In this document: in pieces, positions 1-64,000 of the stretch
Position numbering within the stretch: the stretch's first letter is position 1
Layout: every line of letters starts with the position of its first letter
IMG/VR virus record: IMGVR_UViG_3300049172_000080
Location: 1 to 64,000 of that record
DNA from: a virus
Length of the DNA: 64,000 nt
Strand: one strand, 5' to 3'
The notes under the pieces: generated by a model
What the model saw: the letters and a program-made list of their open reading frames with translations, nothing else
Databases searched by the model: none
Told to the model about the DNA's origin: nothing
Translations under genes and position numbers: made by a program

Positions 1-329
1 CCGGTGATCACACGTGGCGTCACGCTGCCGAACTCATAAGGGGCGCGACGCGCACGTTCCCAGCTCCGGCCGAATTCACGAAACGCCGCTCCGGCTTCCG
101 CCAGCCTCATTTGCACGGCCGGGGCCGCCCGCTCAGTGTTCTCGCGGAGCGCGCGGAGACTCGCGGCCACCTCATTCAGGCGTTCCTGTACGGGTGCCGT
201 ATCGACCTCGATGTGCACAGCGACGGCCCCGGGCCCTGACGGATCAATGCCGACAACCACGGAGCCCGCACTTTCGGCGTCTGTGCCGGGTGCGGGCTCC
301 GTGGCGGCGGGTGTGCGGTCCGATGGCAT
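1..329 (-). CDS. hypothetical protein (C-terminal part cut by window edge)
   Basis: Minus-strand frame opens at ATG 329-327 (ATGA overlap with the stop of 329..598) and stays open to position 1; GC-rich third positions; no domain recognised. Confidence 0.45.
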   Translation of the reverse strand, partial: MPSDRTPAATEPAPGTDAESAGSVVVGIDPSGPGAVAVHIEVDTAPVQERLNEVAASLRALRENTERAAPAVQMRLAEAGAAFREFGRSWERARRAPYEFGSVTPRVIT

Positions 330-598
330 CAGCCCTCCTGGACGGCCACCCACAGGGTGTCCTTGTCGGCCTGGGATCCTTCGGGGCTGACCTTCTCGGC
401 GAGGCCCTGCCGGCGCAGGCGGTCCAGGGACAGGTAGGTGACGGACTTGTTCAGGCCCATCTCCTCGGCGATCTCGTTGCGGGCCATCCCGTCGGGGGTG
501 GCTGCCTGGAGCAGGGCCAGGATCTTCCGGTCCCTCTCGATGGTCTCTGCGGGCCTCGGCCTTCCTCGCGGTGGGCGCTGCGGCGCGGTCACAGTCAT
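329..598 (-). CDS. winged helix-turn-helix DNA-binding protein (MarR/ArsR-like), candidate regulator
   Basis: 89-aa ORF; RDRKILALLQ..MARNEIAEEMGLNKSVTYLSLDRLRRQGL wHTH pattern; GAGGAAGGA just upstream of ATG; own promoter at 634-662. Confidence 0.8.
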   Translation of the reverse strand: MTVTAPQRPPRGRPRPAETIERDRKILALLQAATPDGMARNEIAEEMGLNKSVTYLSLDRLRRQGLAEKVSPEGSQADKDTLWVAVQEG

Positions 599-628
599 GA
601 TTCCTTCCTCGGTGATCAGGGTGTTGAT

Positions 629-662
629 GATTTATCTTAATCGGTATACCCCTGGCTGTCAC
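629..662 (-). promoter_or_regulatory. sigma70-type promoter overlapping a degenerate copy of the AT-rich 14-bp dyad
   Basis: Minus strand: GTGACA (662-657), 17-nt spacer, TAAGAT (639-634); dyad-like GATTTATCTTAATC at 629-642. Confidence 0.55.
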
Positions 663-964
663 GTCCCAAGCCCCGGCGACGTCAGCAGGCCCGAGGACCG
701 CACCAGCTCGCAGGCGTCGTCCACACCCAGGGGTTCCTTATCCGTGGCCAGGTGCGACGGAGTGAACCCAGACACCACCTGCAACGGCCCGCCGGGCGCG
801 GTGCCGGGCGGGCCGTGGGGTGTGCTCTTCAGTTCCATGTGATCTCGCAGCAGACGCTCATACGCCTCGCGCAGACAGGCGTATGAGCGTCGTAGATCCG
901 GAGTGGGGATGCGTTCCGCGCTGTGCCGGCCCATGCTGTCCGCCCTTCCGTCCGGCTCGGTCAA
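659..964 (-). CDS. hypothetical protein
   Basis: 101-aa ORF with coding-like GC3 in a leftward gene string; no domain recognised. Confidence 0.5.
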   Translation of the reverse strand: MTEPDGRADSMGRHSAERIPTPDLRRSYACLREAYERLLRDHMELKSTPHGPPGTAPGGPLQVVSGFTPSHLATDKEPLGVDDACELVRSSGLLTSPGLGT

Positions 965-1006
965 AGCCGGGGACGGTACCAGCGATCGGCGGTGTCGCCG
1001 AACGGG

Positions 1007-1477
1007 TTACTTCACCGCTCGGTTTTGCCAGGCGTCCCGCATCCCCGGGTCGAAAGAAGCGGCCTGCGACGCGGCCCGGGACGCCGGCGCGGTCAGGAAC
1101 GCATCCATGCCCCGGCGCGTGGTCAGCTTCTCCAGCACCTCATCTCCGGTGACCAGGCCCTCCCACTCGATGAAGTCCCTCTCCTCGGGAATGGTCGACG
1201 CCCCACGCTTGACCACCAGGTACGGCAGCGGCTCGGGGTTGCCCTCTTCGGAATCCACGGCGAAGATCCGAAGTTCCGTCCAGCGGCAGGTGGAGCAGTG
1301 GACCCCCTTGGGGGCGAACTCCGTGTCCGGGTGGTTCTGGTGCCGGGGCCGGAAACTGGACCCCATGCCCAGTAGCTCTCCGGTAATAGTGATCGACTGG
1401 CCGTGCTGGTCGGTAATCGTCCAGGTGCCGGCCTTGCCGACGGATCCCAGTCCGGGCAGGGGTGTGGGGCTCGTCAT
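1007..1477 (-). CDS. hypothetical protein
   Basis: ORF 1007..1522 trimmed to ATG 1477, which is preceded by GAGGAG; 156 aa; no domain recognised. Confidence 0.6.
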   Translation of the reverse strand: MTSPTPLPGLGSVGKAGTWTITDQHGQSITITGELLGMGSSFRPRHQNHPDTEFAPKGVHCSTCRWTELRIFAVDSEEGNPEPLPYLVVKRGASTIPEERDFIEWEGLVTGDEVLEKLTTRRGMDAFLTAPASRAASQAASFDPGMRDAWQNRAVK

Positions 1478-1593
1478 TGGTCTGCTCTCCTCAATCCGTG
1501 GTCCTGCTCCGAGCGTACCCACTGGGTAAACGTGCGCGTAGCCGAGTCCAGGCCGCGTCGGGAGCGTGGCGAGACAGCGTATCGGGTAAGTCT

Positions 1594-1607
1594 GATTTAG
1601 TGAAATG
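1594..1607 (+). promoter_or_regulatory. AT-rich dyad copy (GATTTAGTGAAATG) with extended -10-like TGATTTAGT
   Basis: Lies in the 86-bp divergent intergenic region upstream of the RuvC-like gene; member of the 14-copy dyad family. Confidence 0.45.
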
Positions 1608-1635
1608 AATGCGCCCAGATATGGAGGACCAAGGA

Positions 1636-2217
1636 ATGCGCATCATGGGGTGGGACCTGTCGATTACGTGCACCGGGGTGGCGTTCCCCGACGACTCCAC
1701 GGCCGTCATCAAGCCGCGCGGCAAGGGGTACAGCCGGCTGCTCGTGATCGAGGAACGTCTGTGCGCGGCTCTGCGTGTGGCCCGGCCGCAGCTCGTCGTG
1801 GTGGAGGACATCCGGGCCGGGCTGAAGGGCGACGCGGCCAAGGTCGTCCCGATGGTGCACGCGGTCGCTATCCTCGCTCTTGGGCGAGCCGGGGTCCCTT
1901 ACGCCTTGGTCAACGCGAAGACGCTGAAGCTGTACGCAACCGGCTACGGCGGTGGCTCCGATAAGGAGTCCATGGCGCTGGCTGCTCTCACCCGGGCCGG
2001 GCGGAAGTTCCCCGGCGACCCGGGCGGCGACCAGTGCGACGCGTGGTGGCTGCGGGCGGCCGGTCACGCCGCCTACGGCGAGCCTCTGGTCCAGATGCCC
2101 CAGCACAACATCGACGCGCTGCGCATGGTGGCCTGGCCAACTCTGCCTGAAGCGTTCCCGGTGTTCGCGCCGCCCGTACCGAAGCAGACCCGCCGCCGAC
2201 GGAAGGCGGCCGTCTGA
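1636..2217 (+). CDS. RuvC-like Holliday junction resolvase
   Basis: GWDLSITCTGVA, VVVEDI and DQCDAWW acidic motifs typical of the RuvC/RNase H fold; start set at ATG 1636 directly after a GACCAAGGA leader (the ORF opens at 1609). Confidence 0.75.
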   Translation: MRIMGWDLSITCTGVAFPDDSTAVIKPRGKGYSRLLVIEERLCAALRVARPQLVVVEDIRAGLKGDAAKVVPMVHAVAILALGRAGVPYALVNAKTLKLYATGYGGGSDKESMALAALTRAGRKFPGDPGGDQCDAWWLRAAGHAAYGEPLVQMPQHNIDALRMVAWPTLPEAFPVFAPPVPKQTRRRRKAAV

Positions 2218-2251
2218 CATGATGCCGACGCGGCCCTGGGCCGTACACACG

Positions 2252-2286
2252 GGAAGACCCCGAGCGCGCTCTGCTCGGGGTCTTCC
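2252..2286. terminator. bidirectional hairpin terminator between convergent genes
   Basis: Perfect 14-bp stem GGAAGACCCCGAGC/GCTCGGGGTCTTCC, 7-nt loop, followed by TTAT. Confidence 0.7.
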
Positions 2287-2306
2287 TTATGGGTGGTGCT
2301 GTGCGG

Positions 2307-2897
2307 TCAGCCGCCGAACGGGTCCGGCGCCTCGCCGCCCTCGCCGCCCTGCGCGAGGAACCCGGCCGCCTGGTGGCCGTTCTGGTCGGCTCGGGTGTAC
2401 TGCGCGGTGTGCGTGTGACCCCAGTTGTTCCCGTACTTGACGTCCTGGCCGCGAGTCACCCTGATGTACCCGCCGATCTCCGGAGCCCGGACACCGGCGT
2501 CACGCAGGGCCTTGCCGAGCGCCTTCTGCATGCTGCCCTTCACGTACAGGGTGCGCACACCGTCGTCGTCGGGGATCGGCTTCTCCACGTACCGGTTGGT
2601 CTCCCAGGTGACGCCGGTCGGCTGGCCCTGGATTTCGATGATGAGCTGCTCGACCGGCTTCGCGGACTGTGCGAACTTGAGCTTGGACTGCTCGACCTTC
2701 TCCTTCCCCTCCCAGAACAGCAGCTCGCCCGAGTCCTTGTCGGTCTGCTGCGCCATCCGGAAGGACAGGATGGTCCCCTCCACGACGAACCCGGGCTGGG
2801 GGAACTTCGCGGCGACGGTGCCCCCACCGAGGAACTGAGCCGCCTTGGCGGCATCAGCGCTGAAGGGGTCGGTCTGCGTCTGCGGTGCAGTGGTCAT
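2307..2897 (-). CDS. hypothetical protein, possible ssDNA-binding protein
   Basis: 196 aa from ATG 2897 (the longer ORF 5' extension reads as Arg/Pro junk); ends in an acidic ..GGEGGEAPDPFGG tail reminiscent of SSB C-terminal tips; sits next to the exonuclease; function tentative. Confidence 0.6.
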   Translation of the reverse strand: MTTAPQTQTDPFSADAAKAAQFLGGGTVAAKFPQPGFVVEGTILSFRMAQQTDKDSGELLFWEGKEKVEQSKLKFAQSAKPVEQLIIEIQGQPTGVTWETNRYVEKPIPDDDGVRTLYVKGSMQKALGKALRDAGVRAPEIGGYIRVTRGQDVKYGNNWGHTHTAQYTRADQNGHQAAGFLAQGGEGGEAPDPFGG

Positions 2898-2976
2898 GCC
2901 TGTGTCCTGTCTGCTGTGTTCCTGTGGCCTCCGCCGCCGGTGGCGAGGGAGGGGAGCCGGTGGAACGTGGCTCCGG

Positions 2977-3059
2977 TGCGCGGCCGGGTCTCGAACCCGG
3001 ATCTGTTGGACTGGATCGGGACAGTCCAACTGCTCTGTGCCTGTTGAGCTACCGCGCGT
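2977..3059 (-). ncRNA. tRNA-like element with aberrant anticodon arm
   Basis: 83 nt on the minus strand. Acceptor CGCGCGG/CCGCGCA (C1:A72 mismatch), U8, D arm GCTC-AACAGGCACA-GAGC, T arm CCGGG-TTCGAGA-CCCGG. The anticodon arm is a 9-bp stem GTTGGACTG/CAGTCCAAC with an 8-nt loop TCCCGATC. Confidence 0.45.
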
Positions 3060-3281
3060 CCAGCGTTTTACGGCCGCCGCCCGACCCCGATCCGCCCGCA
3101 CGGTGTTGGTGTTTCGCCCTTGGGCTACTTGCCTCACGGCTGGTGCGTCGTTGGGTCGCTGTGGCCCCGGGGCCGGGGGATGAGCCCCGGGGCAGCCTCT
3201 GTGGAGTTGATCCGGGAGAGTTTGTGACGATGAGTCAACTACGTCTGTCTCGCCCGGACTTGCTGTGCTCCGTATGCTTTT

Positions 3282-3312
3282 ATGATACCCCGGAAGCTGA
3301 TTTAGTTAAACC
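3282..3312 (-). promoter_or_regulatory. candidate leftward promoter plus AT-rich dyad copy (GATTTAGTTAAACC, 3299-3312)
   Basis: Minus strand: TTAACT (3309-3304), 16-nt spacer, TATCAT (3287-3282); located just after the exonuclease stop and upstream of the tRNA-like element. Confidence 0.4.
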
Positions 3313-3316
3313 CTTC

Positions 3317-4588
3317 TCAGCCGCCGGGTTCGGAGAGTTCCTTGAGCCGGTTCTGCATGACGGCCACCAGCTCGTCCACCTCCTCGTCGGGCAGGCCAGC
3401 CTTCTTCGCCTCCTTCCACACCGCCGAGGCGTCGCCATTGGACGTGACCGCGAGGGCCTTGTCCTTGAGGGACGGCGGCCGGACCGTGGTCCGCGTGGTG
3501 ACGGCCGGCTCGGGCCGCTGCGGCGTGAATGTGTCCGCCGCCTCAGAGACCATGACCGGGGAGGCGAGGGTGCGCACCTTGCGCCACTCCCTGACCCGCT
3601 CGCACAGGATGGCCGCGTTCCAGCCGGACTCCAGGTCGACGCCGTAGACGGTCGGCGTCTTCTCGGACGTCTTGTCCACCGGCAGGTGGATGATGACCCC
3701 GGCGTCCGTGCGGACCTTCGTTCCAGGCTTGTCGAACCGGCTCAGCGGGTCCGGCTCCCAGACCTCGTCGTGCCGGTCCCACACGCCAGCCGTGTTGATG
3801 CCCTGCGCGTACGTGCTGAGCTGGATCGCGTGCTCTTGCCAGCCGTAGTCCAGGTCCCGGCCCGTCTTCTTGTCGCCGATCACGTACTCACCCGGCGCCA
3901 GCCGAACCTCCGCCCGCCCGATCTTCAGCACGAGCGGCTTGGTGACCTTGTAGCAGTTGTCCGAGGTCCCGGCGACGCCGTACTGCTTGACGACCGTGGT
4001 GAACTCGATGAGGTGAGGTACCGGTTCGAGCCCGGTCTCCTCCAGCAAGCGGATGTACGTCTCCACCATCTCGCGGCAGTCCGGCGGAATCTGGTCCATG
4101 ACGCTGCGCGGTCCACCAGGAGAGTGCCACGCCCGGTCCACCATCTCCGTAAAAGAGTGCATTGCGGTGCCGTCGTTGGCGGCCACCTTGGCACCGGCGG
4201 CGTCCTTCAGATCCGCCGTCAGCTCGTCCAGCAGTTTCTTGTCCTCCCGGACGTGCTTGCCGTGCGCCCGCCGCACGAGGTCCGGGCGCATCGTCGCCCC
4301 GAGCAGCGCCATGCGCAGGCCCCACTGGGACAGGGCGTACGTGTCGCTGATCGACTTGGCGAACGTCGTGGACCGGGTCCACGCGGTCTCCTTGCCGGTG
4401 TCCGGGTGCGGGATCAGGTACCGGCCGTACCGGTCGCGCTTGGTCTCCTTCTCACCGTGCGCGCCCGAGCCGCCGGCGAGGAACTGCGCCGCCGCGTCGG
4501 CCTGGTTCTGCGTCCCGTTCACCGCCGGGGCCGACGGCCGCCCGCTGCCGAGGAAGGCTGCTGCCGCCGCACTCTGGTCAGTCGTCAC
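3317..4588 (-). CDS. alternative model: stand-alone PD-(D/E)XK exonuclease from GTG 4588
   Basis: In-frame GTG at 4588-4586, 8 nt upstream of the stop of the embedded ORF 4578..4787; would give a 423-aa nuclease. Confidence 0.45.
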   Translation of the reverse strand: MTTDQSAAAAAFLGSGRPSAPAVNGTQNQADAAAQFLAGGSGAHGEKETKRDRYGRYLIPHPDTGKETAWTRSTTFAKSISDTYALSQWGLRMALLGATMRPDLVRRAHGKHVREDKKLLDELTADLKDAAGAKVAANDGTAMHSFTEMVDRAWHSPGGPRSVMDQIPPDCREMVETYIRLLEETGLEPVPHLIEFTTVVKQYGVAGTSDNCYKVTKPLVLKIGRAEVRLAPGEYVIGDKKTGRDLDYGWQEHAIQLSTYAQGINTAGVWDRHDEVWEPDPLSRFDKPGTKVRTDAGVIIHLPVDKTSEKTPTVYGVDLESGWNAAILCERVREWRKVRTLASPVMVSEAADTFTPQRPEPAVTTRTTVRPPSLKDKALAVTSNGDASAVWKEAKKAGLPDEEVDELVAVMQNRLKELSEPGG

Positions 4589-6415
4589 CGCAGCACTCCT
4601 GCCGTTCCCAGCCGCCCTCGCCGTCGGCGCGGATGATGTCACCGATTCCGATTTCGGCGAAACAGCTAGCGCACTCGCCTTCGTAGGAGGCTTCGAACCA
4701 GGGGCCAGGGCCGTCGTTGCCCTGGTCGTTGTCCGCGTCGATGCCGCCGAAGAACGCGGCAACGCCTCCGTCCTGTCGTCCGTGCATTCCTTGGTCTCCT
4801 GTTCCGTGGTCACCTCGGTCGCCGGGTCCCCAGCGCCGCAGTACTCGCAGAATGAGCCGCTGTGCCCGAACTTGCCGTCGTCACCCCAGGCGTAGCTGTG
4901 GCGGCACGGCGCGCGCTCCACCAGCTCGCCGAGGTTGGGCAGGTCACCAGTGCGGCCCTTGTGCGGGCCGTCCACGACGACCGCGTGCACCACGCCGTTG
5001 GTCTCGCCGGTGACGCGCATGAGCGTGCCGCGCCGGGTGAAGTGGTCGCCCTCGTCCAGCTCGCTAAGGCGTACCTGCGGGTCATCGCCGGGGCTGTACT
5101 GCCCGGGGGTGTAATCGTCGTCCGGGCAGCCGCATCCCGCGCGGTGCGTCTCCGGGTGCGGGCAGTTGGGCAGCTCCGGGTCGGGGCCGACCGGCTCCAC
5201 GTCCTCGGGGTCTACGGCGCCGCAGATCGTGCAGGTGCTGACAACGCGGTCCTGACCGTCCTCGTCCAAGTCGTCGGCCGTGCCCTGAAACCCGTTCGGG
5301 TGCGTGCACGTCTCCCGGGTGCACTGAGCACACGCTACGGTGCCGTGCGGGACGTCCGTGCCGCAGCCGGGGCACCGGTGGTTGTCTGTGTCGCACTTCT
5401 CGCAGTACACCCAGCCTGGGTGGATGCGGCGCCACGTCTCGCACTCCGGCGTTTCGCAGGTCTCCCGGGACCCGGGGTGCACCCACTCGACGCCCGACTC
5501 GTCCAGGTGCTTGTGGTTCAACTCCGGGTCGAGCGGGACGCCGAGGACGGCCGACGCGGTGCGGTCCATGTGGGCCGCCGTCTCCGCTTTCTTCTCCGGG
5601 CTGCGCTGCTCCAGCACCTTGATGGCCTTGTCCGTCAGCTCCGACATCCGCGCGTCCCGAGCCCGCTGCTCGTCGGTGCGGTAGTCCGGGGCGACGACGG
5701 CCGCCAGGCGCTCCTGCTCCGCCGTCGACAGCCCGCTGTTCGTCGCCAGGGCCGCGCCCATGAATTGTTCGGCCTCGGTCCGGGTGTCGCCGTCCATCGC
5801 GTCCAGGACCGTCCCGGCACCGGCGGTCTCCCGCTCCAGCAGCGCCGTGAGGGGCGAGGCCTTGAACCGTTCGGACATGGTCGGCTGCTGCACGGTCGCC
5901 TGGTCCACGCCCCACGGCGCTGCGCCGGTGCCCTCAGCCTCCGCCAGGGCATCCAGCTCGGCGTCGCTGACGGCCCCTCCGGCCGCGCCGTGGCAGCCGT
6001 AGCACTGGCCCACCTGGACGTGCTCGCACTGGGCGCGCAGCGTGGCGACGAGACCGTCCGTCGTGCCGACGAGGTCCGGGTAGGTGCCCAGCGGGAAGTC
6101 GGAACCGCCGGGGCACTGGCGGGGCGTCTGTTCGGTGGTGAGGTGGGACCGGACCCGGCCGTTGCCGGTGAGCTGCACCGGGTGCTTGCACAGGCGGCAC
6201 TGCGGCTGCTTCTCCCCGGCCTCCATGTCCTCGGCGAGGGCCAGCCCTGCCGCACCGGCCGGCGGCTGACCGACGCCCTTGCACTTGCGGCTGTCTGGCC
6301 CGGCCTGGAAGTCGGGGTTCTCGGTGAAGTGGTGGCGGATCGTCTTGTTCGCCGTGACGGTGTATTCGTTGCCGCACACGGAGCACGGCTTGCGCTCAGG
6401 GGTCGTCTGAGTCAT
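3317..6415 (-). CDS. uninterrupted 1032-codon ORF: Cys-rich multi-zinc-ribbon N-terminal region joined in frame to a PD-(D/E)XK (RecB/Cas4-like) exonuclease
   Basis: No stop codon in this frame between 6415 and 3317; many CxxC pairs in the N-terminal 530 aa; the C-terminal part has GTSDN..VIGDKKTG..AIQLSTYAQG nuclease motifs; the central ~70 codons are low-complexity. Confidence 0.6.
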   Translation of the reverse strand: MTQTTPERKPCSVCGNEYTVTANKTIRHHFTENPDFQAGPDSRKCKGVGQPPAGAAGLALAEDMEAGEKQPQCRLCKHPVQLTGNGRVRSHLTTEQTPRQCPGGSDFPLGTYPDLVGTTDGLVATLRAQCEHVQVGQCYGCHGAAGGAVSDAELDALAEAEGTGAAPWGVDQATVQQPTMSERFKASPLTALLERETAGAGTVLDAMDGDTRTEAEQFMGAALATNSGLSTAEQERLAAVVAPDYRTDEQRARDARMSELTDKAIKVLEQRSPEKKAETAAHMDRTASAVLGVPLDPELNHKHLDESGVEWVHPGSRETCETPECETWRRIHPGWVYCEKCDTDNHRCPGCGTDVPHGTVACAQCTRETCTHPNGFQGTADDLDEDGQDRVVSTCTICGAVDPEDVEPVGPDPELPNCPHPETHRAGCGCPDDDYTPGQYSPGDDPQVRLSELDEGDHFTRRGTLMRVTGETNGVVHAVVVDGPHKGRTGDLPNLGELVERAPCRHSYAWGDDGKFGHSGSFCEYCGAGDPATEVTTEQETKECTDDRTEALPRSSAASTRTTTRATTALAPGSKPPTKASALAVSPKSESVTSSAPTARAAGNGRSAAVTTDQSAAAAAFLGSGRPSAPAVNGTQNQADAAAQFLAGGSGAHGEKETKRDRYGRYLIPHPDTGKETAWTRSTTFAKSISDTYALSQWGLRMALLGATMRPDLVRRAHGKHVREDKKLLDELTADLKDAAGAKVAANDGTAMHSFTEMVDRAWHSPGGPRSVMDQIPPDCREMVETYIRLLEETGLEPVPHLIEFTTVVKQYGVAGTSDNCYKVTKPLVLKIGRAEVRLAPGEYVIGDKKTGRDLDYGWQEHAIQLSTYAQGINTAGVWDRHDEVWEPDPLSRFDKPGTKVRTDAGVIIHLPVDKTSEKTPTVYGVDLESGWNAAILCERVREWRKVRTLASPVMVSEAADTFTPQRPEPAVTTRTTVRPPSLKDKALAVTSNGDASAVWKEAKKAGLPDEEVDELVAVMQNRLKELSEPGG
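4578..4787 (-). CDS. small acidic Cys-containing protein encoded out of frame inside the 1032-codon ORF
   Basis: 69-aa ORF preceded by GGAGACCAAGGA directly abutting ATG, the identical 15-mer (with ATG) found before gene 6490..6858; the sequence (..WFEASYEGECASCFAEIGIGDIIRADGEGGWERQECCGDD) looks protein-like whereas the overlapping frame is low-complexity. Confidence 0.55.
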   Translation of the reverse strand: MHGRQDGGVAAFFGGIDADNDQGNDGPGPWFEASYEGECASCFAEIGIGDIIRADGEGGWERQECCGDD

Positions 6416-6489
6416 TGCGGTACCTTCCTGCTTCCTTGGTCAAAGGCCTAATGGCCAGGTGGAGAGGGCCGCCGCAGCCCTCTCCGGGG

Positions 6490-6858
6490 TCACTCGTCGG
6501 CTGCCTCGCGCGCCGTGATGAGTCCGTCCAGCCGCTCGGCGATGCGGTAGTCGTCGTCCAGACCGGACATGTAGAACGTGTGCCGCAGTTCCTTCAGCAC
6601 GCCGAGCACCTCGGCCCGGATGGCGGCCGTCACCGCAGAGTCGGGGCCCGTGACGGGCTTCTCCTCGAACGGGTTCTCCGCGTCCTCGGCGCGCTGTTCG
6701 TCGGCTTCGTCGCAGGCTCCTCGGTAGGCGTAGGCCTGGAAGTCGTACGTCACCGTGTCAAGGTCGGAATCCTCGCGACGCTCAGCGACCTCGCCCAACG
6801 TCTTTACCGCTAGGGCGACCTCTTCCCGAATGATCGCCCTGAGCCTTGCGTCGTCCAT
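6490..6858 (-). CDS. highly acidic early protein
   Basis: 122 aa with 31 Asp/Glu and 15 Arg/Lys counted by eye; GGAGACCAAGGA-ATG leader; first gene after the dyad at 6880. Confidence 0.75.
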   Translation of the reverse strand: MDDARLRAIIREEVALAVKTLGEVAERREDSDLDTVTYDFQAYAYRGACDEADEQRAEDAENPFEEKPVTGPDSAVTAAIRAEVLGVLKELRHTFYMSGLDDDYRIAERLDGLITAREAADE

Positions 6859-6879
6859 TCCTTGGTCTCCGTTCCTACT

Positions 6880-6919
6880 GGTTTAGCTAAATCATACCCC
6901 GGACGTCCGGGGAAGGAAA
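6880..6919 (-). promoter_or_regulatory. AT-rich dyad copy (GGTTTAGCTAAATC) with candidate leftward promoter
   Basis: Minus strand: TTTCCT (6919-6914), 17-nt spacer, TATGAT (6896-6891) fused to the dyad (6880-6893); 22 nt upstream of the gene 6490..6858 leader. Confidence 0.5.
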
Positions 6920-8541
6920 CGGTCCAGCTTGCGCGAAGCGATGGTCACCGCGAGCAAGTCCGAGGCAAGGCCCGCCCGGATCCCGTCCGGCACGTTCTGA
7001 CCGGCGTATTTCAGCAGGCCGATCAGCTTCGGAGACGCGGGCTTTTTCCTCCAGGCCGCCGTCCGGGTCATGTTCAACTGGCTGCGGTCCGTGGCCTCCG
7101 TCTCCGCCCAGGCCATCGCCATGCCGAGGTCCAGGCCCTCGTGCAGCCGCTCCCAGTCCCCGCGCGGCGGGGCATAGGCGACGTCCCACTTCTCCTCGCC
7201 CTGCCGGGACGGCCACAGCAGCACTTCCCCGTTGTCGCCCACCGGGATGAACTGCACGCCTCCGGCAGTGCGCAGCCACGAGTAGGCAGCCGAAGCCTTG
7301 AACAGGTCGATGTCCCGGTGCGTCAGCTCGAACCGCAGGGAGCCGGCCGGGACCTTGGAGTCCTTGTAGGACTCCTCGCGTTCGTAGGCCTCGGCCAGCG
7401 TCTCGCCGTCCTTCACCTCCCGGATCTCAGCGCCCGGCTCCAGGTCCACCAGTGTGCACAGCGACCCACCTTCGCCGGCGAGGATGAGCACCTGCGCGTC
7501 CTGCTTGCCGGTGGCGGGAGAGGGCCGCAGCACGCGGCCGACCATCTGTATGAACAGCGGCTCGGACTTCGTCGGCCGGGCGATGACCGCGCAGTCCGCG
7601 AACGGGAAGTCGGCCCCCTCCGTCAAGACCATGCAGTTGACGAGCGTGCGCACCTCGCCGGTGCGGAACCGGCGGTAGACGCTCAGCCGCTCCTCGCGGG
7701 GCGTGCCGCCGTGCACGTACGCCGCGCTCGGCAGAGCCTCCGCCGTCGCCCGCGCGACCTCCACCGTCGGGGTGAAAACGATCGGGCTCCGACGGTCGGC
7801 CGCGTGTTCCTCCAGCACCTTGGCGATGATCTGAGGGCCGCCAGCCTCCATCAGCGCATCGCCAAGGGAGGACGCGGTGTAGTCGCCTCGGGACCGCTTG
7901 ACGTCCCCGAGGTGCAGAGTGTCCACGTCGATCAGCTTGGAGCTGACGTCGACCAGATGGCCCTTGGCCATGCCCCACAGCGGGGAGCGGGTGAAGACCG
8001 CGTCTTCCCAGACGTCCCCGAGGCCCTGGCCGTCGCCCCGGGCGAGGGTGGCGGTGAAGCCGACTGCCTTGGTCCCGGGCATCCCGCTGTAGCAGCCGAG
8101 AGCGGCGAGAATGTTGCGGTAGCTGATCGCGGCGGCATGATGACATTCGTCAACAATGACGAGGCCGACCTTGCCGCACTTCTCCTGCGAGTCGACCAGG
8201 CGGTGCAGCCGGGCCTCACGGGCGAGGGTCTGTACCGAGCAGACCATGACGTCGGCAGCGACGTTGTCGGCCGCCGCCTTCACCTTGCCCGTGAACAGAC
8301 TCGGTTCGGTCTGCTTCAGCTTGTTCAGCGTCTGGTCGGCCAGCTCGTCGCGGTGCACGAGGATGACGACGCGCGTGCCCTCGGCTGCGATGTGCTCGGC
8401 GGCCAGGCGCGAGAAGATGATGGTCTTGCCGAGGCCGGTGGCCAACACGGCAGCCGGCCTCTGCATTCCGTCGGCCCATGCGGCCTGGAGAGCGGCGATG
8501 GCCTCGCGCTGATAGTCGCGCAGGGCGATGGTCTGGCTCAC
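6892..8541 (-). CDS. superfamily 2 DNA helicase (DEAD/DEAH-like)
   Basis: YQREAI..LATGLGKT (Walker A), VIVDECHH (motif II), TAT, later GADFP/ARPT motifs; 549 aa. Confidence 0.9.
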   Translation of the reverse strand: MSQTIALRDYQREAIAALQAAWADGMQRPAAVLATGLGKTIIFSRLAAEHIAAEGTRVVILVHRDELADQTLNKLKQTEPSLFTGKVKAAADNVAADVMVCSVQTLAREARLHRLVDSQEKCGKVGLVIVDECHHAAAISYRNILAALGCYSGMPGTKAVGFTATLARGDGQGLGDVWEDAVFTRSPLWGMAKGHLVDVSSKLIDVDTLHLGDVKRSRGDYTASSLGDALMEAGGPQIIAKVLEEHAADRRSPIVFTPTVEVARATAEALPSAAYVHGGTPREERLSVYRRFRTGEVRTLVNCMVLTEGADFPFADCAVIARPTKSEPLFIQMVGRVLRPSPATGKQDAQVLILAGEGGSLCTLVDLEPGAEIREVKDGETLAEAYEREESYKDSKVPAGSLRFELTHRDIDLFKASAAYSWLRTAGGVQFIPVGDNGEVLLWPSRQGEEKWDVAYAPPRGDWERLHEGLDLGMAMAWAETEATDRSQLNMTRTAAWRKKPASPKLIGLLKYAGQNVPDGIRAGLASDLLAVTIASRKLDRFLPRTSGV

Positions 8542-9038
8542 GTCGGCTCACCCCCTTCGGCTTCCGCGTCCATGTCGGCAAGGGCCGCGAGGAGTTCCGA
8601 GTTCCGGATGCGCCCCCGGCCGACGAGGTCCGCCGCCCGGCGGATCAGAGTGAAGTCGTAGTCCTGGTCGTCCACGCCACCGTGACGTCCCTGCGCGTCG
8701 TACCCCTTCGGCCAGTAGCCCTCTTCCAACAGGCCGGTGAATGCCCGCAGGACGAAGTCAGCGACCTCACGGGACATGGTCAGGTCCGGAGCGAACGGGT
8801 TCTCGTCGACCGGCCCCGGCTCCGCCTTGTCCAGCTCGGCGTCCACGCCGCGCTTCCACTCCTCGAACACGGCACGCGTGGCCCCACCGGCCCGAAGGTC
8901 GTCCGGGATCCTCACGCCCCGGTACGTCTCGGGCCCTTCGATGGACGGGTCCTCCGGCTGGGTCTTCAGCCGCTGCACGTGGTCGGGGCTGAGCGAGTCG
9001 AGCAGGCCCAGCAGCTTGCGGTCGTCGGGTGTGCTCAT
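8538..9038 (-). CDS. hypothetical protein
   Basis: 166-aa ORF, 4-nt overlap with the helicase start; coding-like composition. Confidence 0.7.
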   Translation of the reverse strand: MSTPDDRKLLGLLDSLSPDHVQRLKTQPEDPSIEGPETYRGVRIPDDLRAGGATRAVFEEWKRGVDAELDKAEPGPVDENPFAPDLTMSREVADFVLRAFTGLLEEGYWPKGYDAQGRHGGVDDQDYDFTLIRRAADLVGRGRIRNSELLAALADMDAEAEGGEPT

Positions 9039-9283
9039 CAGTCTTCCTCCCCGGCATCCCGGTTCAGCGCATCGCGCAGTTCGCTGTAGTCCGGACCGCC
9101 GCGCAAGCCCAGCAGCGTGTAAATCTCCGTGACGTGGAGCATCTCGGACCTGGGCGAATTAGGGGCCGGGTATGCCGTTTCCTTGCCGCACTGCTCAAGC
9201 AGGCGGTCCACGGCCCGGCGCAGCTCCGCCTCCGGGAGTGCCAGCGCGCGGGCGCGCAGTTCGTGGTTGTAGTCCTCGCTCAT
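9038..9283 (-). CDS. hypothetical protein
   Basis: ORF 9038..9643 trimmed to ATG 9283 (the upstream part reads as Arg/Gly/Pro junk); 81 aa. Confidence 0.6.
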   Translation of the reverse strand: MSEDYNHELRARALALPEAELRRAVDRLLEQCGKETAYPAPNSPRSEMLHVTEIYTLLGLRGGPDYSELRDALNRDAGEED

Positions 9284-9612
9284 GCGGCTTGCGCTCCCTC
9301 GAAGTTCTCCACCGCGCGGATCCACGCCGTCTGCGCCGGCGCCGCCGCGATCCAGGTGTCGATCCTGTGACTGACGATGAGGTGCTCCCACAGGTCGGCG
9401 AAGTGCTTGCCGTCGTCCGGCCCGTCGCAGGGGAACGGCGTGGGGCAGTGCGGGCAGCGCACCTTGGGGCCGGCCGGCATGACCGAAGCCAGCGCCTCGT
9501 ACCGCAGGTCTTCCAGCGTCCGGCGCAGGGGCGCGTCCTCCGGGGAACCGAGCACGGTCCCGGAGCCGATGAGGTTCAGTGCCGCCGCGTAGGCGGTCTC
9601 TTCCTTGGTCAT
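9280..9612 (-). CDS. hypothetical protein
   Basis: Start at ATG 9612 preceded by GGGAGGA; 110 aa; 4-nt overlap with the next gene; contains CPHCPTPFPC. Confidence 0.6.
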   Translation of the reverse strand: MTKEETAYAAALNLIGSGTVLGSPEDAPLRRTLEDLRYEALASVMPAGPKVRCPHCPTPFPCDGPDDGKHFADLWEHLIVSHRIDTWIAAAPAQTAWIRAVENFEGAQAA

Positions 9613-9775
9613 GAGTCCGTGATCCTCCCAGCGGGGTGCACAATCACCGAACTCGCACCTCACAAGGGAGGTGCGGGGACTGCGACGTCACCCCATCCGC
9701 GCCCGGCGTCCCGGGATTCCTTGGTCAGTGGTCGGCGGGGCGTCGTCGCGCCCCTATGTCCAGTATGGTACCCGT

Positions 9776-9825
9776 CGTGTAATCGTGTGTAAACGCGGGT
9801 ATCGTTGCTACACGTACTTACACAC
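9776..9825. promoter_or_regulatory. operator-like array of four CGTGTA(A) half-sites in the divergent early control region
   Basis: CGTGTAA (9776-9782) and CGTGTGTAA (9784-9792) face TACACG (9809-9814) and TTACACAC (9818-9825). Confidence 0.45.
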
Positions 9826-9840
9826 CATCAAGGAGGAGCA

Positions 9841-10065
9841 GTGGAAGAGTTCCTGACGGTCGCACAGGTGGCGGACCTCGCGGAGGTGCATCCGGGGTCC
9901 GTGTACCGGTGGCTGGACGATCCGGACGTGCCGCTGACCAAGCACAAGACGGCCAACGGCCGCGTCCGCATCCCCCGGGCCGAGGCCGAAACGTGGGTCC
10001 GGCTGCGCAACACGCCCGTCGTCGTCTCTGCCGCCTCCCCGGCCGTCTCGGGCGTCGGTGCGTGA
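9841..10065 (+). CDS. excisionase/MerR-type helix-turn-helix DNA-binding protein
   Basis: GTG 9841 preceded by AAGGAGGAG; LTVAQVADLAEVHPGSVYRWL..GRVRIPRAEAETW matches the Xis-family HTH pattern. Confidence 0.7.
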   Translation: MEEFLTVAQVADLAEVHPGSVYRWLDDPDVPLTKHKTANGRVRIPRAEAETWVRLRNTPVVVSAASPAVSGVGA

Positions 10066-10550
10066 TGAGCAACGGCCTGTACCAGACGGTCAAGCCGATA
10101 CCCACCACCGTGCACGGGGTCACCACCCGCTCACGGCTGGAAGCCCGCTGGATCCTGTTCTTCGAACACGCGCGTATCCCGTGGGAGTACGAGCCGGAGG
10201 CGTACCGCATCGGCACCCGGGGGTACCTGCCGGACTTCCGCATCAGGCCCCACCGTGGCGCTGACCAGGCATGGATGGAGATAAAGCCGGTCGCAGATAC
10301 CTTTGACGACCCACGCTGGGCGGGCCTCGTCACCGGGACCGGCCTGATGCTGTTCACGGTGCGCGACATGCACCGTCGGGGAGACGTCTGCGGGCGGGAT
10401 CACACCGTCCGCGTCTGGCACCCGAGCGGCATGGTCGCCGACGTCCACCGTATGTGGACCGGCCCCGAGTTCCGGACGGCGTGGGAGGCGGCTCACGCCG
10501 CGCGATTCGACGGCCGGCGCCCGGCGGTCCGGAAGGGGAGGAGAGAGTAA
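10065..10550 (+). CDS. PD-(D/E)XK-fold nuclease-like protein
   Basis: ATGA overlap with the previous stop; SRLEARWILFFE..YLPDFRI..AWMEIKP gives an E..PD..E-x-K arrangement. Confidence 0.55.
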   Translation: MSNGLYQTVKPIPTTVHGVTTRSRLEARWILFFEHARIPWEYEPEAYRIGTRGYLPDFRIRPHRGADQAWMEIKPVADTFDDPRWAGLVTGTGLMLFTVRDMHRRGDVCGRDHTVRVWHPSGMVADVHRMWTGPEFRTAWEAAHAARFDGRRPAVRKGRRE

Positions 10551-10606
10551 GTGCCCAAGCCCCCGCAGACCAAGGAAGCAATGACCAAGGAATCGAGGAA
10601 TCAGGC

Positions 10607-13600
10607 ATGACCACCTACGTGGAAGCGAACGCGGGGCAGTTGTCCGATCACCACCGGGCAGAGCTGGACGCGAGCGAGATTGCCCCGGAAGTGCGCGACG
10701 CCCGGGGCTACGAGACCCTGTACTGCACCGACGAGGACAAGGCCAGGCTGCGTCAGGAGAAGATCCCGGTCTGGGCATGGCGTGAAGAGTCCGCCTTCCC
10801 GGGTCTGCTCCTGCCGATGTACCGAGTCACCGGCGAGCGCATCGGCGCCATGTTCAAGCCTGGCATTCCGCAGGCGTACAACGAGAAGAAGGTGAAGTAC
10901 GCGACCCCTGTGGGGAAGCCGCGTCTGGACATCCCGCCGTCGGTGGCGCACCTCGTCCGCCCCACCGACCTCCACATGCTTCGTGAGACTCCGCTGTGGA
11001 TCACGGAAGGCATCAAGAAGGCGGACGCGCTCGCGTCCAAGGGCATCGCCGCAGTCACGCTGTCCGGGGTCTACAACTGGCGCGGGACGCTCGGCACTCT
11101 CGGCGACTGGGAGGACGTTCCGCTCAAGGGCCGCAACGTGATCATCTGCTTCGATGCGGATGCGCGGCGCAAGTCCGACGTCCTCTCCGCCATGGTCCGC
11201 CTGGGCCGGTGGCTGGAGACCCGTCGGGCGGAGAACGTCTATTACCTGATCGTCCCCGAGGAAGTGAACGGGGTCGAGGTCAAGGGCGTGGACGACTACT
11301 TCCACGCAGGCGGTACGCTCCAGGGCCTGCGGGACGCGGCCACGCTGGAAGTGCCGTCCGACAACTCCCGGGACGCCGCGTTCAGCGACGCCGTCCTGGT
11401 CGAAACCGTGTGCATGGAGGCCCTGGAAGGGCACTACCGGTGGGCCTCTGGTCTCGGGTGGATGCGTTGGGACGGCAAGGTGTGGACCGAGTGCCCGGAC
11501 GCCCCGGTGCTGGAGGAGATCCGGCTGTGGGCCCGTGCAGGGTGGGACCGGACCCTGGAGGAAATGCGCGGGGGAAAGGATCTGCGTTCTCAACTGGACG
11601 GGTGGAAGAGCGCCCTTTCAGCTTCCAAGCTGGGCAACCTGCTGAAGCTGGCCCGGGGAGTCACCGGCATCCTGGCCGACGCAAACGACTTCGACTACGA
11701 CCCTGACGCGATCAACTGCCAGAACGGCATCCTGGACTTGCGTAGTGGAGTCCTCACCCCGCACGACCCCGACCGGCTGATGACGAAGATCACCAGCTGT
11801 GACTACGTGCCCGGCGCACGGCACGCCGACTGGGACAAGGCCCTGGAGGCCCTGCCAGAAGACGTACGCGGATGGTTCCAGGTACGCATGGGGCAGGCCA
11901 TCACAGGCCATATTCCGCCGGACGACATCATCCTGGTGGCTCAGGGCGGCGGCTCTAACGGCAAGTCAACCATCATGGACACGCTCGCCAACGCGGCCGG
12001 GGAGAAGAACGGCTATCACACGGTGGTGGCCCACAGGGCTCTGCTCGGCAACGCGAGCGACAACCACCCCACCGAGATGATGGATTTCATGGGGGCCCGG
12101 CTCGCGGTGCTGGAAGAGACCCCGGAAGCCAAACGGCTGGACGTCAACCGGGCAAAGCAGCTCGCGGGTACGAAGCAGATCAAAGCACGACGGATGCGCC
12201 AGGACCCGGTCACCTTCAACACGTCACACACGCTGGTCATCAACACAAACAACAAGCCTGTGGTCGACGAGACCGACCACGGCACCTGGCGACGCCTGGC
12301 GATGCTGTGCTTCCCGTTCACGTACCGCAAGCTAGGGGAGCCGTGCAAGGGGCCCAACGACCGGCCGGGGGACCCGACGCTGCGCCAGCGCGTAGCAACG
12401 AACGAGCGCGTCGCCGAGGCGGCCCTGGCATGGATGGTGGAGGGCGCCGGTAAGTGGTACGCAGCCGAGCAGATCATGGAGGCCCCTCCGGTCAGGATCG
12501 AGAGGGACACCCTGGAGTGGCGCAAGGAGTCGGACCTGGTGCTGAGCTTCATCGTGGACCACCTGGAGTTCGACTACAACAGCCACATCTACGCCCCGGA
12601 GCTGTTCGAGACGTTCAAAACGTTCCTCGCTGACAAGGGTCACCAGCCGTGGACGGACCGCACGTTTGTGGCCCGATTCGGAGGCCATGACGAGTGCGCG
12701 AAGAGCGCCGTGGCCCGGAAGCGGATTAGGCCCCGCGAGGGCCGGTCCACCCTCACGCCGCTGGTCGAACCGCCGAACCCCTACTGGGCCTGGCTCGGGG
12801 TCAAGTTCCGGGACCTCGACGAAAACCCGCAGCTCAACGAGGACGAGTCTGGCCCTGTACCGCCTGTACCGCCTACTCCCTATAACCCTGAAATCTCCCC
12901 CCGTATAGGAGGAACTGAAGGAGACGGTACAGGCGGTACAGCTCCTCAGCTTGACCCCAACGCGGACCCGTTCGGCGATGATCCTTTCGCGGAAACGGAG
13001 GCCGATCACGCGCCCCGTGCGACCACCATCCCGGCCCCGTCACCGTCCCCGGAGACCGTCCCGCCGCGCGCCGGTGGTTCCGTCGGGTTCGACCTGGAGA
13101 CCCACTCGGCCAAGCTGCTGTTCCGCCACAAGGATCTCGGCGGAGACCCGTACGTTCGGCTGGCCGGCTACGTCACCGAGGACGGCACGGAGGTCGTCGT
13201 CAACTCCGTGGCTGATCTGATCAAGCGGCTGGAGGATGCCGACGAGCTGTACGGGCACAACCTCCTCGGGTTCGACCTGCTCGCGCTCGCCGTCCACCAC
13301 GGCGCCGACTACGACAAGCTGGCAGCCAAGACGGTGGACACCCTGCGGTGGGAGCAGACCATCAACCCGCCCGGCGCCGCCCACGAGAAGCCGTGGGCGA
13401 CCAAGGGCTACTACGGCCTGGACTCCACGGCACAGCGGTACGGGGTCAACGGCAAGACCGACGACCTGGCCGCCCTCGCCTTCAAGCACGGCCCCGAAGA
13501 GGTCAACGGCCGCAAGCTGGACAAGGCCGAGCGCACCGACCTCGGGTACGGGCGTATCCCGGTCAACGAGCTGACCGTCTACTTCAGCGGCGACCTCCAG

Positions 13601-14950
13601 GCCACCCGGGGCGTGCGGCGCGCCCTGGGCGAGCCGACGGACTACGTCCGGCGCGAGATGCGCGTGGCTCACCTCCAGCACCGGCCGACCCTGACCGGCT
13701 GGAAGGTCGACGTTCCGGTCCTGCGCGAGCTGGTCGACGCGGAGGCGGCCAAGCGGCAGGAGTCCCTGGAGTGGCTGCACGAGAACTGCGGCGTGCCGCT
13801 GACCGAAACCGTCGGCAAGGGCCGGGGCAAGAACCGAGTCTTCACGGAGGTTCCCCGGAAGTCCCCGCTGGCGTCCAACGAGGGCCGCGCAGCGCTCATC
13901 CGGGCTTTCCAGGACCGGGGTCTCCCGTACTACCTCAAAACGGAGTCAGGTGTCATCAGTCTGAGTAAGGACGCGCTGGGTGAGTCGTCGTACATGGTCG
14001 GCAAGGGTGCGGGGGGTCGCGAGGTACCGGCTCTGCTGAACCCGAACCGGCGCCCGTACCACCCGGACGCAGACTGGGCGGGGATTGAGGAGATGGCAGG
14101 GCACATCGTCACCGTGACATCCTCGGTCCAGAAGTACCAGGAGATCATGGACCATCTCGTCGGCGACCGGATCCACCCGCAGGTCGGCGACCTCCAGGGC
14201 TCCGGCCGGTGGGCGTACGTGCGTCCGTCGGTTACCAACATGGCCAAGCGCGGCGGCAAGGTCCACCAGCGCCGACCGCTCATCGCCGACGACGGTCACC
14301 TGCTGATCTGCTTCGACCTGGACCAGGTCGACATGCGCGCCATCGCCGGCCACTGCCAGGACCCGGCGTACATGGCGAACTTTGCGCCCGGGGCCGACGC
14401 GCACAGCATGATTGCCAACGCGGTGTTCGGTAGGGCCGACGGCGAGTGGCGCGACAACGCCAAGAAGATCGGTCACGGCTGGAACTACGGCATGGGTGTG
14501 AAGGGCATCGCCAACTCCGGCGTTGAGCTGGAACTGGCCCAGAAGTTCGACGACCAGATGAACGCGCAGTACCCCGGACTGTGCGCCTGGAGGACCGAAG
14601 TCCGCGAGCGGGGCGCGGCCGGACAGATGCTGGACAACGGCTTCGGCCGGCTCATGCGCTGCAACCCCGACCGCGCCTGGACGCAGGCCCCGGCCCTCAT
14701 GGGTCAGGGCGGCGCCCGGGACATCATGTGCGAGGCGCTGCTGCGGCTCGTCGACCGGGCCCCGGAGGCTACGGAGTGGCTGCGCTGCGTCGTGCACGAC
14801 GAAGTCGTCCTGTGCGTCCCCGAGCACCGCGTGGAGGAGATCACAGCCACCGTGCTCGACGCGTTCACCTTCAGCTTCAAAGGCGTACCGATCACGGCCG
14901 GCGCGAGCAAGGCTTCGGTGACGTGGTCCGGCTGCTACGCGAAGGACTGA
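10607..14950 (+). CDS. Toprim primase / D5-P4-type helicase / family A DNA polymerase in one ORF
   Basis: Toprim WITEGIKKAD..VIICFDADARR; P-loop VAQGGGSNGKST; Walker B LAVLEET; linker 12840-13070; exo GFDLETHS and LYGHNLLGFDL; pol motifs ICFDLDQVDMR, KKIGHGWNYGMG, VVHDEVV; no stop between the modules. Confidence 0.85.
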   Translation: MTTYVEANAGQLSDHHRAELDASEIAPEVRDARGYETLYCTDEDKARLRQEKIPVWAWREESAFPGLLLPMYRVTGERIGAMFKPGIPQAYNEKKVKYATPVGKPRLDIPPSVAHLVRPTDLHMLRETPLWITEGIKKADALASKGIAAVTLSGVYNWRGTLGTLGDWEDVPLKGRNVIICFDADARRKSDVLSAMVRLGRWLETRRAENVYYLIVPEEVNGVEVKGVDDYFHAGGTLQGLRDAATLEVPSDNSRDAAFSDAVLVETVCMEALEGHYRWASGLGWMRWDGKVWTECPDAPVLEEIRLWARAGWDRTLEEMRGGKDLRSQLDGWKSALSASKLGNLLKLARGVTGILADANDFDYDPDAINCQNGILDLRSGVLTPHDPDRLMTKITSCDYVPGARHADWDKALEALPEDVRGWFQVRMGQAITGHIPPDDIILVAQGGGSNGKSTIMDTLANAAGEKNGYHTVVAHRALLGNASDNHPTEMMDFMGARLAVLEETPEAKRLDVNRAKQLAGTKQIKARRMRQDPVTFNTSHTLVINTNNKPVVDETDHGTWRRLAMLCFPFTYRKLGEPCKGPNDRPGDPTLRQRVATNERVAEAALAWMVEGAGKWYAAEQIMEAPPVRIERDTLEWRKESDLVLSFIVDHLEFDYNSHIYAPELFETFKTFLADKGHQPWTDRTFVARFGGHDECAKSAVARKRIRPREGRSTLTPLVEPPNPYWAWLGVKFRDLDENPQLNEDESGPVPPVPPTPYNPEISPRIGGTEGDGTGGTAPQLDPNADPFGDDPFAETEADHAPRATTIPAPSPSPETVPPRAGGSVGFDLETHSAKLLFRHKDLGGDPYVRLAGYVTEDGTEVVVNSVADLIKRLEDADELYGHNLLGFDLLALAVHHGADYDKLAAKTVDTLRWEQTINPPGAAHEKPWATKGYYGLDSTAQRYGVNGKTDDLAALAFKHGPEEVNGRKLDKAERTDLGYGRIPVNELTVYFSGDLQATRGVRRALGEPTDYVRREMRVAHLQHRPTLTGWKVDVPVLRELVDAEAAKRQESLEWLHENCGVPLTETVGKGRGKNRVFTEVPRKSPLASNEGRAALIRAFQDRGLPYYLKTESGVISLSKDALGESSYMVGKGAGGREVPALLNPNRRPYHPDADWAGIEEMAGHIVTVTSSVQKYQEIMDHLVGDRIHPQVGDLQGSGRWAYVRPSVTNMAKRGGKVHQRRPLIADDGHLLICFDLDQVDMRAIAGHCQDPAYMANFAPGADAHSMIANAVFGRADGEWRDNAKKIGHGWNYGMGVKGIANSGVELELAQKFDDQMNAQYPGLCAWRTEVRERGAAGQMLDNGFGRLMRCNPDRAWTQAPALMGQGGARDIMCEALLRLVDRAPEATEWLRCVVHDEVVLCVPEHRVEEITATVLDAFTFSFKGVPITAGASKASVTWSGCYAKD
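12855..12941. repeat. 87-bp IR-flanked element, copy B (inside the primase-polymerase linker)
   Basis: CTGTACCGCCTGTACCGCC (12855-12873) and its near-perfect inverse GACGGTACAGGCGGTACAG (12923-12941); core TAACCCTGAAATCTCCCCCCGTATAGG resembles copy A at 61096-61180. Confidence 0.6.
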
Positions 14951-14955
14951 CGGCC

Positions 14956-15165
14956 ATGGCTGACGTGATCGAGTGTCCCCTGTGCGGGGACCTGGTGGAT
15001 ACGGGCCGGATGGACGATTCGCTCAAGGGATCGCACGTCCCGGGGCACGGGCCTGCCGCATGGCGGCTGTGCGAAGCCTCGGGCCTGTACATCGATGAGG
15101 CCCTGGCCATAGCCATCCTGCGGGCCGAGGGTGGCGAGCGACTGCGCCTGGCGGCTCACCCGTAG
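14956..15165 (+). CDS. small zinc-ribbon-like protein
   Basis: 69 aa from ATG 14956; CPLCGD motif; follows the polymerase stop by 5 nt. Confidence 0.55.
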   Translation: MADVIECPLCGDLVDTGRMDDSLKGSHVPGHGPAAWRLCEASGLYIDEALAIAILRAEGGERLRLAAHP

Positions 15166-15192
15166 ACGCGGCGCCGGGACAGCTCCGAGGGG

Positions 15193-15227
15193 TTGTCCCG
15201 GCACCCTGGCCATGGTTTAATTAAATC
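15193..15227 (+). promoter_or_regulatory. consensus early promoter with embedded AT-rich dyad
   Basis: TTGTCC (15193-15198), 17-nt spacer ending CATGG, TTTAAT (15216-15221); dyad GGTTTAATTAAATC 15214-15227; GACCAAGGAA leader at 15254. Confidence 0.7.
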
Positions 15228-15273
15228 GAAGGGTTCGGCGGTCGCCGCGCCCCGACCAAGGAAGGCGGAACGC

Positions 15274-15801
15274 ATGAGCACCGACTACAACCTCGGCGCC
15301 CTTGTCTACGGCATGGACCGCATTGAGAAGGCCCGGAAGACCATCGAGCGCCGTCGGTACACCAACAAGGTGGGTAACGACTGGACCCTCGGCGAGCCCG
15401 GCATGGAGCACCCGAAGGTTGTCGGCGTTACCGCGCAGGCGGTGCTCGACTACAGCGACGACGGTCAGCGCTTTCAGGTGAACGGCTACACCTACGGCGG
15501 ACACCACCTCTACCGTCGGGAGTTCGCGTCCCTGGACGCGGCTCTGCGCAACGGCTCTCGGGTGGCCAACGACGGCCCGACTCCGGCCGAGCGCGTGGAA
15601 GCGTGGAACCTGACGTACCCCGAGGGCCAGCCGGTGCGCTACTGGACCGGAGCACGCGAGGGCGCCGGGGAGACGGGGCGCACCCGCAGCGCGGCGTGGG
15701 TCGCCGAGGGCCACACCGCCGTCGTCCGGGTCACCGGTCACGGCGCCTGGATCGTCCTGACCCACGTCGACCCGATCCCGGAGACGGAGGTCCCGGCATG
15801 A
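15274..15801 (+). CDS. hypothetical protein
   Basis: 175 aa from ATG 15274 after the GACCAAGGAA leader; no domain recognised. Confidence 0.7.
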   Translation: MSTDYNLGALVYGMDRIEKARKTIERRRYTNKVGNDWTLGEPGMEHPKVVGVTAQAVLDYSDDGQRFQVNGYTYGGHHLYRREFASLDAALRNGSRVANDGPTPAERVEAWNLTYPEGQPVRYWTGAREGAGETGRTRSAAWVAEGHTAVVRVTGHGAWIVLTHVDPIPETEVPA

Positions 15802-16460
15802 CGACCATCGCCGAGACCCTGGCGACCGGGGTGAAGTACGACCCGTCGATACTCCTGCCGAACACGTGGTACGAGCTGCTGCGCACCGTCGAGACGCTGT
15901 GCCCGTGCGGCAACACGACGTCGGTCCGGGACGGCGGGCTGACCACCCACGAGCCGAAGGCCGGGTGGGGCCTGGACGGCAAGCGCCGCCCGGTCATCAA
16001 GGACGCGTACGGCACCGGGTACACGTGCCGGTACAGCGGTCGGACGGTCACCCTGGCCGCCGCCCTGGCGCGCGACGAGGCACTCACTCCGGCCGAGAAG
16101 CACGCTCGGGACGTCACCCTGCGGCGACTGGAGGCGGGCATCGTGGACACGGCACCGGCGGGGTACGCCCTGCCGAAGCCGGTCGCCGACCTGTTCGCCC
16201 TCGCCGAGGCCAACGGCTGGACCACGCAGCAGGCGTGGGTGCCGCGCGACGACGGGTTCGTCCTGAACGTCAGGGTGAGCCGGGCGGCCGACGAGGGCCG
16301 CCGGTGGCAGTACGACCTGAGCTACTTCGTCGCCCCAGGTGTCGCGCGCAAGACCTCGTTCGGACTGTCCGTCACGCCGGACCGCCGGAGCCCGCACGAC
16401 ACCCCGTCCCTCAAGACGATCCGCGCCGTCATCACGGCCAACCCGGTGACGGAGGGCTGA
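15798..16460 (+). CDS. hypothetical protein
   Basis: ATGA overlap with the previous gene; 220 aa; no domain recognised. Confidence 0.7.
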   Translation: MTTIAETLATGVKYDPSILLPNTWYELLRTVETLCPCGNTTSVRDGGLTTHEPKAGWGLDGKRRPVIKDAYGTGYTCRYSGRTVTLAAALARDEALTPAEKHARDVTLRRLEAGIVDTAPAGYALPKPVADLFALAEANGWTTQQAWVPRDDGFVLNVRVSRAADEGRRWQYDLSYFVAPGVARKTSFGLSVTPDRRSPHDTPSLKTIRAVITANPVTEG

Positions 16461-16463
16461 GCG

Positions 16464-16604
16464 GTGGTCTGGACGACGAACGGGTGGCGTGCGGAAACCG
16501 AGGCCCCGTGCCCCGGCACCACGGGCCAGCCCGCCGACATGCACGACATGTGGGGCAGCGGATGCTGCAACCCGATCACGCACGACGACCCCGAGGAGGG
16601 CTGA
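16464..16604 (+). CDS. small Cys/His-rich protein ending DDPEEG
   Basis: 46 codons from GTG 16464 after GGAGGG; below the ORF-track size cut-off; shares its C-terminus and junction with the next gene. Confidence 0.4.
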   Translation: MVWTTNGWRAETEAPCPGTTGQPADMHDMWGSGCCNPITHDDPEEG

Positions 16605-16607
16605 GCA

Positions 16608-16802
16608 GTGGGCCGACAGGAAGCGACCCCGCAGGAGGCGCGCGAGGCCGAGCTGCTGGAGCTGGTCCGGGACTTCCTCGATCCGGATCCGTGCTGGTTC
16701 GATCACCACGGCTATTGCCAGGCTCACGGCTGGTTCGATACGGACCCCGCGTGCCCGCACGGCCGGGCGCGGAGGTTGCTGGACGACCCCGAGGAGGGCT
16801 GA
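16608..16802 (+). CDS. small Cys/His-rich protein ending DDPEEG
   Basis: 64 aa; GTG start after GAGGAGGG embedded in the upstream C-terminus. Confidence 0.55.
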   Translation: MGRQEATPQEAREAELLELVRDFLDPDPCWFDHHGYCQAHGWFDTDPACPHGRARRLLDDPEEG

Positions 16803-16807
16803 GAACA

Positions 16808-17191
16808 GTGAGCATCCCCGGCTCCATCGACGTGGCGGACTATCGCGACGAGGTGGTGCGTCACGAGCAGGACCGGCCCGGCGACTACCACCCCGCGACG
16901 GCCGACGAGCCCCGCCGGATCCTGATCTGGAACGGCGAGGCTCTCGGCGGCGCGAACAACGGCGAAGGGCACAGTGACTGGACTCCTCGCCTGAACGTCA
17001 CGGTGCACGCGGCCGTCACCGGCTCCGGATACGCCTACGGGACCTCCGTGGCTGCCTGCGACGGTTCGATGGAGCTGGGGGAGTCGGCGGAGCTGTCGTG
17101 CCTCGTCGAACTCCGGAAGGTCGACAGCCGGCTGCTGTGCCGCCGCCCGGGGTGCCGGGTGCTGACCAAGGAAGCGAGGAGCAAGGAATGA
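16808..17191 (+). CDS. hypothetical protein
   Basis: GTG 16808 after the repeated GAGGAGGGCTGAG junction; 127 aa (last part of ORF 15866..17191). Confidence 0.55.
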   Translation: MSIPGSIDVADYRDEVVRHEQDRPGDYHPATADEPRRILIWNGEALGGANNGEGHSDWTPRLNVTVHAAVTGSGYAYGTSVAACDGSMELGESAELSCLVELRKVDSRLLCRRPGCRVLTKEARSKE

Positions 17192-17436
17192 GCGTCCATC
17201 TGGAGTGCGACCGCTGTGGGTTCCAGGAGCAGACCGGCAGCGTGATGCTGTTCGCCGGACTCACTGGCCCCGGCATCCCGACGGCCAAGCCCGAGCTGCC
17301 GGACGGCTGGACCCGGCCCCGGCTCCCCACCGAGGACGACGAGCTGCGTGACCGGGAGCTGTGCCCCGGGTGCAAGGCGGACCTGTTCGCGTTCATGCGG
17401 GGCGTTGCCGTCCCGGGACGACCCACGAGCGGATGA
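17188..17436 (+). CDS. small zinc-ribbon protein
   Basis: ATGA overlap; CDRCG..CPGC pairs; 82 aa. Confidence 0.6.
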   Translation: MSVHLECDRCGFQEQTGSVMLFAGLTGPGIPTAKPELPDGWTRPRLPTEDDELRDRELCPGCKADLFAFMRGVAVPGRPTSG

Positions 17437-17451
17437 AGGAGCTGGGCATCG

Positions 17452-17646
17452 ATGACTGAACCGAGACGCACGCGGCTGGTCGTGGACATCGAGTGGCGCG
17501 GCCACCCCGACGGCCGGGAGCCGTACTACGACGACGCCGAGCGAGTCACTGTCGCACGTGACTGGATCGAGGGCGCGTTTGAGGACCGCGACGACTCGCC
17601 CCGTGTCACCGTGACGGAGGTCCCCGCCGTGTCGGATGACGACTGA
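17452..17646 (+). CDS. hypothetical acidic protein
   Basis: 64-aa ORF, followed by a terminator. Confidence 0.6.
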   Translation: MTEPRRTRLVVDIEWRGHPDGREPYYDDAERVTVARDWIEGAFEDRDDSPRVTVTEVPAVSDDD

Positions 17647-17663
17647 CCGCCCGACGAATCACC

Positions 17664-17693
17664 GAGCCCCGGAGCCTCACGGTCCGGGGCTTC
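17664..17693 (+). terminator. hairpin terminator (GCCCCGGA family)
   Basis: GCCCCGGA / TCCGGGGC stem, 9-nt loop, then TTCG. Confidence 0.6.
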
Positions 17694-17697
17694 GCCG

Positions 17698-17766
17698 CGC
17701 TCCGGAACGATCATGAGCTGCTCCGGTCTTAACATCGCCGCGTCCAACGACCAGGCGAAGGGGTAG
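17698..17766 (+). promoter_or_regulatory. conserved leader with 17-codon uORF upstream of the modification operon
   Basis: 18-mer CGCTCCGGAACGATCATG (17698-17715) is identical to 53512-53529; the ATG 17713 uORF (MSCSGLNIAASNDQAKG) stops 2 nt before the ParB-like start. Confidence 0.4.
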
Positions 17767-17768
17767 CG

Positions 17769-18605
17769 ATGACCACGACCATCGGAACCGAGCAGGTCTC
17801 GCTGGAAGACCTCACCCCGTTCCCCGGCAACGCCCGGCGCGGCAACGTGGAGAGGATCCTGGACAGCCTCCGGGCGAACGGCCAGTACAAGCCGCTCACG
17901 GTGCGCCGGCAGGGCGAGACGCTGACGATCCTCGCCGGGAACCACACGTACCTTGCGCTGCTGCGGCACGAGGAGTCCGGCCGGGACGCCTGCCAGGACT
18001 GGGAGCTGGCCAACGACCGGCCGTGCCAGCTCTGCATCAACGTCGACAGCGACGACCCCACCGCACTCGCCCACCTCATCGAGTGCGACGACGACACCGC
18101 CAAGCGCATCAACCTGGTGGACAACAAATCGGCGGACGACGGTACCTACGACGACGAGGCCGTGGCCGCCATCCTCGGCTCGCTGGAGGGCGGTGTCGTC
18201 GGCACCGGCTACAGCGACGACGAGGCCGACTCGATCCTGGCCCGGTTCGAGGAAGAGGAAGTAGTCGAGTACACCGCGCCGGCGGTCGCCGAGTACAACG
18301 ACTCCCCGGAGGAACGCCAGTCGCGCATGGACTCGCACGGCGGGGAGAACAGCCGCACCTACGAGTCGCGCGGCGTGCGGGACATCTTCCTCGCCATGCC
18401 CAACGCCGAGGCCGACGAGCTGGGGCGCTGCATCATGGCGCTGCGCGAGCACTTCGGCGCCATGAGCCAGAGCGAGGTCGTGCTGCGGGCGGCCCGGGTC
18501 GCCGTGGCGGTGATGGACGGCGCGGACTCGGGTCTGACCCTCGCGGAGTGTCTCGGCCGGGGTGAGGAGATCTACGCCCCGGAGGAGACCCAGGACGCGG
18601 CATGA
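17769..18605 (+). CDS. ParB/Srx-like N-terminal domain protein
   Basis: LTPFPGNARRGNVERILDSLRANGQYKPLTVRR..ILAGNHTYLAL ParB-type nuclease/NTPase domain; 278 aa. Confidence 0.8.
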   Translation: MTTTIGTEQVSLEDLTPFPGNARRGNVERILDSLRANGQYKPLTVRRQGETLTILAGNHTYLALLRHEESGRDACQDWELANDRPCQLCINVDSDDPTALAHLIECDDDTAKRINLVDNKSADDGTYDDEAVAAILGSLEGGVVGTGYSDDEADSILARFEEEEVVEYTAPAVAEYNDSPEERQSRMDSHGGENSRTYESRGVRDIFLAMPNAEADELGRCIMALREHFGAMSQSEVVLRAARVAVAVMDGADSGLTLAECLGRGEEIYAPEETQDAA

Positions 18606-19690
18606 CAGCCCGGGTGGAGCTGACCGTCGGCATGGACTTCCGGCAGCCGTCCCTCCGGCGCGAGGTGTTCCTGCGCTTCTACGAGTGGTCCGTGCGGCAT
18701 CGTTCGTTCCCAGGCGGGGTGCACTACGTGCTGCCGCACCTGGCCGACGCGCTCGGCTGGGACACGGAGCAGCGCTTCTGGGCAGCGTTCCTCAACGCCA
18801 ACACCCAGAACCCTGTCACCACGCTGCTGCTCATGCAGGCCGCCCCGCACCCCGCCGACGCCTCCGGGGCGCTGGCGTTCTGGCAGCGGCACTACCGGGA
18901 GCTGGAGTGGGACACGGACCGCCGGTACCACAAAGCCCGGTTCAGCGACGCGGTGGACGGCTACCTGAAGCTGATCGGCTCCGGACCGGCGGCGCAGACC
19001 CGCTACTTCCGTCGGCCGCACGAGTGGACGGCGTGGTGGGAGGCCGCCTCGGCCGTCCCGACCATGGGCCGGCTGTCCACCTGGAGCTACCTGGAGTATC
19101 TGCGGATCCTGGAGTGCGGGGCACCGGACGCCGACACGCTCATGCTCACCGATATACCCGGCTCCCGCAGTCACCGCAACGGTCTCGCCCTGGTGGCCGG
19201 ACACGACGAGTGGATCTCCGACAAGCAGCTTGGCCTGGCCCCGGTCGCCTACACACCGGACGTGCTCAGCAAGCTGGCGTCCGTCGGCTACGGCCTGCTT
19301 CGCGAGGCGGCCCGCCGCCTGCCCGGGGACCGCACGGTCGGGTACCTGTCGCTGGAGTCGGCCCTGTGCACCTACAAGAGCTGGCACAAGCCGAACCGGC
19401 GGTATCCCGGCGTCTACAACGACATGCTGCACGACCGGATCGTCCGGGCGGAGAACCGCTTCGGCCGCCGCTTCGGCGTTATCTGGGACGCCCGGCGCGA
19501 GGCCCTGCCTGCCCGGCTGCGGCTGGAGGACAACCCCGGGGACCCGGGCTGCGTGCCGGTCAAGCAGAACTGGTATCTGACCACCGGCCAGGTCATCGGT
19601 ATGGCCGAGGAGTGGCCGTGCTTCACCAACGACTTCGACCGCATGGTGCGCGAGGGCGTGTTCGGCGTGAGGGAGCGGGCGTGGCTGTGA
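18602..19690 (+). CDS. candidate alpha-glutamyl/putrescinyl-thymine pyrophosphorylase-like (aGPT-Pplase) DNA base transferase
   Basis: ATGA overlap with the ParB-like gene; 362-aa protein; the assignment rests on operon context (kinase plus TET/JBP) and recollection of the family, not on a verified motif. Confidence 0.4.
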   Translation: MTARVELTVGMDFRQPSLRREVFLRFYEWSVRHRSFPGGVHYVLPHLADALGWDTEQRFWAAFLNANTQNPVTTLLLMQAAPHPADASGALAFWQRHYRELEWDTDRRYHKARFSDAVDGYLKLIGSGPAAQTRYFRRPHEWTAWWEAASAVPTMGRLSTWSYLEYLRILECGAPDADTLMLTDIPGSRSHRNGLALVAGHDEWISDKQLGLAPVAYTPDVLSKLASVGYGLLREAARRLPGDRTVGYLSLESALCTYKSWHKPNRRYPGVYNDMLHDRIVRAENRFGRRFGVIWDARREALPARLRLEDNPGDPGCVPVKQNWYLTTGQVIGMAEEWPCFTNDFDRMVREGVFGVRERAWL

Positions 19691-20415
19691 ACAAAGCGAT
19701 CCTCTGCGAGCGGTGGGAAATGCCGCTCGCAGAGCAGAACGACAGCAGCCGGTGGTTCGTCGACTGGGTCCGCCGGGACGCGAAGCAGGCCAGCGCGCAC
19801 GTCACCGCCGGGTACTGCGCCTACCGCGCGCTCAGCCTGGTCTACACCCCGGACGAGCTGCGCACGGCGGAGGAGTTCTTCGGCGGGCTCGGCTGCCAGT
19901 CGCTCATCATCAGCGATCGGTGGCAGCCGGAGCAGCACACCATCCACGAACATCACCCAGCCGCCGTGGAGCACCTGCGCACGCTGCTGCCGTGGGCCGA
20001 CGTATGGCGCTCCGACTCCTACGCCGTGGAGCCGGTCGGGGCGGACCTGGTCGGGCTGGACTTCGGGGACCTGACGGCGTGGCGGCTGCGCGAGGGTCAG
20101 GCTCACCGGCGGCTGCTCGATGCGGTGTTCGCCCGGAGGCCCCGGGCCGTGGTGCTCACGGACATCGCCGGGCCCCGGTTGCATCTGCACCGCGAACGCT
20201 ACAGCGAGGTGCTCGGCGCCGTCAGTCTCCCCAGCTATCGGGCGTACCTGGAGGCGCTGGTGCGCTGGTTCCAGACCACCTACGACTACGCGCTGGTGCG
20301 CGGCTACTGGCAGAGCTGGTCCACCGTGCTGGCGCTTGTCCCGGCGGAGAACTTCATCGGGCTGGGGTCGCTGGAACCCGTGCCCGACCGGCCCCGAGGA
20401 ATCGAGATCCTGTGA
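19687..20415 (+). CDS. hypothetical protein of the modification operon
   Basis: GTGA overlap upstream and TGATG overlap downstream; 242 aa; no motif recognised. Confidence 0.65.
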   Translation: MNKAILCERWEMPLAEQNDSSRWFVDWVRRDAKQASAHVTAGYCAYRALSLVYTPDELRTAEEFFGGLGCQSLIISDRWQPEQHTIHEHHPAAVEHLRTLLPWADVWRSDSYAVEPVGADLVGLDFGDLTAWRLREGQAHRRLLDAVFARRPRAVVLTDIAGPRLHLHRERYSEVLGAVSLPSYRAYLEALVRWFQTTYDYALVRGYWQSWSTVLALVPAENFIGLGSLEPVPDRPRGIEIL

Positions 20416-21284
20416 TGGACCTGGACACCTGGCTCAGCCCCGTGGAGAACCGGGACGGCCGCCTCTACAAGCGCGAAGATCTCGCCGCGCTGCCGGTCGG
20501 CGTCAACGGCTCCAAGCTGCGCGCCTGCGAGCACCTGATAGGCCGAGCCGCCCGTGCTGGCGCCAAGCGCGTCATCTCCGCCGCGTCCGTGCTCTCCCCG
20601 CAGAGCGCCATGGCGGCCGTCCTGGCGCAGCGCCACGGCCTCGGCTGCACGGTCGTCGTCGGAGGCACGAAGCCCAGTACGGCTATCCGCCACCCCTCGG
20701 TACGCATGGCCGTGGACCACGGCGCCTCACTGGAGTTCGCGGCCGTCGGCTACAACCCGGCGCTCCAGTCCTACGCGCGCAAGCTCGCCGCCCTCGACCC
20801 CGGCGCCTACTGGCTCCAGTACGGCATCACCACCCCACCCGCCGCCGGCCGCGAGGAGCTACGCGCCTTCCACGACGTTGCCGCCCGGCAGACCGCCAAC
20901 CTGCCGCCCGGTGTGGAGACGCTGGTGCTGCCGTTCGGCTCGGGCAACACCGGCGCCGGAGTGCTCATGGGCCTGGCGCAGCGCCCACCGGCAGACCGTC
21001 CGGAGCGCATCGTCCTCGTCGGAATCGGACCCGACCGGCGGGCCTGGCTCGCGGACCGGTTCGCCGCGATGGGCCTGCGGCTCCCTGCCTACGAGCACCT
21101 CGACCTGCATGGCTCCGGGTACGCCGCCTACGGCGACAAGATGCCCGGCACCGCCGACGGCATCCGCCTGCACCCCACCTACGAGGGCAAGGTCGTGCGC
21201 TACCTGAACGAGAAGCGGCCCGAGTGGTGGGCCCGGCGCGACGGCACGACGTGCCTGTGGATCGTGGGAGGGCCGATCTCGTGA
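20415..21284 (+). CDS. PLP-dependent enzyme, fold type II (Trp-synthase-beta / ACC-deaminase-like)
   Basis: YKREDL..VNGSKLR lysine motif and FGSGNTGAG phosphate-binding loop; 289 aa. Confidence 0.7.
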   Translation: MDLDTWLSPVENRDGRLYKREDLAALPVGVNGSKLRACEHLIGRAARAGAKRVISAASVLSPQSAMAAVLAQRHGLGCTVVVGGTKPSTAIRHPSVRMAVDHGASLEFAAVGYNPALQSYARKLAALDPGAYWLQYGITTPPAAGREELRAFHDVAARQTANLPPGVETLVLPFGSGNTGAGVLMGLAQRPPADRPERIVLVGIGPDRRAWLADRFAAMGLRLPAYEHLDLHGSGYAAYGDKMPGTADGIRLHPTYEGKVVRYLNEKRPEWWARRDGTTCLWIVGGPIS

Positions 21285-21856
21285 TCAGCGAGCTGCTGTA
21301 CATCGTCGGCCCGCCCGGCGCGGGGAAGTCCACCCTCGCGCGGGAGCTGCGCACCGGCTGGGACACGGAGGTCGACCGGCACCACCCCGTTCCGCACACT
21401 CGGTTCAACCACCCTGCGACCGGCCGGACCATCGGCCTGGAGCTGGGGGTGCCCCGGCCGGAATTCCCCGGCACCGACGCCCTGGCCATGGACATCGGGC
21501 CCCGGGCGCTCCAGTTCCTCTCCTCCAGCTACCTGCACTTCGCCCTCGGCGAGGGCGCCCGACTGGCCACGCGGCCGTTCCTCGGAGGACTGGCGCAGAA
21601 GGGCGTCGCCGTGACCGTGGTGGAGCTGATGGCGTCGCAGGCGCTGCTGGACGAACGGTGGCGCGAGCGCGGAGCGAAGCAGAACCCCTCCTGGCGCAAG
21701 GGCGCGGCCACCCGGGCGCAGCGCATAGCCGAGTGGGCGGCCGGAGCGCCGGGCGTTCGGCTGCGGTGCATCGACGTGGGGGAGTACAGCCTGTCGGAGA
21801 TGGCGGAAGAGGTGCGCGACGTCTTCCCGCCGATAGCCCTGGAGGTGGCTCGGTGA
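21281..21856 (+). CDS. P-loop kinase (candidate 5-hydroxymethyl-base DNA kinase)
   Basis: GTGA overlap; LYIVGPPGAGKSTLAREL Walker A; 191 aa; role inferred from context. Confidence 0.6.
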   Translation: MISELLYIVGPPGAGKSTLARELRTGWDTEVDRHHPVPHTRFNHPATGRTIGLELGVPRPEFPGTDALAMDIGPRALQFLSSSYLHFALGEGARLATRPFLGGLAQKGVAVTVVELMASQALLDERWRERGAKQNPSWRKGAATRAQRIAEWAAGAPGVRLRCIDVGEYSLSEMAEEVRDVFPPIALEVAR

Positions 21857-22746
21857 TCTCGATACGCCTGCGCTCGCGCATCAGTAAGCAGGAGCTGGAT
21901 GAGAAGGTCGGCAAGGTCATCGGCGACGACGCGTACAACGTGCTGCTGACCGGCCCGAGCCGGGTCTTCATGCCCGACGGCCGACCGCTGTGCGTCTACC
22001 TGCCTGGAGCGATGCGGGACGTCGTGACCGAGGAGCAGTACGAAATCCTGCACAGCCTGCGCGGGGACAAGACGCACAACCGGGGCCCGGCGTCCGGCTC
22101 CATGGCTGTCCGGCCCGGTGAGCAGAAACGCCAGTACTTCAAGTACGTCAGCTCATCCATCCTCGGCTCGTTCGACCCCAACGGAACGTTCAAGTTCTGC
22201 CGCCTCACCGCCTGGACGGGTAAGAACCTGCCGCAGTGGGAGGCGCTGCGCCCCGCGTTGCAGACGGTTGCCGACAACATGCGGCAGCACGTCCCCGACC
22301 GCTACGCGGCACAGATGGGGGAGATCGAGCAGACGCACCCGGACTGGGTGGTGCCCGGTACCCCGTTCATGACGATCACGGTCAACAACACGTACCCGAC
22401 CGGTGTCCACACCGACAAGGGCGACTTGGACAAGGGCTTCAGCACGATTTTCTGTCTGCGGCGCGGCGAGTACACCGGAGGCCGGTTCGTGTTCCCTGAA
22501 TTCCGCGTCGCCGTCGACCTCCAGGACGGCGATCTGATCCTCATGGACGCGCACCAGTGGCACGGGAACACCGCGCTCGTCTGCGCGTGCGGGGAGAAGC
22601 GGACGGCGTACTGCGACGCTTGCGGCGCCGAGCGAATCTCGGTCGTCAGCTACATGCGCACCGCGATGACCAAGTGCGCCAGCGAGGCCGAGGAGATCAG
22701 CCGGGCGCGGGAGTACCGCGAGCGCACCAAGGGCGTCGTCCGTTAA
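21853..22746 (+). CDS. TET/JBP-family 2OG/Fe(II) dioxygenase
   Basis: GTGA overlap; TGVHTDKGD (HxD), GGRFVFPEF, GDLILMDAHQWHGNT (distal His), then a Cys4 ribbon CACGEKRTAYCDACG; 297 aa. Confidence 0.7.
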   Translation: MISIRLRSRISKQELDEKVGKVIGDDAYNVLLTGPSRVFMPDGRPLCVYLPGAMRDVVTEEQYEILHSLRGDKTHNRGPASGSMAVRPGEQKRQYFKYVSSSILGSFDPNGTFKFCRLTAWTGKNLPQWEALRPALQTVADNMRQHVPDRYAAQMGEIEQTHPDWVVPGTPFMTITVNNTYPTGVHTDKGDLDKGFSTIFCLRRGEYTGGRFVFPEFRVAVDLQDGDLILMDAHQWHGNTALVCACGEKRTAYCDACGAERISVVSYMRTAMTKCASEAEEISRAREYRERTKGVVR

Positions 22747-22768
22747 CCGTTAGGGAGGCTAAGGACCT

Positions 22769-23401
22769 ATGGCGAAGGGTGACCCGCCCAACCAGCAGCC
22801 CAGCCACCGGGCGATGGTGGCGCAGCGGCGCACGCGCGCCATCGAACTGAAGAACCGGGGTCTGTCCTGGCAGCAGGTGGCGGAGCAGATGTCCCCGCAC
22901 TACCTGGACTCCGACGGCAATCCTTCGGCGGCGGCAGCCTGCGTGGACGTCTCCCGCGCGCTGAAGCAGGCGAACAAAGAGTTGGCCATGGGGCTGGAGG
23001 AGTACCGCGAGGCGGCGCGGATGCGACTGGACGGGCTGCGCCGTCAGGTGTTCGCCGTCCTCGCCCGGCCGCACTACGTTCTGCACGCGGGGCAGATCGT
23101 CCGCGACGACGAGGGCAACCCCCTCCGCGACGACAGCGTGGTCCTTGCGTGCGTCGACCGGCTGCAACGCATCGAGGAGCGGCAGGCGAAGATCGACGGC
23201 ACGGACGCGTCGGAAAAGTTGACCATCGCGCTCGACCGCCGGGTAGACGAGGAGACGACGGTGGTGGTGGAGGCCATCCTGGCCGGCGCCAACGCGGTGG
23301 AACTCGAACCCGCGCAGCGGCAGCGGATGCTGGAGGCGGCCGGCGCGCACCTTCGCGTCCTGGAGGGCGAAGTCGTCTCGGAGACGGAGGACCCCGGATG
23401 A
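22769..23401 (+). CDS. HTH DNA-binding protein, possible small terminase subunit
   Basis: RRTRAIELKNRGLSWQQVAEQM HTH followed by a coiled-coil-like region; SD GGGAGG; function tentative. Confidence 0.45.
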   Translation: MAKGDPPNQQPSHRAMVAQRRTRAIELKNRGLSWQQVAEQMSPHYLDSDGNPSAAAACVDVSRALKQANKELAMGLEEYREAARMRLDGLRRQVFAVLARPHYVLHAGQIVRDDEGNPLRDDSVVLACVDRLQRIEERQAKIDGTDASEKLTIALDRRVDEETTVVVEAILAGANAVELEPAQRQRMLEAAGAHLRVLEGEVVSETEDPG

Positions 23402-23580
23402 ACAGCGAAGTACAGACCGGCCCACATCCGTTTGCACGGGCGGGGTGGCGGTGGTGGCTGTGCGTTCACTGCTACGCCCCGAAGAGTCTGCACCCCCGGC
23501 GCGGCTGGGTCCGGGCGCGCCCGCTCGGGGACCGCAAGTACCTCTCCGCCGACGCACCGCACTTCCGTGAAGGCTGGTAG
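23398..23580 (+). CDS. small hypothetical protein
   Basis: ATGA overlap; 60 aa; WWLCVHCYAP motif. Confidence 0.5.
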   Translation: MNSEVQTGPHPFARAGWRWWLCVHCYAPKSLHPRRGWVRARPLGDRKYLSADAPHFREGW

Positions 23581-23636
23581 GTCCGTGCGCATATCGGTGC
23601 CATCATCCGGGCCCACCCACGACACAGGAGGCAGAC

Positions 23637-23891
23637 GTGCCCCTTCCCGCCGACGGCTTCACCACCACCAGCGTCACCTACTCCATGGCCACCAGCGACA
23701 ACCTGCCGGTGAGCATCACCGTGCGGACGGACAACGCGGGCCGGCGCGAGGCGTTCGAGCTGTTCCAGCCGTACCTGGAAGCGGCCCTCAACCAACTCCG
23801 CAACGACTACGCGAACGGCACCGAGCAGGAGGTGCTCTACATCGAGCGTGCCTACGGCGCGGCCATGCAGGACCAACTGACGAGCGAGTAG
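23637..23891 (+). CDS. hypothetical protein
   Basis: GTG start after AGGAGG; 84 aa. Confidence 0.6.
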   Translation: MPLPADGFTTTSVTYSMATSDNLPVSITVRTDNAGRREAFELFQPYLEAALNQLRNDYANGTEQEVLYIERAYGAAMQDQLTSE

Positions 23892-23943
23892 CCGACCGGC
23901 CGACGGGGTACGACATCCGGGACGGCGGGATGACACGCTCCGC

Positions 23944-23984
23944 CTCTGCTTAAGGAACCGCCCGGCGCCGCACCGGGCGGTTCC
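23944..23984 (+). terminator. rho-independent terminator
   Basis: 12-bp stem GGAACCGCCCGG/CCGGGCGGTTCC, 7-nt loop, tail TGCGTTTTCC. Confidence 0.8.
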
Positions 23985-24066
23985 TGCGTTTTCCAGGTCG
24001 TTCGGCGATTTCACAGCCCCTAGCTACCATCCGGCCACGACCAGTGACCTAGGAAACAGGGCGGCC

Positions 24067-25149
24067 ATGCGCATACTGCTCACCGGTGCGGCGGGGTTCG
24101 TTGGGAGCCACGTTCTGCGACACCTGCTGACGCACACGGACTGGGACGTCGTCTGCCCGGTGTCCTTCCATCACAAGGGCCTGCCGGCGCGTATCGCCTC
24201 AGCCGTGTCCGACACGCAATGGGCGCACCGCGTGGACATTGTGCACTGGGACATGCGCGCTCCGGCCGACTCGTTGACGCTGCACGAGTTCGAGGACTGC
24301 GACGTGATCATGAACGTCGCCTCCGAGTCGCACGTCGACCGCTCGATAGCCAACCCGGTCCCGTTCGTGCAGAACAACGTGGCGTTGATGCTGAACGCCT
24401 TGGAGGTCGCGCGGGCTATCGAGCCCCGGCTGTTCCTCCAGATGTCCACAGACGAGGTGTACGGCCCGGCCTACGGAGAGCACCGGCACGCGGAGTGGGA
24501 GCCGGCCGTGCCGTCGAACCCGTACAGCGCGAGCAAGGCCGCGCAGGAGGCCATCGCCGTCAGCTACTGGCGTACCTACGGCGTACCGGTCGTCATCACG
24601 AACACGATGAACATCATCGGGGAGATGCAGGACGGGGAGAAGTACCTCCCGAAGATCATCAAGAGTCTTCGCGCGGGGCGGCCCGTCCCGGTGCACACCG
24701 CGCCCGACGGCACCCCCGGCTCCCGCTTCTACCTCCACGCGCGCAACCTGGCCGACGCCTGGCTGTACCTGACGCGCCGGTACACCGAAGACGAGCCTGA
24801 CGTGACCACCCTGAGTGGCGAGCGCATACGCATCGCCATGGGCCCGGCGCAGTACCGGGACGGCGCGTTCACCCGGCCCGAGCGGTACAACATCGTCGGT
24901 GAGCGCGAGGTGGACAACGTGGAGCTAGTGCACATGGTCGGTGGGGCCATGGGCCTGGACCCTGGCGTCGTGGACAACCTGATCGAACCCACCTCGTTCC
25001 ACGCCTCGCGGCCGGGGCACGACCTGCGCTACGCCCTGGACGGCTCCAAGCTCGACGCCCTCGGCTGGGAGCCGCCGGTGTCGCTGGAGAAGTCCATCGA
25101 GACCACCGTGCGCTGGTCGCTCGACAACCCGCTCTGGCTGGAGCTGTAG
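24067..25149 (+). CDS. NDP-sugar 4,6-dehydratase/epimerase (extended SDR, RmlB-like)
   Basis: LLTGAAGFVGSH Rossmann motif, MSTDEVYG, YSASKAAQE (YxxxK); 360 aa; isolated between two hairpins. Confidence 0.85.
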   Translation: MRILLTGAAGFVGSHVLRHLLTHTDWDVVCPVSFHHKGLPARIASAVSDTQWAHRVDIVHWDMRAPADSLTLHEFEDCDVIMNVASESHVDRSIANPVPFVQNNVALMLNALEVARAIEPRLFLQMSTDEVYGPAYGEHRHAEWEPAVPSNPYSASKAAQEAIAVSYWRTYGVPVVITNTMNIIGEMQDGEKYLPKIIKSLRAGRPVPVHTAPDGTPGSRFYLHARNLADAWLYLTRRYTEDEPDVTTLSGERIRIAMGPAQYRDGAFTRPERYNIVGEREVDNVELVHMVGGAMGLDPGVVDNLIEPTSFHASRPGHDLRYALDGSKLDALGWEPPVSLEKSIETTVRWSLDNPLWLEL

Positions 25150-25154
25150 GGCAC

Positions 25155-25178
25155 TTGATGGTTTAGCAAAACCATCAA
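25155..25178 (+). terminator. AT-rich hairpin containing a dyad copy (GGTTTAGCAAAACC, 25160-25173)
   Basis: Perfect 10-bp stem TTGATGGTTT/AAACCATCAA with a 4-nt loop, 6 nt after the SDR stop. Confidence 0.5.
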
Positions 25179-25183
25179 CCGGG

Positions 25184-25197
25184 GATTTAACTAAATG
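25184..25197 (+). promoter_or_regulatory. AT-rich dyad copy (GATTTAACTAAATG)
   Basis: Member of the 14-copy family; upstream of the triple-HTH gene. Confidence 0.45.
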
Positions 25198-25310
25198 AGA
25201 ATGTCCTGGCAGACCCGGTGATTCGTCCCGGGACGTCGCCGGTCGACAAGGGCCCCGGATCAGCCAGATTGACCCGGGGCCCACCCCAATCTACGGAGGG
25301 AGCAGCCCCG

Positions 25311-26132
25311 ATGGATACCGAGCCGCAGCCCGTCGTCCTGACCGAACGTCAACGCCGCGTGCTGTGGCTGCTGTCCGTGGGCCGCACTCGGGCAGAGATA
25401 GTCCCGCTCATCCCCGGCGAGACAGACGGAGGTGTCAGGGCGGCGTGCGCTCGTATCTACGTTCTCCTCGACTGTGCCACGGCCGCGCAGGCCGTCCGGA
25501 ACGGGTTGTTGGGCGGGCACATCGGCCCGTACGAAGACTGCGGCACCCTGGCCGCGTACCGTCGGCACATCAAGCGCGAGGAGCCGACCTGCCCCGCCTG
25601 CAAGCGCGGCAACCGCGAACGGGCCGAGACAGAGGCCGCCCTGCGCAACCGCCGCGTGCGGCTGAACGAAGCGGAGATCCGGCTGCTGAGGGCATTTGAT
25701 GCCGGACGCACCATGAGCCAGATCTGCACCGCCTGGGGCGTCCACCACCGCGTCGTGAAGAACCTGGCCACGTCCGCCTACGAGGCCCTCGGAGTGGCGC
25801 ACCTTCCGCAGGTGGTCCGGCGCGAGGCAGCGCTGCGCGAGGCCCGCATGCGGGGCCTGCTCGGGGTGCGACCTCCCGATCAGCCGACATCGACGGATCG
25901 GCAGATTTCGTTGTCGAACACGCACGTCAGAATCCTGCGGGAGCTGGAGACCGGGGTCAGCTTCTCCGTCGCCGCCCAGCAGTTGAAGATGCATCCAGGG
26001 ACCTTCTCATCGCGCGTGTCCGAGGCGTACAAGCGCCTTGGCGTGGACTGGGTCGACAAGCCCGCGCGCCGGGAGGCCGCCCTGCGCAAGGCCCGCGCAC
26101 TTGGCCTCCTCCCCGAACCGGCGACGACCTGA
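25311..26132 (+). CDS. DNA-binding protein with three LuxR/sigma-r4-type HTH repeats
   Basis: Start ATG 25311 after ACGGAGGGAG; LTERQRRVLWLLSVGRTRAEI, LNEAEIRLLRAFDAGRTMSQIC, LSNTHVRILRELETGVSFSVAAQQL; also a CPACKRG motif. Confidence 0.65.
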   Translation: MDTEPQPVVLTERQRRVLWLLSVGRTRAEIVPLIPGETDGGVRAACARIYVLLDCATAAQAVRNGLLGGHIGPYEDCGTLAAYRRHIKREEPTCPACKRGNRERAETEAALRNRRVRLNEAEIRLLRAFDAGRTMSQICTAWGVHHRVVKNLATSAYEALGVAHLPQVVRREAALREARMRGLLGVRPPDQPTSTDRQISLSNTHVRILRELETGVSFSVAAQQLKMHPGTFSSRVSEAYKRLGVDWVDKPARREAALRKARALGLLPEPATT

Positions 26133-27439
<1,307 letters not shown>

Positions 27440-27449
27440 CCCGCAGAGT

Positions 27450-27484
27450 GGAGCCCGTGCCGAGTACCAGCCGGCACGGGCTCC
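27450..27484 (+). terminator. hairpin terminator
   Basis: 13-bp stem GGAGCCCGTGCCG/CGGCACGGGCTCC, then CGTCGTGTTTAT. Confidence 0.7.
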
Positions 27485-27504
27485 GTCGTGTTTATACAAG
27501 AGAT

Positions 27505-27518
27505 GATTTAGGTAAACT
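27505..27518 (+). promoter_or_regulatory. AT-rich dyad copy (GATTTAGGTAAACT) upstream of the terminase
   Basis: Preceded by TGTTTATAC and TGA; within the 150-bp non-coding leader of terL. Confidence 0.45.
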
Positions 27519-27637
27519 GACTCTTGAGACCGGGCTCGCTACAGCCCGACTTCAGGAACACCGCCCCGACGGGTTTCCGGGACGGCGTTTCGCGTTCTCC
27601 AGCGGCCTGCCACCCTGCCAGGGAGGCAGGCCGCTTT

Positions 27638-29893
27638 GTGCTCCGGAAACCGGCGGGCGCAGCTCCACCGACAATGGCCCCCATGGTGGACCGGATGCTG
27701 AGCCGCGCGGCGGCCGAGAAGCTGCTGATGCATGCGCGCCTGGTGACCGAGCCGCGCTGGACTCCGCTGCCCCACCAGGTTCCGCCCGAGGGCGACTGGT
27801 ACGGATGGCTGCTGCTGGCGGGCCGTGGCGCCGGGAAGACGGACGCCTGCGCGAGGTACGTGCACGAGCACGTCATGGGCCCGCCGTGCCTGCCCGGCCC
27901 CATCCCGCACTGGATAGGCATCATCGCGCCCACCCTCGGCGACGCGGCCACCTCCTGCTTCGCCGGTCCGTCCGGCCTTCGCGTGCACAGCCCCGAGGCG
28001 CACATGACCACCCGCCAAGGCGGCACGATCATCAAGTGGCCCAACGGCTCCGAGGCGAAGGTGTTCGGCGCGCACAGCCCCGAGGACATCGAGCGTCTGC
28101 GGTCCGGCGGTAACCGCTGCGTGGCGGAGGGCACGCTGGTGCGCACCGAGCACGGGGAGCGGCCCATCGAGACCATCCGGCCCGGGGACCGCGTGTGGAC
28201 CCGCAACGGCCTGCGCTCCGTGCTGGCGGTCTGGGACAACGGCGTGAAGGACGTGGTGCGTTACGACCACGACGCCGGGCCTACGTGGCTCACCCCGGAC
28301 CACAAGGTAGCCACGGCTGACGGCTGGAAACCCGTTTCGCTCGTCCAGCCAACGGAGACAATCTTTACATGGGGAAATACGGGGAATCGATACGTTACGA
28401 CGGCATCACGTGGCACGCCGGACCGGACGACTACTACCGGAGCACGCGCCACGGTCTGCTGCACCGGTACATGTACGCCCGCGAGGTCGGCCCGATACCC
28501 GCAGGGATGCAGGTGCACCACCGCAACCACGACAAGCGGGACAACCGCGTCAGCAATTTCGTACTGCTCGCCCCTGGCCAGCACTGGCACGAGCACCACG
28601 GCGAGCGCGGGGAAGACTGGCACAGCAAGGGCGGTCGGGCGACCTGGGACCATGCGCAGTACCGGGAGTTCACCTGCCAGCGGTGTGGCGAGGTCTTCCG
28701 CTCCCGAGGGACGACCGGAGCGCGGTACTGCTCCGGAGCCTGCCGGGAGGCTGTTGCTCCGTCACGAACACGGGAAGAACGGGTGTGCAGCGTGTGCGGC
28801 GACACGTTCGAGTGCCAGCGCCGGAACCCGACCCGCACCTGTTCGCGCCGGTGCACTTCGGTCCTCGCGTACCAGTCGCGCCGCGCGTGTGTACGACCTA
28901 ACGGTTGAGCACGATCACGAGTTCTTCGCGGGCGGCCTGCTCGTCTCCAACTGCCTGGCTTGGCTGGAGGAACTGGCCGCCTGGCGCTACCTGGACGACA
29001 CGTGGGACCAGATGCGGTTCGGTCTGCGTGTCGGCCCGCGCCCGCACTGGATCGCATCCACCACCCCGAAGCCCCGGACCCTCATCAAGCGCCTGGCCGC
29101 TGGCGAGATAGCCAACGTGGTGCGCACGCACGCGTCCATGTACGACAACCCTCACCTGCCCGAGGACATTCGGGCCGCGCTGGAGGATGCGTACGCCGGG
29201 ACGCAGATCGGCCGCCAGGAGCTGCACGCCGAGATTATCGACGCCGACGAAAACGCGCTGTGGACCCGAGGCACGATCGACGACCACCGGGTGCGCCCGG
29301 GTGACGTGCCACACCTCATCCGCAAGTCCATCGGCGTGGACCCGTCGGGCGGCCGGGGCGAGCAGGGCATCGTCGTCGTGGGCAAGGCGATGGTGTCGCA
29401 GGAGCCTGACGATCCGAGCCGGCCGCTGAAGCAGCGCATGCCGCTGGCGCACGGCTACGTCCTCGCCGACCGCACGTGCCACCTCTCCCCGGACGGCTGG
29501 GGCCGCCGCGCGGTGCAGGCAGCCGTCGACTACGAGGCGGACGACATCTGCGTGGAGGTCAACTTCGGCGGGGACATGGCCGTCCACACCATCCGGGCCG
29601 CCGCCGACGCCATGGGCATCAACATCCCGATCCGCACCGTGCGCGCGACGCGGGGGAAGAAGGTGCGCGCGGAGCCGGTCAGCGCGCTGAGTGAGCAGGG
29701 CCGTTGGCACATGGTGGGGGAGTTCCCTGAGCTGGAGGACCAGATGTGCACCTGGTACGACGAGCTGGACTGGAGCCCCGACCGGCTGGACGCGATGGTC
29801 TGGCCGGCCTGGCACCAGCGCATCGTGAAGGCGACGATGACCGGCACGACGTCGTCCAAGGGCCTGGCCACAGCGGCCCGCACAATCGGGTGA
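27638..29893 (+). CDS. terL: terminase large subunit, interrupted by an intein
   Basis: Walker A LLLAGRGAGKTDA; Walker B-like CLAWLEELAAW after intein removal; C-terminal nuclease-like region; start ambiguous (GTG 27638 after GGGAGG, or ATG 27674). Confidence 0.85.
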   Translation: MLRKPAGAAPPTMAPMVDRMLSRAAAEKLLMHARLVTEPRWTPLPHQVPPEGDWYGWLLLAGRGAGKTDACARYVHEHVMGPPCLPGPIPHWIGIIAPTLGDAATSCFAGPSGLRVHSPEAHMTTRQGGTIIKWPNGSEAKVFGAHSPEDIERLRSGGNRCVAEGTLVRTEHGERPIETIRPGDRVWTRNGLRSVLAVWDNGVKDVVRYDHDAGPTWLTPDHKVATADGWKPVSLVQPTETIFTWGNTGNRYVTTASRGTPDRTTTTGARATVCCTGTCTPARSARYPQGCRCTTATTTSGTTASAISYCSPLASTGTSTTASAGKTGTARAVGRPGTMRSTGSSPASGVARSSAPEGRPERGTAPEPAGRLLLRHEHGKNGCAACAATRSSASAGTRPAPVRAGALRSSRTSRAARVYDLTVEHDHEFFAGGLLVSNCLAWLEELAAWRYLDDTWDQMRFGLRVGPRPHWIASTTPKPRTLIKRLAAGEIANVVRTHASMYDNPHLPEDIRAALEDAYAGTQIGRQELHAEIIDADENALWTRGTIDDHRVRPGDVPHLIRKSIGVDPSGGRGEQGIVVVGKAMVSQEPDDPSRPLKQRMPLAHGYVLADRTCHLSPDGWGRRAVQAAVDYEADDICVEVNFGGDMAVHTIRAAADAMGINIPIRTVRATRGKKVRAEPVSALSEQGRWHMVGEFPELEDQMCTWYDELDWSPDRLDAMVWPAWHQRIVKATMTGTTSSKGLATAARTIG
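28118..28951 (+). mobile_element. intein (278 codons) in terL
   Basis: Cys1 CVAEGTLVRT (block A), LTPDHKVATADGW (block B), VYDLTVEHDHEFFAGG (F), LLVSN followed by Cys+1 (G); inserted immediately before the ATPase Walker B motif. Confidence 0.8.
28369..28908 (+). CDS. HNH endonuclease ORF nested in the intein in a different frame
   Basis: 179-aa ORF with its own ATG; GMQVHHRNHDKRDNRVSNFVLL..HWHEHH HNH core plus CQRCG..CSGAC and CSVCG..CSRRC pairs; the terminase frame over the same DNA is T/A/S/G/R low-complexity. Confidence 0.7.
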   Translation: MGKYGESIRYDGITWHAGPDDYYRSTRHGLLHRYMYAREVGPIPAGMQVHHRNHDKRDNRVSNFVLLAPGQHWHEHHGERGEDWHSKGGRATWDHAQYREFTCQRCGEVFRSRGTTGARYCSGACREAVAPSRTREERVCSVCGDTFECQRRNPTRTCSRRCTSVLAYQSRRACVRPNG

Positions 29894-29900
29894 CGCGGGG

Positions 29901-29935
29901 TTGTCCGGTCGCCGGAGCCATGGTTTAATTAATTC
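29901..29935 (+). promoter_or_regulatory. consensus early promoter with embedded AT-rich dyad
   Basis: TTGTCC (29901-29906), 17 nt, TTTAAT (29924-29929); dyad GGTTTAATTAATTC 29922-29935; GACCAAGGAA at 29947. Confidence 0.7.
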
Positions 29936-29963
29936 ATCGGAATGACGACCAAGGAAGCGGACG

Positions 29964-30338
29964 ATGAAAATGACCAAGGGCCAGCAGTTCGCGAAGACCA
30001 TGCGGATCACCCTCGACATCGGCACCCGCACCCGTCGCTACCGCAAGGGCGTCGACCTGCACGCCGCGATCCTGGATGCGATCAACGAGACCAACCTCTA
30101 CCCAGGCTGCCGTAGCGAGCAAACGGAAGCCATCCTCCGCACCGCCTACGGGGCCTGGATGTCCTACCAGAAGCACATTGCGGGCTACCGCGTTGACGGT
30201 GCCCTGATCGCCCACGTCAAGGCTTTGACTCCGTACCGGTTCTGCGCCCTGCTCGGCGACATGGTCGACGCCGACATCACCAACGTCGGCGAGGGCGAAC
30301 AGTTCTTCGTACAGATGCGCGCGGAGCTGGCCGCTTGA
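29964..30338 (+). CDS. hypothetical protein
   Basis: 124-aa ORF with its own promoter and terminator. Confidence 0.7.
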   Translation: MKMTKGQQFAKTMRITLDIGTRTRRYRKGVDLHAAILDAINETNLYPGCRSEQTEAILRTAYGAWMSYQKHIAGYRVDGALIAHVKALTPYRFCALLGDMVDADITNVGEGEQFFVQMRAELAA

Positions 30339-30351
30339 CCACCTGAACCCA

Positions 30352-30383
30352 GAGCCCCGGCGCCCGCGCGGCCCGGGGCTTCG
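30352..30383 (+). terminator. hairpin terminator (GCCCCGG family)
   Basis: GCCCCGG/CCGGGGC stem followed by TTCG. Confidence 0.55.
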
Positions 30384-30454
30384 CCGTGCTCCGAGATGGT
30401 GATTCGGCGGATTCGCCCTACCCTGCCCCGGGTCCACTTCCTCAGGAGGAATTC

Positions 30455-30820
30455 ATGGGCAAGGTCTACGGGCGGGAGCCGGCTGTGTGGCTGGCGGCCG
30501 TCGGAGCGGTGTGGCAGATCCTGAGCGCGTTCGGCCTCGGGTTCGACCCGCAGCTCCAATCCATCATCACCGCCATCGTCGCGGCCGTGCTCGGCATCAT
30601 CGTCGCCGTGCAGGTGGGCGACGGGATCATCGCAGCCCTCAACGGCCTCGTGGTCGCCGGGGTGTCGCTCGTCGCGTACTTCGGGTTCGACTGGAGCGCG
30701 GAGGCGCAGGCGCAGCTCGTCGGTGCCGTAATGCTGCTCGTCGCCTGGTTCGTGACCCGGCCGAACGTCACCGCGCCGCAGCCGGCCGAGGTGTCCCCTC
30801 CGGGCCGTCTCGTTGCTTGA
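30455..30820 (+). CDS. integral membrane protein (3-4 predicted TM helices)
   Basis: ATG 30455 after AGGAGGA; long hydrophobic runs (AVWLAAVGAVWQILSAFGLGF, IITAIVAAVLGIIVAV, VVAGVSLVAYFGF, LVGAVMLLVAWFV). Confidence 0.65.
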   Translation: MGKVYGREPAVWLAAVGAVWQILSAFGLGFDPQLQSIITAIVAAVLGIIVAVQVGDGIIAALNGLVVAGVSLVAYFGFDWSAEAQAQLVGAVMLLVAWFVTRPNVTAPQPAEVSPPGRLVA

Positions 30821-30935
30821 CGCAACCAGGTCACCAGGCGCAACGTCTCTCCTACGGCGGGGCGCTCGGCCTGGTGACCACCTCCAACCGTCGCCCGACA
30901 GGGCGTCCCGTCCACATGACCATGGAGCCGTGACC

Positions 30936-31367
30936 GTGCCTGTCTGGCTGCTCATCGCCTGCATGATCCTCGCGAACTACCGCGCCGCCCGCCTCGCGGT
31001 GAAGGACACGTTCCCGCCGGTGTTGTGGCTGCGCGACCGGCTCGCCGGCGGGTGGCGCCCGCTGACGGAACCGGAGCAGGAGAAGTGGGCCCCGGCGCAG
31101 CCGTCCGACGATGAGCCGTTCATCCGTCACCCCGCCCTCGGCACGTTGACGCTCATCGACGGCCGGACGAACCGCTACATACGTCGGGCGAAGTGGTCGC
31201 CGTACTGGCTGGGGGAGCTGGTGAGTTGCCCGTGGTGCGTGTCCGGGTGGACAGCCGCCGCGCTCACCGCAGCCGTCGCCCTCACTGTCGGCGTCTCGGC
31301 GCCGTTCCTCGTCTGGGGCGCGGTGTGGGGCTCCTCCGCTCTACTCGCCTCGCGGGAGTGGGCCTGA
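30936..31367 (+). CDS. membrane protein, DUF1360-like
   Basis: GTG 30936 after GGAG; N-terminal TM, SCPWCVSGW motif and a C-terminal TM pair; family name from recollection. Confidence 0.55.
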   Translation: MPVWLLIACMILANYRAARLAVKDTFPPVLWLRDRLAGGWRPLTEPEQEKWAPAQPSDDEPFIRHPALGTLTLIDGRTNRYIRRAKWSPYWLGELVSCPWCVSGWTAAALTAAVALTVGVSAPFLVWGAVWGSSALLASREWA

Positions 31368-31412
31368 CCGGAATCACCCCGGACTGTCGGCGGCAGCCGA
31401 TAACCTGCGGCC

Positions 31413-31664
31413 ATGGACGTCACCAAGCACCCCGACGGCAGTTACAGCCCGCCGTACGACGCGGACTGGCCACCCGACATTCAACTTCAGTGGACTGCGG
31501 GTGTCGTCGCTGCCGAGACCGGGCTTCGTATCAACGTCACCGACCTCGGCGCAGACACGTACGCCTTGCGAGTCGGCAGCAGCGGGCAGTCCCCGATGGA
31601 CGTCCGTTACGCGTATGCCTTCCTGGACGGAGTCCAGACCGGAGCGCGGGAGGCCCGACGGTGA
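31413..31664 (+). CDS. hypothetical protein
   Basis: 83-aa ORF. Confidence 0.55.
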   Translation: MDVTKHPDGSYSPPYDADWPPDIQLQWTAGVVAAETGLRINVTDLGADTYALRVGSSGQSPMDVRYAYAFLDGVQTGAREARR

Positions 31665-31699
31665 CCCCGGTTGTCAGTGCCTCGCGGTAGCTTCCCGAC

Positions 31700-32950
31700 A
31701 TGACCGACACCACCACATCGCTCCCGGTCTACGAGCGCCGGGACATCCCCGAGCAGCACCGGCACCTGCGCACGATGACGGAGCTGAAAGCCGACCGCCT
31801 GAAGCCGGCCGAAGGGCAGCAGCCCGTGGCACTGGTCCGGGTGTACCGGCGCGGCCACGGCTGGGGCGAATTCCCCCTGTATGACCCCGCTGGTGCGGCG
31901 AAGATGCGCCCGCTGTCCGCCAAGCAGCAGCGTGCCATCGAGGCCCGGCGGACCTGCCCGGAGTGCAATGAGGTGCGCGGATACGTCGTCTACATCAGGT
32001 GTAACGACTGCCGGGCGAAGGCGCAGCAGGAGGCGCAGGACCGGCAGGCGCGCACCTGCGAGCGGTGCAGGCGCGAGGCCGGGGCCGCGCTGCCGAAGGA
32101 CGTGCATGGCTGGCCGGCGTGCGATCCGTGCCGGATCCGCTACGCCATTTGCAAGCAACTCGCCGATGAGCGAGCGGCCGTGTGGCGCCGTACCTGCCCC
32201 GGATATCCGGGCCACGACTGCACGGTGGAGACCGCGACGGATGACGAGATCACCGAAGCATGGAACGCCGGGGACTACACCGGGCCCTGGCGGTGTCCGC
32301 CGTGCGGCGAGGCGTATGAGCGGTGGTACGAGGCTCAGCGCCACCAGGTCGGGGAGACGCGGGAGCGGCAGGTGGCCGGGCTGTCCGCATGGGCGCGGGA
32401 CGCTCTCGCCGACCCGGCCGTGGTCGTCCTGGACACGGAGACGACCGGGCTGCACGACGGGGCACGCATCGTCGACCTGGCTGTGCTGACCGTCGGCGGG
32501 GACGTCCTCGTGAACACGTTGCTCGACCCGGGCGAGCCGATCCCGGCCGAGGCGACGGACATCCACGGCATCACCGACGTGGACGTCCAGGGCCAGCCCC
32601 GGTTCGGGGACGTCCTGGTGCAGCTCACCGGGGCGCTCGTCAACCGCCGGTGTCTGATCTACAACGACACGTTCGACGTCGGCCGGCTGCGCCACGAACT
32701 GACGATGCACTACCGCGAGGCCGGCCACGGCGACCCGGCTGCCTCGGCAGCCGCGTGGCTGGAGACGATGCGGTTCGAGGACGTGATGATGCCGTACTCG
32801 GACTGGTACGGGGAGTGGTCGGACTACCACGGGAACTACTGCTGGCAGCCGCTGTTCGGCGGGGACCACCGGGCCGCGTCGGACTGCCGCGCGGTGCTGG
32901 ACCGACTGCGCGAGATGGCGGCTGGGGTTGCTGACCCGGCTGAGGCATGA
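31700..32950 (+). CDS. DnaQ-like DEDDh 3'-5' exonuclease with a Cys-rich N-terminal region
   Basis: VVLDTETTGL (Exo I), YNDTFDVGRL (Exo II), HRAASDC (Exo III); N-terminal CPECN..CNDC..CERC..CDPC pairs. Confidence 0.8.
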   Translation: MTDTTTSLPVYERRDIPEQHRHLRTMTELKADRLKPAEGQQPVALVRVYRRGHGWGEFPLYDPAGAAKMRPLSAKQQRAIEARRTCPECNEVRGYVVYIRCNDCRAKAQQEAQDRQARTCERCRREAGAALPKDVHGWPACDPCRIRYAICKQLADERAAVWRRTCPGYPGHDCTVETATDDEITEAWNAGDYTGPWRCPPCGEAYERWYEAQRHQVGETRERQVAGLSAWARDALADPAVVVLDTETTGLHDGARIVDLAVLTVGGDVLVNTLLDPGEPIPAEATDIHGITDVDVQGQPRFGDVLVQLTGALVNRRCLIYNDTFDVGRLRHELTMHYREAGHGDPAASAAAWLETMRFEDVMMPYSDWYGEWSDYHGNYCWQPLFGGDHRAASDCRAVLDRLREMAAGVADPAEA

Positions 32951-32962
32951 TTTAATCAAATC
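32928..32962 (+). promoter_or_regulatory. consensus early promoter with embedded AT-rich dyad
   Basis: TTGCTG (32928-32933), 17 nt, TTTAAT (32951-32956); dyad GATTTAATCAAATC 32949-32962; overlaps the exonuclease stop; GACCAAGGAA at 32972. Confidence 0.65.
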
Positions 32963-32993
32963 AAGAACACCGACCAAGGAACGAGGACTAGAC

Positions 32994-33281
32994 ATGGACG
33001 AAGCGCAGGCAGCGTTGGAAGGCGCGATCCGCAAAGCTGTGCCGGGGGACGGGGTGGACGCGATCGTCAACCTGATCGGCCCGCTGGTGGACGAGATTCG
33101 CCGCGACCAAGCCAAACGGGACGCTGACGTGCTGCGGCGGATGTCCGAGCGCAGCCCGAACACCACGCCGCCCCGGGGCGGCACGAACAGCCGCATGGTC
33201 TTCGGCACCGCTGCGCAGATGCTGGACCCCGACGGGGAGGGTTGGGGGCTGAACCTCCCGGACCACCTCAAGGACGCCTGA
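32994..33281 (+). CDS. hypothetical protein
   Basis: 95 aa from ATG 32994. Confidence 0.6.
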   Translation: MDEAQAALEGAIRKAVPGDGVDAIVNLIGPLVDEIRRDQAKRDADVLRRMSERSPNTTPPRGGTNSRMVFGTAAQMLDPDGEGWGLNLPDHLKDA

Positions 33282-33297
33282 CCCAGACCGCAGACCG

Positions 33298-33323
33298 GCC
33301 CCGGAGTCTCGTGACTCCGGGGC
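33298..33323. terminator. bidirectional hairpin terminator between convergent genes
   Basis: 11-bp stem GCCCCGGAGTC/GACTCCGGGGC, 4-nt loop, then TTCGTCGTG. Confidence 0.7.
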
Positions 33324-33332
33324 TTCGTCGTG

Positions 33333-34433
33333 TCACAGGAACCGGTCGACCAGGCCCTCGTATACCTTCACGGCCGCCGCCGCGTGCGTGCGCTTGAGCG
33401 CCTCGTCGTCCCGGCGACGGATGTAGCGCATCGTCGTGGAAATGTGGCTGTGGTCGGCGAACCGGCGGATATCGTCCGGCGTTGGCTTCCCGTCCTTCGA
33501 CGCCAGACCCTCGTCGTACATGTGGGTCAGCTTGCTGGCCCTCAGGACATGCGGGGTGAGGTCCCGGCCCGGCAGCACACCGGCCGCACGGCCGAGGCGG
33601 TTCAACAGCCGGTCCACGGCGTGCCGGTCCATCGGCCGGCCGCCGTCATCGAGCAGCAGGTGCCCGGAGGTGCGGCCCTCCCAGCACACCGCGCCCAGCT
33701 CGCACAGCTTCGGCGGAAGGGTGAACTTCCGGCCCTTGCCGCCCTTGCGGGTCAGGTCCAGCTTGCACTCCCCGCCGGACGGCTTCATGTGCTGCATCCC
33801 GGCCGCGCAGCACTCCGAGACGCGGCCGGCCAGCGTGTAGATGAGCACCGGCACGAGGGCCTGGCGCGGGGTCTGCGCCTGCTCCACCACAGCCTGGAAC
33901 TCAGGCACTTCGAGGATCGGCGTCATCGCCGCCTCGTCGTGCTGGTCGATCACCGGCCGGTCGTACCGGGTGATGGGGTTGATGATCTCCAGCCGGGTAC
34001 GGAACTTGGTGTACTCGATCAGCGAAGTCAGCGAGGACACCAGCCGGTTGACCCGGCGCGGCCCGAGCCCGATGTCCGTGGTCCAGGCCCTCCAGGCCGG
34101 GATGACGTCGGGGGTGATCGCCCCGAGGTACCAGGGCTCAGTACCGACCAGCTCCCGGGCGGCGCGTGCCCAGTGGCGGACGTCGTCGGCGTACTCGCGC
34201 CGGGTGCCGTCGCTCAGCCTCTCGGAGTTCAACCACCCCACCACGTGCTCGAACGTCTCGGGTGCGCACAGCTCGTGAAGCAGGTCGAGCCGGTGGACGC
34301 GCGGCCCGAGCCGGCGGTTCCTCGGGTCGCGCGGGGCGACCGTGCCCAGTTTCTCGCGCAGGCCCAGCACGGTACGCAGCGCCGCGTTCCCGTCGGCCGC
34401 GATGGTGGTGGGCTCGGTTGGAGCGAGTGTCAC
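33333..34433 (-). CDS. int: tyrosine integrase
   Basis: LAGRVSE (Arg), HVLRAS (HxxR), ADHSHISTTMRYI (His..Tyr); start set at the GTG with a GTGA overlap onto the upstream stop. Confidence 0.85.
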   Translation of the reverse strand: MTLAPTEPTTIAADGNAALRTVLGLREKLGTVAPRDPRNRRLGPRVHRLDLLHELCAPETFEHVVGWLNSERLSDGTRREYADDVRHWARAARELVGTEPWYLGAITPDVIPAWRAWTTDIGLGPRRVNRLVSSLTSLIEYTKFRTRLEIINPITRYDRPVIDQHDEAAMTPILEVPEFQAVVEQAQTPRQALVPVLIYTLAGRVSECCAAGMQHMKPSGGECKLDLTRKGGKGRKFTLPPKLCELGAVCWEGRTSGHLLLDDGGRPMDRHAVDRLLNRLGRAAGVLPGRDLTPHVLRASKLTHMYDEGLASKDGKPTPDDIRRFADHSHISTTMRYIRRRDDEALKRTHAAAAVKVYEGLVDRFL

Positions 34434-34903
34434 GGCGGATCCCAGATCGCCCCGCCCAAGCCAGCGGGGACAGCGCTGAATTCGCAATCGGTCCACCGAC
34501 AGACGTCCTCGGCTGCCGGGCCGTACTGGACGTACCAGGCGTGGTCGTGGAGTCTCTCGTCGCTCTCGGAAGCCTCAGCCGCCCACTCTTCGTCTGTTGT
34601 CGCCCACTCGTCCCGGTGTGCGAGCAGGATACCGAAGCCCCGGATCTGCCTATCAGGATCGCGGCGGTACGGCGTCCCGGCTTCCATGACGAGGTCACCC
34701 AACTCGGGGTCGCGCATACGTGCGTCCAGTTCGGCGACCTTCGGGGCCGGGTTGCCTACAGTCACCGCATCGCGAAGGGCGCCCGCAACGATGATCATGT
34801 GTCGACGGAGGGCGGTTGCCTTGTCGTCCAGGTCCAGCAGACCATCTCTGCGCGCGGTTCCGGAGACGCCCTCGTAGGGCTGCGGGTATCGGGTGTCGCT
34901 CAA
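34430..34903 (-). CDS. hypothetical protein
   Basis: 157-aa ORF, TTG start after GAGGAA, coupled to int. Confidence 0.6.
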   Translation of the reverse strand: MSDTRYPQPYEGVSGTARRDGLLDLDDKATALRRHMIIVAGALRDAVTVGNPAPKVAELDARMRDPELGDLVMEAGTPYRRDPDRQIRGFGILLAHRDEWATTDEEWAAEASESDERLHDHAWYVQYGPAAEDVCRWTDCEFSAVPAGLGGAIWDPP

Positions 34904-34945
34904 GGTTCCTCATTCCGTGGTCGTGAGTGTCACGGCTGATGAGCC

Positions 34946-35092
34946 CTAGTCCTGAGGCAGCGCACCGGGCGGGATCACCAGCAGCCCACCGTCCACATGA
35001 TCAGGAGCGTCGCCATAGAGCACGATCTCAATTCCGCCGTCCGTTCGTTCCAGCTCCACCGTATTCACGAGTTGTGGGTCGCGTTCGTCCAT
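34946..35092 (-). CDS. small hypothetical protein (48 aa)
   Basis: ATG 35092 to TAG 34946, read by hand (below the ORF-track cut-off); weak SD. Confidence 0.3.
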   Translation of the reverse strand: MDERDPQLVNTVELERTDGGIEIVLYGDAPDHVDGGLLVIPPGALPQD

Positions 35093-35196
35093 GCGCTGAG
35101 CCTACCCGGGACCATGATCACGTGGACGCAAAACACACGTTTTGCGCTTCGCCCAGAGCGATTCTGCGAGAACGACGTTCTGTGCCATCCTCCGGG

Positions 35197-35231
35197 TTGT
35201 CCTCTGCGAGATCCCATGGTTTAATTAATTC
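35197..35231 (+). promoter_or_regulatory. consensus early promoter with embedded AT-rich dyad
   Basis: TTGTCC (35197-35202), 17 nt, TTTAAT (35220-35225); dyad GGTTTAATTAATTC 35218-35231; TCATCGGGCAGG leader; GACCAAGGAA at 35257. Confidence 0.7.
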
Positions 35232-35279
35232 ATCGGGCAGGATGAGCGGCCCGACTGACCAAGGAAAGAGGGACCGGCT

Positions 35280-35732
35280 GTGACTCGACGCGAGATGTCC
35301 AAGACGGAGCGCGCGGCCCGCGACGCAATGAAGCCCTACATCCGCGAGGGCCTCATCAGCCAGGGCGAGGCGAACAAGACGATCCGCGACAGCCTCGCCC
35401 TGGTGGAGAAGACCGTCCGGGACAACTACTCACCGGATCAGGCGTTCTACTACGCGGGCAAGATCGCAACGGCGCGCGAGGCGTTCGAGGCGCAGGAGAA
35501 CCCCGTGGTGCGTATCATCCTCCGGGGCAAACTGATGGGCTGGGAGATGTACGCGGCCGTCTACGTGGTGGTCCGCGAGGAGCACGGCGACACGGACGTC
35601 CCGATGGACCAGGCCGTGGAGACCATGGCCACCATCCGCGACACCGCGCGGGAGATGCGGACGGAGTCGCAGGCCTTCAAGGACATCGTCCGTGAGACCG
35701 AGCTGACGGCACCTGTGGAGGCCGCGCGATGA
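35280..35732 (+). CDS. hypothetical protein
   Basis: 150-aa ORF, GTG start. Confidence 0.65.
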   Translation: MTRREMSKTERAARDAMKPYIREGLISQGEANKTIRDSLALVEKTVRDNYSPDQAFYYAGKIATAREAFEAQENPVVRIILRGKLMGWEMYAAVYVVVREEHGDTDVPMDQAVETMATIRDTAREMRTESQAFKDIVRETELTAPVEAAR

Positions 35733-36250
35733 CCACACCCGAACGCCGCAGGGCGGACCGTCTCCAGGAGCAGGCCGACCGGCTCACGGCCAGGGCTGAG
35801 GGGATGCGCGAGCGGGCAGACGGCATGTACGGCCGGTTCGCCGGCGGACAGCCGCTGCTCGTCGGCCACCACTCCTACCGCTCCGCCCGGCGGACGAAGA
35901 ACCGTGCGGACGCGGCGTCCGACCGGGCGCTGGCCGCGTACACCGAGGCGAAGCAGGCACAGGCCAACGCGAAGTACGCCAAGGCCAAGGCGGACGCGAA
36001 GGACTCAATAGTCGAGAAGGTGTCCGCCCGGACCCGGCCGTGGCAGCGCTCGGATTTCCGGGTGGGCGACATCGTCACCGTGCGCACCTTCGAGACCGGT
36101 CAGGACACCTACCGGGTGAAGAGGGTCAACGCCAAGACGCTGACGCTGGACGGCGGCGGAGGTGGCTGGGACGACCCCCGCCGCGAGTACGACCGAGTCC
36201 TGTCCCGCACCCGGGACGGCGTCACCATCACCGACCCGGCCGAAGTCTGA
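35729..36250 (+). CDS. DUF3560-like protein
   Basis: ATGA overlap; GQPLLVGHHSYRSARR motif recalled from DUF3560; 173 aa. Confidence 0.6.
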   Translation: MTTPERRRADRLQEQADRLTARAEGMRERADGMYGRFAGGQPLLVGHHSYRSARRTKNRADAASDRALAAYTEAKQAQANAKYAKAKADAKDSIVEKVSARTRPWQRSDFRVGDIVTVRTFETGQDTYRVKRVNAKTLTLDGGGGGWDDPRREYDRVLSRTRDGVTITDPAEV

Positions 36251-36254
36251 CGGG

Positions 36255-36289
36255 TTGTGCCCCTGCCCGGACCATGATTTAATTAAGTC
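36255..36289 (+). promoter_or_regulatory. consensus early promoter with embedded AT-rich dyad
   Basis: TTGTGC (36255-36260), 17 nt, TTTAAT (36278-36283); dyad GATTTAATTAAGTC 36276-36289; TCATCGGGCAGG leader; GACCAAGGAA at 36309. Confidence 0.7.
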
Positions 36290-36332
36290 ATCGGGCAGGG
36301 GCCCGGCAGACCAAGGAAAGAAGGAACTGACC

Positions 36333-36695
36333 ATGAACGCCACCGCCACCCGCGCCGCCTCCTCCACCATGATCCGCATTGCCGCCGTCCTGCGTGAGCA
36401 CGAGGCGCTGCTGGCCAAGTACGGCGTGCACGGCATCGTCGGCGTCATCGCCTACATCACCGCCGACGGCTACGGCCGCCGCTACGACGCCGACAGCCCC
36501 CTGCCCGCCCTGGCCGTCCGCATCGGCCGCATCGGCTCCCACGTCGCCGGCGTCCGCCGCGTCAACCGCCGCATCGTCCAGACCCACGAGGTGAGCGAGG
36601 CCCGCATGCGCGACGGCATGCTGCTCCAGGACATCGCCAACACCCTCGACTCCCTGCGCATGGGCGGCGGGCCTGTCGGCCGCGTCAGCGCCTGA
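36333..36695 (+). CDS. hypothetical protein
   Basis: 120 aa from ATG 36333. Confidence 0.65.
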   Translation: MNATATRAASSTMIRIAAVLREHEALLAKYGVHGIVGVIAYITADGYGRRYDADSPLPALAVRIGRIGSHVAGVRRVNRRIVQTHEVSEARMRDGMLLQDIANTLDSLRMGGGPVGRVSA

Positions 36696-36703
36696 CCCCA
36701 GAC

Positions 36704-36749
36704 ACGACGAAGCCCCGGGACTCCACCACAGGTCCCGGGGCTTCGTCGT
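36704..36749. terminator. bidirectional hairpin terminator
   Basis: Perfect 18-bp stem ACGACGAAGCCCCGGGAC/GTCCCGGGGCTTCGTCGT, 10-nt loop, between convergent genes. Confidence 0.75.
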
Positions 36750-36758
36750 CGTGACTCG

Positions 36759-37139
36759 TTACACGAGCCAGTGCCGGCCACCAGCCGCACCGAAGGCGCC
36801 GACGTACACCTGGTGCGTGTAGTCGCCGGACTGCCAGCGTGTGCCCGCAGTGCCCGCGATGAAGCGATGGCACGTACGTTCGATAATACGGCGTAGCTCG
36901 GGGAACTGAAGGTTCAAGAGCAGACCCGACAGCTCCACCCCTTCCGGAGCGGGCAGGGCCGCCGCGTCCTCGTCCCCGGTCGCCTCGTGCACGGCGGCCC
37001 GGATGGCCAGGACGCGGACCGCGTCGGCCATGCTCCCGGCGACGTCCGGCATCTCCGGGTCAGCCATCCACCGGCCGTGGATCTCTGCCGCGCGGCAAGC
37101 GGTCATCGTGACGTCGGACAGAGTGCTGGTGGCGGCCAT
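36759..37139 (-). CDS. hypothetical protein (divergent from the GntR regulator)
   Basis: 126-aa ORF; SD GGAGGA. Confidence 0.65.
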   Translation of the reverse strand: MAATSTLSDVTMTACRAAEIHGRWMADPEMPDVAGSMADAVRVLAIRAAVHEATGDEDAAALPAPEGVELSGLLLNLQFPELRRIIERTCHRFIAGTAGTRWQSGDYTHQVYVGAFGAAGGRHWLV

Positions 37140-37155
37140 GCGGTCCTCCGTGTGT

Positions 37156-37169
37156 GATTTATCGAATTC
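37156..37169. promoter_or_regulatory. AT-rich dyad copy (GATTTATCGAATTC)
   Basis: In the divergent 140-bp region between 37139 and 37280. Confidence 0.4.
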
Positions 37170-37188
37170 ATGGGCATGCCCCTGTGAG

Positions 37189-37221
37189 ACTTCCTACAGG
37201 AAGCACCCTCCTGTAGGAAGT
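37189..37221. promoter_or_regulatory. perfect 13-bp inverted repeat, candidate GntR/HutC operator
   Basis: ACTTCCTACAGGA (37189-37201), 7-bp spacer, TCCTGTAGGAAGT (37209-37221). Confidence 0.6.
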
Positions 37222-37246
37222 TAGGGCACCGTTCCGGTACCGTCAA
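37218..37246 (-). promoter_or_regulatory. sigma70-type promoter for gene 36759..37139
   Basis: Minus strand: TTGACG (37246-37241), 17 nt, TAACTT (37223-37218); the -10 overlaps the right arm of the inverted repeat. Confidence 0.5.
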
Positions 37247-37279
37247 CCACATCCGATAGGAAGACCCGAGGAGCTAAGC

Positions 37280-37957
37280 ATGGCTGGCACCGTGGCACGC
37301 ATGGTCAATTACCTGAAAGCGCGCGTTGACCTGGGAACACTGAAGCCTGGCGACCGACTGCCACCCACCACCGCACTGATGAAGCAGTTCATGATCAGCG
37401 ACAACGCGGTCTACCGGGGAATCGCGCTCTTGAAGGCCGAGGGCTACGTCACCTCCCAGCAGGGCAAGGGGGTGTTCGTCGCCGACCGCCGCCGGCTCAT
37501 CGTGGGTGAGAAGCGGATCCAGGGCATTACGCAAGCCGGTGAGACGATCAACCACAAGCGCAGCGAACGCGTGCAGGCGCCGGACTGGGTCGCCGAGTTC
37601 CTCGGGGAGGGCGAGTGCGTGAATCGCGTTCGTACCGTGAGCCGTGGGGACGCGGTCGTGCAGGCGTCGCAGTCGTGGGTGCACCTCGCGGTTGCCGACG
37701 TCGTTCCCGAGATCGATGAGCCCCAGGCCTGCGACCCGACCTGGCAAGCCGTTTACCAGGACCGCTCGGGCAACCCCGTGAAGGTGGCGTCCAAGACGGG
37801 CATCGTCCGCACCACCACGGACGAGGAGCGTGAGGAGTTCGGCCTGGACGCCGACCGGGAGGTGCTGGCCGTCCGTAGCATCTACGTCACCGGCAATACG
37901 GTGATCGGTGTCGGCGAGGCCGCGTACGCGCCGGATAACCCTTTGATCATGTCCTGA
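37280..37957 (+). CDS. GntR-family transcriptional regulator (HutC/UTRA type)
   Basis: LKPGDRLPPTTALMKQFMISDNAVYRGIALLKAEGYVTSQQGKGVFV wHTH, plus a ~150-aa C-terminal effector-like domain. Confidence 0.8.
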   Translation: MAGTVARMVNYLKARVDLGTLKPGDRLPPTTALMKQFMISDNAVYRGIALLKAEGYVTSQQGKGVFVADRRRLIVGEKRIQGITQAGETINHKRSERVQAPDWVAEFLGEGECVNRVRTVSRGDAVVQASQSWVHLAVADVVPEIDEPQACDPTWQAVYQDRSGNPVKVASKTGIVRTTTDEEREEFGLDADREVLAVRSIYVTGNTVIGVGEAAYAPDNPLIMS

Positions 37958-37978
37958 GAGCGCATGCGTGCCCCACCC

Positions 37979-38009
37979 GAGCCCCGGAGCCTTCACGCTC
38001 CGGGGTTTC
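37979..38009 (+). terminator. hairpin terminator (left copy of the repeat flanking the RiPP cassette)
   Basis: GCCCCGGAGC/GCTCCGGGGT stem, 6-nt loop, TTCGTTGTGT. Confidence 0.65.
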
Positions 38010-38023
38010 GTTGTGTCGGAGAG

Positions 38024-38058
38024 TTGCATGCATCACACAACTGTGGTTTAATTAATCC
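38024..38058 (+). promoter_or_regulatory. consensus early promoter with embedded AT-rich dyad (drives the RiPP cassette)
   Basis: TTGCAT (38024-38029), 17 nt, TTTAAT (38047-38052); dyad GGTTTAATTAATCC 38045-38058. Confidence 0.65.
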
Positions 38059-38209
38059 ATGATCGGCGACCCGTGGGAGCTGGTCTTCCACGGCGTGAAC
38101 ACCGGCCGGGACTGAGTTCACGTACAGCCGACCACCCGGCGGAGAGCAAGGAACCAGGAACACAGGAACGGGTCGTCAACGCGCGGCCCCACAACAGAAG
38201 GACTACGTC

Positions 38210-38479
38210 ATGAGTGCTACGGCCACTCCGTTCGCTCTTCTCGTCGAGATTCCGGCACCTCCCGTCAACCGGACTCCGGCGTACACGTACGACAAGTCCC
38301 GCCAGCTCAACGTGACGGCGGCCGGTGACGCTGTGATCGACGTCAGTTCCGTCGCGGCCCCCTCGCACACGCACAACCACAAGGGCTGGAAGAAGGACGA
38401 CGACTGGGCGTCCCCGGACGGGCTGTTCGGACCGACGTTCACGCACAACGCCTCGGGTCACAAGAAGGACGACGACTGA
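38210..38479 (+). CDS. graspetide (omega-ester peptide) precursor with two core repeats
   Basis: 89 aa; SD AGAAGGA; leader-like TPFALLVE; cores SHTHNHKGWKKDDDW and TFTHNASGHKKDDD; immediately upstream of the ATP-grasp ligase. Confidence 0.7.
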   Translation: MSATATPFALLVEIPAPPVNRTPAYTYDKSRQLNVTAAGDAVIDVSSVAAPSHTHNHKGWKKDDDWASPDGLFGPTFTHNASGHKKDDD

Positions 38480-38481
38480 TC

Positions 38482-39489
38482 ATGCCTCTCACTCCCACAG
38501 TGCTCGTCATCAGCGCACCCGATGACCTGAGTGCAGATCTCGTGATACGGCAGATCCAGGAACGTGGAGTCAGCATTCACCGCGTCAACCCCGCTGACCT
38601 CGCGCGCCCGGGTCTCCTGCGAATGACCGGCATCTCGGACGAGGAACCCCTGAGGTTCAAGATCGACGATGGTCACCGCGTCACACTCTCGCAGTCGGTC
38701 GCGTCCGTTTTCTGGTGGCACCCGGATCCACCCAGCCGCTGGGAGGAGGGAGAGTCCAGGGCCATCCTGGAGGACTTCCTTTACGGTCTCGATGACGTCC
38801 TGTGGGTCAACCACCCGCGCCGGGCCCAAGCGGCTCGGCCGGGCCCTCGGCAACTGAACATCGCGGCATCTCTGGGCTTCCGTACCCCGCCCGCGCTCTA
38901 CACCAACGACCCCGTCCAGGCTGCCGCCTTCGCCCGGGAGCAAGGCGGGCAGGTTGTGTGCAAGACACTCACTGCGCACCCTGACCGGTTCGTTCAGGCA
39001 CGGCTCACGACCGCCGAGGAGATCGAGGCCGCCGCAAACAGCGTGCGTCAGAACGTCGGCTACTTCCAGAAGCCGGTGGACAAGGTATGCGACGTCCGCT
39101 TAACCGTGGTCGGTGACCGGGCGTTCCCTTGCAGGATCACGTCCCCCGGCGCACTGGACTGGAGGGCGGTGCCTGAGACGGGCCTGGGTTTCGAGGTAGT
39201 GGGTATCAGCCTGCCCTTAAACCAGAAGGTTCAGAAACTCATGCAGGTTCTGGGTCTGGAGTACGCGGCGCTGGATTTCGCCGTCGACCAGAACGGCACC
39301 TGGTGGTTCCTGGAGGCGAACCCGGCCGGCCAGTTCGGGTTCGTGGAGGCCGCGACCGGCATGGTCATCTCACGAGCCATCTCTGATCACCTCGTGCAGA
39401 CCGCTCTGGCAACCCACGTCTACACCCCCGGCGGCGGCCACCACGCCTCTTCCGGGGCCCCGTGGCAGCGGGGTGGCGCCGACCGCTGA
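38482..39489 (+). CDS. ATP-grasp RiPP maturase (MvdC/MvdD-like macrocyclase)
   Basis: TVLVISAPDDLSADLVIRQIQERGVSIHRV N-terminus; central VVCKTL.. ATP-grasp body; YAALDFAVDQNGTWWFLEANPAGQFGFVE C-terminal motif. Confidence 0.8.
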   Translation: MPLTPTVLVISAPDDLSADLVIRQIQERGVSIHRVNPADLARPGLLRMTGISDEEPLRFKIDDGHRVTLSQSVASVFWWHPDPPSRWEEGESRAILEDFLYGLDDVLWVNHPRRAQAARPGPRQLNIAASLGFRTPPALYTNDPVQAAAFAREQGGQVVCKTLTAHPDRFVQARLTTAEEIEAAANSVRQNVGYFQKPVDKVCDVRLTVVGDRAFPCRITSPGALDWRAVPETGLGFEVVGISLPLNQKVQKLMQVLGLEYAALDFAVDQNGTWWFLEANPAGQFGFVEAATGMVISRAISDHLVQTALATHVYTPGGGHHASSGAPWQRGGADR

Positions 39490-39507
39490 GCGCATGTGCG
39501 CCCCACC

Positions 39508-39535
39508 GGCCCCGGAGCGAAGATGCTCCGGGGCC
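39508..39535 (+). terminator. hairpin terminator (right copy of the flanking repeat)
   Basis: 11-bp stem GGCCCCGGAGC/GCTCCGGGGCC, 6-nt loop, TTCGTGTGTG. Confidence 0.7.
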
Positions 39536-39622
39536 TTCGTGTGTGAGTAGGCGAAATAGACCTTTCGACGTATGGTGCCCCGCGTCCCCCAGACTTCCTC
39601 GGGTCAGGGTGCACAGGGGTGC

Positions 39623-39658
39623 GTGAGCCCCGCTGGTGTGGTGGCCAGCGGGGCTCAC
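39623..39658 (+). promoter_or_regulatory. perfect 14-bp stem hairpin in the 5' leader of gene 39688
   Basis: GTGAGCCCCGCTGG (39623-39636) / CCAGCGGGGCTCAC (39645-39658), 8-nt loop, 30 nt before the ATG. Confidence 0.5.
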
Positions 39659-39687
39659 GTGCGAACCGCTGCCGACGGGAGAACGAG

Positions 39688-40419
39688 ATGCCCCGGGACT
39701 GGCTGCTCCGCCAGAACAGCGAACTGCGCCGTGAAGGCATATTCAACTGGAGTCTCCCGGCTTGGGCGGGCCGGCTCCCCGACGGCCGGACGTACAACAC
39801 GTGTCCCTCCGCTTCCGCCTGCGCACCGCTCTGTTACGCGCGGCAGGGGACCTACCGCTTCCCGGGCGTCCTCGCCGCGCATGAGCGCAACCTCATGATG
39901 ATTCTGGACGACCTGCCCGGCTGGGAGCGGCGGATGGAAGAGGAGCTAAACCATCCACGTTTCCGGGGCAACCACGTGCGCATCCACGACAGTGGGGATT
40001 TCCTCAGCTTGGAGTACCTGGACGCCTGGCTGCGCATCATGCGCTACGTCCCTGCGACCTCCTTCTACGCGTACACCAAGGAGATCACCCTGTTTCGCGA
40101 GAGGGTGGAACCCGATCCGCCGGCGAACTTCCACTGGTGCTACTCCCTGGGTGGTACGCAGGACCGCCTCATCGACCGCGAGCACGACCGTCACGCCGAC
40201 GTCTTCCCCGACGAAGGCGCCATCGCTGAGGCAGGGTATGCCTCACAAGAGAAGTCCGATCTTCTGGCCATCTACGGCCCGCCGAAGATGGGCATCCCCG
40301 CCAACAACATCCGCCACCTGCGCCGCCGTCAGGGCATGGCCAGCTTCGGCGACTTGCAGGAGCAGCGTGACAACCGCCGACGCGGTCCCGGCAAGCAGTA
40401 CCGCCCCGGGCGGCCGTAG
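39688..40419 (+). CDS. Cys-containing hypothetical protein (possibly phage gp88-like family)
   Basis: ATG 39688 after GGGAGA; NWSLPAWAG..TCPSASACAPLCYARQGTYRF; family name from unverified recollection. Confidence 0.55.
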   Translation: MPRDWLLRQNSELRREGIFNWSLPAWAGRLPDGRTYNTCPSASACAPLCYARQGTYRFPGVLAAHERNLMMILDDLPGWERRMEEELNHPRFRGNHVRIHDSGDFLSLEYLDAWLRIMRYVPATSFYAYTKEITLFRERVEPDPPANFHWCYSLGGTQDRLIDREHDRHADVFPDEGAIAEAGYASQEKSDLLAIYGPPKMGIPANNIRHLRRRQGMASFGDLQEQRDNRRRGPGKQYRPGRP

Positions 40420-40494
40420 CCCGTTTGCCGTGAAAACGGCTATTCGGATGATCGCGGCTACCATGCCCTCCGATCCGAACCGGGGAGGTATGCC

Positions 40495-42351
40495 GTGCCG
40501 TGGTACGACGCATTCCGGGGGCGTGTGGCCCGGGAGCCTGCCCCGCTGCCCCAGTCGCCGCCGGAGGCGCTGACGGCCGCCGCTGCTCCGCCTCCCGGCC
40601 CCGAGACCAAGTTCCTGCGCCGCACAGAGCAGTGGCAGGAGGAGGTCTGGCGCTTCCACGACACGCTCGGCGAGTTCAATTACGGCGTCGGGTGGTTGGC
40701 CAACATGCTGTCCCGGGTGCGCCTGCGCGCCGGCCGCCTGAAGCCGGGCTCCGATGAACCGGACATCGTCACCTCCGGTACGGCCGCTGACCTGATGATG
40801 CTGTTCGGCGGAGGGGTCGCCAGTCAGTCACAGCTCATGAGGCGCCTGACCGTACAGCTCTCCCTCCCGGGCGAGGGGTACCTGGTCGGCGAGACAGTGG
40901 GCAAGACCGAACGCTGGCAGGTCCGTTCCGTCGACGAGATCCGCGTGCAGTCCGGCAAATACCAGGTGATGGACGAAGAAAGCGCCACCACCGGCCAGGA
41001 CTGGCGCGACCTCGCCGAGGATCACCACGTCGTCCGCGTCTGGCGCCCGCACGACCGGTACTACCACATGGCAGACTCCCCGGCGCGCAGCGCCCGCGAC
41101 ATCATGCGAGAGCTGGAGCTGGTCAACCGGAAGATCACGGCCGAGTACCTCTCCCGCCTGGCCTCCGCCGGACTCCTCCTGCTCCCCGATGAGCTGAGCT
41201 TCCCGGTCCGCGAGGAGTTCGCCAACGACCCGGACAATGCCAACCCGCTGATGTCCGAGTGGATCGAGATTGCCGCGACGGCGATCCAGAACCCGGGAAC
41301 CGCGTCCGCCGTGGTTCCCATTCCGCTGGTCGGTCCGGCCGAGGCGATCGACAAGGTCAAGCACGTCGACTTCACGTTGAAGATCGACGAAAAGATTATC
41401 GAGAAGCGGGACAGCGCGATCAAGCGCCTGGCAACCAAGTTGGACATGCCGGCCGACGTGCTACTGGGTCTGGGTGACGTCAACCACTGGTCTGCCTGGC
41501 AGTTGGAGGAGGGCGCTCTCAAGACGCATATCGCCCCCATCGCTGAGCTGATCTGCGACGCCCTCACGCGCGGCTATCTCCAGCCCCGGCTGGAGGCGTC
41601 CGGCGAGGATCCGGCCGCCTGGGTCGTCTGGTACGACATGAGCGAGCTGGCTCTGAGCCCGGACCGCAGCGGCAACGCGACTCTGGCCTACGACCGGATG
41701 GAGCTGGGTGGCGCCGCGTACCGGCGAGAGCTGGGGTTCGACGAGGACGACGCGCCTTCGCCCGAAGACTTGAAGGAACAGGCCCTGAAGGTCATCATCC
41801 GCACGCTGCCGTCCGGCGCCGCGTCCGCCCTCGCCCAGCTCATCAGCGAGGACGTCCCGCAGATCGTCCCCGTCTCCCCGCAGGACCCCGGGACCGCCGA
41901 GGCCGTGCAGCAAGGCGACACCCCGCCGCCGGCGAACCAGCAGCCGACCGAGGAGGGCGCGGGCCGCGCGGCGCCGCCGTCCGACGAGCCGTCGCCGACG
42001 CAGGACCGCACCGGGCCGCCCTCCCGGGACCAGCGCGCCACGGCCGAGCGGGCGCAGCTCCTCGTGCAGCAGGCCCGGACGCAGCACATGCTCCGAGTCG
42101 GTGCGGCCAACCGGTGGGACCTGCTGCATCCCGGCATCTGCGGCGAGCACGAGTACTCCTGCCCGTTCACACACGCAGTCGCCACGGCGGCCCCGTCCGT
42201 ACGGCCCGGGACGTCGGGGACGTACCTGTGCCACCTGGACGCCTTCGGCCGCCTAGTTCTCGACGGCCGTAGTCCCTACGCGGACACCGCCGCCATGATC
42301 TCCACGTCACTGGTACCGAGGGCGGTGAACGGCCATGCCCCCGCGCACTGA
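40495..42351 (+). CDS. portal protein
   Basis: 618 aa, GTG after GGGGAGG; position ahead of MuF/protease/capsid; general resemblance to actinophage portals. Confidence 0.7.
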   Translation: MPWYDAFRGRVAREPAPLPQSPPEALTAAAAPPPGPETKFLRRTEQWQEEVWRFHDTLGEFNYGVGWLANMLSRVRLRAGRLKPGSDEPDIVTSGTAADLMMLFGGGVASQSQLMRRLTVQLSLPGEGYLVGETVGKTERWQVRSVDEIRVQSGKYQVMDEESATTGQDWRDLAEDHHVVRVWRPHDRYYHMADSPARSARDIMRELELVNRKITAEYLSRLASAGLLLLPDELSFPVREEFANDPDNANPLMSEWIEIAATAIQNPGTASAVVPIPLVGPAEAIDKVKHVDFTLKIDEKIIEKRDSAIKRLATKLDMPADVLLGLGDVNHWSAWQLEEGALKTHIAPIAELICDALTRGYLQPRLEASGEDPAAWVVWYDMSELALSPDRSGNATLAYDRMELGGAAYRRELGFDEDDAPSPEDLKEQALKVIIRTLPSGAASALAQLISEDVPQIVPVSPQDPGTAEAVQQGDTPPPANQQPTEEGAGRAAPPSDEPSPTQDRTGPPSRDQRATAERAQLLVQQARTQHMLRVGAANRWDLLHPGICGEHEYSCPFTHAVATAAPSVRPGTSGTYLCHLDAFGRLVLDGRSPYADTAAMISTSLVPRAVNGHAPAH

Positions 42352-45322
42352 CCACCAGCACCCGCCGCTCGTGACGGCAGCCGCCGACGGCTCGCACACG
42401 CAGGGCTGCATGATCGCCCTCATGCCGGCGGCAGAGAACGCAGAACGCTTGGCGATACCGGGCGGGGAACCGGCCGAGGAGCTGCACTGCACGCTGCGCT
42501 ATCTGGGCAAGGCAGACACGCACGGCGCTGACGCGCGCACGTCCCTCATAGAGGAGATGCGCAGGCTCAGCCGAGATCTTCCGCCGATCACGTCCAAGAT
42601 CTTCGGGGCCGCGCACTGGAACGGTAATGGCCCCGAGCCGTCATGGGTGTGGTCCGTAGGGGACCTGCCTGACGGGGTGTCTTTGAACGCCGCTCACGAG
42701 ATGGCCAACGAAGCCGTGTGGGCGACGGCCCTTGAAGTCCCCCGACCGCACAGCCCCTGGGTCGCCCACATCTGCGCCGCGTACAGCGATGACCCGGAAT
42801 TCCTCGCGGAGATGGAGCAGCGGCTCGGCGAGGTGACGTTCGACCGCATCCGGGTCAGCTTCGGTGACGAAGACCACGACATCCCGCTGACCGGCGACGC
42901 GGTGACGGCCGCCGCCGGGCCGTTGCGTCGGGAGCCGACCGAGCTGGAGATGGCTTCGCGCGTCGACTTCGCCTCCGTGCACCGCGAGTGGGAGGCGGCG
43001 ACGAACCGGGCGATGCAGTCACTGAGGTCTACGACGGCCGCCTGGCGCCTGGACCTGCGGCAGCAAATCGCCCGCGACCTCGCCGACGACGCCCTGGACT
43101 CCATCCCCGAGCTGACCCTGGACAGCCGGGCCGCCACGGCCACGCTGCTCAGCCTCATGGAGGAGTACGCGGTCAAGGCCGGTCGGGCGTGCCAGCGCGA
43201 GGCGGAGCAGCAAGGCATCGCCGTGCCGGACTGGTCACTGCCCGACGGCGGCGAAGACGCGGTCACCGCCGCGCTCACCGGGCGGCGACTGCTGACGTCC
43301 GTCGCGGAGCTGACCAGCGACCTCATGTCCGGCGCATTGCTGACGGCCGCGAAGCGGAAACTCTCCGGCCTGCTGCGCTCGAACCGGCCGACGAACCAGA
43401 TCGCTGCCGAGGTGGATCGGGAGCTGGCCACGGTCGACGACACCACCGTGCGCGCCGCCGTGGGCTCCGCGATGACGGCCGCTCAGAACGCCGGACGGTA
43501 CGCCGTGATGGAAGCCGCTCCGCTGGCGCAGTCGTACGTGGCCAGCGAGATCCTGGACCGCCGCACGTGCGAGCCGTGCAAGGACATCGACGGCCGTACC
43601 TTCACCTCCCTGGACGGCGCCGTGGCGGAGTACCCGGTCATGGGCTACCGCGACTGCACCGGCGCCCGCTACGGCAACGCCTGTCGTGGCTTCATCATCG
43701 CCGTCTGGCAGGAAGTGCGAAGCCCGGCGACTACGGCGAGCGCCGATACCCAACCGGCCGCACAGGACGCGGCGAAAGGAGATCAGTCCATGACGACCGA
43801 AGCAGCGACCGAAGCGACCGAGGCCCTGAGCAAGGGCGACCCGAACCCTGGCACGCCGAAGGACAAGCGGCTCAAGGAGAACCAGAAGGCGGCCGAGGAG
43901 AAGCAGTGCCCGCCCGGCATGGAGCTGGACGAGGAGTCTGGCGAGTGCGTGCCGGAGTCCGATGAGGAAGAGGCGGCCGGGGGCACGACGGCGCTGCGCG
44001 GCGAGCACGGCCCGGAGACCCTGGCCCACGGCGCGGCGGCTGACGCCGAGAAGGTGACCGGCCCGCCGGTCAGCGAGATGGGCGCCGGGGACACCGCGCC
44101 GTGGCGTGGCCCGCTGACCGTGGAGGGCATAGAGACCGGCGACGGCCGCGAGTTCAAGCCGGACGCACTCACCTGGGCTGATCTGCCTCTGCCGCTGCGC
44201 TGGAACAAAGAGGACTCCCACGGCGGGGAACCGCACACCGTGGCGGTCAATGTCGGCCGCATCGACAAGGTGTGGCGCGAGGACGGCGGCCTGGTCATGG
44301 GCGAGGGCGTGCTGGACCTGTCCACCGAGGACGGCCGCACCGTCCACGGCAAGATCAAGGGCCAATTCCTGCGCGGGGTGTCCGTGGACGTTGACTCCAT
44401 CAAGGACGCCGACATGGAGCTGGTGTGGCCGGCCGACCCGGACGCCGACGGCGAGGGCTCCCCGTTCGACATGCTGTTCGCGTCGCCGGAAAAGGTGGTT
44501 TTCAACCGAGGCCGCATCCGCGCGGCGACGCTGGTGGACATCCCGGCGTTCGCCGAGGCGTACATCGCGTTGCTGGACGAGGCGGGGGCCGTCGTCGCCG
44601 GCGGGGAGCCGATCGGCGCGGTGCGTGAGACGCGTGTCCGGTCGGTTCAGGCGCGCACGGTGGAGGCGCCGCTGCGTCCGCCGGCCGGCTGGTTCGCCAA
44701 CCCGGGTCTGTCCGTGCCGACGGGGATTACCGTCACGCCGGAGGGTCGGGTCTACGGGCACGCCGCGCTGTGGGGGACGTGTCACATCGGGCAGGAGGGT
44801 GTGTGCGTCACCCCGCCGCACGAGGAGTCCCACCCGTACTACATGACCGGCAACGTCTGGACGGAGGACGGCTCGTCGGTGTCCGTCGGCCAGATCACCG
44901 TCGGCACCGGGCACGCGCCACTGTCCTACGGCTACCGGGCGGCGGCTGACCATTACGACAACACCGGCGCGGCCGTGGCCGACGTCGCGGTGGGCAACGA
45001 CGCGCACGGTATCTGGGTCGCCGGGTCCATCCGCCCCAAGACCCCGGAGTCGCGCATCCACGAGCTGCGCGCGGCTGGTCAGGTGTCCGGCGACTGGCGC
45101 CGCATCGGCGGGAACCTGCGCCTGGTGGGTCTGCTCGCGGTGAACGTCCCCGGCTTCCCGGTCCCCAAGCTGAAGACGCACCTGACGTCCGGTCAGCAGC
45201 TCGCCCTCGTCGCGGCGGGTATCCCGCAGCTCAGTGAATCGCTGAGCGAGGAGGAGCTGGACCAGTGGGCTTACCGCCGCGTCCTCAAGACCCTGTCCCG
45301 ACAGGTACACGGAGAGGAGTGA
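42335..45322 (+). CDS. 2H-phosphoesterase / MuF-like head morphogenesis / capsid maturation protease fusion ORF
   Basis: N-term LHCTLRYLG and PWVAHICAAY (HxTx / HxCx); MuF motif ILDRRTCEPCKDIDGRTF; internal AAAGGAGA-ATG at 43790; protease-like GIETGDGREF..LPLPLRWN and GHAALWGTCHIG; no stop between the modules. Confidence 0.7.
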   Translation: MPPRTDHQHPPLVTAAADGSHTQGCMIALMPAAENAERLAIPGGEPAEELHCTLRYLGKADTHGADARTSLIEEMRRLSRDLPPITSKIFGAAHWNGNGPEPSWVWSVGDLPDGVSLNAAHEMANEAVWATALEVPRPHSPWVAHICAAYSDDPEFLAEMEQRLGEVTFDRIRVSFGDEDHDIPLTGDAVTAAAGPLRREPTELEMASRVDFASVHREWEAATNRAMQSLRSTTAAWRLDLRQQIARDLADDALDSIPELTLDSRAATATLLSLMEEYAVKAGRACQREAEQQGIAVPDWSLPDGGEDAVTAALTGRRLLTSVAELTSDLMSGALLTAAKRKLSGLLRSNRPTNQIAAEVDRELATVDDTTVRAAVGSAMTAAQNAGRYAVMEAAPLAQSYVASEILDRRTCEPCKDIDGRTFTSLDGAVAEYPVMGYRDCTGARYGNACRGFIIAVWQEVRSPATTASADTQPAAQDAAKGDQSMTTEAATEATEALSKGDPNPGTPKDKRLKENQKAAEEKQCPPGMELDEESGECVPESDEEEAAGGTTALRGEHGPETLAHGAAADAEKVTGPPVSEMGAGDTAPWRGPLTVEGIETGDGREFKPDALTWADLPLPLRWNKEDSHGGEPHTVAVNVGRIDKVWREDGGLVMGEGVLDLSTEDGRTVHGKIKGQFLRGVSVDVDSIKDADMELVWPADPDADGEGSPFDMLFASPEKVVFNRGRIRAATLVDIPAFAEAYIALLDEAGAVVAGGEPIGAVRETRVRSVQARTVEAPLRPPAGWFANPGLSVPTGITVTPEGRVYGHAALWGTCHIGQEGVCVTPPHEESHPYYMTGNVWTEDGSSVSVGQITVGTGHAPLSYGYRAAADHYDNTGAAVADVAVGNDAHGIWVAGSIRPKTPESRIHELRAAGQVSGDWRRIGGNLRLVGLLAVNVPGFPVPKLKTHLTSGQQLALVAAGIPQLSESLSEEELDQWAYRRVLKTLSRQVHGEE

Positions 45323-45499
45323 TCACAATGTGTGGCTGCAACCGTCCCGCACCGCCCCCGCCGCCGCAGCCGGAACCGATCGGCGGCTGACCAGCGACAA
45401 CGGCCGAATCGTCAGAGTCCTTGTGACTTTTGGCGATTCGGCCGTTTGTATGTACGGTGCGCGCCGACTTGATCTCGGCAGCTTCCCACGGAGGTTTCA

Positions 45500-47290
45500 G
45501 TGCCGGAACCGGAGCTTTTCACCGCACCTGACGACCTCTCCCTGGTGGGCGAGGCCGATCTGCGCGAACTGGAGACCAACGCGGTCGGCGAGTTCGACCG
45601 CGTCAATGGCCTCCAGCACATCACGCCCGAACACATCAGCTACAGCGAACGCCTCACGCGCGACCTGGACCGCATCCGCGCCGAGCTGCGCGTGCGCGCG
45701 GTCCGCGCGGAGGAAGAGGCCGCCACCGCACAGCAGGAGGCGACGCGGCGCATGGCGCTGCTGCGTCAGTCCGTGCACGCCGGTGAGGGCGGCGGAGGCG
45801 GTGACGGAGGCGAGGGCGCCGCCCCCGTCACCGCCGGCGGCCGTGTCGACCTCGCGGCGCTGACCGAGGCCACGGCCAAGGGCGTGGCGTCGATCCTGTT
45901 CGGAGACCAGGCGCCGGAGTCCGTGCGCAAGCGCGTCGCCTCCCTGTCGCAGGTGCGTGAGCGCGCCCCGCAGGCCAAGGCACCGAACGCGCAGACCATG
46001 GCCGTGACGGCCAGCGTTGACATCCCCGGCGTGGCGGCCGGCCAGTCCATGCCGACGCTGGAGGCCCTGGGCGAGGCGTTCCGCGCCAAGGCCAAGGCAG
46101 TCCCCACCACGCAGTACGGCGATCGTGGCGCACCGCGCCACCTGGTGGCCTCGGTGCGCAACCAGTTCGACCACACCGTGGACGACCGCACCTCCGCCTC
46201 CACGGTGGAGGAGCTGTGGCACTCGATGACGCAGGCGGGCGGCAAGGCCGAGGCCCTGCTGGCCGGCGGTGGCTGGTGCGCCCCGTCGGAAGTCTCCTAC
46301 GACTTCTTCAACATCGCCGACACTCCGGTGGGTCTCGTCGACCTGCCGACCGTCGGCGTTTCCCGGGGCGGCATCCGCTTCCCCGTCTCCCCGTCCATCG
46401 GGGACGTGTTCTTCCAGAACGCGGGCAGCAACCCGGCCTCCGGGTTCGGCGGGTTCGGCGTCACCTTCTCCAACGCGAGCGACCCGTGGCTGTGGACCGA
46501 GGCCGATGACATCGCCACCGTCACCGGCTCGGTGAACAAGCCGACCCTGCGCGTGCCGTGCCCGACGTTCGATGAGGCTCGGCTGGAGGCGTACGGCATC
46601 AGCCTCACCGCCGGTAACCTCACCGACGACGCGTACCCCGAAGCCACGCAGAACTTCATCAGGTTGCTGCGGGCCGCCTACGCGCACGTCATCAACGCCC
46701 GGCTCATCTCCCTCATGGTGGCCCGGTCCACCTCGGCGATCGCTCTTGGCGGGTCGAACAAGCCGGCCGCGCAGACCCTGCTCAACGGCGTGGAGCTGGC
46801 GGCGATCGACTACCGCGCCAAGTTCGCCATGCGTGAGGACGCGGTGCTGGAGGTCGTCCTGCCGCGCTGGACGCTCGCGGTCATCCGGGCCGACCTCGCC
46901 TGGCGGACCAAGGTGGAGCGGGAGTCGGTGTCGGACGCGCAGATCACAGCCTGGTTCACGGACCGGTCGGTGCGCCCGCAGTTCGTCTCCGACTGGCAGG
47001 TGCGCGGCTCCGGCCAGTTCGGCCGCGTGGACACGAACATGACGGCGTGGCCGACGGCGGTGGACTTCATGATGTACGCCGCCGGCACCTTCCTTCACGG
47101 CAACGGCCTCCAGCTCGACCTCGGCGTCATCCGCGACAGCGTGCTGAACGCGGAAAACGATTACACGGCCCTGTGGGCGGAGGAAGCGCACCTGGTCGCC
47201 AAGGTCGGCCACGAGTCCCGCCTGTACCGGGCGACGCTCGCGGTCAACGGCTCGGGCAGCGCTGACCAGACCCTCGGTCACCAGCTCTGA
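45500..47290 (+). CDS. major capsid protein (HK97 fold) with an N-terminal scaffold-like coiled coil
   Basis: 596 aa; GTG after GGAGG; N-terminal helical region with a Gly-rich hinge, then a capsid-like body; position after the protease. Confidence 0.7.
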   Translation: MPEPELFTAPDDLSLVGEADLRELETNAVGEFDRVNGLQHITPEHISYSERLTRDLDRIRAELRVRAVRAEEEAATAQQEATRRMALLRQSVHAGEGGGGGDGGEGAAPVTAGGRVDLAALTEATAKGVASILFGDQAPESVRKRVASLSQVRERAPQAKAPNAQTMAVTASVDIPGVAAGQSMPTLEALGEAFRAKAKAVPTTQYGDRGAPRHLVASVRNQFDHTVDDRTSASTVEELWHSMTQAGGKAEALLAGGGWCAPSEVSYDFFNIADTPVGLVDLPTVGVSRGGIRFPVSPSIGDVFFQNAGSNPASGFGGFGVTFSNASDPWLWTEADDIATVTGSVNKPTLRVPCPTFDEARLEAYGISLTAGNLTDDAYPEATQNFIRLLRAAYAHVINARLISLMVARSTSAIALGGSNKPAAQTLLNGVELAAIDYRAKFAMREDAVLEVVLPRWTLAVIRADLAWRTKVERESVSDAQITAWFTDRSVRPQFVSDWQVRGSGQFGRVDTNMTAWPTAVDFMMYAAGTFLHGNGLQLDLGVIRDSVLNAENDYTALWAEEAHLVAKVGHESRLYRATLAVNGSGSADQTLGHQL

Positions 47291-47324
47291 GTCCTGACCG
47301 CAGCAGCAACGGGAGGAGCGTGAC

Positions 47325-48212
47325 GTGGCCGGTATCCGGGGCATAGTCGACGGGCCGGACTTCGTCGCGCTCCCGAACATCCTGTGGGACGCCGCTCAGC
47401 ACCCCGCTCCGGCGGGGCCGCACTGGCAGCAGGGCGTGACCTGGACGGACTGGTGCGGCGGCGCGCAGACGACCTACGCGGACGAGTGCATCGCCGTCAC
47501 CGGTACGGACGGTGCCGTTCCGGCCGCTCCGCCGTTGGAGCCGACGGCGAGCGGCGTGGACCGTGGGGCAACCGCCTTCACGGTGTACGCCGCGTTCGAT
47601 TGTTCGCTGATCGGCCTGCCCGACGTGGACCAGGCAGTGCAGGCGCTGGACCGCAGCGAGGCCTTCCAGGTGGGCCGCGCGTTCTGGACGGGGCAGGCTG
47701 GCGGACAGGCCACGGTGTGGCCGCACCTGGCCGCCGACGACGATCTGGACGACCCGCACGGCATTCGCCTTCAGACGGCTGCCGACACGGTGGTGGCGAC
47801 AGCCAGCGACGCGGCCACGGTAGTCGGCCGCCTGGACGGAGCACTCGCCGACCAGTACGGCGGGGAAGGCGTGGTCCACGTTCCCGTGGTCGCCCTGGCC
47901 ACTCTGACGTCCCGGGACCTTGTCCGTCAGGAAGCGAACGGGGTGCTGCGCACCCCCGGCGGGCACCGGGTCGTCGCGGCGGCCGGGTACACCGGGTCCG
48001 GCCCGGACGGCGCCGCCTCTCCGGACGGCTCGGCGTGGATCTACGCCACCGGCGCCCTGTTCGGCTACCGCTCGGACGTCGCGGTACGGGACTTCCCCGG
48101 CACGTTCGACCGGTCCAACAACACCGTCCGCAAACAGGCGTCCCGTACGTACCTCTTCGGCTGGGAGTGCGCACATCTCGCAGCCCTGATGACTCTCGGC
48201 GTACCCACGTAA
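47325..48212 (+). CDS. capsid-protein paralog (possible vertex/pentamer protein)
   Basis: 295 aa; its C-terminus WIYATGALFGYR..FDRSNNTV..FGWECAHLAA aligns by eye with FMMYAAGTFLHG..RDSVLNAENDY..WAEEAHLVA of the preceding gene. Confidence 0.45.
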   Translation: MAGIRGIVDGPDFVALPNILWDAAQHPAPAGPHWQQGVTWTDWCGGAQTTYADECIAVTGTDGAVPAAPPLEPTASGVDRGATAFTVYAAFDCSLIGLPDVDQAVQALDRSEAFQVGRAFWTGQAGGQATVWPHLAADDDLDDPHGIRLQTAADTVVATASDAATVVGRLDGALADQYGGEGVVHVPVVALATLTSRDLVRQEANGVLRTPGGHRVVAAAGYTGSGPDGAASPDGSAWIYATGALFGYRSDVAVRDFPGTFDRSNNTVRKQASRTYLFGWECAHLAALMTLGVPT

Positions 48213-48222
48213 GGGGTGAACA

Positions 48223-48918
48223 GTGGTAGCAACCGTGGCTTCGGCCGCCACCGCGATCAAGGGCACGCACGCCCGAATCGTCCGCGTGGACGCCTGCGGC
48301 AACCCGGTCACCGGGACGGGATCCATGGTCGTCGTGACCAAGGGTTTTGTTCAGGTGCAAATGGAACCTCAGTACGAGGACGGCGAAGAGTTCTTTGAAA
48401 GGACTGCTGACGGCACTCCTTGCGTGAACCAGAAGGACGATCCTGTGCTGAAGCGAATGCAGCTCACGATCGACTTCTGTGAAATCAACACCACCGGGGT
48501 CGCGTACCTCGCGAGCGCGAGGGAGCTGACCGTCAACGGCGCCGGGGTGACCGGGACCGGCTTCGCCTTCGCGGAGGGCTCGCCGTCAAACCGGTATTCC
48601 CTGGAGGTGTGGCAGCGCGTAGCGGGGTCGGGCTCGTGCGACCCGTCCGGAGCGCAGCGCTACATCTACAACGCGTGGCCCAACGTGGGCGCCTCGCGCA
48701 TCGGCTCGTACACGGTGGAGAACGGCCGCTCCACCATGCAGGTCCTGTCCGAGACGCAGGCGGTGTCCACGACACCGGTCATCGGGTGGGGTAACGGGCC
48801 CGGGGCCACGTCGTGGCTGCCGACCGGCGAGACAGCACAGGCCGGCGAGCACTGGCTGTGGAACATCACCACTACGGCTCCGCCCGACCCGCAGGTCAAC
48901 CCGCTGACCCTGACGTGA
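48223..48918 (+). CDS. virion structural protein (function unassigned)
   Basis: 231-aa ORF in the head/neck gene string. Confidence 0.6.
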   Translation: MVATVASAATAIKGTHARIVRVDACGNPVTGTGSMVVVTKGFVQVQMEPQYEDGEEFFERTADGTPCVNQKDDPVLKRMQLTIDFCEINTTGVAYLASARELTVNGAGVTGTGFAFAEGSPSNRYSLEVWQRVAGSGSCDPSGAQRYIYNAWPNVGASRIGSYTVENGRSTMQVLSETQAVSTTPVIGWGNGPGATSWLPTGETAQAGEHWLWNITTTAPPDPQVNPLTLT

Positions 48919-49208
48919 TCCTGACCCGCGAGCAGCACTGGGTCTGCCCCAACTGTGACCGTGCGGAGGTTACGGAGGGGGCAGACAACCGTTTCCACAC
49001 CTGTGCCGGCCTCGCCGGGCTGCTCGCCCCGATGGTCCTGGAGGGGACGCGGGTCAGCGTGAGGGCTGTGGTCCGGGAGGACTACGTAGGTAGCGAGGAC
49101 GTGCGGTACGACGGCGAGGGCCGGCCGGTGATGGCCGTGGTCACGGAGCGGGACGACGGCATGGACCGTGCAGTCTTCGCCCCCACGGCCCGAGTGACGA
49201 GGGGCTGA
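48915..49208 (+). CDS. small zinc-ribbon protein
   Basis: GTGA overlap; WVCPNCD..HTC; 97 aa. Confidence 0.55.
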   Translation: MILTREQHWVCPNCDRAEVTEGADNRFHTCAGLAGLLAPMVLEGTRVSVRAVVREDYVGSEDVRYDGEGRPVMAVVTERDDGMDRAVFAPTARVTRG

Positions 49209-49212
49209 ACCG

Positions 49213-49695
49213 ATGGCGTGGACGGACAGCAGGGCTTTCAGGGCGTGGATCTCGGGCCCGATGATGCAGGCCTCCGGGACCGGCTACACCGGCCTGGACA
49301 GCGACACGCTCAAGGCCGCGCTGTTCGACAACACTGTCACCCCGGACCGTGACGCGGCCGTCGCCGATACCGGATACGGAGTGGGCACCTGGACGACCGC
49401 GCGGGAAATCACCGGCGGTGCCAACTGGGCTGCGGGCGGCCGTACACTCACCGGCAAGACGGTCTCCACCCCGAGTCCCGGCGTGGTGATGTTCGACGCG
49501 GCCGACCTTGCCGCCGGTGGCACCCTCACCTTGTCCGATGCCTACGGCTGTCTCGTCTACGACGACTCCATCACCGGCGGCACGGTCGCCGACCAAGGTG
49601 TGGCCTACTTCTACTTCGGCGGCCCGCAACCGGTCGTCTCCGGCTCGTTCACTGTGGTCTGGTCCAGCAGCGGCCTGCTCCAGTTCGAGGCGTAA
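49213..49695 (+). CDS. virion structural protein
   Basis: 160-aa ORF beginning MAW like the fibre paralogs at 61226 and 61784. Confidence 0.6.
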   Translation: MAWTDSRAFRAWISGPMMQASGTGYTGLDSDTLKAALFDNTVTPDRDAAVADTGYGVGTWTTAREITGGANWAAGGRTLTGKTVSTPSPGVVMFDAADLAAGGTLTLSDAYGCLVYDDSITGGTVADQGVAYFYFGGPQPVVSGSFTVVWSSSGLLQFEA

Positions 49696-49705
49696 GGGGT
49701 CTGCC

Positions 49706-51514
49706 GTGCCTATCCCCGCAGGAGTCGAGACGGTCACCGTCACCGACGGCGGCGTGCCTCTCACCGGGCCCGACGGCACCCCGCTGGAGGGGTCCTTCAC
49801 CGTGGCCGGACCGGACCTCGCCACGGTCGCCGAGGACGACTATCTGTTCGGCGGGTCCGCGCGCCGGTGGGTGAGGGCCGGACGGTTCGACCCCCTGCCG
49901 CTCGTGGCCACGGACGCCACTGGCATAGATCCGACCGGATTCTCCTACACGATCGTTTTCACCCCGCAGTACGGCACGGCTTGGACCCGGTACTTCCAGT
50001 TGCCGAAGGCCTCACCGTCCGTCGTCCTGGCGGACATCCTCATCCCTGATCCGGTGGCCGGCTCGCACGCTGTGCTCGTGAATCCGTCCCAGGTCGTCAT
50101 CGGCCAGGACCAGGTGACTGGACTGCCGGAGGCGCTGGACGCACTGCTGCCCAGGGCCGGCGGCTCGATCACCGGGGACCTGAGCATCTCGGGACGGCTG
50201 AGCACGGCCGGGGTGCCCTTGCCGTTGATGGTGCCTGCCAGTCCTCGCCCGGCCTACCGAGAGGCTTCCTGGTCGCAGCAGTTCCAGTCGGGGCACGGTT
50301 GGACGGCCTCGGGCTCCGGCGTCGGGTCTAGCGAACCCAACGACACCACGACTTTCTGCAAGGGAACGCAGAGCTTCCGCGTGACGACGACCGGCACCGG
50401 CGCCGTGGCGAACATCCGCCGTCTGGGATCCGCGCTGCCGGACCTGACCGGAAAGGCCCTCCGGCTGACCTTCCGCGTCTCGAACACCACATACCTGAAC
50501 CAGATCAACGTTCAGGTCGGCAGCGGCACGTTGACGAACACGTTCTCGTGGCGGCTGCACACGCACTCCGCCACGGCGGAGAACCAGGTGCTCAGTGGTG
50601 AGTGGACGGTCATGACGCTGTCGTGGGCGGACGTCCGCTCGACGACCGGCACCTACTCCATCAGCGCGAACGGCGTCCCCTCCGTGACCTCCGGCTTCAC
50701 GGACCTCCTCTTCCAGGTGGTCGACAACAACACCGGCAACCCGGTCACGGCCCACCTCCAGGCCGTGGAGGTCATCCCGGACACCAAGGAGAAGTTCCCG
50801 AACGGCGTTGTCTCCGTCACCTTCGACGACTCCTACGCCAGCCAGTACACCCTCGCCCGGCCGAAGATGGACGCCCTGGGCTTCCGGGGCACCCTGTACA
50901 CGATCTGCGACGTCATCGGAACGTCGTCGTACCTGACGCTGCCCCAGCTCCAGTCCGTGCAGGGCGCCTCGGGGTGGGAAGTGGCGGGCCACGCCTATTC
51001 GGTGGCGAACCACAACGCGAAGTTCAACACCTTGACCTCGGCAGTGGTGGAGGACGACATCCGGCGCACCCGGGCGTGGATGCTCGCCAACGGCTTCCCG
51101 AGCGACAGCTTCGCCTACCCAGGTGGGTTCTTCGGCCGGACCAGCGATGGCGCGTCCATCGAGTCCCTCACCTGCCGCTACTTCTCCAGCGGGCGGGGCA
51201 TCAGCAGCGCCGACAACCTGGAGAGCTTCCCGCCCCCGACCCCGCTGCGCATGCGGTCCATCACGGGGATTGGCGCCCTTGCCGGGGCCTCGGCCCGAGG
51301 TCTCCCGGCGAACCTCACCGGCCCTGGAGGATCGCTCGACCGCTGCCAGCTCGACGGCAACTGGACCACCCTGACCTTCCACGAGATCGTCACCGGCTCG
51401 GTCACGACGACGAATCAGTGCAGCCAGACCGACTTCAACTCGATCATGGACGCCATCGCAGCGCGCGGCATCCGCGTCCTGCCGGTGGGCGACGTCCTCC
51501 GGCTCAACGCCTGA
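49706..51514 (+). CDS. fibre-like structural protein with a C-terminal CE4 (NodB) polysaccharide deacetylase domain
   Basis: GTG 49706 after AAGGGG; VSVTFDDSYASQY, GHAYSVANH, FAYPGGFFG, LTFHEI match the NodB motifs; the N-terminal 400 aa are Gly/Thr/Ser-rich and beta-like. Confidence 0.7.
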   Translation: MPIPAGVETVTVTDGGVPLTGPDGTPLEGSFTVAGPDLATVAEDDYLFGGSARRWVRAGRFDPLPLVATDATGIDPTGFSYTIVFTPQYGTAWTRYFQLPKASPSVVLADILIPDPVAGSHAVLVNPSQVVIGQDQVTGLPEALDALLPRAGGSITGDLSISGRLSTAGVPLPLMVPASPRPAYREASWSQQFQSGHGWTASGSGVGSSEPNDTTTFCKGTQSFRVTTTGTGAVANIRRLGSALPDLTGKALRLTFRVSNTTYLNQINVQVGSGTLTNTFSWRLHTHSATAENQVLSGEWTVMTLSWADVRSTTGTYSISANGVPSVTSGFTDLLFQVVDNNTGNPVTAHLQAVEVIPDTKEKFPNGVVSVTFDDSYASQYTLARPKMDALGFRGTLYTICDVIGTSSYLTLPQLQSVQGASGWEVAGHAYSVANHNAKFNTLTSAVVEDDIRRTRAWMLANGFPSDSFAYPGGFFGRTSDGASIESLTCRYFSSGRGISSADNLESFPPPTPLRMRSITGIGALAGASARGLPANLTGPGGSLDRCQLDGNWTTLTFHEIVTGSVTTTNQCSQTDFNSIMDAIAARGIRVLPVGDVLRLNA

Positions 51515-51526
51515 CAGGGAGGCGCC

Positions 51527-52306
51527 GTGGCTGAGATGGGTCCGTGTGAGGACTGGCCGGTCTACTGGACGTGCGACGTATCCACCTACTCACCCGAGCT
51601 GACCGAGTACGCGGTGGCGGCCGCCACGAGGGTGCTGTGGGCGCTGTCGGGGCGCCGGTTCGGACAGTGCGAAGTGACCTGGAGGCCGTGCGCGGAGGAC
51701 TGTGGGGACTGGGCATCCATCCCGCTGTGGGGCAGGGACTGGCGCGTCGGCTACTCGATGCCGCCGTGGGACTTCTACCGCCTCCCGTACTGCTCCGGGG
51801 GCTGCTCGTCCGGCGGATGCTCCTGCACGCACATCCCGACCATTCGCCTGTCCGACACGGTGAGCCGCGTCGTGGAGGTGAAGCTGGACGGCACGCCGAT
51901 GGTCACTGGCGCCTACCGGCTGGACGGCCGTGCCCTGATGCGCACCGACGGGCACACCTGGCCGCGCTGCAACAACCTCGCCCGGGACGACGACCAGCCG
52001 GGCACCTGGTCCGTGCGGGCAGTCGTCGGTGAACCGGTGCCGGACTCCGGGCGCCTGGCGATGGGCGAGCTGGCCTGCGAGATCGCCAAGGCCGGGACCG
52101 GGGCGGACTGTCGTCTCCCGCCGGGCGTGACGCAGCTCGTCCGCCAGGGCGTCACGATCCAGTACCCGGACATGGGCCAGTTGCTCAAGGACGGCAGGAC
52201 CGGCCTGTACCTGGTGGACATGTTCCTGGCGGCTGAGAACCCCGACGGCCTGAAGCAACGCGGCCGGGTGTACGACGTCGACCGGATGCTGAGGGGGCGA
52301 CCGTGA
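51527..52306 (+). CDS. head-to-tail connector/adaptor protein
   Basis: 259 aa, GTG after GGGAGG; position plus the Cys/Trp-rich N-terminus common in actinophage adaptors. Confidence 0.55.
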   Translation: MAEMGPCEDWPVYWTCDVSTYSPELTEYAVAAATRVLWALSGRRFGQCEVTWRPCAEDCGDWASIPLWGRDWRVGYSMPPWDFYRLPYCSGGCSSGGCSCTHIPTIRLSDTVSRVVEVKLDGTPMVTGAYRLDGRALMRTDGHTWPRCNNLARDDDQPGTWSVRAVVGEPVPDSGRLAMGELACEIAKAGTGADCRLPPGVTQLVRQGVTIQYPDMGQLLKDGRTGLYLVDMFLAAENPDGLKQRGRVYDVDRMLRGRP

Positions 52307-52803
52307 TCGAAGGGAAGGCGCGCTGGTACGTCGTCGGGCAGAACCTCGTAGCCGCCGTGCGGGCCGGGCTCACGTCCAAGCCGAAGCGGGCCGGGCAGGT
52401 CCCCGGGGACATCGCCTGGGACTCGTGCGACTGCGGCGGGATGCTCGCCGTGTCGCTGTCCCGGCTGTACCTCTCGGATAACTTCCCCGAGGAGTCCGAG
52501 ACGGTCACCGGAGCCTGCCAGCCTCCGTACGAGGTCGGACAGTTCACCGTGGCCGTGGTGCGCTGCGCCCCGAACCCCGACGGCACTGAGCAGGCCCCGC
52601 CCGCCGACGAGCTGGACACGGCCGCAGGACTACTGCTCCAGGACGCCACCGAGATGCTGGACGCGGTGGCCGCTGTGCTGTGCCGCCTGAAGAACGACGA
52701 CCAGGTGCTGGACTACCTGGTGACTCCGGTGGAACCGGTCGGACCTGAGGGCGGCTGCGTGGGCGTCAATCTGACCGTGCGCGTCTGCCTGGTGAGGAGC
52801 TGA
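52303..52803 (+). CDS. head-tail connector protein
   Basis: GTGA overlap; 166 aa; position. Confidence 0.5.
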   Translation: MIEGKARWYVVGQNLVAAVRAGLTSKPKRAGQVPGDIAWDSCDCGGMLAVSLSRLYLSDNFPEESETVTGACQPPYEVGQFTVAVVRCAPNPDGTEQAPPADELDTAAGLLLQDATEMLDAVAAVLCRLKNDDQVLDYLVTPVEPVGPEGGCVGVNLTVRVCLVRS

Positions 52804-52804
52804 C

Positions 52805-53170
52805 GTGCCGGCCGCACGTATCGAGATCCGGGCCGGCGGGGTCAACGAACTCCTCCTCGCCCCCGACTCGCCTGTGATGAAGGAACTCCTTCGTAAGGCC
52901 CGCCGGGTGCAGCGCAACGCCCGGCGCATGGCCCCGGGGAAGATGGGCCGCAAGGTGCGCGCCGTGGTCGTCGGGCGGCACGTGCGGGTGGAGTCCACCC
53001 ACGAGGCGACGATGTACGTCATCAAGGGCACCCGGCCGCACCAGATCCGCCCGCGCACCCGTCAGGTTCTCAAGTTCACCACCAAGCGTGGCGTCGTGTT
53101 CGCCCGCGTGGTCAACCACCCTGGCACGAAGAAGAACGACTTCCTGACCAAGGCCTTGAGGATGGGCTGA
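52805..53170 (+). CDS. HK97 gp10-like tail completion/neck protein
   Basis: 121 aa; GTG after GAGGAG; size, basic composition and ..THEATMYVIKGTRPHQIRP.. pattern. Confidence 0.5.
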   Translation: MPAARIEIRAGGVNELLLAPDSPVMKELLRKARRVQRNARRMAPGKMGRKVRAVVVGRHVRVESTHEATMYVIKGTRPHQIRPRTRQVLKFTTKRGVVFARVVNHPGTKKNDFLTKALRMG

Positions 53171-53173
53171 GCT

Positions 53174-53509
53174 ATGGATCCATGTGTCTTCTGCGAGATA
53201 GTCGCCGGTCAGGCCCCGGCCACTGTCATTCAGGAGTGGGACGATGCGCTCGCTATCGTGCCGCTCGGCCCGGTGGCCGACGGGCACACGCTCGTCATCC
53301 CCAAGCAGCACGTCGCCGACTTCGGTGAGAACCCGGACGTGTCTGGTGCCACGATGCGCCGGGCTGCCGAACTGGCTGCGGGCGGGCAACCGATGAACGT
53401 GATCACCTCCCGGGGACGCGAGGCCACACAGTCCGTGTTTCATCTCCACCTGCACCTGATACCACGCGCCAAGAACGACGGCTTGGCTCTGCCCTGGTAT
53501 AGCGGGTAA
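53174..53509 (+). CDS. HIT-family (histidine triad) nucleotide hydrolase/transferase
   Basis: CVFCEIVAG N-terminal motif and SVFHLHLHLIPR histidine triad; 111 aa. Confidence 0.85.
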   Translation: MDPCVFCEIVAGQAPATVIQEWDDALAIVPLGPVADGHTLVIPKQHVADFGENPDVSGATMRRAAELAAGGQPMNVITSRGREATQSVFHLHLHLIPRAKNDGLALPWYSG

Positions 53510-53526
53510 CACGCTCCGGAACGATC

Positions 53527-53988
53527 ATGGTGCGCTCTGGGCTTACCGTGCGCGCCATGACCGAGATCAGGGACTTCACGAAGGCGCGGAGGGACATCTC
53601 CTTCCGCGTGGACGACGACATGTTCCACGCCGCGCGCGGTGTCCCGGCTGACGTGCTGCTGGACTTCGCCACGGAGTTCTCCAGCATGGAGACGAGCGCG
53701 ACCATCGACCAGCAGCTCAAGGCCTTCCGCTCGATGCTGGAGGTCGTGCTGCTGCCGGAGTCGCTGAAGCGGTTCAACGAGCGGATGCGCGACCGCGAGA
53801 ACCCCATCGAGATCGACCAGGTAGAGGACATCGTCACCTGGCTTATGGAGCAGTACGGGCTCCGCCCTACCGAACCGTCCTCGGCCTCGCCCTCTGGGCC
53901 CTCCAGCCCGGGACCTGGCACTACCTCGACGGTCAGTACACCGGCCGAGGTGTCGATATCCGCCAGCTCCCCGTCGATCGCTTCCTGA
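53527..53988 (+). CDS. tail assembly chaperone (G-like)
   Basis: Immediately upstream of the tape measure; start uncertain (ATG 53527 or 53557). Confidence 0.65.
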   Translation: MVRSGLTVRAMTEIRDFTKARRDISFRVDDDMFHAARGVPADVLLDFATEFSSMETSATIDQQLKAFRSMLEVVLLPESLKRFNERMRDRENPIEIDQVEDIVTWLMEQYGLRPTEPSSASPSGPSSPGPGTTSTVSTPAEVSISASSPSIAS

Positions 53989-54212
53989 ACCTCGTCTACT
54001 ACGAGATGAGCCAGCGAGCGGAGCCGCGCGAAGGCGAACCGGAGAACGCCGCACAGCAGCGGCTGGACTCCGAGCTGGAGGTGCGCCTGTGGCGTACCCC
54101 AGGCCAGGCCGAGCCCAAGCCGGTGGAGCTGGAAGAGGGCGCGCCCTGGTGGTGGCACGGCGACGAGGACGCAAGTCAGCAGTTCCTCGCCGCACGAGGG
54201 GTGGTGCTGTAG
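53527..54212 (+). CDS. tail assembly chaperone GT-like product via a -1 frameshift
   Basis: The -1 frame from 53913 reads ..QPGTWHYLDGQYTGRGVDIRQLPVDRFLNLVYYEM.. and ends at 54212, directly abutting the tape measure start. Confidence 0.6.
53907..53913 (+). promoter_or_regulatory. candidate -1 programmed frameshift slippery heptamer CCCGGGA
   Basis: X XXY YYZ phased correctly in the G frame (AGC CCG GGA). Confidence 0.55.
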
Positions 54213-57200
54213 ATGGCCGTCGGCACGCTGATCGGAGTCGGGTTCGTCCGTATCGACGCCGACACATCTCCGGCCATGAAGGCGGTACAGGGGCTGGGGC
54301 GGATCGGCTCGCACGCCCTCGCCAGTGCCTTCACGCCGGTGACGGCAGCCGTGGCGGCCGGGGTCGGCGCCCTGACGGCCACCCTGGCCTCTGCCGGCGC
54401 GGCGGGCGGCGCGTTCGCGGCGGCCGTCGTCCCGCAGTTCCAGAAGATCACCGAGGCCAGTCAGAAGCTGAAGACTGCGGAGGACGCCGAGGAGAAGGCG
54501 ACCGTCGCCAAGGCGCATGCCCAGAAGCTGGCCCGGGAAATGGGTGTCAAGTACGGCCAGCAGATCCAGATTTCCTCCGGCATGTCGGAGGAGGCCAAGA
54601 CCAAGGCGCAGGAGTACAACAAGGCGTTGAGCGAGGTCACCACCTCCACCAACGCCGCGCGCAAGTCGCAGGCCATCTACGACGAGAAGATGAAGGCGAT
54701 GTCCCCGGCCACCCGGGACACAGCCAACGCGTACCAGAACCTCAAGGACGCCGTAGAGGACTGGTCCGACTCTTTGTCGTCGACCACGATGCCGATCTTC
54801 ACGACGGGTCTGAACAAGATCCGGGAAATGCTGCCGAAGCTGACCCCGTTCGTGAAGACCGGTGCCCAGGAAATCCGTGGGTTCCTGTCGTCGTTCGGGG
54901 AGGGCCAGGCCGGCCGGGTCTTCTCCGAGTTCGGTAAGAACCTCCAGGCGAACGCCGGTTCCGCGCTGGGCGGTCTGCTGACCTCCATCAAGAACATCAC
55001 CGTCGGCGTCGTCGGCATGATCAACGCTTTCATGCCGGTGCAGAAGGACATGTCCGGCGGCATGGTGGAGCTGACGCAGCGTTTCGCCGACTTCGGCGCG
55101 AACCTCGGCAAGAGCGAGGGGTTCGCGACGTTCATGGAGCAGGCGCGCGGGGCTATCCCGCCGATCAAGGAGTTTGTCTCAGCTCTCGGCGACGTCGCCT
55201 CCGCAGCAGGCCCCCTGGGCGGCATCGGACTGCTGGTGCTCCAGGTCTTTTCGCAGATCGTGGCTGCGACGCCCACACCGGTGCTGCGGTTGCTCATTCC
55301 GGCGATCCTCGCCGTCAACGCCGGGATGAAGCTGTACGCCATCTACCAGTCGGCCTCGGCTGCGGCTACGTGGGCCTTCAGCACGTCGGTCGTGGCGAGC
55401 AACGGGGCCGTGGCCAGCAGCCGTGCGGCTCTGCTCCTTTTCCGGATCCAGCAGGCCGCATACGCCGTGAGTACGGCCGCGTCCACCGCAGCCACGTGGC
55501 TGTTCACCACATCGGTCACCACGTCCAGCGGCGCGGTGTACGCCAGCCGGGCCGCGCTGATCGCACACCGGATCGTCACGCTGGCATCTGCCGCAGCCAC
55601 CGGGATAGCCACAGCGGCCACCTGGGCGTTCAGTGCCGCGATGGCCGTCGCCACCTCTCCCATTACGCTGGTGATCGCCGCGTTGGTCGCCCTCGGCGTG
55701 GGGCTCTTCCTGTTGTGGAAGAAGTCGGAGACTTTCCGCAACATCGTCAAGGGCGCCCTGAGCGGCGTGGCCAGCGCGGCAAAGGCCGTCGGAGCCTGGT
55801 TCGCCGGACCCTTCGTCAACTTCTTCACCGGGGCCTGGAACGGGCTGAACAACCGAGTGTTCCAGCCGATCGGCCGGTTCTTCACGCAGACCCTGCCCGG
55901 AGCCGCCGCGATCGTGCGGGACCGTGTCACCGGGGCGTGGAACAGCCTGCGCGACCGGGTGACCGTAGCCTACGCGGCGGTCCGTGACCGGGTGCTGGCG
56001 CCCATCGGCCGGTTCTTCACCCAGACCATCCCCGGCTGGGCGCTGACCGTGGCCAGCCGGGTGACCGGATCCTGGAACGGCCTGCGGGATCGGCTCGTCG
56101 GGGTCTACGGGTCCGTGCGCAACCGGGTGTTCTCGCCCATCGGCAACTTCTTCACCCGGACCATCCCCGGCTGGGCGAGTACCGTGCGCTCGCGTGTGAG
56201 CGGCGCCTGGTCCGGGCTGTTGGACCGGCTCGTCGGGGTCTACAACTCGATACGCAACCGGGTGTTCTCACCCATCGGGAACTTCTTCACCAAGACCATC
56301 CCGAACTGGGCGAAGACCTTGCGCGACCGCGTGAAGAGCTACTTCTCCGCAATGCGTGACGGCATCGGCACCATCTGGAACGGCATCAAGTCCAAGACCA
56401 AGGCGCCCATCAACTGGGTGCTGGACAAGGTGTGGAACAAGGGGATCTACAAAATCTGGGGGAAGATCGCCGGCTGGGTCGGGCTGGAGAACAGCCTGAA
56501 AGAGATCAAACTGCTGGCGGCCGGCGGCACGGTCGGTCGGGCCACCCCGGGTGTCTTCAACAAGCCAACCGCGATCGTCGGCGAGGGCAACCCGAGGTAT
56601 CCGGAATTCGTGATCCCCACCGACCCCAAGTACGCCACGCGGGCACGGGGCCTGTGGGAGGCGGCCGGGGCGCACTTCTACGCGGACGGCGGCATCCTCG
56701 GCTCCATCAAGGGCGCCGTCGGCTCCGTGCTCGATACAGGCAAGAACCTGAGCAAGACGGCCCTGAGCTTCCTGTCCGACCCGGTCGACAAGGCCAAGGA
56801 CATGCTGATGGGCCCGCTGAAGAACATGACGCGGGCCATCGGCTCCAGCTCATGGGCGAAGATGGCCGCCCGGCTGCCGCGCATGGCCGTGGACGGCCTG
56901 CTCAAGGCCGTGACGTCCGTGGGCTCCGACCTGCTCGGCATCGGCGGATCCGGCGGCCCGGTGGACATCGGCGGCTCAGGTGTGAAGCGCTGGACCGGCG
57001 TCGTGCGCCAGGCCCTCGGCCTCGTCGGCCAGCCGCTGTCCCTGACGAACACGACGCTGCGCCGCATGAACCAGGAGTCCGGCGGCAACCCCAGGGCCGT
57101 CAACCTCTGGGACATCAACGCCAAGCGCGGCTATCCGTCGGTCGGTCTCATGCAGGTCATCCGGCCTACCTTCCAGTCCCACGCCGGCCGGTTCCGCAAG

Positions 57201-57590
57201 ACGGGGCCGTTCATGTACGGCACGTCCATCAACCCGCTGGCCAACGTCTACGCGAGCATGCGTTACGCGTTGTCGGCGTACGGCAGCCTGTCCCGCGCCT
57301 ACAACCGGCCCGGCGGGTACGCGGGCGGCACCGATGGTGCGACCAATGGATGGCATTGGGTCGGGGAGATGGGGCCGGAGCTGCTGAAGCTGCCCGCCGG
57401 TGCCCGGGTGCGCAGCCACCGCGCGTCGGTACGCCAGGCCGTCACCGCGTCCCCGTCCGTGATCCACCTGACCGTGGAGAACCACGGCGTGATCGGCAGC
57501 CGGCAGGAGACGCTGGACTGGCTGACCCACGCACTGGACCAACTCGACCGCCTCAACCGGCTGCCCCGTGCGGCGAGGAGGGCCGGATAG
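54213..57590 (+). CDS. tape measure protein with a C-terminal lytic transglycosylase (SLT) domain
   Basis: 1125 aa; helical/TM-rich; internal repeats; MNQESGGNPRAVN..GLMQVIRPTF SLT motifs. Confidence 0.9.
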   Translation: MAVGTLIGVGFVRIDADTSPAMKAVQGLGRIGSHALASAFTPVTAAVAAGVGALTATLASAGAAGGAFAAAVVPQFQKITEASQKLKTAEDAEEKATVAKAHAQKLAREMGVKYGQQIQISSGMSEEAKTKAQEYNKALSEVTTSTNAARKSQAIYDEKMKAMSPATRDTANAYQNLKDAVEDWSDSLSSTTMPIFTTGLNKIREMLPKLTPFVKTGAQEIRGFLSSFGEGQAGRVFSEFGKNLQANAGSALGGLLTSIKNITVGVVGMINAFMPVQKDMSGGMVELTQRFADFGANLGKSEGFATFMEQARGAIPPIKEFVSALGDVASAAGPLGGIGLLVLQVFSQIVAATPTPVLRLLIPAILAVNAGMKLYAIYQSASAAATWAFSTSVVASNGAVASSRAALLLFRIQQAAYAVSTAASTAATWLFTTSVTTSSGAVYASRAALIAHRIVTLASAAATGIATAATWAFSAAMAVATSPITLVIAALVALGVGLFLLWKKSETFRNIVKGALSGVASAAKAVGAWFAGPFVNFFTGAWNGLNNRVFQPIGRFFTQTLPGAAAIVRDRVTGAWNSLRDRVTVAYAAVRDRVLAPIGRFFTQTIPGWALTVASRVTGSWNGLRDRLVGVYGSVRNRVFSPIGNFFTRTIPGWASTVRSRVSGAWSGLLDRLVGVYNSIRNRVFSPIGNFFTKTIPNWAKTLRDRVKSYFSAMRDGIGTIWNGIKSKTKAPINWVLDKVWNKGIYKIWGKIAGWVGLENSLKEIKLLAAGGTVGRATPGVFNKPTAIVGEGNPRYPEFVIPTDPKYATRARGLWEAAGAHFYADGGILGSIKGAVGSVLDTGKNLSKTALSFLSDPVDKAKDMLMGPLKNMTRAIGSSSWAKMAARLPRMAVDGLLKAVTSVGSDLLGIGGSGGPVDIGGSGVKRWTGVVRQALGLVGQPLSLTNTTLRRMNQESGGNPRAVNLWDINAKRGYPSVGLMQVIRPTFQSHAGRFRKTGPFMYGTSINPLANVYASMRYALSAYGSLSRAYNRPGGYAGGTDGATNGWHWVGEMGPELLKLPAGARVRSHRASVRQAVTASPSVIHLTVENHGVIGSRQETLDWLTHALDQLDRLNRLPRAARRAG
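55857..56396 (+). repeat. 135-bp (45-aa) tandem repeats, about 4 copies, within the tape measure
   Basis: Units start at 55857, 55992, 56127, 56262 (RV[FL]xPIGxFFTxTIPGWAxTVxSRVxGxWxGLxDRLVGVY). Confidence 0.8.
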
Positions 57591-60500
57591 ATGGCAGTCG
57601 CCTTCCGCTCCATCGGCACCCGGCTCAAGGTCGACATGACCTCCGCGCCGAACCCGCAGACCGTCACCATGCCGCCGGGCCACGCCTCCGGGGACCTGCT
57701 GCTGCTGTTCCTCGTCTACGACAACAACGTGGCCCCGACGACCGAGCCCGGAGGCTGGACGCTGCTCGGTACGGCCAGTGCGGGGCAGTCGCTCCCGGGC
57801 GCGACCGCGTCCCAGGTACAGACGCGCGTGTACTACCGCGTGGCCACCGGGGCCACTCCCGGCGCCTCATTCTCGTTCTCGAAAGCAGCGTGGCCCACGG
57901 GGAGCCCGTTCGTCCTCGCTTTCGCGGCCGCCTACAGCGGGGTAGACCCGGCGGGCCCGATAGAGAAGTGGGGTGCGACCGGGACGGCGAACACAGCCGC
58001 GACGCAGGCGCACCCGCAGCTCACCACCGTGGCCAGCGGGGACTGGCTGCTCACCTTCCGCTCGGGCTCCGCCTGGCAGGCCCGCACGGTGACCGCCTCG
58101 GGTGGCACGAACACCGAGCGGGTGGACGACGTCGACGGCTTCGGCGAGCTGTTCGCCGCGCTGTACGACTCCGGGGCCGATCTCACCCCGGGGACGCAGA
58201 CGCAGCGCTCCACCACCTCTGCCGGCGGGGACGCCATCTGCCAGGGCGGCTCCACCATGTGGTCGCTGGCGCTGAAGCCGGTCACGGCCGCCGCCGTCAC
58301 CGTTGCGCTGCCCGGCACCGCCACCGTGTCCGCCACGGCCTACAACCCCACCGTGGTCACCGCTCCAGGCGGGTGGGATCTGTGCGGCGCCGAGGGGTTG
58401 CCGTCGTACTCCTTCCGCGTGGACTGGAACGCGGACGGCTCGTTCACCGACTCGGACTCTGCCGGGGACGCGTACGCGGCCGACACCTTCGGCCGGACGG
58501 TGGCCAGCGGCTGGGGTACGGCAGACACCGGGCAGTCCTGGACCGTCAACGGCGGCTCGGCGTCCGACTACTCCGTGGGCTCCGGGGCCGGCCGGCACTC
58601 GTGCTCTTCGCGGTCCGTGTCGCGGTTCAGCTTCCTGCCGGGCGCCGCGCCAGGTGCGGACATGGACGTCTCCGTCACCGTGTCCACCGACCAAACGGCT
58701 GTCGGCGGCTCGTTCCTGGCGTTCCTGCTGGCCCGGTTCACCGACACGTCCAACGCGTACATGGCCCGCCTGGACTTCAAGGCGACTCAGGGCATGGCGC
58801 TCATCATCCGTAAGCGGGTCGCCGGGGTGGAGACGGAGCTGGCCACCTTCACGCTGCCGTTCCCGCACACGGCGTCCGCGCTGTACCGGCTCCGGCTGCG
58901 CACGCTGGGCCCGTACATCCATGCCAAGTGCTGGCCGGACGGGGAGACGGAGCCGGCCTGGCAGGTGGCGGCGGAGGACTCCGCGCTGACCTCCGGATCC
59001 GGCGCCGGGGTGCGCACGTTCGTCGAAGGGACCACCACCAACACGCTGCCCGTCGGCTACGCGTTCGACGACTTCCAGGTGCGCGAGACCCTGGACCTGG
59101 AGGACGTCACCGACGACATCATCAGCGACATCTCGGTGAGCTACGGCCGGGACCAGGACCGCCAGCTCAGCCCGGCCGCTGTCGGCTCGGCGTCGTTCAC
59201 CCTGAACAACATCAGCGAGCGGCACAGCCCGGAGAACGCGGCGGGCCCGCTGTACGGGGACCTGGACCCGGCGAGGGCGATGCGAGGGGAGGTGACGTTC
59301 AACGGGCAGACGCACGCGCTGTTCAACGGCCGCATCGACGACTACACGGTGCACGCCGACTTTGCCGACCGCACAGCGGAGTTCACGTTCCTGGACGGGC
59401 TGAACGACCTCTCCGGCATCAAGCTCTCCACCGGCGTGTACAGCGCGCTGCGCACCGGGGAGCTGATCAACACGATCCTGGACCTGGTCGGGTGGACGGC
59501 CGCACGGGACATCGACCCCGGCGCCACGGTGGTGCGCTACTGGTGGGCGGAGGGCGCGGACGCCTTCAGTGCCATCACCGACCTGGTGAAATCAGAGGGC
59601 CCGCCTGCGGTCGCCTACGTCGCCCCGGACGGCCGGTTCGTCTTCCGCGACAGGCATCACCGGCTACTGCGCACGCAGTCGCGCGAGATCCGGGCGACGT
59701 TCACCGGTGGCCGGCTCGGGGACTGTGCGGCGGGCGCACCGCCGTCGGGCTACGACTTCACCAAGCCGTTCGTCTACTCGCACGGCTGGCGCGACATCGT
59801 CAACGCCGTCACGTTCGATGTGGAGGAGCGGACACCGTCGGCGACGCTGGAGGCGGTGTGGACGGATGAGTCCACCTACACGTTGAGCGCGGGGCAGTCT
59901 CTGGAGCTGGAGGTAACGACCTCCGACCCGTTCGTCGACGCGGCTCCGATGGTGGGCGGCCAGGACATCATTTACAGCGCCCCGGGCGCGGCGTGGGTGG
60001 ACAGGGTGCTGAGCCGGACCTCAGGCGCCTCGGCCACGCTGACGCTGCGGGCCGTGGGCGGCCCGGCGACCATCACCTACATACAGCTTCGCGCCCGGCC
60101 GCTAGCGGTGAACCGCACGGTGAAAATATCGCTGACAGACCCGGGCTCGATCACGCGGCACGGTGAGCGGTCCTACCCCGACGGTGCGCCGTGGGCGGGC
60201 CCGGCAGACGCGGAGGCCATCGCGAATATGGTCCTGCTGCACTACGGCAGGCGCCGGCCCACCGTGCAGATCCGGGTGGCCAGTTCGGACCCGGCGCACC
60301 TCATGCAGGTACTCCAGCGCACCGTCAGCGACCGCATCCGCATCGTCAACGAGGAGATGGGGCTGGATGGGGACTTCTTCGTGGAGCGGGTGACGCACAC
60401 GATCCAGCGTCTCGGCCGGCCGGGCCGCGCCCCGGTGCACTCGGTGGTGCTCGGGTGCGAGCGGGACCTGGTGGCGCCTTCGAACGCGTTCACGTTCGAC

Positions 60501-60623
60501 GTGCGCGGCGCCGGGTTCGACCAAGGCGTATTCGACCTGACGGTGGCGGACAGCCCGGACGAGGTGTTCGTGTTCGACGACCCGGTGCAGGGTCGGCTCG
60601 ACTACGGCCGACTCGGGACCTGA
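57591..60623 (+). CDS. minor tail protein (distal tail/tip complex)
   Basis: 1010 aa directly after the tape measure; FRVDWNADGSF-type motif common in actinophage minor tail proteins. Confidence 0.7.
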   Translation: MAVAFRSIGTRLKVDMTSAPNPQTVTMPPGHASGDLLLLFLVYDNNVAPTTEPGGWTLLGTASAGQSLPGATASQVQTRVYYRVATGATPGASFSFSKAAWPTGSPFVLAFAAAYSGVDPAGPIEKWGATGTANTAATQAHPQLTTVASGDWLLTFRSGSAWQARTVTASGGTNTERVDDVDGFGELFAALYDSGADLTPGTQTQRSTTSAGGDAICQGGSTMWSLALKPVTAAAVTVALPGTATVSATAYNPTVVTAPGGWDLCGAEGLPSYSFRVDWNADGSFTDSDSAGDAYAADTFGRTVASGWGTADTGQSWTVNGGSASDYSVGSGAGRHSCSSRSVSRFSFLPGAAPGADMDVSVTVSTDQTAVGGSFLAFLLARFTDTSNAYMARLDFKATQGMALIIRKRVAGVETELATFTLPFPHTASALYRLRLRTLGPYIHAKCWPDGETEPAWQVAAEDSALTSGSGAGVRTFVEGTTTNTLPVGYAFDDFQVRETLDLEDVTDDIISDISVSYGRDQDRQLSPAAVGSASFTLNNISERHSPENAAGPLYGDLDPARAMRGEVTFNGQTHALFNGRIDDYTVHADFADRTAEFTFLDGLNDLSGIKLSTGVYSALRTGELINTILDLVGWTAARDIDPGATVVRYWWAEGADAFSAITDLVKSEGPPAVAYVAPDGRFVFRDRHHRLLRTQSREIRATFTGGRLGDCAAGAPPSGYDFTKPFVYSHGWRDIVNAVTFDVEERTPSATLEAVWTDESTYTLSAGQSLELEVTTSDPFVDAAPMVGGQDIIYSAPGAAWVDRVLSRTSGASATLTLRAVGGPATITYIQLRARPLAVNRTVKISLTDPGSITRHGERSYPDGAPWAGPADAEAIANMVLLHYGRRRPTVQIRVASSDPAHLMQVLQRTVSDRIRIVNEEMGLDGDFFVERVTHTIQRLGRPGRAPVHSVVLGCERDLVAPSNAFTFDVRGAGFDQGVFDLTVADSPDEVFVFDDPVQGRLDYGRLGT

Positions 60624-60634
60624 GGGAGGCAGCG

Positions 60635-61021
60635 ATGGGGATGGAAGTACCGCGTGAGCGGGCGCAGGTGGCCCGTGCGTACGTCTACAGCGGAGAGTGG
60701 GTGGCCGACTGCCCCCGGCCCGGCGCACAGCCGGGACAGGCGGGCTGCGGCAACGTCGAGTTCCTGTACCGGCCTGCTCGTATCGGCGGGCCCCGGGACG
60801 TGCCGGTCGACTTCTACCTGTGCTCGCACTGCGGCATGCAGGCGCCCATCGTCTGGCCCGACGACCGGCACGCACTCCTCGCCGTGCTGATGCGCCGCCC
60901 GGTGTCCGAGACGCGCAACTGGTACCCGGCCGATCACCCCGTGGCGATCCGGTTCCGCATCCCGCACGGGCAGAGCGTGCGCGATCTTGAGGACGAGAAC
61001 GAGGTCCACGGTGTGCGCTGA
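60635..61021 (+). CDS. small Cys-containing tail-region protein
   Basis: ATG 60635 after GGGAGG; 128 aa; CPRPG..CGN..CSHCG. Confidence 0.6.
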   Translation: MGMEVPRERAQVARAYVYSGEWVADCPRPGAQPGQAGCGNVEFLYRPARIGGPRDVPVDFYLCSHCGMQAPIVWPDDRHALLAVLMRRPVSETRNWYPADHPVAIRFRIPHGQSVRDLEDENEVHGVR

Positions 61022-61095
61022 CAGACCCCCAGAAACGTTAGGCCCGATAACGGTTAAGACCGAAAATCCGCAGGTGAGAGGTAAGAACAAGATCC

Positions 61096-61180
61096 GGTAC
61101 CGTCGGTACCCTCTTAGTCGGTTAACCGTGAAATTGACTCCCCCTATACGTAAACAGGAGCACACGGTACCGCCGGTACC
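61096..61180. repeat. 85-bp IR-flanked element, copy A (intergenic)
   Basis: GGTACCGTCGGTACC (61096-61110) and GGTACCGCCGGTACC (61166-61180) flank TAACCGTGAAATTGACTCCCCCTATACG; related to 12855-12941. Confidence 0.6.
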
Positions 61181-61225
61181 GAAACTGATTCGTTTCGTTA
61201 ACGTGGCTCGGGAGGTGGCCTGACG

Positions 61226-61768
61226 ATGGCCTGGAGCGCACCTATGACCGCTGTCGCCGGAGCGACCTTCACGGCGGCGGCCTTCAATCAGTTCGTCCGC
61301 GACAACCTGCTGGAGACCGCACCCGCCAAGGCGACCGCCGCGTCCCAGCTCTTCGTGTCCACGGGCCCGAACGCGATCACCACCCGCGTGCCGACGCAGG
61401 CCTCGGTCACCACCAACCAGTCGACGTCCTCGTCCACGTTCACGGACCTGGCTACCGTCGGCCCCCGGGTGACCGTGGAGACCGGCACCATCGCGTTCTG
61501 CTGGTTCGGGGCCAGCCAGGCCCACAGCGCCACCGACAACGAGACCGCGTGCAGTGTGGCCGTCTCCGGGGCGTCCACCGTGGCCGCGTCCAATGCCTGG
61601 CAGCACTCCACCGACGGCGTCACCGCCGGCAACTACGTGCGCGGCACCAGCTTCCACATCTTCACCGGCCTGACCCCCGGGGTGAACGTCTTCACCATGA
61701 AGTACCGGCTCGGGGTGTCGGGCACCGCCTCGTTCAAGGACCGCGAACTCGGCGTACTGCCGCTGTAA
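61226..61768 (+). CDS. minor tail/fibre protein (paralog 1)
   Basis: MAWSAPMTAVAGATFTAAAFNQFVRDNLLETAPAKA; paralogous to 61784..62320. Confidence 0.7.
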   Translation: MAWSAPMTAVAGATFTAAAFNQFVRDNLLETAPAKATAASQLFVSTGPNAITTRVPTQASVTTNQSTSSSTFTDLATVGPRVTVETGTIAFCWFGASQAHSATDNETACSVAVSGASTVAASNAWQHSTDGVTAGNYVRGTSFHIFTGLTPGVNVFTMKYRLGVSGTASFKDRELGVLPL

Positions 61769-61783
61769 GGAGGGAGACGAACC

Positions 61784-62320
61784 ATGGCCTGGAACGCCCC
61801 CATGACCGCCATCGCCGGCAGCGTCTTCACCGCCGCGCAGTTCAACCAGTTCATCCGCGACAACCTCGCCGAGACCGCGCCTGCCAAGGCCGTCACGCCC
61901 GGCGGGTACTTCGTCACCACGGCTACCAACCAGATCGCCGAGCGCATCGGCCAGGCAGCAACCCAGTTGGCCAACGACACCACGACCTCCACGTCCTACG
62001 GGGACCTGGACACCACGTCGGGACCATCCCTGACCGTGACCACCGGCAACTGCGCCCTCGTCATCATCTCCGCCTCGTTGAGCAACTCGGCGAACGTATC
62101 CGCGCGCATGGCGTACGAGGTGAGCGGGGCGTCGTCCCTCGCTGCTGCGGACAACCGGGGTATCGCCACCTTCGGAGTGGCCGGCGTGGGCATCGTCGCC
62201 TCGAACATGATTTTCCACAGCGATCTGACGGCGGGCTCCAACACGTTCGCCGCGAAGTACCGCGTGGCCGGCGGAACGGGTTCCTTCACGTCCCGCCGTA
62301 TCACCGTCCTGCCCTTCTAG
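61784..62320 (+). CDS. minor tail/fibre protein (paralog 2)
   Basis: MAWNAPMTAIAGSVFTAAQFNQFIRDNLAETAPAKA. Confidence 0.7.
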   Translation: MAWNAPMTAIAGSVFTAAQFNQFIRDNLAETAPAKAVTPGGYFVTTATNQIAERIGQAATQLANDTTTSTSYGDLDTTSGPSLTVTTGNCALVIISASLSNSANVSARMAYEVSGASSLAAADNRGIATFGVAGVGIVASNMIFHSDLTAGSNTFAAKYRVAGGTGSFTSRRITVLPF

Positions 62321-62328
62321 GAGGCCCC

Positions 62329-62808
62329 GTGCCCGCCGGATACGTCACCGTTAAGGTGTACTACGAGTACGACGCCGGTACCTGGTACGCCTCCGGCGAC
62401 CAGCCCGAGGCGCGTGCCCGGCCGCTGGCGGCCACCAACCGCGCAGCCGCCGAGACCGAGGCGACGACGGAACTCACTGCGCGCGGCCTGAGCCTCGTGG
62501 GCGCCTGGACCTATCAGGGCAACGACGAGGCGGGGTCCCGCGCCGTGTTCGCTCGCGCAGGCTCCAGCGACGCGGTGAAGTCCCTCCTCGCGCTGTTCTG
62601 GACCACCCACAAGGAGCTGCTGGCCAAGCTGGGCGTCAACGTCCCTGCACTGCCCGCCGCCCAGCGCGCCCTGCTCTTCAGCCAGGACGTCATGCTGGTC
62701 GGGCTGGTGCGGACCCTGGTGGACAGGGGCGACCTCACGGAGGACGACATCGCCGCCGCGTGCAGCTCTGTCCAGGCCGCAGACTTCTCCTGGCTGACGG
62801 GTCTGTGA
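62329..62808 (+). CDS. hypothetical protein
   Basis: GTG 62329 after AGGAGG; 159 aa. Confidence 0.6.
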   Translation: MPAGYVTVKVYYEYDAGTWYASGDQPEARARPLAATNRAAAETEATTELTARGLSLVGAWTYQGNDEAGSRAVFARAGSSDAVKSLLALFWTTHKELLAKLGVNVPALPAAQRALLFSQDVMLVGLVRTLVDRGDLTEDDIAAACSSVQAADFSWLTGL

Positions 62809-63128
62809 TGGACGGCTTCAGTGCGTTCCTCACCCCGACGCTGGGCGCCGGCGGAATCGTCCTACTCGTCGTGCTCATGGTCCTGCGGGGGACGCTGGTA
62901 CCCCGCTCCACCGTGGACATGATGCGCGAGGACAGCAACCGTCAGGTGGAGCTGTGGAAGGCCCTTGCCGAGGGCAGGCAAGGGCTCATCGAGATTCAGC
63001 AGGCGCAGCTCGACATGCTGATGGGCACCGCCGAGACCACTGAACGCGTGCTGAACGCCGTCTCCGAAGCGGCACGCGACAACCGGGGAGGTGGTGGCCG
63101 TGCCCTGGCTCAGTCGCCGCAGGAGTGA
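62808..63128 (+). CDS. membrane protein of the lysis region (one N-terminal TM plus a coiled coil)
   Basis: TGATG overlap; LGAGGIVLLVVLMVL TM segment; 106 aa. Confidence 0.6.
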   Translation: MDGFSAFLTPTLGAGGIVLLVVLMVLRGTLVPRSTVDMMREDSNRQVELWKALAEGRQGLIEIQQAQLDMLMGTAETTERVLNAVSEAARDNRGGGGRALAQSPQE

Positions 63129-63321
63129 GGCGGGCCGCGAACAGGCGGCCGAGGAGGTGCAGACCGTCCAGGAGGCGCTCCAGTCCCTCGAACAGGACAT
63201 CGCTCGGGCGCACGCTCGTACGGCGGTGATTTCGGAGATTTCGCGTACTCTGCGGCGGCTGGGCGAACGAAATCACTTTGCCCCGATGATCAAAGATGCG
63301 CTTGGGGGCAAGTTCAGATGA
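63091..63321 (+). CDS. hypothetical protein of the lysis region
   Basis: 76-aa ORF, GTG starts after GGAGGTGG; overlaps the previous gene. Confidence 0.45.
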   Translation: MVAVPWLSRRRSEAGREQAAEEVQTVQEALQSLEQDIARAHARTAVISEISRTLRRLGERNHFAPMIKDALGGKFR

Positions 63322-63638
63322 CGTCAGGGGAGATGGTGAACGTCTGGGGCAGCGCGATCGCTCTTGTCGGGTGCCTGTCCTTCGTCGCCGTCTACACCCT
63401 GCTCGCCCGATGGTGGCGGACGCTCGTCGGCCGGCTGCTCGTCATCAAGGCTCTGGCCATTGCGGCGTTCATGGCCATCTCCATCTGCGTCACCGCGTTC
63501 GGGGTCGACGCGGAGGCCCTGCGCACGCTGCGGGGCATCCTCGCCGCGCTGTTCGGAGTGCTGATGCTGTATCAGGCGTGGCTCGTAGGCCACACGCAGA
63601 TCAAGGGGGCCCGCCGTGGCGGCACCGATGAACCCTGA
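63318..63638 (+). CDS. holin-like membrane protein (3 TM)
   Basis: Three hydrophobic segments and a charged C-terminus; immediately upstream of the amidase. Confidence 0.6.
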   Translation: MTSGEMVNVWGSAIALVGCLSFVAVYTLLARWWRTLVGRLLVIKALAIAAFMAISICVTAFGVDAEALRTLRGILAALFGVLMLYQAWLVGHTQIKGARRGGTDEP

Positions 63639-64000
63639 CACCTTCATACGCATCTTCCGCGAGGAGGGCGTGCGGATCTCCGAGTACCCGGGCTGGCGCA
63701 CCCGGGAGCGCGACGACGAGACCGGCCTGGTCTTCGGCCCGGTGCGGATGATCCTCAACCACCACACCGCTGGGAGGAACTCCCGCGACATCGTCGCCCG
63801 GGACGGCGTACCCGGCCTGCCCCCGCCGCTCGCGCACATCCACCTCGCCAAGGACGGCGTCGCCACGATGTGCAGCGACGGCCGCGCGAACCACGCCGGG
63901 CCGATGGCCGTCAACGCCTACCAGAGTTTCCGCGACGAGCAGGCCGTCCACCCGGCTCCGTCCAAGGCCTCGGGCACCATCGACGGCAACGACGTCAGCT
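63628..64000 (+). CDS. N-acetylmuramoyl-L-alanine amidase endolysin (PGRP/amidase_2-like), truncated by the window end
   Basis: ILNHHTAG..RDIV..HLAKDG..DGRANHAG motifs; open to the window edge. Confidence 0.7.
   Translation, partial: MNPDTFIRIFREEGVRISEYPGWRTRERDDETGLVFGPVRMILNHHTAGRNSRDIVARDGVPGLPPPLAHIHLAKDGVATMCSDGRANHAGPMAVNAYQSFRDEQAVHPAPSKASGTIDGNDVS

Follow-up and report, generated by a model that had tools for sequence, protein, structure and literature searches.

A large-terminase intein with a probable HNH_3 homing-endonuclease gene overprinted in a second reading frame

The window, which is the whole 64,000-nucleotide stretch of viral DNA analyzed here (positions 1 to 64,000 of IMG/VR record IMGVR_UViG_3300049172_000080), carries an intein-bearing large terminase gene (terL) on the plus strand at 27674-29893. 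ORF reading of the window found the terL frame to be without stop codons from 27524 to 29893, and translation may start at ATG 27674 or at ATG 27683. An intein of 278 codons, read in the terL frame at 28118-28951, separates two exteins. The N-extein (27674..28117, 148 aa), delimited by alignment of the spliced extein to intein-less TerL, contains the Walker A motif GRGAGKT. The C-extein (28952..29893, 313 aa) contains the Walker B-like LAWLEE, the remaining ATPase domain, and the RNase H-like nuclease domain, and it matched Pfam Terminase_6N and Terminase_6C. With GRGAGKT upstream and LAWLEE after the junction, an intein site directly ahead of Walker B is plausible. When PDB sequences were searched, the spliced TerL had zero matches. 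Megablast of terL against the phage collection also gave zero matches, and there is therefore no close sequenced phage.

The terL frame reads GGNR / CVAEGTLVRT...LTPDHKV...VYDLTVEHDHEFFAGGLLVSN / CLAWLEEL. An earlier sequence-only reading of this DNA had described an intein with Cys1, blocks A, B, F, and G, a terminal Asn, and Cys+1, and all of these were present, with Cys1 at 28118-28120, the terminal Asn at 28949-28951, and Cys+1 at 28952-28954. The nucleophiles at positions 1 and +1 are those of a class 1 intein. Block A with Cys1 and block B lie in the N-terminal splicing half (residues 1-88, 28118..28381), and blocks F and G, ending in Asn, form the C-terminal splicing half (residues 236-278, 28823..28951). 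The TxxH motif of block B is TPDH, and T59, D61, and H62, as well as N278, were invariant in an alignment of 11 sequences. The penultimate residue is Ser instead of the usual His, which was counted against the main interpretation given below. A penultimate His is frequent in inteins but not obligatory; the relatives TJE1 and LS06 also end in Ser-Asn, and Highwayman ends in His-Asn.

The N-terminal end of the intein matched Pfam Hint_2 with 38.2 bits (cut-off of 28.4), and the C-terminal end matched Pfam Intein_splicing weakly, with 17.4 bits, which is under the cut-off of 35.8; a purpose-built Hint-C HMM gave 68 bits for the C-terminal half. In the AlphaFold2 model, residues 4-88 and 236-278 had pLDDT values of approximately 90 (85-91 in the C-terminal half), the N-terminal half contained beta strands, and the two halves together adopted the Hint beta-fold. 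The top Foldseek matches of this host-frame model in the PDB were the Mtu RecA mini-intein, which ranked first, and the Ssp DnaB mini-intein (E 7.5e-6, TMt 0.79). Between the halves, residues 89-235 (28382..28822) form a T/A/S/G/R-rich linker with a pLDDT of approximately 30 and zero secondary structure, and it is predicted to be disordered; at 147 residues, it is shorter than the roughly 175 low-complexity codons estimated earlier. As far as its sequence indicates, the linker is under no constraint of its own apart from the absence of stop codons. A protein-database search with the host-frame intein as the query returned one match, as the low-complexity words of the linker swamped the candidates.

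The DNA encoding the linker also encodes an ORF of 179 aa plus TGA on the same strand, in the -1 (+2) frame of terL (28369-28908). It begins right where Hint-N ends, and its stop codon falls inside the coding region of block F, as the sequence-only reading had reported. The assignment to an HNH endonuclease with two CxxC pairs was borne out by Pfam, in which HNH_3 (PF13392) was the only family matched (E=5.7e-13, 48.7 bits, cut-off of 24.8), and by PHROG 15471 HNH endonuclease (E=6e-26). The ORF contains the HNH catalytic core VHHRNHDKRDNRVSNFVLLAPGQHWHEHH (~28513-28599) and two zinc-ribbon modules of the type CxxC...C..C (~28675-28743 and ~28786-28854). The beta-beta-alpha-metal residues H51, N59, N63, H72, and H76 were invariant among 36 homologs and also in five distant nested copies, and the eight Cys were invariant among the 36 homologs. 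The AlphaFold2 model had a mean pLDDT of 83.6, and its top Foldseek match was I-HmuI (1U3E), which is a modest match (prob 0.98, E=0.03, 127 aligned columns, TM 0.38).

A total of 165 loci were classified by HMM, and a locus was termed nested when a single stop-free host ORF contained Hint-N and Hint-C at the +1 offset. The nested layout was found in at least 66 of them and in approximately 88 when divergent inteins were counted. Approximately 22 loci first classified as free-standing or partial were re-examined by eye because the first Hint HMMs, built from four sequences, missed divergent inteins; 66 is therefore a minimum, and the "free-standing" control includes some nested loci. Every nested locus had its host frame at +1 to the HNH frame. 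Among the nested loci were those of the isolated phages TJE1 and Highwayman, of Streptomyces and Corynebacterium genomes, and of IMG/VR contigs, and the range of the lineage covers Actinobacteria, Proteobacteria, Firmicutes, Bacteroidota, and archaeal MAG contigs. The annotated terL genes of TJE1, LS06-2018-MD07, and Highwayman, and contig MT838676, each have an HNH homolog at +2/-1 inside Hint flanks. An in-frame fusion of Hint and HNH_3 was found neither in the 165 loci nor in the best 150 of 3,311 representative clusters, and none of ten long-protein candidates from the representative search contained a Hint domain. In 26 relatives of the window's HNH, TerL has a split layout in which the N fragment terminates at a stop and Int-C has an ORF to itself; the host frame of the window is continuous.

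Annotation pipelines break terminase genes of this nested-HNH type. At locus L166, the HNH was called, the C-extein was called as a fragment, and the N-extein was left uncalled; the HNH was missed in other records.

A GGAG that may serve as a Shine-Dalgarno core lies at 28354-28357, 11 nt upstream of the HNH ATG (not 12 nt, as counted earlier). This GGAG is present in the closest relative (L005) and absent in L006 and L085, which was counted against the main interpretation. The ATG itself was kept in all five members of the window's clade and was found at the HNH N-terminus in 59 of 62 non-redundant nested loci. Shine-Dalgarno cores were present upstream in 50% of these 62 loci versus 17% in the background (P=5e-9). 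In this lineage, the 3' end of the HNH ORF overlaps the Int-C coding region by 1-61 nt.

Selection was compared between the two frames. Over the aligned HNH-ORF region, dN/dS between the window and L005 was 0.16 in the HNH frame and 1.44 in the host frame, and the 53 substitutions fell 12, 5, and 36 times at HNH codon positions 1, 2, and 3, respectively. In the host frame of Hint-N, dN/dS was 0.09. These ratios show the selection regime changing frame exactly at the Hint/HNH borders. With more distant relatives, the HNH-frame ratio was higher, at 0.4-0.5. In the central region, 53 to ~216 substitutions separate the window from its closest relatives, and the intein lengths of these relatives (837, 837, 840, 840, and 825 nt) are all multiples of three.

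An open host frame over the HNH ORF may arise by chance in high-GC DNA, as cautioned earlier: synonymous resampling at the 69% GC of the window gave P ~0.17-0.42, which is not significant for the window alone and was counted against the main interpretation. The corresponding probabilities were 0.0001-0.0008 for Highwayman (an Acinetobacter phage) and 0.004-0.016 for MT838676. All 18 well-scoring nested loci with GC of 0.30-0.45 had zero host-frame stops versus ~7 on average in free-standing homologs of the same GC; as nested loci are defined by a stop-free host frame, these stop statistics are partly circular, for which the resampling and the free-standing control compensate partly. The third frame had ~23 stops in the nested and free-standing groups alike. 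The significance attached to the stop-free host frame is thus that of the homologs, not that of the window by itself.

The spliced extein is colinear with the intein-less TerL proteins P0001 and P0002 (458-459 aa), with 91% identity over 99-100% of the length. The junction in P0001 is GGNR|CVVWAEEL, placing a precise in-frame insertion at GGNR|C. Among the 120 best TerL homologs, the majority were without an intein and ~11 had one. The intein is distributed sporadically: alleles may be empty, full, decayed, or mini, and split-intein versions occur as well; the HNH core is deleted in L167/P0019, and P0041 is a mini-intein. Inteins with Ser1 also occur at the same site, and L168, the only one of these with its DNA read, also bears a -1 HNH. 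HNH and Hint divergences were correlated (Mantel r=0.39, p<=0.0005).

We conclude that the locus is very probably a mobile class 1 terL intein of a high-GC (Streptomyces-type) phage, whose homing-endonuclease gene is overprinted on the intein and not fused to it. Of the two readings offered from the sequence, a mini-intein with an independently translated HNH is the one supported by the structure predictions, the conserved ATG with enriched Shine-Dalgarno cores, and the extein colinearity. We infer the splicing itself, translation of the HNH ORF, and the HNH cleavage target. Ribosomes on terL would cross the endonuclease gene in its +1 frame and produce the 147-residue disordered linker between the Hint halves. 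The halves would fold jointly and self-excise through Cys1, TPDH, the terminal Asn, and Cys+1, restoring a TerL of 461 aa. Separate initiation in the -1 frame, at the internal ATG (28369), would yield an I-HmuI-like nuclease of the HNH_3 family, 179 aa long, in which two zinc-ribbon modules would serve for DNA binding. During mixed infections, it would nick or cut an intein-less terL near the GGNR|C site, and recombinational repair of the cut allele would copy in the whole intein-plus-HNH cassette (homing).

The other reading offered earlier was that two compensating indels from sequencing or assembly had split a canonical in-frame intein-HNH fusion. The 540-nt open off-frame is not improbable in a 69% GC window, as the resampling indicated, but at least 66 independent loci share the identical offset, some of them in isolate genomes or complete chromosomes. 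Relatives with 90, 63, 49, and 47% HNH identity keep it together with intein lengths divisible by three, and the dN/dS switch between frames, the conserved ATG and upstream HNH-frame stop, and the absence of an in-frame version from the loci and clusters searched all argue against such an artefact. Sequencing error is excluded by the recurrence of the frame relation in isolates, RefSeq genomes, and metagenomes, amounting to dozens of independent assemblies, and the chance of an artefact of any kind is negligible. Programmed frameshifting, either -1 after block B and back before block F or as a single shift giving a fusion of N-extein, Hint-N, and HNH, would suit two frames that overlap on one strand, and -1 frameshifting is used by phages in other contexts. 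The HNH frame is also open far upstream in some high-GC loci (TJE1 and L005). Most loci, however, have an HNH-frame stop ahead of the conserved ATG, at a median distance of 24 nt in the 62 nested loci. A slippery X XXY YYZ heptamer was present in this interval in just three of the 62, and manual reading of 28321 to 28369 in the window found none. A second shift back would be required within the overlap of at most 61 nt with block F, and gene callers reported the HNH as a complete ORF of 165-192 aa in 35 relatives. Given the conserved ATG, the upstream stops, and the scarcity of heptamers, double frameshifting was rejected, and we regard frameshifting in either form as very improbable.

The HNH ORF of the window copy may instead be a silent or decaying relic, in which case the element would be a fixed mini-intein that does not home and whose linker is junk. 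The decayed and mini alleles of relatives, a Shine-Dalgarno core that is not conserved in the clade, and the higher dN/dS in distant comparisons agree with decay, but the ORF is intact, every invariant catalytic and zinc-binding residue is present, and the low ratio against L005, with 36 of 53 substitutions at third positions, and the ATG kept throughout the clade make a relic unlikely. It is still less likely that the HNH is a domesticated packaging cofactor held inside terL for co-expression, as opposed to a homing enzyme. Its position within a terminase gene would fit such a role, as would the free-standing homologs that adjoin portal or terminase genes (e.g., PAE1 and CL2), and HNH proteins adjacent to terminase genes are reportedly packaging components that assist terminases in HK97-like phages, in work attributed to Kala et al. 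in 2014. Most of the closely related TerL genes (70-91% identity), however, lack both the intein and the HNH, and the HNH is thus dispensable; its family is of the homing type (HNH_3, I-HmuI-like), it is always accompanied by a Hint domain or a split Hint, and a series of decayed forms exists. The cofactor role was rejected on its dispensability, homing-type family, and Hint linkage.

The overprinted arrangement had been described as an apparent intermediate of intein-endonuclease fusion, which is disfavoured. Judging from the loci compared, the overprinted state looks stable, not a short-lived step toward fusion, because no in-frame fusion was found in the loci or clusters covered, and it grades into split inteins. 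The element agrees with models of mini-inteins being invaded by free-standing endonuclease genes, and the comparative and selection evidence supports "splicing first," with a homing-endonuclease gene housed in an intein without joining the intein protein. A cis-splicing intein that apparently tolerates a 147-residue unstructured insert, together with its naturally split relatives, is of some interest for protein engineering. It is possible, although short of probable, that the -1-frame HNH_3 and its Hint host are a single old composite mobile element, with overprinting as its stable, selected end-state. Such an element may never become an in-frame fusion, with the frame offset and the overlap of the HNH 3' end and block F fixed across bacterial and archaeal viruses, and it may be the direct source of naturally split terminase inteins once the host frame gains a stop. 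If true, this would revise the usual picture, in which invading endonuclease genes fuse in frame or fracture the gene, and would provide a natural series from contiguous to split for studying the origin of split inteins.

Out-of-frame intein endonucleases as a kind are already published, in 2025-2026 preprints and for other endonuclease families. They were reported by Gosselin 2025 and Phillips 2026 and, as cited, by Gorbalenya 1998. The families reported are EndoVII-like, LAGLIDADG, and VSR-like, and the window's HNH, an HNH_3 enzyme, belongs to none of them. The literature searched held no prior description of the HNH_3 lineage in an out-of-frame intein layout and no specific earlier description of the TJE1 intein or of HNH genes nested within the inteins of terminases. 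Within the limits of the searchable literature, what is new for an HNH_3 enzyme is the breadth (dozens of loci in phages of several bacterial phyla and in archaeal MAG contigs), the fixed offset, the absence of in-frame fusions, and the continuum from contiguous to split.

The Gordonia phage Keitabear gp2 resembles the window in having a contiguous large-terminase intein with a same-strand homing-endonuclease ORF between the splicing halves in "frame 3" (+2/-1), an offset that we checked in the sequence (terL 514-2901, ORF 1386-1841). Its host-frame stretch likewise has no recognizable structure, and the proposed origin is also a free-standing homing endonuclease invading an intein. By eye, the Keitabear ORF is of the classical Endonuclease VII type (CxxC...VDHDH...), whereas that of the window is an I-HmuI-like HNH_3 with two zinc ribbons, and the Keitabear ORF was absent from the tblastn matches, with no cross-match. 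The intein lineage and TerL family also differ (PF04466 in Keitabear and Terminase_6N in the window). The Keitabear survey covered PhagesDB alone, and its supplement lists zero out-of-frame HNH_3 cases, whereas the lineage of the window extends over several bacterial phyla and archaeal MAG contigs. The cyanobacterial dnaX intein (Gorbalenya 1998 as cited; Phillips, DeSimone & Gogarten, bioRxiv 10.64898/2026.09.14.751524) is similarly contiguous, with its endonuclease in an overlapping frame. As in the lineage of the window, dN/dS over the overlap is low for the endonuclease frame and elevated for the host frame, empty alleles occur alongside mini-inteins, and the arrangement was read as a secondary invasion of a mini-intein (bioRxiv 10.64898/2026.09.14.751524). 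The dnaX enzyme is a LAGLIDADG type in a cellular replication gene, whereas that of the window is an HNH_3 type in a phage packaging gene.

In the fractured genes of Dassa et al. 2009 (PMC2677866), an endonuclease gene also lies between Int-N and Int-C, and its 3' end overlaps the Int-C coding region by 6-69 bp, compared with 1-61 nt in the lineage of the window. Their split layout is matched exactly by the 26 TerL relatives described above. The endonucleases are GIY-YIG or Vsr-like in those genes and not HNH, and the intein of the window is contiguous (cis-splicing), unlike theirs, because its host frame has no stop. The "hidden HNH" of the ShiLan domain in phage DNA methylases (Arsenault et al. 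2025, PMC11855218) is likewise out of frame, with its own start and a stop-free host ORF, and it raises the same question of how a nested HNH is translated. Hint splicing domains are absent from the ShiLan insertion, which is presumed to stay in the mature protein, whereas the insert in the window is flanked by canonical intein blocks. The best structural match to the HNH model, I-HmuI of Bacillus phage SPO1 (PDB 1U3E), is an HNH nicking homing endonuclease encoded by an intron, whereas the HNH of the window is associated with an intein; the two share 19% identity (TM 0.38), and the window's HNH, unlike I-HmuI, carries two C-terminal zinc ribbons with YacG-like matches.

The large terminase ORF (27524-29893, plus strand; likely start ATG 27674) was matched by Pfam Terminase_6N and Terminase_6C. 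It is interrupted at GGNR/C by an intein of 278 codons (28118-28951, plus strand), which starts with CVAEGTLVRT and ends with LLVSN, followed by Cys. Pfam Hint_2 matched the intein start (38.2 bits), and the match of Intein_splicing to its end was weak, at 17.4 bits against a cut-off of 35.8. Between these ends, the terL frame is rich in T, A, S, G, and R. The HNH ORF of 179 aa (28369-28908, plus strand, -1 frame of terL) matched Pfam HNH_3 above the gathering score (E=5.7e-13) and carries two CxxC...CxxxC modules. The sequence-only reading had described this intein and its off-frame HNH accurately, apart from small corrections to the GGAG spacing, the linker length, and the residue before the terminal Asn. 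The GGAG upstream of the HNH ATG is present (28354-28357, plus strand), but at a spacing of 11 nt and not 12; the intein ends in Asn followed by Cys as described, but Ser, not His, precedes the Asn.

The gene order of the packaging module in the window is unusual. A 578-aa ORF with a terminase-small-subunit-like C-terminal part (20120-21856) lies approximately 6 kb upstream of terL, and the portal gene (40495-42351) follows terL at a distance of approximately 10 kb; the ORFs in between include a DNA polymerase exonuclease-like one (31700-32950). ARAGORN also reported a tRNA-like gene with a two-base anticodon (2975-3058, minus strand, tRNA-???).

In the host-frame model of the intein, pLDDT was approximately 90 at residues 4-88 and 236-278, and approximately 30, without secondary structure, at residues 89-235. 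The low-complexity linker between the intein halves is thus 147 residues long, shorter than the approximately 175 codons of the sequence-only reading. Among PDB structures, this model was closest to mini-inteins: the splicing domain of Mtu RecA (target TM 0.79), Ssp DnaB, and gp41-1. A model of the HNH ORF built with 35 homologues had a mean pLDDT of 83.6 (>90 at residues 11-70), and the PDB entry that it matched best was I-HmuI, an HNH homing endonuclease (prob 0.98); its C-terminal modules resemble YacG-type zinc ribbons.

Two open frames over the same DNA could reflect genuine overprinting, chance in high-GC DNA, or compensating indels and sequencing errors. The possibility of chance, raised from the sequence alone, was borne out for the window (69% GC), where the terL frame remained open in 17-42% of the synonymous resamplings that kept the HNH protein sequence. 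Thus, the window alone proves nothing on chance versus overprinting, and the case beyond chance or error is made by comparative evidence. When tblastn was run with each of the two frames, the same phage records were matched at overlapping places in different frames. Tetrasphaera phage TJE1, Rhodobacteraceae phage LS06-2018-MD07, and Acinetobacter phage Highwayman each have an annotated terL that runs through as one ORF, has Hint flanks, and contains an HNH homologue at the +2/-1 offset; this nested layout recurs, unannotated, in contig MT838676. In the AT-rich cases, a host frame open by chance is very unlikely (Highwayman, P=0.0001-0.0008; MT838676, P=0.004-0.016), and the third frame contained 25-29 stops. 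The five aligned HNH ORFs share 26-33% identity, with the catalytic His and Asn and the zinc-binding Cys invariant.

The insertion site and the ATG are common to the window and its closest relatives L005, L006, L007, and L085 (Streptomyces caniscabiei), whose HNH identities to the window are 90%, 63%, 49%, and 47%, and whose inteins measure 837, 840, 840, and 825 nt, respectively (window, 837 nt). The sequence-only reading had proposed aligning homologous terminase inteins to locate frame-switch points. Between the window and L005, the central region carries 53 substitutions, distributed 12/5/36 over HNH codon positions 1/2/3, and its dN/dS is 0.16 in the HNH frame and 1.44 in the host frame, compared with 0.09 for the host frame of Hint-N. 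Therefore, the frame under selection switches at the Hint/HNH borders. With a recurrent layout and this switch in selection, the overprinted HNH in the terminase intein is real, and the genuine arrangement holds over compensating errors, with splicing, HNH translation, and cleavage specificity as predictions from the sequence.

A further 160 loci that encode relatives of the HNH were taken from IMG/VR and GTDB genomes and classified using HMMs for HNH, Hint-N, and Hint-C. At 66 loci, Hint-N lay upstream and Hint-C downstream of the HNH within one stop-free host ORF, each at +1 to the HNH frame; at none was the HNH in frame with the Hint halves. A split layout was found at 26 loci, and approximately 22 that were initially classed as free-standing or partial were seen by eye to be nested in more divergent inteins; the others had no Hint domain nearby or partial evidence only. 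HNH divergence correlates with Hint divergence across 62 non-redundant nested loci (Mantel r=0.39, p<=0.0005), so the HNH and Hint parts travel together. Of ten diverse hosts scanned, seven have terminase domains, which belong to two Pfam families, and the other three showed Hint/intein domains only; archaeal MAG contigs account for one host of each type. When 1.84 billion representatives were searched exhaustively with HMMER, 3,311 relatives were retrieved (E<=1e-10), of which almost all of the best 150 were stand-alone proteins of 160-330 aa; no Hint domains were found in the longer proteins scanned among these 150. At a GC of 0.30-0.45, the +1 frame contained a mean of approximately 7 stops in free-standing homologues and none in 18/18 nested loci, while approximately 23 stops were present in the +2 frame in both groups.

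Two host ORFs, L014 1165-4398 (1078 aa; TerL by Pfam domains) and L128 536-4012 (1159 aa; Hint domains only, from a Halobacteriales MAG), showed two separate Hint regions by Pfam and probably contain two inteins each. The complete chromosome of Allohahella sp. A8 harbors nested HNH/intein copies approximately 52 kb apart (L098, 750293-756793; L100, 802679-809179) that agree exactly in locus coordinates and HMM scores, which points to a duplication or to two prophages that are related.

An ATG was present at the expected HNH N-terminus in 59 of the 62 non-redundant nested loci, and the median distance from it back to the opening of the HNH frame is only 24 nt. Half of these loci (50%) have a Shine-Dalgarno core between -18 and -4, against a background of 17% (P=5e-9), and only three have a canonical slippery heptamer. 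Because the ATG is conserved, the upstream opening short, Shine-Dalgarno cores enriched, and slippery heptamers rare, we infer that independent initiation of the HNH is much more likely than frameshifting. As the Shine-Dalgarno is not conserved in the window's own clade, HNH expression there may be weak or follow another route. Gene callers break the terminase around the nested HNH in the Streptomyces sp. IBSNAI001 chromosome (L166 3001-4450), where the annotation has a gene for the HNH and a 280-aa fragment for the C-extein but nothing for the N-extein. The start of the protein P0092, which has 334 aa and shares 99% identity with the window, falls within block F.

The predicted spliced extein is 91% identical end to end to intein-less TerL of Streptomyces massasporeus (P0001) and metagenomes, and the P0001-type intein-less allele contains the region GGNRCVVWAEEL. 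The intein is absent from most of the 120 best TerL homologues. Full copies are present in P0006, P0021, P0105, and P0107. The HNH catalytic core is deleted and the host frame open in P0008 (Streptomyces sp. NRRL S-455) and P0019 (L167 1001-3001), both at the window's intein site; the -1 frame of the latter retains only the zinc-ribbon half, and both represent a decayed endonuclease stage. P0041, a 571-aa homologue, has a mini-intein of approximately 125 aa at GGNR/C without the HNH region; its N-terminus looks as if another intein, inserted at the Walker A P-loop, ended there (...GVWNHN/SGKTDAC). The empty, full, HNH-deleted, and mini-intein alleles form the series expected of a homing cycle. 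Ser1 inteins share the window's insertion site, and the one that was read at the DNA level, P0098 (L168), also has a -1-frame HNH. The inteins of P0088 and P0093 lie elsewhere in TerL, and this family is an intein hot-spot; one of the two sites is four residues downstream (GGNRCATW/C...HN/CEEL), and the second falls within the nuclease domain (ELEDQL/C...HN/CTWYPELDW).

At the 26 split loci (including L017, L056, L087, L036, L011, and L024), the TerL N fragment with Int-N stops near the HNH start, and Int-C is an ORF of its own that shares sequence with the 3' end of the HNH. For example, L056 comprises an Int-N ORF (1388-2902), the HNH (2956-3612), and an Int-C ORF (3602-3856). The Int-C offset to the HNH is +1 in 25 of the 26 (+2 in L141), and Int-C has its own Met in some (L056, L087, and L036). 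Such loci resemble terminase inteins that are naturally split and trans-splicing, with the HNH placed between the halves. Their layout is that of the fractured genes of Dassa et al. 2009, in which HEG 3' ends overlap downstream genes; the endonucleases there are GIY-YIG and Vsr-like, and a split terminase intein with an HNH is not among the combinations listed.

Inteins with an out-of-frame HEN are a known kind of architecture, described recently. Actinophage inteins with the HEN in a separate frame have been reported, with invasion by free-standing HENs proposed (Gosselin, Arsenault and Gogarten, bioRxiv 10.1101/2025.01.02.630785). In Gordonia phage Keitabear (L165), terL (514-2901) contains an out-of-frame ORF (1386-1841) at +2/-1 to the host, as in the window, but this ORF is of the classical Endonuclease VII type by eye and unrelated to the window's HNH_3. 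The third frame of the HNH family has 8-25 stops versus 0-7 in the +1 frame, and it may simply be that stops are most easily avoided in the +1 frame of a coding sequence. An out-of-frame LAGLIDADG in a dnaX intein shows the same dN/dS contrast (Phillips et al., bioRxiv 10.64898/2026.09.14.751524, where Gorbalenya 1998 is among the works cited), and an out-of-frame HNH lies in a methylase insertion without Hint domains (Arsenault et al. 2025, PMC11855218). No description of the TJE1 intein or of an HNH_3-type overprinted terminase intein was found in the searchable literature. The window's case differs from the known ones in both endonuclease family and intein lineage, and its reported distribution is much wider than theirs; its frame offset is strictly conserved, and the lineage has a link to split inteins.

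What the first reader, a model, noticed from the sequence alone, without database searches (positions are those of the whole stretch)
37955..39550. Phage-borne graspetide (ATP-grasp RiPP) cassette with a two-core precursor, bracketed by ~60-bp direct repeats
SEEN.
- Layout: after terminator 37979-38009, a consensus promoter (TTGCAT-17-TGGTTTAAT, 38024-38052) precedes an 89-aa ORF (38210-38479). A 335-aa ORF (38482-39489) starts 2 nt after its stop and is followed by terminator 39508-39535.
- Small ORF: it has a TPFALLVE leader-like motif and two C-terminal cores, SHTHNHKGWKKDDDW and TFTHNASGHKKDDD. These carry an exact 17-nt DNA repeat, AAGAAGGACGACGACTG, at 38390-38406 and 38462-38478. The cores are clusters of Thr/Ser, Lys and Asp.
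- Large ORF: it begins TVLVISAPDDLSADLVIRQIQERGVSIHRV and ends YAALDFAVDQNGTWWFLEANPAGQFGFVE, the pattern of MvdC/MvdD/RimK-type RiPP ATP-grasp ligases.
- Flanks: the DNA right after the GntR stop (37955-38020) and right after the ligase stop (39487-39550) are imperfect direct repeats: TGAG..CGCATGYG..GCCCCACC..GCCCCGGAGC-loop-GCTCCGGGG..TTCGT.GTGT.

ESTABLISHED. Such ligases install Thr/Ser-Asp/Glu ester and Lys-Asp/Glu amide macrocycles in graspetides (microviridins, marinostatin, plesiocin). Many graspetides are protease inhibitors, and PFFARFL-like leader motifs guide the ligase.

INFERENCE.
- This is a complete, independently transcribed RiPP cassette, acquired as a moron by recombination or duplication at a terminator.
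- A virus-encoded graspetide with a THNxxGxKKDDD core would be a new context and possibly a new core family.
- It could inhibit host or competitor proteases during lysogeny or infection.
- No leader peptidase or exporter is present.
- The promoter geometry would place the transcription start at or near ATG 38059, which opens an 18-codon ORF (MIGDPWELVFHGVNTGRD). This leaderless reading is speculative.
Basis: partly seen in the sequence, partly recalled or inferred. Interest (0 to 1): 0.85.

Follow-up and report, generated by a model that had tools for sequence, protein, structure and literature searches.

The report
Phage-carried graspetide peptide gene cassette
A temperate Streptomyces phage carries a self-contained two-gene unit (a small precursor peptide plus an ATP-grasp enzyme predicted to tie it into rings); the same unit sat in a phage or prophage in nearly every copy whose surroundings could be read (at least four unrelated backbones), making it a previously undescribed, largely phage-borne branch of a known peptide natural-product class whose function is still unknown.

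Summary
The cassette is real. An 89-aa precursor (38210-38479) and a 335-aa ATP-grasp ligase (38482-39489) form a two-gene graspetide unit between two stable terminator hairpins, behind a conserved promoter.

The ligase is a RiPP macrocyclase: full-length TIGR04187 match, best structural match PruB (the prunipeptin ligase), with RimK far behind. The precursor leader is homologous to the PF14404 "Strep_pep" leader of graspetide group 11. Both score below curated cutoffs, and databases call the clade "hypothetical".

The core [ST]xT[HIV]NxxGxKKDDD ends exactly at the C-terminus in 27 of 28 unique precursors. It is duplicated in the phage subclade.

The unit sits in a phage or prophage in nearly all sampled copies, across at least four backbones, always beside a regulator gene. 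Close relatives lack it, and one shows a clean empty site. The moron reading is supported.

Corrections:
- Only about 20 nt of the flanking "60-bp repeats" is specific to the pair.
- The exact 17-nt repeat is expected from codon bias.
- The promoter belongs to the phage's own promoter family.
- The 18-codon ORF is a relic of another gene's 3' end.
- Two GenBank records in the phage collection also hold unannotated graspetide-like cassettes.

Crosslinks, expression timing and function are untested. Verdict: a new variant of a known kind.

The parts
37958..37977 (+). Pre-hairpin 20-mer GAGCGCATGCGTGCCCCACC, directly after the GntR stop codon. This is the left copy of the only flank repeat that is specific to the pair.
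   Evidence: It matches 39488-39507 at 18/20. No other copy within 4 mismatches occurs in the window. It is absent from relative L001.
37981..38005 (+). Terminator hairpin after the GntR gene (GCCCCGGAGC, loop, GCTCCGGGG, then a TTTCGTTGTGT tail). It marks the left boundary of the cassette module.
   Evidence: It folds at -24.3 kcal/mol with z = -4.5. Hairpins of the same type occur at 17667, 33299 and 39510. DNA identity to the nearest phage, L006, falls from 90% to 76% at this point.
38024..38058 (+). Promoter-like block: -35 TTGCAT (38024-38029), a 17-nt spacer, and an extended -10 TGGTTTAAT (38044-38052) that overlaps the palindrome TTAATTAA.
   Evidence: The block is nearly identical in L006, L007 and L009, although their upstream genes differ. 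It is one of 5 full copies of a phage promoter family in the window; the core motif gives 11 matches where 0.19 are expected. The family recurs throughout related phages. Transcription itself was not tested.
38066..38208 (+). 5' leader. It also carries three GGAAC repeats.
   Evidence: A local DNA alignment to L002 9592-9726 (the end of its 247-aa gene plus the intergenic region) scores 59, against 17.9 +/- 2.6 for shuffles. The peptide traces PWELVF...YSRPPGGE parallel GPWELTF...YNRPPGDE*. The ORF opening at the same ATG is 49, 67 or 37 aa in relatives. The region has no significant RNA fold (z = 0.85) and no Rfam match.
38197..38202 (+). Shine-Dalgarno-like GAAGGA, 7 nt before the precursor ATG.
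   Evidence: Read from the sequence. GAAGG is conserved upstream of the precursor in all aligned relatives.
38210..38479 (+). Graspetide precursor gene (89 aa). The leader spans about residues 1-51 and holds the P-F-A-L-L (Phhxh) motif and the RQLNVT...GDAV.DV block.
   Evidence: Residues 6-44 match PF14404 (22.6 bits, cutoff 25) and TIGR04186 (20.8 bits, cutoff 25). hhalign against a canonical Strep_pep precursor gives 95% probability, E = 3.5e-8. Eleven homologues have 35 invariant positions. Median dN/dS is 0.42.
38363..38404 (+). Core 1 (residues 52-65), SHTHNHKGWKKDDD.
   Evidence: T54, H55, N56, G59, K61, K62, D63, D64 and D65 are invariant in the 11-sequence alignment. Core 1 is absent or degenerate in single-core relatives.
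38435..38476 (+). Core 2 (residues 76-89), TFTHNASGHKKDDD, ending at the C-terminus. Its KKD codons also form a GAAGGA (38464-38469) 12 nt before the ligase ATG.
   Evidence: A core ending exactly at the C-terminus is present in 27 of 28 unique family precursors. The DNA AAGAAGGACGACGACTG is identical in all 8 loci examined.
38482..39489 (+). ATP-grasp graspetide macrocyclase gene (335 aa), translationally coupled to the precursor by a 2-nt gap.
   Evidence: TIGR04187 gives 242.7 bits, E = 5e-72, over profile positions 1-311 of 312. MvdC gives 120 bits, MvdD 88 and RimK 46. PDB sequence hits are 9bou, MdnB, AMdnB, MdnC, CdnC and PsnB. The AlphaFold2 model has pLDDT 81.8, and Foldseek ranks PruB, AMdnB, MdnC, CdnC, MdnB and PsnB at ranks 1-32, ahead of RimK. 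Median dN/dS is 0.21.
39488..39507 (+). Pre-hairpin 20-mer GAGCGCATGTGCGCCCCACC, the right copy. It overlaps the ligase stop codon.
39509..39534 (+). Terminator hairpin after the ligase gene, followed by CTTCGTGTGTGAGTAGG.
   Evidence: It folds at -29.3 kcal/mol with z = -5.3. The sequence from here onward matches what follows the single post-GntR hairpin in the cassette-less relative L037.
39619..39662 (+). Large perfect hairpin (19-bp stem) at the right edge of the low-identity cassette module, upstream of the GP88-like gene.
   Evidence: It folds at -42.3 kcal/mol with z = -6.4. It is conserved in L001 and in the empty-site relative L037. The identity block shared with L006 ends at 39663.

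Best explanation
This is a two-gene graspetide biosynthetic cassette carried as a moron by a temperate Streptomyces phage of about 95 kb.

Anatomy (shown). The order is: terminator hairpin; a phage-type promoter; a leader of about 150 nt that contains a relic of another gene; the precursor gene; the translationally coupled ATP-grasp ligase gene; a second terminator hairpin.

Chemistry (inferred from the enzyme family).
- The ligase docks on the conserved leader of the 89-aa precursor, through the PFALL motif and the RQLNVT block.
- It uses ATP to activate Asp side chains of the C-terminal DDD triads as acyl phosphates.
- These are captured by Thr/Ser hydroxyls (omega-esters) and possibly by Lys amines (omega-amides). 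Each of the two [ST]xT[H]NxxGxKKDDD cores closes into a small loop or hairpin macrocycle, and each link costs 18 Da.
- The most likely pattern is at least one Thr-to-Asp ester per core closing the HNxxGxKK loop, plus either a second [ST]-to-Asp ester or a Lys-to-Asp isopeptide.

Evolution (shown). The cassette is a separately recombining module. It is present or absent among close phage relatives. It also occurs in at least three other temperate-phage backbones, always beside a regulator gene and in most of them close to the integrase.

Function (inferred, weak). The product is an intracellular or lysis-released macrocyclic peptide. It most plausibly acts as a protease inhibitor, as characterised graspetides do, and benefits the phage or the lysogen.
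For: Enzyme identity
- The TIGR04187 match is full-length, with E = 5e-72. MvdC and MvdD are next, and RimK scores only 46 bits.
- All six PDB sequence hits are graspetide macrocyclases.
- With the AlphaFold2 model (pLDDT 81.8), Foldseek ranks 1-32 are PruB, AMdnB, MdnC, CdnC, MdnB and PsnB. RimK and LysX appear only from rank 33.
- The ATP-grasp motifs are invariant across 29 clade members and align with MdnB and PruB: K161, R206, D226-W227-R228, D265, E278 and N280.
- A neighbour-joining tree nests the clade inside the actinobacterial RiPP maturases.

Precursor identity
- The leader matches PF14404 and TIGR04186. It aligns to a canonical Strep_pep precursor with 95% probability.
- It has the Phhx(1,2)h leader motif described for graspetides (PMC8939145).
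- Donor residues lie N-terminal to acceptor residues.
- The core is conserved in 27 of 28 unique precursors.
- Both genes are under purifying selection.
- The two genes stay adjacent in every intact locus.

Moron status
- Both flanking hairpins are stable, and the promoter block is conserved.
- In the close phage family, six other members carry the cassette and six lack it.
- The empty-site relative L037 has one hairpin after GntR, followed directly by the sequence that lies downstream of the ligase in the window.
- DNA identity to the nearest phage drops from about 90% to 76% exactly across 37979-39663.
- The same cassette occurs in other backbones: L002; L106; and L107, L108 and L004.

Function by analogy
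- Microviridins and plesiocin are serine-protease inhibitors, and plesiocin's potency rises with the number of cores (PMC13097080).
Against: - No chemistry was observed. Crosslink number, type and positions are inferred.
- Both proteins score below the curated family cutoffs: 242.7 against 350 for TIGR04187, 22.6 against 25 for PF14404 and 20.8 against 25 for TIGR04186.
- The cassette holds no leader peptidase and no exporter, so where and in what form the product acts is unknown.
- No bioactivity of a group-11 graspetide came up in the papers I read. The protease-inhibitor idea therefore rests on other graspetide groups.
- Expression timing is unknown. The promoter belongs to a phage-wide family that could be lytic or lysogenic.
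- The core always ends in an acidic C-terminus, which would also suit a tailing enzyme (see the rival explanations).
- Whether the cassette was inserted here or deleted from relatives cannot be polarised for this particular lineage.
Confidence: 0.85

Rival explanations
1. The ATP-grasp enzyme is a C-terminal tailing ligase of the RimK type and not a macrocyclase. It would add amino acids, such as Glu or Asp, to the acidic KKDDD C-terminus of the small protein, much as RimK extends ribosomal protein S6.
For: In 27 of 28 unique precursors a core ends exactly at the C-terminus in an acidic run. RimK-family models do match weakly: TIGR00768 at 46 bits, and PHROG 2599 'S6 glutaminyl transferase' at E = 2.4e-14. 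RimK and LysX also appear among the structural matches from rank 33.
Against: The RiPP macrocyclase models score far higher (243 bits against 46). Every top sequence and structure hit is a macrocyclase. The precursor has a long conserved leader that is homologous to graspetide leaders. The internal core 1 is conserved although it is not C-terminal. Thr and Lys donors are conserved at fixed spacing from DDD.
Confidence: 0.05
2. The cassette is an anti-phage or superinfection-exclusion module expressed from the prophage. The macrocyclic peptide would block a rival phage's protease, or another step of its infection, and so protect the lysogen.
For: In all four backbones the cassette lies beside a regulator gene, and in most of them close to the integrase: a GntR, NsdA-like, XRE-like or HTH_31/DUF397 regulator. 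It is insulated by its own promoter and terminator. It is variably present among close relatives, as defence morons are. Papers listed in the searches report anti-phage lanthipeptides in Streptomyces and protease-inhibiting antiviral peptides (titles and abstracts only).
Against: No PADLOC model matches the ligase, the precursor or three neighbouring proteins. Nothing shows expression in lysogens. The promoter is of the same type as those in front of ordinary phage genes. No target is known.
Confidence: 0.15
3. The peptide is a phage signalling molecule. It would be a modified peptide sensed by the neighbouring HTH-TPR (NsdA-like) or GntR/UTRA regulator to tune the lysis-lysogeny decision, by analogy with arbitrium and other RRNPP systems.
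For: In L007, L008 and L106 the cassette directly follows an HTH+TPR regulator (NsdA family, 284 bits for the homologue in L039). TPR and HTH/DUF5753 regulators are reported as recurrent neighbours of actinobacterial graspetide loci (PMC8939145; PMC13097080).
Against: The regulator type varies independently of the cassette: GntR in the window, XRE-like in L002, and the NsdA-like regulator without any cassette in L039. I saw no secretion signal when reading the precursor (no predictor was run), and the cassette has no exporter or processing protease. The peptide is much longer and more conserved than known phage signalling peptides.
Confidence: 0.05
4. The cassette is ancestral to this phage family and was lost in some members, so it is not a horizontally acquired moron. 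The terminator similarity is then just the family's standard terminator.
For: Seven of 13 sampled close family members, counting the window, carry it in the same slot. The hairpins and tails are generic. Polarity cannot be read from a single empty site.
Against: The same cassette sits in at least three unrelated phage backbones. Within the family it diverges more than both of its flanks, with sharp boundaries. The ligase similarity order (L005 > L006) disagrees with the flank similarity order (L006 > L005). The cassette carries a relic of a gene that precedes it in another backbone. More distant relatives lack the whole island.
Confidence: 0.15

Closest known systems
Graspetide group 11: prunipeptin type (PruA/PruB) from Streptomyces, with PF14404 'Strep_pep' precursors; 3,324 BGCs in the 2026 RODEO survey (PMC13097080)
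   Same: It is a two-gene precursor-plus-ATP-grasp unit. PruB (PDB 9bou) is the best sequence and structure match to the ligase. The leaders are homologous: PFAL...P.PP...TYD..RQ.N...G, hhalign probability 95%. The THN and C-terminal DDD core elements are shared with canonical ...SATHNDDD and ...SKTHNDDD precursors. DUF397/DUF5753 regulator pairs lie next to several copies, as reported for group 11.
   Different: The ligase is only about 31-38% identical to canonical members and forms its own clade. Both proteins fall below the curated HMM cutoffs, and databases name them 'hypothetical'. The core has a loop and a Lys pair (xxGxKK) between THN and DDD, and it lacks the long Ser/Thr-rich stretch. 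The core is duplicated in the phage subclade. Nearly every sampled copy sits in a phage or prophage. Prunipeptin's reported bicyclic link pattern (one ester plus one isopeptide) is recalled from memory; I could not read that paper here.
Graspetide group 13: graspimiditides (albusimiditide, fuscimiditide, amycolimiditide)
   Same: It is an actinobacterial ATP-grasp lineage covered by the same TIGR04187 model. The products have hairpin (stem-loop) topologies built from TxT...DxD ester pairs (bioRxiv 10.1101/2023.06.21.545981). A conserved His lies next to the donor region. A group-13-like locus (L109) turned up among the ligase homologues.
   Different: Group 13 almost always has a PIMT-type O-methyltransferase and a loop Asp-Gly aspartimide site. 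The window cassette has neither. The ligase is followed directly by a terminator, and no methyltransferase appears beside the ligase in the neighbourhood tables of the four other backbones.
Multi-core graspetides such as plesiocin (group 2)
   Same: Core motifs are repeated within one precursor and processed by a single ligase. Each repeat forms a small hairpin-like macrocycle, and inhibitor potency rises with repeat number (PMC13097080 introduction).
   Different: The ligase lineage is different (PsnB is about 20% identical). The core chemistry is different (TTxxxxEE). Those BGCs are bacterial and often include transporters.
Phage morons and prophage-borne RiPP clusters (for example bacteriocin BGCs in prophages, and class I lanthipeptide clusters in Streptomyces prophages)
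   Same: It is an accessory unit with its own promoter and terminator, inserted between conserved phage genes and variably present among relatives. Prophage-encoded RiPP clusters are documented (bioRxiv 10.1101/2020.10.01.322628; PMC10023795).
   Different: Neither survey mentions ATP-grasp or graspetide clusters. Here a whole ligase clade is found almost only on phages. The cassette lies in a hypervariable slot built from reiterated terminator-plus-promoter joints.

Membership tests
Graspetides (ATP-grasp-modified RiPPs) | The ligase belongs to the MvdC/MvdD/PsnB-type macrocyclase lineage, with a pre-ATP-grasp leader-binding domain and intact ATP-grasp catalytic motifs. | tested here: met
   TIGR04187 matches at E = 5e-72 over profile positions 1-311 of 312. 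All PDB sequence hits are macrocyclases. Foldseek ranks 1-32 are macrocyclases. K161, R206, the DWR motif, D265, E278 and N280 are invariant in 29 homologues.
Graspetides (ATP-grasp-modified RiPPs) | An adjacent small precursor gene with a conserved leader (Phhx(1,2)h motif) and a core in which Thr/Ser/Lys donors lie N-terminal to Asp/Glu acceptors. | tested here: met
   The leader has P-F-A-L-L, and the cores are [ST]xT...KKDDD. The motif definition comes from PMC8939145. The two genes are adjacent in all intact loci.
Graspetides (ATP-grasp-modified RiPPs) | Side-chain omega-ester and/or omega-amide macrocycles are actually installed, each costing 18 Da. | not testable with these tools
   This needs co-expression and mass spectrometry.
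Group 11 (prunipeptin / Strep_pep) | The precursor passes the PF14404 (or TIGR04186) curated threshold. | tested here: not met
   PF14404 gives 22.6 bits against a cutoff of 25, and TIGR04186 gives 20.8 against 25. The leader is still homologous (hhalign probability 95%, E = 3.5e-8).
Group 11 (prunipeptin / Strep_pep) | The synthetase is recognised by the curated maturase model or groups with PruB-type enzymes. | tested here: inconclusive
   TIGR04187 gives 242.7 bits against a cutoff of 350. PruB is the best PDB match at 32% identity. The clade is a separate branch in the neighbour-joining tree. The published sequence-similarity-network criterion (alignment score 70) was not run.
Group 11 (prunipeptin / Strep_pep) | A C-terminal core of the ...THNDDD type. 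| tested here: inconclusive
   THN and the terminal DDD are present, but xxGxKK separates them. Canonical examples (L110, L011) have them contiguous.
Group 13 (graspimiditides) | A PIMT-type O-methyltransferase in the cluster, and an Asp-Gly (Asp-Xaa) aspartimide site in the loop. | tested here: not met
   In the window the ligase is followed directly by a terminator and there is no methyltransferase; none appears beside the ligase in the neighbourhood tables of the four other backbones either. The loop is HNxxGxKK. The contrast case L109 does have a PCMT gene.
Phage moron | An accessory unit with its own promoter and terminator between conserved phage genes, present in some close relatives and absent in others. 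| tested here: met
   The hairpins are stable and the promoter block is conserved. Six other close family members carry the cassette and six lack it. There is an empty-site junction in L037 and a bounded identity drop. Promoter activity itself was not tested.
RimK-type C-terminal amino-acid ligases | A match to the RimK family model at its curated threshold, with a substrate that is a folded protein's C-terminus. | tested here: not met
   TIGR00768 gives 46 bits against a cutoff of 143.4. RimK structures rank below all macrocyclases.
Known anti-phage defence systems (PADLOC) | A match to a defence-system protein model. | tested here: not met
   There are no hits for the ligase, the precursor, GntR, the GP88-like protein or g36759 at E <= 0.01.

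The most novel reading that the evidence does not exclude
A whole clade of graspetide cassettes is a phage-specialised effector system. Temperate Streptomyces phages would swap it through reiterated terminator-plus-promoter joints and express it beside their regulator and integrase genes. The macrocyclic product would then act on a phage-relevant target. One option is a rival phage's (or the host's) protease, giving superinfection exclusion or control of host development. Another is that the peptide is the ligand of the adjacent HTH-TPR or GntR regulator, in a modified-peptide lysis-lysogeny signalling circuit.
Probability: 0.12. Interest if true: 0.85.

Novelty: new variant of a known kind. 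Interest (0 to 1): 0.6.

Why it matters
- Graspetides are known as bacterial natural products, mostly protease inhibitors. Surveys of phage and prophage BGCs report bacteriocins and lanthipeptides but no graspetides.
- This ligase-plus-precursor clade is missed by curated annotation: every member is named 'hypothetical' and both proteins fall below the HMM cutoffs. Nearly every sampled copy rides on a temperate Streptomyces phage, in at least four backbones.
- It gives RiPP chemists a compact, untested core. It is 14 residues long, naturally duplicated, and has Thr, Lys and Asp in a new arrangement, with a small two-gene system that is easy to express.
- It gives phage biologists a candidate lysogenic-conversion or phage-competition factor. 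Two culturable carrier strains exist: S. africanus NRRL B-24243 and Streptomyces sp. NRRL S-455.
- The locus also shows how morons are shuffled in this phage family: through repeated terminator-plus-promoter joints in one hypervariable slot between the regulator gene and the portal gene.

Tried and rejected
- Near-identity DNA search of the region against 50,697 phage records gave no match. The phage is only distantly related to deposited phages, with portal identity of 35% or less.
- GntR as part of the cassette: rejected. The gene upstream of the cassette in L002 is unrelated. Regulators vary independently of the cassette.
- The GP88-like gene as a partner: rejected. It occurs without the cassette in L041, L046 and L048, and the cassette occurs without it in L006, L008 and L009.
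- A methyltransferase partner (group 13): none in the window, and none beside the ligase in the other backbones' neighbourhood tables.
- The 18-codon leaderless ORF: rejected as a gene.
- The exact 17-nt repeat as evidence of a recent DNA duplication: rejected, because codon bias explains it.
- A riboswitch or structured RNA in the 5' leader: no Rfam hit and no significant fold.
- Defence-system models: none match.
- A tRNA-like stretch upstream of the L015 cassette: ARAGORN finds no tRNA there, so I make no att-site claim.
- Literature searches for the KKDDD core and for phage graspetides found no description. The prunipeptin paper and PDB entry 9BOU could not be read in the library.
- The viral structure library has no close analogue of the ligase (best TM 0.56 or lower, RimK-like).
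- L017 (a MAG): the ligase is present, but an IS605/TnpB element sits upstream and no intact precursor was found. It is a degenerate copy.

Full report
**1. What is in the sequence**

The window is 68.7% G+C. It encodes a tailed temperate phage:
- primase/polymerase (10454-14950)
- terminase large subunit (27524-29893)
- DnaQ-like exonuclease (31700-32950)
- tyrosine integrase (33333-34496, minus strand)
- GntR/UTRA regulator (37280-37957)
- GP88-family protein (39688-40419)
- portal (40495-42351)
- MuF/protease fusion, major capsid protein and tape measure

An 89-aa ORF lies at 38210-38479. A 335-aa ORF at 38482-39489 starts 2 nt after its stop. Strong hairpins lie at 37981-38005 and 39509-39534 (-24.3 and -29.3 kcal/mol; none of 200 shuffles folds as well). 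TTGCAT, a 17-nt spacer and TGGTTTAAT lie at 38024-38052.

**2. The two genes form a graspetide pair**

*Ligase*
- It matches TIGR04187 (ATP-grasp ribosomal peptide maturase) end to end, with E = 5e-72.
- The next models are MvdC (120 bits) and MvdD (88 bits). RimK reaches only 46 bits.
- All six PDB sequence hits are graspetide macrocyclases: 9bou, MdnB, AMdnB, MdnC, CdnC and PsnB.
- An AlphaFold2 model built on the clade alignment has pLDDT 81.8 and pTM 0.77.
- By Foldseek it superposes best on PruB of S. coelicolor (E = 1.6e-27), then AMdnB, MdnC, CdnC, MdnB and PsnB. RimK and LysX appear only from rank 33.
- The classical ATP-grasp residues are invariant in 29 homologues and align with MdnB and PruB: K161, R206, D226-W227-R228, D265, E278 and N280.

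*Precursor*
- Residues 6-44 match PF14404 "Strep_pep" (22.6 bits) and TIGR04186 (20.8 bits). Both are just under the cutoff of 25.
- A profile of 11 homologues aligns to a canonical PF14404 precursor with 95% probability (E = 3.5e-8) across the leader.
- The leader carries the P-F-A-L-L form of the Phhx(1,2)h motif that characterises graspetide leaders (PMC8939145).

*Selection.* Both genes are under purifying selection. Median dN/dS is 0.42 for the precursor and 0.21 for the ligase.

**3. The core and its family**

An exhaustive profile search of 1.84 billion representative proteins found only 10 precursor clusters. Pooling these with the precursors read from fetched loci gives 28 unique sequences.
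- 27 of the 28 have a core [ST]-x-T-x(5-13)-[KR]-[KQR]-D-D-[DA] that ends exactly at the C-terminus.
- 18 have two such cores and 9 have one.
- The usual 14-residue form is [ST]xT[HIV]NxxGxKKDDD.
- The sister lineage (ligase 44% identical) keeps the TxT and KKDDD elements but has a longer loop, TMTDSSGNGGTGPKKDDD. This fits a stem-loop in which the ends are constrained and the loop is free.
- Canonical group-11 precursors end in ...SATHNDDD or ...SKTHNDDD. The phage-clade core therefore looks like that motif with xxGxKK inserted between THN and DDD.

**4. Predicted chemistry (inferred)**

The family mechanism is as follows. The ligase recognises the leader. It uses ATP to phosphorylate an Asp side chain. 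A Thr/Ser hydroxyl or a Lys amine then attacks the acyl phosphate.

I predict at least one Thr-to-Asp ester per core. A second link would be one of two kinds:
- a second [ST]-to-Asp ester, using the TxT...DxD registry shown for albusimiditide;
- a Lys-to-Asp isopeptide, as I recall for prunipeptin. That recollection is from memory, and the paper could not be read here.

**5. Place among known graspetides**

The 2026 RODEO survey assigns prunipeptin to group 11. That group has 3,324 BGCs, PF14404 precursors in essentially all of them, and DUF397/DUF5753 regulator pairs in 15-19% of neighbourhoods (PMC13097080). This is the nearest described group.

The window's ligase differs from it in three ways:
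- It is only about 31-38% identical to canonical members.
- It forms its own clade of 29 sequence clusters at 59-100% identity, with a gap down to 44% or less.
- Every named member of the clade is called "hypothetical protein".

Group 13 (graspimiditides) is excluded. There is no PIMT methyltransferase and no Asp-Gly loop site.

**6. Genomic context**

*Where the cassette occurs.* The same cassette occupies the same slot in a family of contigs of about 64-96 kb: L005/L013, L006, L007, L008/L010 and L009/L014. Two of these are stand-alone contigs in isolate assemblies, from S. africanus NRRL B-24243 and Streptomyces sp. NRRL S-455.

It also occurs in three other backbones:
- L002 is a phage-like "plasmid". 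The cassette lies after an integrase and an XRE-like gene, next to lysis and tail genes.
- L106 is a prophage. The order is tape measure, CHAP lysin, HTH+TPR (NsdA-like) regulator, cassette, then Lsr2, Toprim, RusA and DnaB.
- L107, L108 and L004 are prophages. The cassette follows an HTH_31/DUF397 pair and precedes early genes, Lsr2 and DUF3987. L108 also shows the serine integrase upstream.

Two copies do not give a phage reading. L015 lies next to chromosomal genes (CstA, NUDIX) and its context stays unclear. L017 is a degenerate copy with an IS605/TnpB element upstream and no intact precursor.

*Where it is missing.* A portal-based search found close family members without the cassette: L037, L039, L041, L043, L046 and L048. 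More distant relatives go from terminase through two small genes to portal, with no island at all.

*The empty site.* In L037 the GntR stop is followed by a single GCCCCGGAGC hairpin. The sequence after that hairpin matches the sequence that follows the ligase terminator in the window.

*Module boundaries.* Against the nearest phage, L006, DNA identity behaves as follows:
- 90.4% up to the GntR stop
- 76.2% across 37979-39663
- 88.3% from 40412 onward

The cassette is therefore a separately recombining module bounded by hairpins.

**7. Corrections to details**

(a) *The 17-nt exact repeat.* It is expected from KKDDD plus codon bias, with a probability of about 0.39.

(b) *The flanking repeats.* Only about 20 nt are specific to the pair. 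The hairpin and tail are a generic terminator that also occurs at 17667 and 33299.

(c) *The promoter.* It is one of five full copies in the window of GGGTTGYnc, about 17 nt of spacer, cATGGTTTAATTAAT, CATCGG, and then the RBS GACCAAGGAA.
- The copies are at 15214, 29922, 35218, 36276 and 38045.
- The core motif gives 11 matches where 0.19 are expected.
- The family recurs throughout related phages, often just after a terminator hairpin. It forms reiterated terminator-plus-promoter joints between accessory genes.
- The cassette-linked copies share their own subtype...GTTGCRTGCATCACACAAC...CCATGATCG.

(d) *The 18-codon ORF.* It is not a gene.
- The other promoter copies read CATCGG at the point where this copy reads CATGATCGG.
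- In relatives the ORF opening at the same ATG is 49, 67 or 37 aa long.
- The segment 38066-38208 is homologous to the 3' end of the 247-aa XRE-like gene that precedes the cassette in L002. The alignment scores 59, against 17.9 +/- 2.6 for shuffles.
- Homologues of that gene occupy the regulator slot in L043 and L046.

**8. Novelty and limits**

No paper in the searchable library describes a phage-borne graspetide or this core.

The context is not unique, however:
- Leptospira phage record KF114876 has a 37-aa ORF rich in Thr/Lys and Asp/Glu. It overlaps the start of an ATP-grasp gene that scores 245 bits on TIGR04187.
- GenBank record MT835913, labelled "UNVERIFIED: Bacteriophage sp.", has a five-core, 184-aa precursor-like ORF next to a ligase scoring 260 bits.
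- IMG/VR contigs L011 and L012 carry cassettes with TIGR04187-type ligases; L011's precursor is of the canonical group-11 type.

Still untested are the crosslinks, leader removal, export, timing of expression and biological role. Protease inhibition is an analogy to other graspetide groups. No defence-system model matches.

Noticed in passing
window 15214-15227, 29922-29935, 35218-35231, 36276-36289, 38045-38058 (weaker copy at 3299-3312): A phage-wide promoter-like element: GGGTTGTcc, about 17 nt of spacer, cATGGTTTAATTAAT, tCATCGG, and then the RBS GACCAAGGAA. These five sites account for every TTAATTAA in this 68.7% G+C window, and each lies upstream of a + strand gene. The element recurs many times in related phages. 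It may be recognised by the host RNA polymerase or by a phage factor, and the palindrome could also be an operator.
   Followed up: partly
window ~31400-40420: The whole stretch between the small genes after the terminase and the portal gene is a variable island. It holds the exonuclease, the integrase, small ORFs, the regulator, the cassette and GP88. Relatives with portal identity of 70% or less go from terminase through two small genes straight to portal. In close relatives the regulator slot holds a GntR, a 261-aa GntR-like protein, a ~247-aa XRE-like protein or a 423-aa NsdA-family HTH-TPR protein.
   Followed up: partly
window 39619-39662: A perfect 19-bp-stem hairpin (-42.3 kcal/mol) lies upstream of the GP88-like gene. 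It is conserved in relatives with and without the cassette or GP88. Its role (terminator, recombination joint or regulatory site) is unknown.
   Followed up: partly
window 39688-40419: A GP88-family protein (PF17338, E = 8.8e-60) with a Cys-rich N-terminal motif (CPSASACAPLCYA). Among relatives it is present or absent independently of the cassette, so it is another moron in the same slot.
   Followed up: partly
L103 2886-3960 (KF114876.1 59005-60079) and L104 2428-3957 (MT835913.1): Two GenBank records in the phage collection (MT835913 is labelled UNVERIFIED) hold unannotated graspetide-like cassettes. The Leptospira phage has a 37-aa ORF (MFLVTKTDTIREVDDDMNFNNLTYLLTKTEENKEQDE) overlapping the start of an ATP-grasp gene (TIGR04187, 245 bits). 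The human faecal contig has a 184-aa ORF with five T[RK]T...QEG.DDD repeats next to an ATP-grasp gene (260 bits).
   Followed up: partly
L002 and L003 (Streptomyces sp. GDS52 plasmid contig JBQQCR010000003.1, 126,646 bp): The cassette and its neighbours appear twice on this contig, about 87.8 kb apart, with identical gene order. The 'plasmid' contig may therefore be a more-than-unit-length assembly of a circular or terminally redundant phage genome or phage-plasmid of about 88 kb.
   Followed up: no
window 38462-38478 and the same position in L002, L005-L009 and L015: The DNA encoding the C-terminal KKDDD plus the stop (AAGAAGGACGACGACTG) is identical in all 8 loci examined, whereas the first-core copy varies at synonymous sites. 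It contains GAAGGA 12 nt before the ligase ATG. It may be under dual constraint, as coding sequence and as the ligase ribosome-binding site.
   Followed up: partly
window 21658-22746 and 24067-25149: Two ORFs match PHROGs annotated as queuine tRNA-ribosyltransferase-like (phrog_6059 and phrog_24024) and 'nucleotide-sugar epimerase' (phrog_540, E = 8e-76). This could point to a DNA or nucleotide modification module in the phage.
   Followed up: no
L017 8076-9326 (MAG contig CAVQGD010000026.1): An IS605/TnpB (OrfB) element sits immediately upstream of a clade ligase that has no intact precursor. This looks like a decaying copy of the cassette.
   Followed up: partly
window 42335-45322: The 995-aa protein after the portal combines an N-terminal region matching phage 'RNA ligase' PHROGs (residues 12-186) with MuF-like and head-maturation-protease-like regions. 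This is an unusual fusion.
   Followed up: no

Follow-up and report, generated by a model that had tools for sequence, protein, structure and literature searches.

The window analysed here, the first 64,000 nucleotides of the virus record IMGVR_UViG_3300049172_000080, comes from a complete, 95.7-kb phage genome in which a portal gene, a large polyprotein ORF and the major capsid gene follow one another on the plus strand, as do all the features described below. The portal gene (40495..42351; phrog_776 portal, E 1e-131) ends inside the polyprotein ORF (42335..45322), with an overlap of 17 nt in the ORF list, and the major capsid protein gene (phrog_777, E 6e-123) is located at 45500..47290. The polyprotein ORF is thus found directly after the portal gene and within the head module, the usual placement of MuF proteins. 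Its frame is open over 995 codons and codes for a 2H phosphoesterase domain, a MuF-like segment, a linker, two modules that we call d1 and d2, and a C-terminal helix. A preliminary description, made from the sequence by itself, had already placed 2H, MuF and protease parts in this single ORF, and every string that it quoted was found in the translation. We read the product as a head-assembly polyprotein from a Streptomyces-type siphophage that carries a packaged effector, and we see about even chances for this reading as a whole, with the delivery proposed below.

The LigT-like 2H domain (42392..42892, residues ~20 to 186) was recognised by phrog_2659, AlphaFold2 and Foldseek. The match to phrog_2659, annotated as "RNA ligase" (E 2.6e-29), together with the 1,886 cluster representatives recovered at E<=1e-3 in an exhaustive search and the confident 2H fold, indicates that the match is real and not a chance event. 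Few standalone homologues were retrieved when the 200-aa domain was searched by itself with a word index, and the exhaustive search was required. Structure prediction of the N-terminal region, proposed earlier as a check, gave a bilobed alpha+beta 2H fold with a pLDDT of 86.7 and a pTM of 0.80, using an alignment with no rows from annotated-record loci. Among the PDB matches listed by Foldseek, 41 had E<=1e-3 and almost all were 2H enzymes (LigT, TT0787, CPDase, Usb1, VP3 and Acb1), the top ones without exception. At the sequence level, PF02834 stayed below its gathering score on the polyprotein (12.6 to 17.1 bits versus a cut-off of 23.3), a search of PDB sequences with the domain alone gave no match, and relatives reached PF13563 with E 7e-12. 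The Acb1 profile PF23474 had no match in the polyprotein and one among 31 relatives (E 0.0011). Judging from the model, the domain is nearer to LigT/CPDase-type enzymes than to Acb1, with Foldseek E values of 1.7e-6 for LigT (5ldm) versus 2e-4 for Acb1 (7t27).

The strings LHCTLRYLG, PWVAHICAAY and VTFDRIRVSFG, previously read as the twin-motif layout of 2H enzymes, are all present, and the two motifs are separated by the ~80 to 100 residues typical of this layout. Motif 1 is HCTL (H51-C-T53-L, residues 51 to 54, 42485..42496) and motif 2 is HICA (H145-I-C147-A, residues 145 to 148, 42767..42778), the latter a Cys variant of H-x-T/S, as had been remarked. We counted the catalytic residues over 146 cluster representatives (clusters <=50% identical). 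H51 and T53 are found in 146/146 and H145 in 145/146, while position 147 is occupied by Cys (78), Thr (64), Ala (3) or Ser (1). By this alignment, the Cys of motif 2 is a family-wide alternative to Thr, and the N-terminal domain is apparently an active phosphodiesterase.

The segment that follows (42920..43714, residues ~196 to 460) resembles MuF and SPP1 gp7, at a level below the profile thresholds. The Pfam core covers residues 355 to 428 (nt 43397-43618) and the string ILDRRTCEPCKDIDGRTF, on which the original MuF assignment had been based, occupies residues 405 to 422. The region is colinear with SPP1 gp7 residues 160 to 272, with a score of only 7.8 bits. PF04233 gave E 2.3e-4 and 22.3 bits (cut-off 29.6) and TIGR01641 gave E 3e-4 and 21.1 bits (cut-off 39.65); 10 of the 31 alignment members scanned also had weak PF04233 matches, the best with E 8.5e-5. 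Some close relatives carry, at the C terminus of MuF, an ADP-ribosyltransferase (ART) toxin with a cassette-like pattern of presence and absence.

An acidic, low-complexity, disordered and poorly conserved linker comes next (43715..44089, residues ~461 to 585), with variable alignment columns and pLDDT values under 50 where the C-terminal model begins. It contains an internal Shine-Dalgarno sequence, AAAGGAGA (43775-43782), a 7-nt spacer and an ATG (43790-43792) that is in frame as Met486 (whole element, 43775..43792), exactly as the preliminary description had it. The Shine-Dalgarno and the in-frame start are kept in 54 of 61 distinct fused relatives, at a conserved position ~65 codons past the MuF Cys motif. 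The encoded peptide varies at this point (KGD, EGD, EEA, QGG, EEG) while the nucleotide motif stays. Moreover, the ATG of Met486 has its ortholog in an 88%-identical relative, where it opens a free-standing protease gene, and in relatives with such a free-standing gene the ~20 codons upstream of it correspond to an untranslated leader. A conserved ribosome-binding site followed by an in-frame start is a feature of nested head genes, and its presence in the linker implies a second, protease-only product of 510 aa (43790..45322; linker, d1, d2 and C-terminal helix), predicted from the conservation of the start and its orthology. The earlier suggestion that the protease is probably also made from the internal start gains by this comparison.

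The C-terminal half is made up of module d1 (44090..44602, residues ~586 to 756), beta-rich and similar to prohead proteases of the HK97/T4 type, with invariant His629 and Ser683, module d2 (44690..45142, residues ~786 to 936), with invariant His873, Ser918, His809, Cys816, His817 and Cys824, and an amphipathic helix (45248..45310, residues ~972 to 992; H406-426 of the 429-residue segment modelled by AlphaFold2) that is a candidate capsid-targeting tail. The His/Ser pairs H629/S683 and H873/S918 are invariant in 40 relatives and both have the spacing of ~45 to 55 residues expected for such proteases. Module d2 matched phrog_18402 with E 5e-68 and, among the parts of the actinophage "capsid maturation protease", is the best conserved; on its own it forms the N terminus of Gordonia phage YungMoney gp18, which is annotated with that name. 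That the C-terminal half is homologous to the capsid maturation proteases of actinophages is supported, and d1-d2 is the only recognisable region of this kind in the phage. PF04586 and PF03420 had no match at E<=10 when the full genome was searched. Within d1, TIGR01543 matched weakly (residues 634 to 692, 13.3 bits versus a cut-off of 59), and PF03420 (S77) was sub-threshold in 17 of 40 relatives, with alignments ending at the RGVS motif. A shuffle test against HK97 gp4 gave p about 0.015 to 0.02 for each C-terminal half, and hhalign against the single HK97 gp4 sequence was insignificant, both for the whole C-terminal profile and for its halves. The AlphaFold2 model of this part reached a pTM of only 0.41; searched as a whole multi-domain query, it matched annotated HK97-family prohead proteases in BFVD (E 5e-6 to 2e-4), and against the PDB this poor query gave no significant fold (T4 gp21, 5jbl, E 1.3). 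Its Foldseek matches to MCE/LetB were spurious. Nothing among PDB sequences matched the C-terminal profile. An internal duplication was also considered, and hhalign of d1 against d2 gave no sign of it. The strings GIETGDGREF, LPLPLRWN and GHAALWGTCHIG, quoted at the outset for a protease-like region, are all present, with the correction that GHAALWGTCHIG lies in d2 while the weak S77/S78 matches lie in d1.

Across relatives, the 2H module is found fused, in varying orders, to MuF, portal, the d1-d2 protease, a Mu-like protease, ClpP or SDH proteases and ART toxins. Related viral loci include 61 distinct fused ORFs versus 8 split ones, which supports selection for the fusion. The in-frame fusion persists in these ORFs down to 44% identity, and also in isolated and sequenced phages. 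It might be argued that the single ORF is an artefact of assembly or annotation, or a neutral read-through of MuF into the protease leader, so that only the separate products matter. The free-standing protease gene of close relatives, with its orthologous ATG, and the leader-like codons ahead of Met486 point in that direction, but a fusion maintained over this range of sequences makes such an explanation highly improbable.

The 2H module has been joined repeatedly and independently to MuF, to portal and to prohead proteases of several kinds, and this is what leads us to infer virion packaging. The domain is probably a counter-defence cargo of the capsid. The full-length polyprotein would enter the procapsid by means of its MuF and protease parts; after assembly, the protease would be activated and cut through the linker, so that 2H-MuF stays behind in the capsid. 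At infection, 2H-MuF would exit with the DNA, and the enzyme would reach the host cytoplasm ahead of any phage gene expression. Its most likely activity, put forward tentatively, would be the hydrolysis of host immune nucleotide signals (CBASS, type III CRISPR or Pycsar-like), the candidate substrates being cyclic oligonucleotides and 2'-5'-linked or 2',3'-cyclic species. The more specific picture of a pre-loaded H-x-T/H-x-C enzyme, carried on MuF in a few copies and destroying cyclic-oligonucleotide or 2'-5' messengers before any phage gene is expressed, with release of the cargo in the head by a protease translated chiefly from the nested start, we regard as somewhat doubtful. Literature searches found no published virion proteomics or enzymology for any member of the family.

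The next most likely activity, if a rather unlikely one, is that the packaged domain acts on RNA and not on signals, either by opening 2',3'-cyclic phosphate ends or as a Usb1-like RNase. In one form, host anticodon or HEPN-type RNases would leave ends that the domain opens for host ligases to reseal the tRNA; in the other, the domain would be an effector against host RNA, parallel to the PBECR RNase domains found on MuF. This agrees with the nearest structures (LigT, TT0787, CPDase and Usb1), with the matches of relatives to PF13563 and PF02834, which are 2'-5' RNA ligase/LigT families, and with the passage in Iyer et al. 2017 (PMC5512222) where an RNase role is one of two alternatives, given there by parallel with PBECR-MuF fusions. 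However, the same passage states that these versions of 2H were never seen associated with RNA ligases (PMC5512222), and a few copies per virion would be ill-suited to the stoichiometric repair of a tRNA pool. Searches of the phage genome for RtcB and Rnl2-type ligases found none (the control of the T4 Rnl1 search was uninformative), which counts against a repair role, and the idea of an RNA-repair operon was rejected on this absence.

An improbable alternative would leave the 2H domain undelivered, with a late role in the producing cell or mere co-expression, and removed by the protease so that the mature particle lacks it. Solo homologues do exist outside head modules: in cluster C mycobacteriophages they adjoin thyX, as in Mycobacterium phage Ghost gp94, so packaging is not universal for the 2H family. 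It should also be considered that prohead proteases and their fragments usually exit the capsid, as is established for HK97 gp4. But co-expression alone is hard to reconcile with independent fusions, in differing orders, whose partners span at least five types of head-internal protein; two of these, portal and MuF, are resident in the particle. Still far less probable is a catalytically dead module with a structural or assembly function, in which the Cys of motif 2 would mark lost activity. Motif 2 certainly deviates from the canonical H-x-T/S, but the near invariance of H51, T53 and H145 among such diverged representatives, the exchange of Cys and Thr at position 147 with no decay elsewhere in the site and the confidently predicted fold all argue for a working enzyme.

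If the published prediction for such fusions (see below) is true, actinobacterial phages inject a ready-made phosphodiesterase together with their DNA, and nucleotide-based immunity (CBASS, type III CRISPR, Pycsar-like) would be disarmed, or RNA damage handled, at time zero. Immune evasion by a pre-loaded enzyme would differ in its timing from expressed nucleases such as Acb1 and Apyc1 and from sponges. With >1800 sequence clusters and a large number of cultured SEA-PHAGES isolates that grow on laboratory hosts, the family lends itself well to experiments. To this, the present locus adds three small points, the clear case for a conserved nested start of the protease, the polymorphism of the ART cassette and the Cys/Thr dimorphism of motif 2, none of which changes the overall picture.

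Fusions of 2H to MuF or portal have been described in computational surveys (Iyer, Burroughs, Anand, de Souza and Aravind 2017, PMC5512222; Iyer et al. 2022, PMC9503650), with the predicted role of a packaged enzyme that degrades host nucleotide signals or acts as an RNase (PMC5512222, section 20; PMC9503650, section 21). The idea of a packaged, signal-degrading enzyme is, as these sections make clear, already published and not new. Their polyvalent proteins likewise combine 2H and MuF with a C-terminal assemblin-like peptidase in a head-gene locus (PMC5512222, PMC9503650). By its domain make-up, the polyprotein belongs to this polyvalent, head-packaged effector class: it has an effector domain on a head-internal carrier, coded in the late head-gene locus, and a protease-like region at the C terminus, where members of the class often have an assemblin-like peptidase. 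The conserved nested start, the presence or absence of ART and this exact protein are not described in the parts of the surveys on these fusions (PMC5512222, PMC9503650), and the polyprotein is a solid but ordinary addition to the published class.

Among isolated phages, the closest parallels are Streptomyces phages TurkishDelight (gp15, 1147 aa) and TP1604 (gp11, 1192 aa), whose proteins have the same four modules (MuF, 2H, d1 and d2), coded between the portal and major capsid genes as in IMGVR_UViG_3300049172_000080. Identity to its 2H domain is 50% for TurkishDelight and about 42% for TP1604. However, the order is MuF-2H-protease in both, versus 2H-MuF-protease here, and their MuF is above the Pfam cut-off, whereas the one described here is below. 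In these two phages, and also in YDN12 and Xkcd426, the gene is annotated as "Capsid maturation protease and MuF-like fusion protein"; for TurkishDelight and TP1604 the annotation makes no mention of the 2H part. The "RNA ligase" head proteins of Gordonia and Curtobacterium phages (Geodirt gp16, Kithara gp23, YungMoney gp18/gp19) have the same 2H and d2, next to the capsid gene, but unlike our polyprotein they lack MuF in the same polypeptide. Kithara gp23 also has d1, in the order 2H-d1-d2, Geodirt gp16 is arranged as d2-X-2H, and YungMoney gp18 and gp19 are two separate neighbouring genes.

The best structural matches, E. coli LigT, T. thermophilus TT0787 and D. radiodurans CPDase (E 1.7e-6 to 2.6e-6, TM about 0.5 to 0.6), share the twin His motifs at 15 to 20% identity, but they are free-standing cellular enzymes, and the Cys in place of Thr/Ser in motif 2 is a feature of the polyprotein. 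Acb1 (T4 gp57B; phage FBB1, PDB 7T26/7T27) is a phage enzyme of 2H fold that destroys cyclic oligonucleotide immune signals. It is a weaker structural match (TM 0.38/0.51) with an unmatched Pfam profile and, unlike the predicted cargo domain, it is a small soluble early protein with no known packaging. In lambda C/Nu3, a start in frame inside the head-protease gene gives a shorter C-terminal product, the scaffold, whereas the nested product predicted here is the protease itself. Finally, MuF-toxin fusions also have a variable effector domain borne by MuF, but there the effector is C-terminal to MuF, while in the polyprotein the 2H domain is placed at its N-terminal side.

The polyprotein ORF (42335-45322, + strand) is open throughout its 995 codons and is set in the head-tail module of a virus whose source record is complete, at 95,700 bases, and bears direct terminal repeats. 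Its start is overlapped by the portal gene (40495-42351, +; phrog_776, E 1e-131), and it is followed by the major capsid gene (45500-47290, +; phrog_777, E 6e-123), 3' of which come the major tail and tape measure genes. All the strings quoted in the preliminary description were recovered from the translated ORF, i.e., H51-C-T53-L, H145-I-C147-A, the MuF-like D-x-x-T-C-x-x-C-x-x-x-D-G stretch (residues 405-422), GDGREF, LPLPLRWN and GHAALWGTCHIG. The closest cellular records with homologues are Streptomyces assemblies, and among isolates Streptomyces phage TurkishDelight (93.6 kb) is nearest. Directly after the polyprotein there is a 177-codon ORF (45330-45863) without a PHROG match, overlapping the 5' end of the major capsid ORF by ca. 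360 nt in a different frame; relatives carry a short hypothetical gene at this site. The gene directly 5' of the portal (39619-40419) matched Pfam GP88 (PF17338, E 1e-59), an ATP-grasp-like gene (phrog_2599) is found at 38482-39489, and no terminase gene was detected 5' of the portal in the window. ARAGORN also called an unusual tRNA-like gene at 2975-3058 (-), for which it gives an anticodon of two bases (tRNA-???).

The N-terminal domain matched phrog_2659 ("RNA ligase") over residues 12-186 (E 2.6e-29). Pfam LigT_PEase gave only sub-threshold matches to the polyprotein, and more distant relatives reach PF13563 (E 7e-12). AlphaFold2, with an input alignment of 31 rows, modeled residues 1-200 confidently (pLDDT 86.7, pTM 0.80), and almost all Foldseek matches of this model in the PDB were 2H phosphoesterases, including E. 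coli LigT (E 1.7e-6), TT0787, the D. radiodurans CPDase, Usb1, a plant CPDase, rotavirus VP3 and AKAP18, which bears out the fold first proposed from the motifs. Acb1 was a weaker match (E 2e-4), and the domain is LigT-like, not a member of the Acb1 family. An exhaustive HMMER search with the 2H domain retrieved 1886 cluster representatives (E<=1e-3). Among the best 146 of these, H51 and T53 were kept in all and H145 in 145, while residue 147 of motif 2 (codon 42773-42775, +) was Cys in 78, Thr in 64, Ala in three and Ser in one. This Cys/Thr dimorphism in a catalytic motif indicates that Cys is a family-wide alternative to Thr and not a sign of decay. The 2H domain thus resembles an enzyme maintained by purifying selection.

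The assignment of the next segment to MuF is weak for its own sequence yet consistent. PF04233 scored 22.3 bits, below the cut-off of 29.6, and TIGR01641 gave E 3e-4; however, weak PF04233 matches appeared in 10 of the 31 alignment members scanned, the region is colinear with residues 160-272 of SPP1 gp7, and the MuF domains of TurkishDelight gp15 and TP1604 gp11 are above the Pfam cut-off. In the protease-like region, residues ca. 578-968 are homologous to actinophage families labeled "capsid maturation protease" (E ca. 1e-84). The S77 and TIGR01543 profile matches, both in the first module (d1) and ending on an invariant RGVS motif, are weak. This protease half (44090-45142, +) was modeled by AlphaFold2 (residues 567-995; pLDDT 71, pTM 0.41) as two beta-rich modules, d1 (residues ca. 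586-756) and d2 (ca. 786-936), plus a C-terminal helix. The model had no significant match in a PDB fold search, and in BFVD it retrieved many entries that carry the annotation HK97-family prohead protease (E 5e-6 to 2e-4). In each module one His and one Ser, H629/S683 in d1 and H873/S918 in d2, are invariant and spaced much as in proteases, and form candidate catalytic pairs. Module d2 is the more conserved, and in Gordonia phage "capsid maturation proteases", YungMoney gp18 among them, the N-terminus consists of d2 without d1. The invariant residues of d2 also include His809, Cys816, His817 and Cys824, which may form a metal site. A profile search gave no further S77 or S78 match elsewhere in the genome, so this region is the only candidate prohead protease.

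Within the ORF, AAAGGAGA (43775-43782) and a 7-base spacer precede an in-frame ATG at 43790 (Met486), as had been noticed before. Most of 79 related viral loci have a single fused ORF, and in eight the protease gene is separate from the 2H-MuF gene. In 54 of 61 distinct fused ORFs, the stretch from the MuF motif to the protease contains a Shine-Dalgarno core of at least 5 bases, 4-10 nt 5' of an in-frame ATG or GTG; these sites cluster ca. 65 codons past the MuF Cys motif and have a density of 7.2 per 1000 codons, versus 2.5 elsewhere in the same ORFs. The GGAG/GGAGG core is retained there although the encoded peptide differs (KGD, EGD, EEA, QGG, KGG, EEG), a signature of selection on RNA, not protein. 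In the homologous locus L022 (83-88% identical), the MuF ORF runs on into an ADP-ribosyltransferase domain and stops; its protease gene begins at the ATG orthologous to Met486, preceded by the same GGAAGGAGA, and its untranslated leader is the counterpart of ca. 20 codons 5' of Met486 in the window. Given the kept start and this orthologous gene start, the protease is very probably also produced separately here.

Compared with its close relatives, the window fusion lacks the toxin cassette, and with it the stop codon. The ADP-ribosyltransferase toxin domain (PF03496/PF01129) lies after MuF, before a separate protease gene, in L022 (245-3968) and three other loci (L019, L037 and L065), and after MuF in proteins P0003, P0010, P0012, P0027 and P0029. 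Relatives with the cassette are 83-90% identical; the cassette at the MuF C-terminus comes and goes among very close phages. A single polyprotein homologue (P0072, 1369 aa) contains an intein splicing domain (PF14890).

Module order is shuffled between isolates: 2H-MuF-d1-d2 in the window, MuF-2H-d1-d2 in TurkishDelight gp15 and TP1604 gp11, 2H-d1-d2 in Kithara gp23, d2-X-2H in Geodirt gp16, and modules on two adjacent genes in YungMoney (gp18 and gp19). Among the 146 closest 2H representatives, the window-type protease is a partner in 53 and the window-clade MuF in 19; Pfam partners in 43 other 2H proteins are MuF (11), ADP-ribosyltransferase (8), Mu-like protease (8), portal (7), ClpP (2), SDH protease (2) and Zeta toxin (1). 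Location in the procapsid interior is the only trait common to these partners, and packaging of the 2H domain in the head seems the best reading; the linker would be cut after packaging and the 2H domain ejected. Family members are not all obviously head-associated, as cluster C mycobacteriophages have the module on its own next to thyX, outside the head genes. The copy of Mycobacterium phage Ghost (L088, 39607-40158), a cluster C myophage, adjoins ThyX and HNH genes.

Many homologues are already annotated "2'-5' RNA ligase" by JGI, and the SEA-PHAGES annotation of the isolates is "capsid maturation protease and MuF-like fusion protein" or "RNA ligase". No experimental study of any family member was found in the literature, and the value of the locus is as an easy entry point for experiments rather than its novelty; it adds modestly with its conserved nested start, the polymorphic toxin cassette and the Cys/Thr dimorphism of motif 2. 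The preliminary description was right in its observation and reasonable in its reading, but the latter had already been published as a prediction. Section 20 of Iyer et al. 2017 (PMC5512222) describes polyvalent proteins in which 2H is joined to MuF or portal; the same paper mentions assemblin-like peptidases at their C-termini, proposes a role as RNase or in the breakdown of 2'-5' oligoadenylate and cyclic nucleotide defense signals, and remarks that no link to RNA ligases is ever seen for these 2H versions. The 95,700-base genome, in which no RtcB or Rnl2-type ligase was found, is consistent with that remark. Iyer et al. 2022 (PMC9503650) repeat that the 2H fusions suggest packaging and injection against SMODS, cyclic-mononucleotide and CRISPR signaling.
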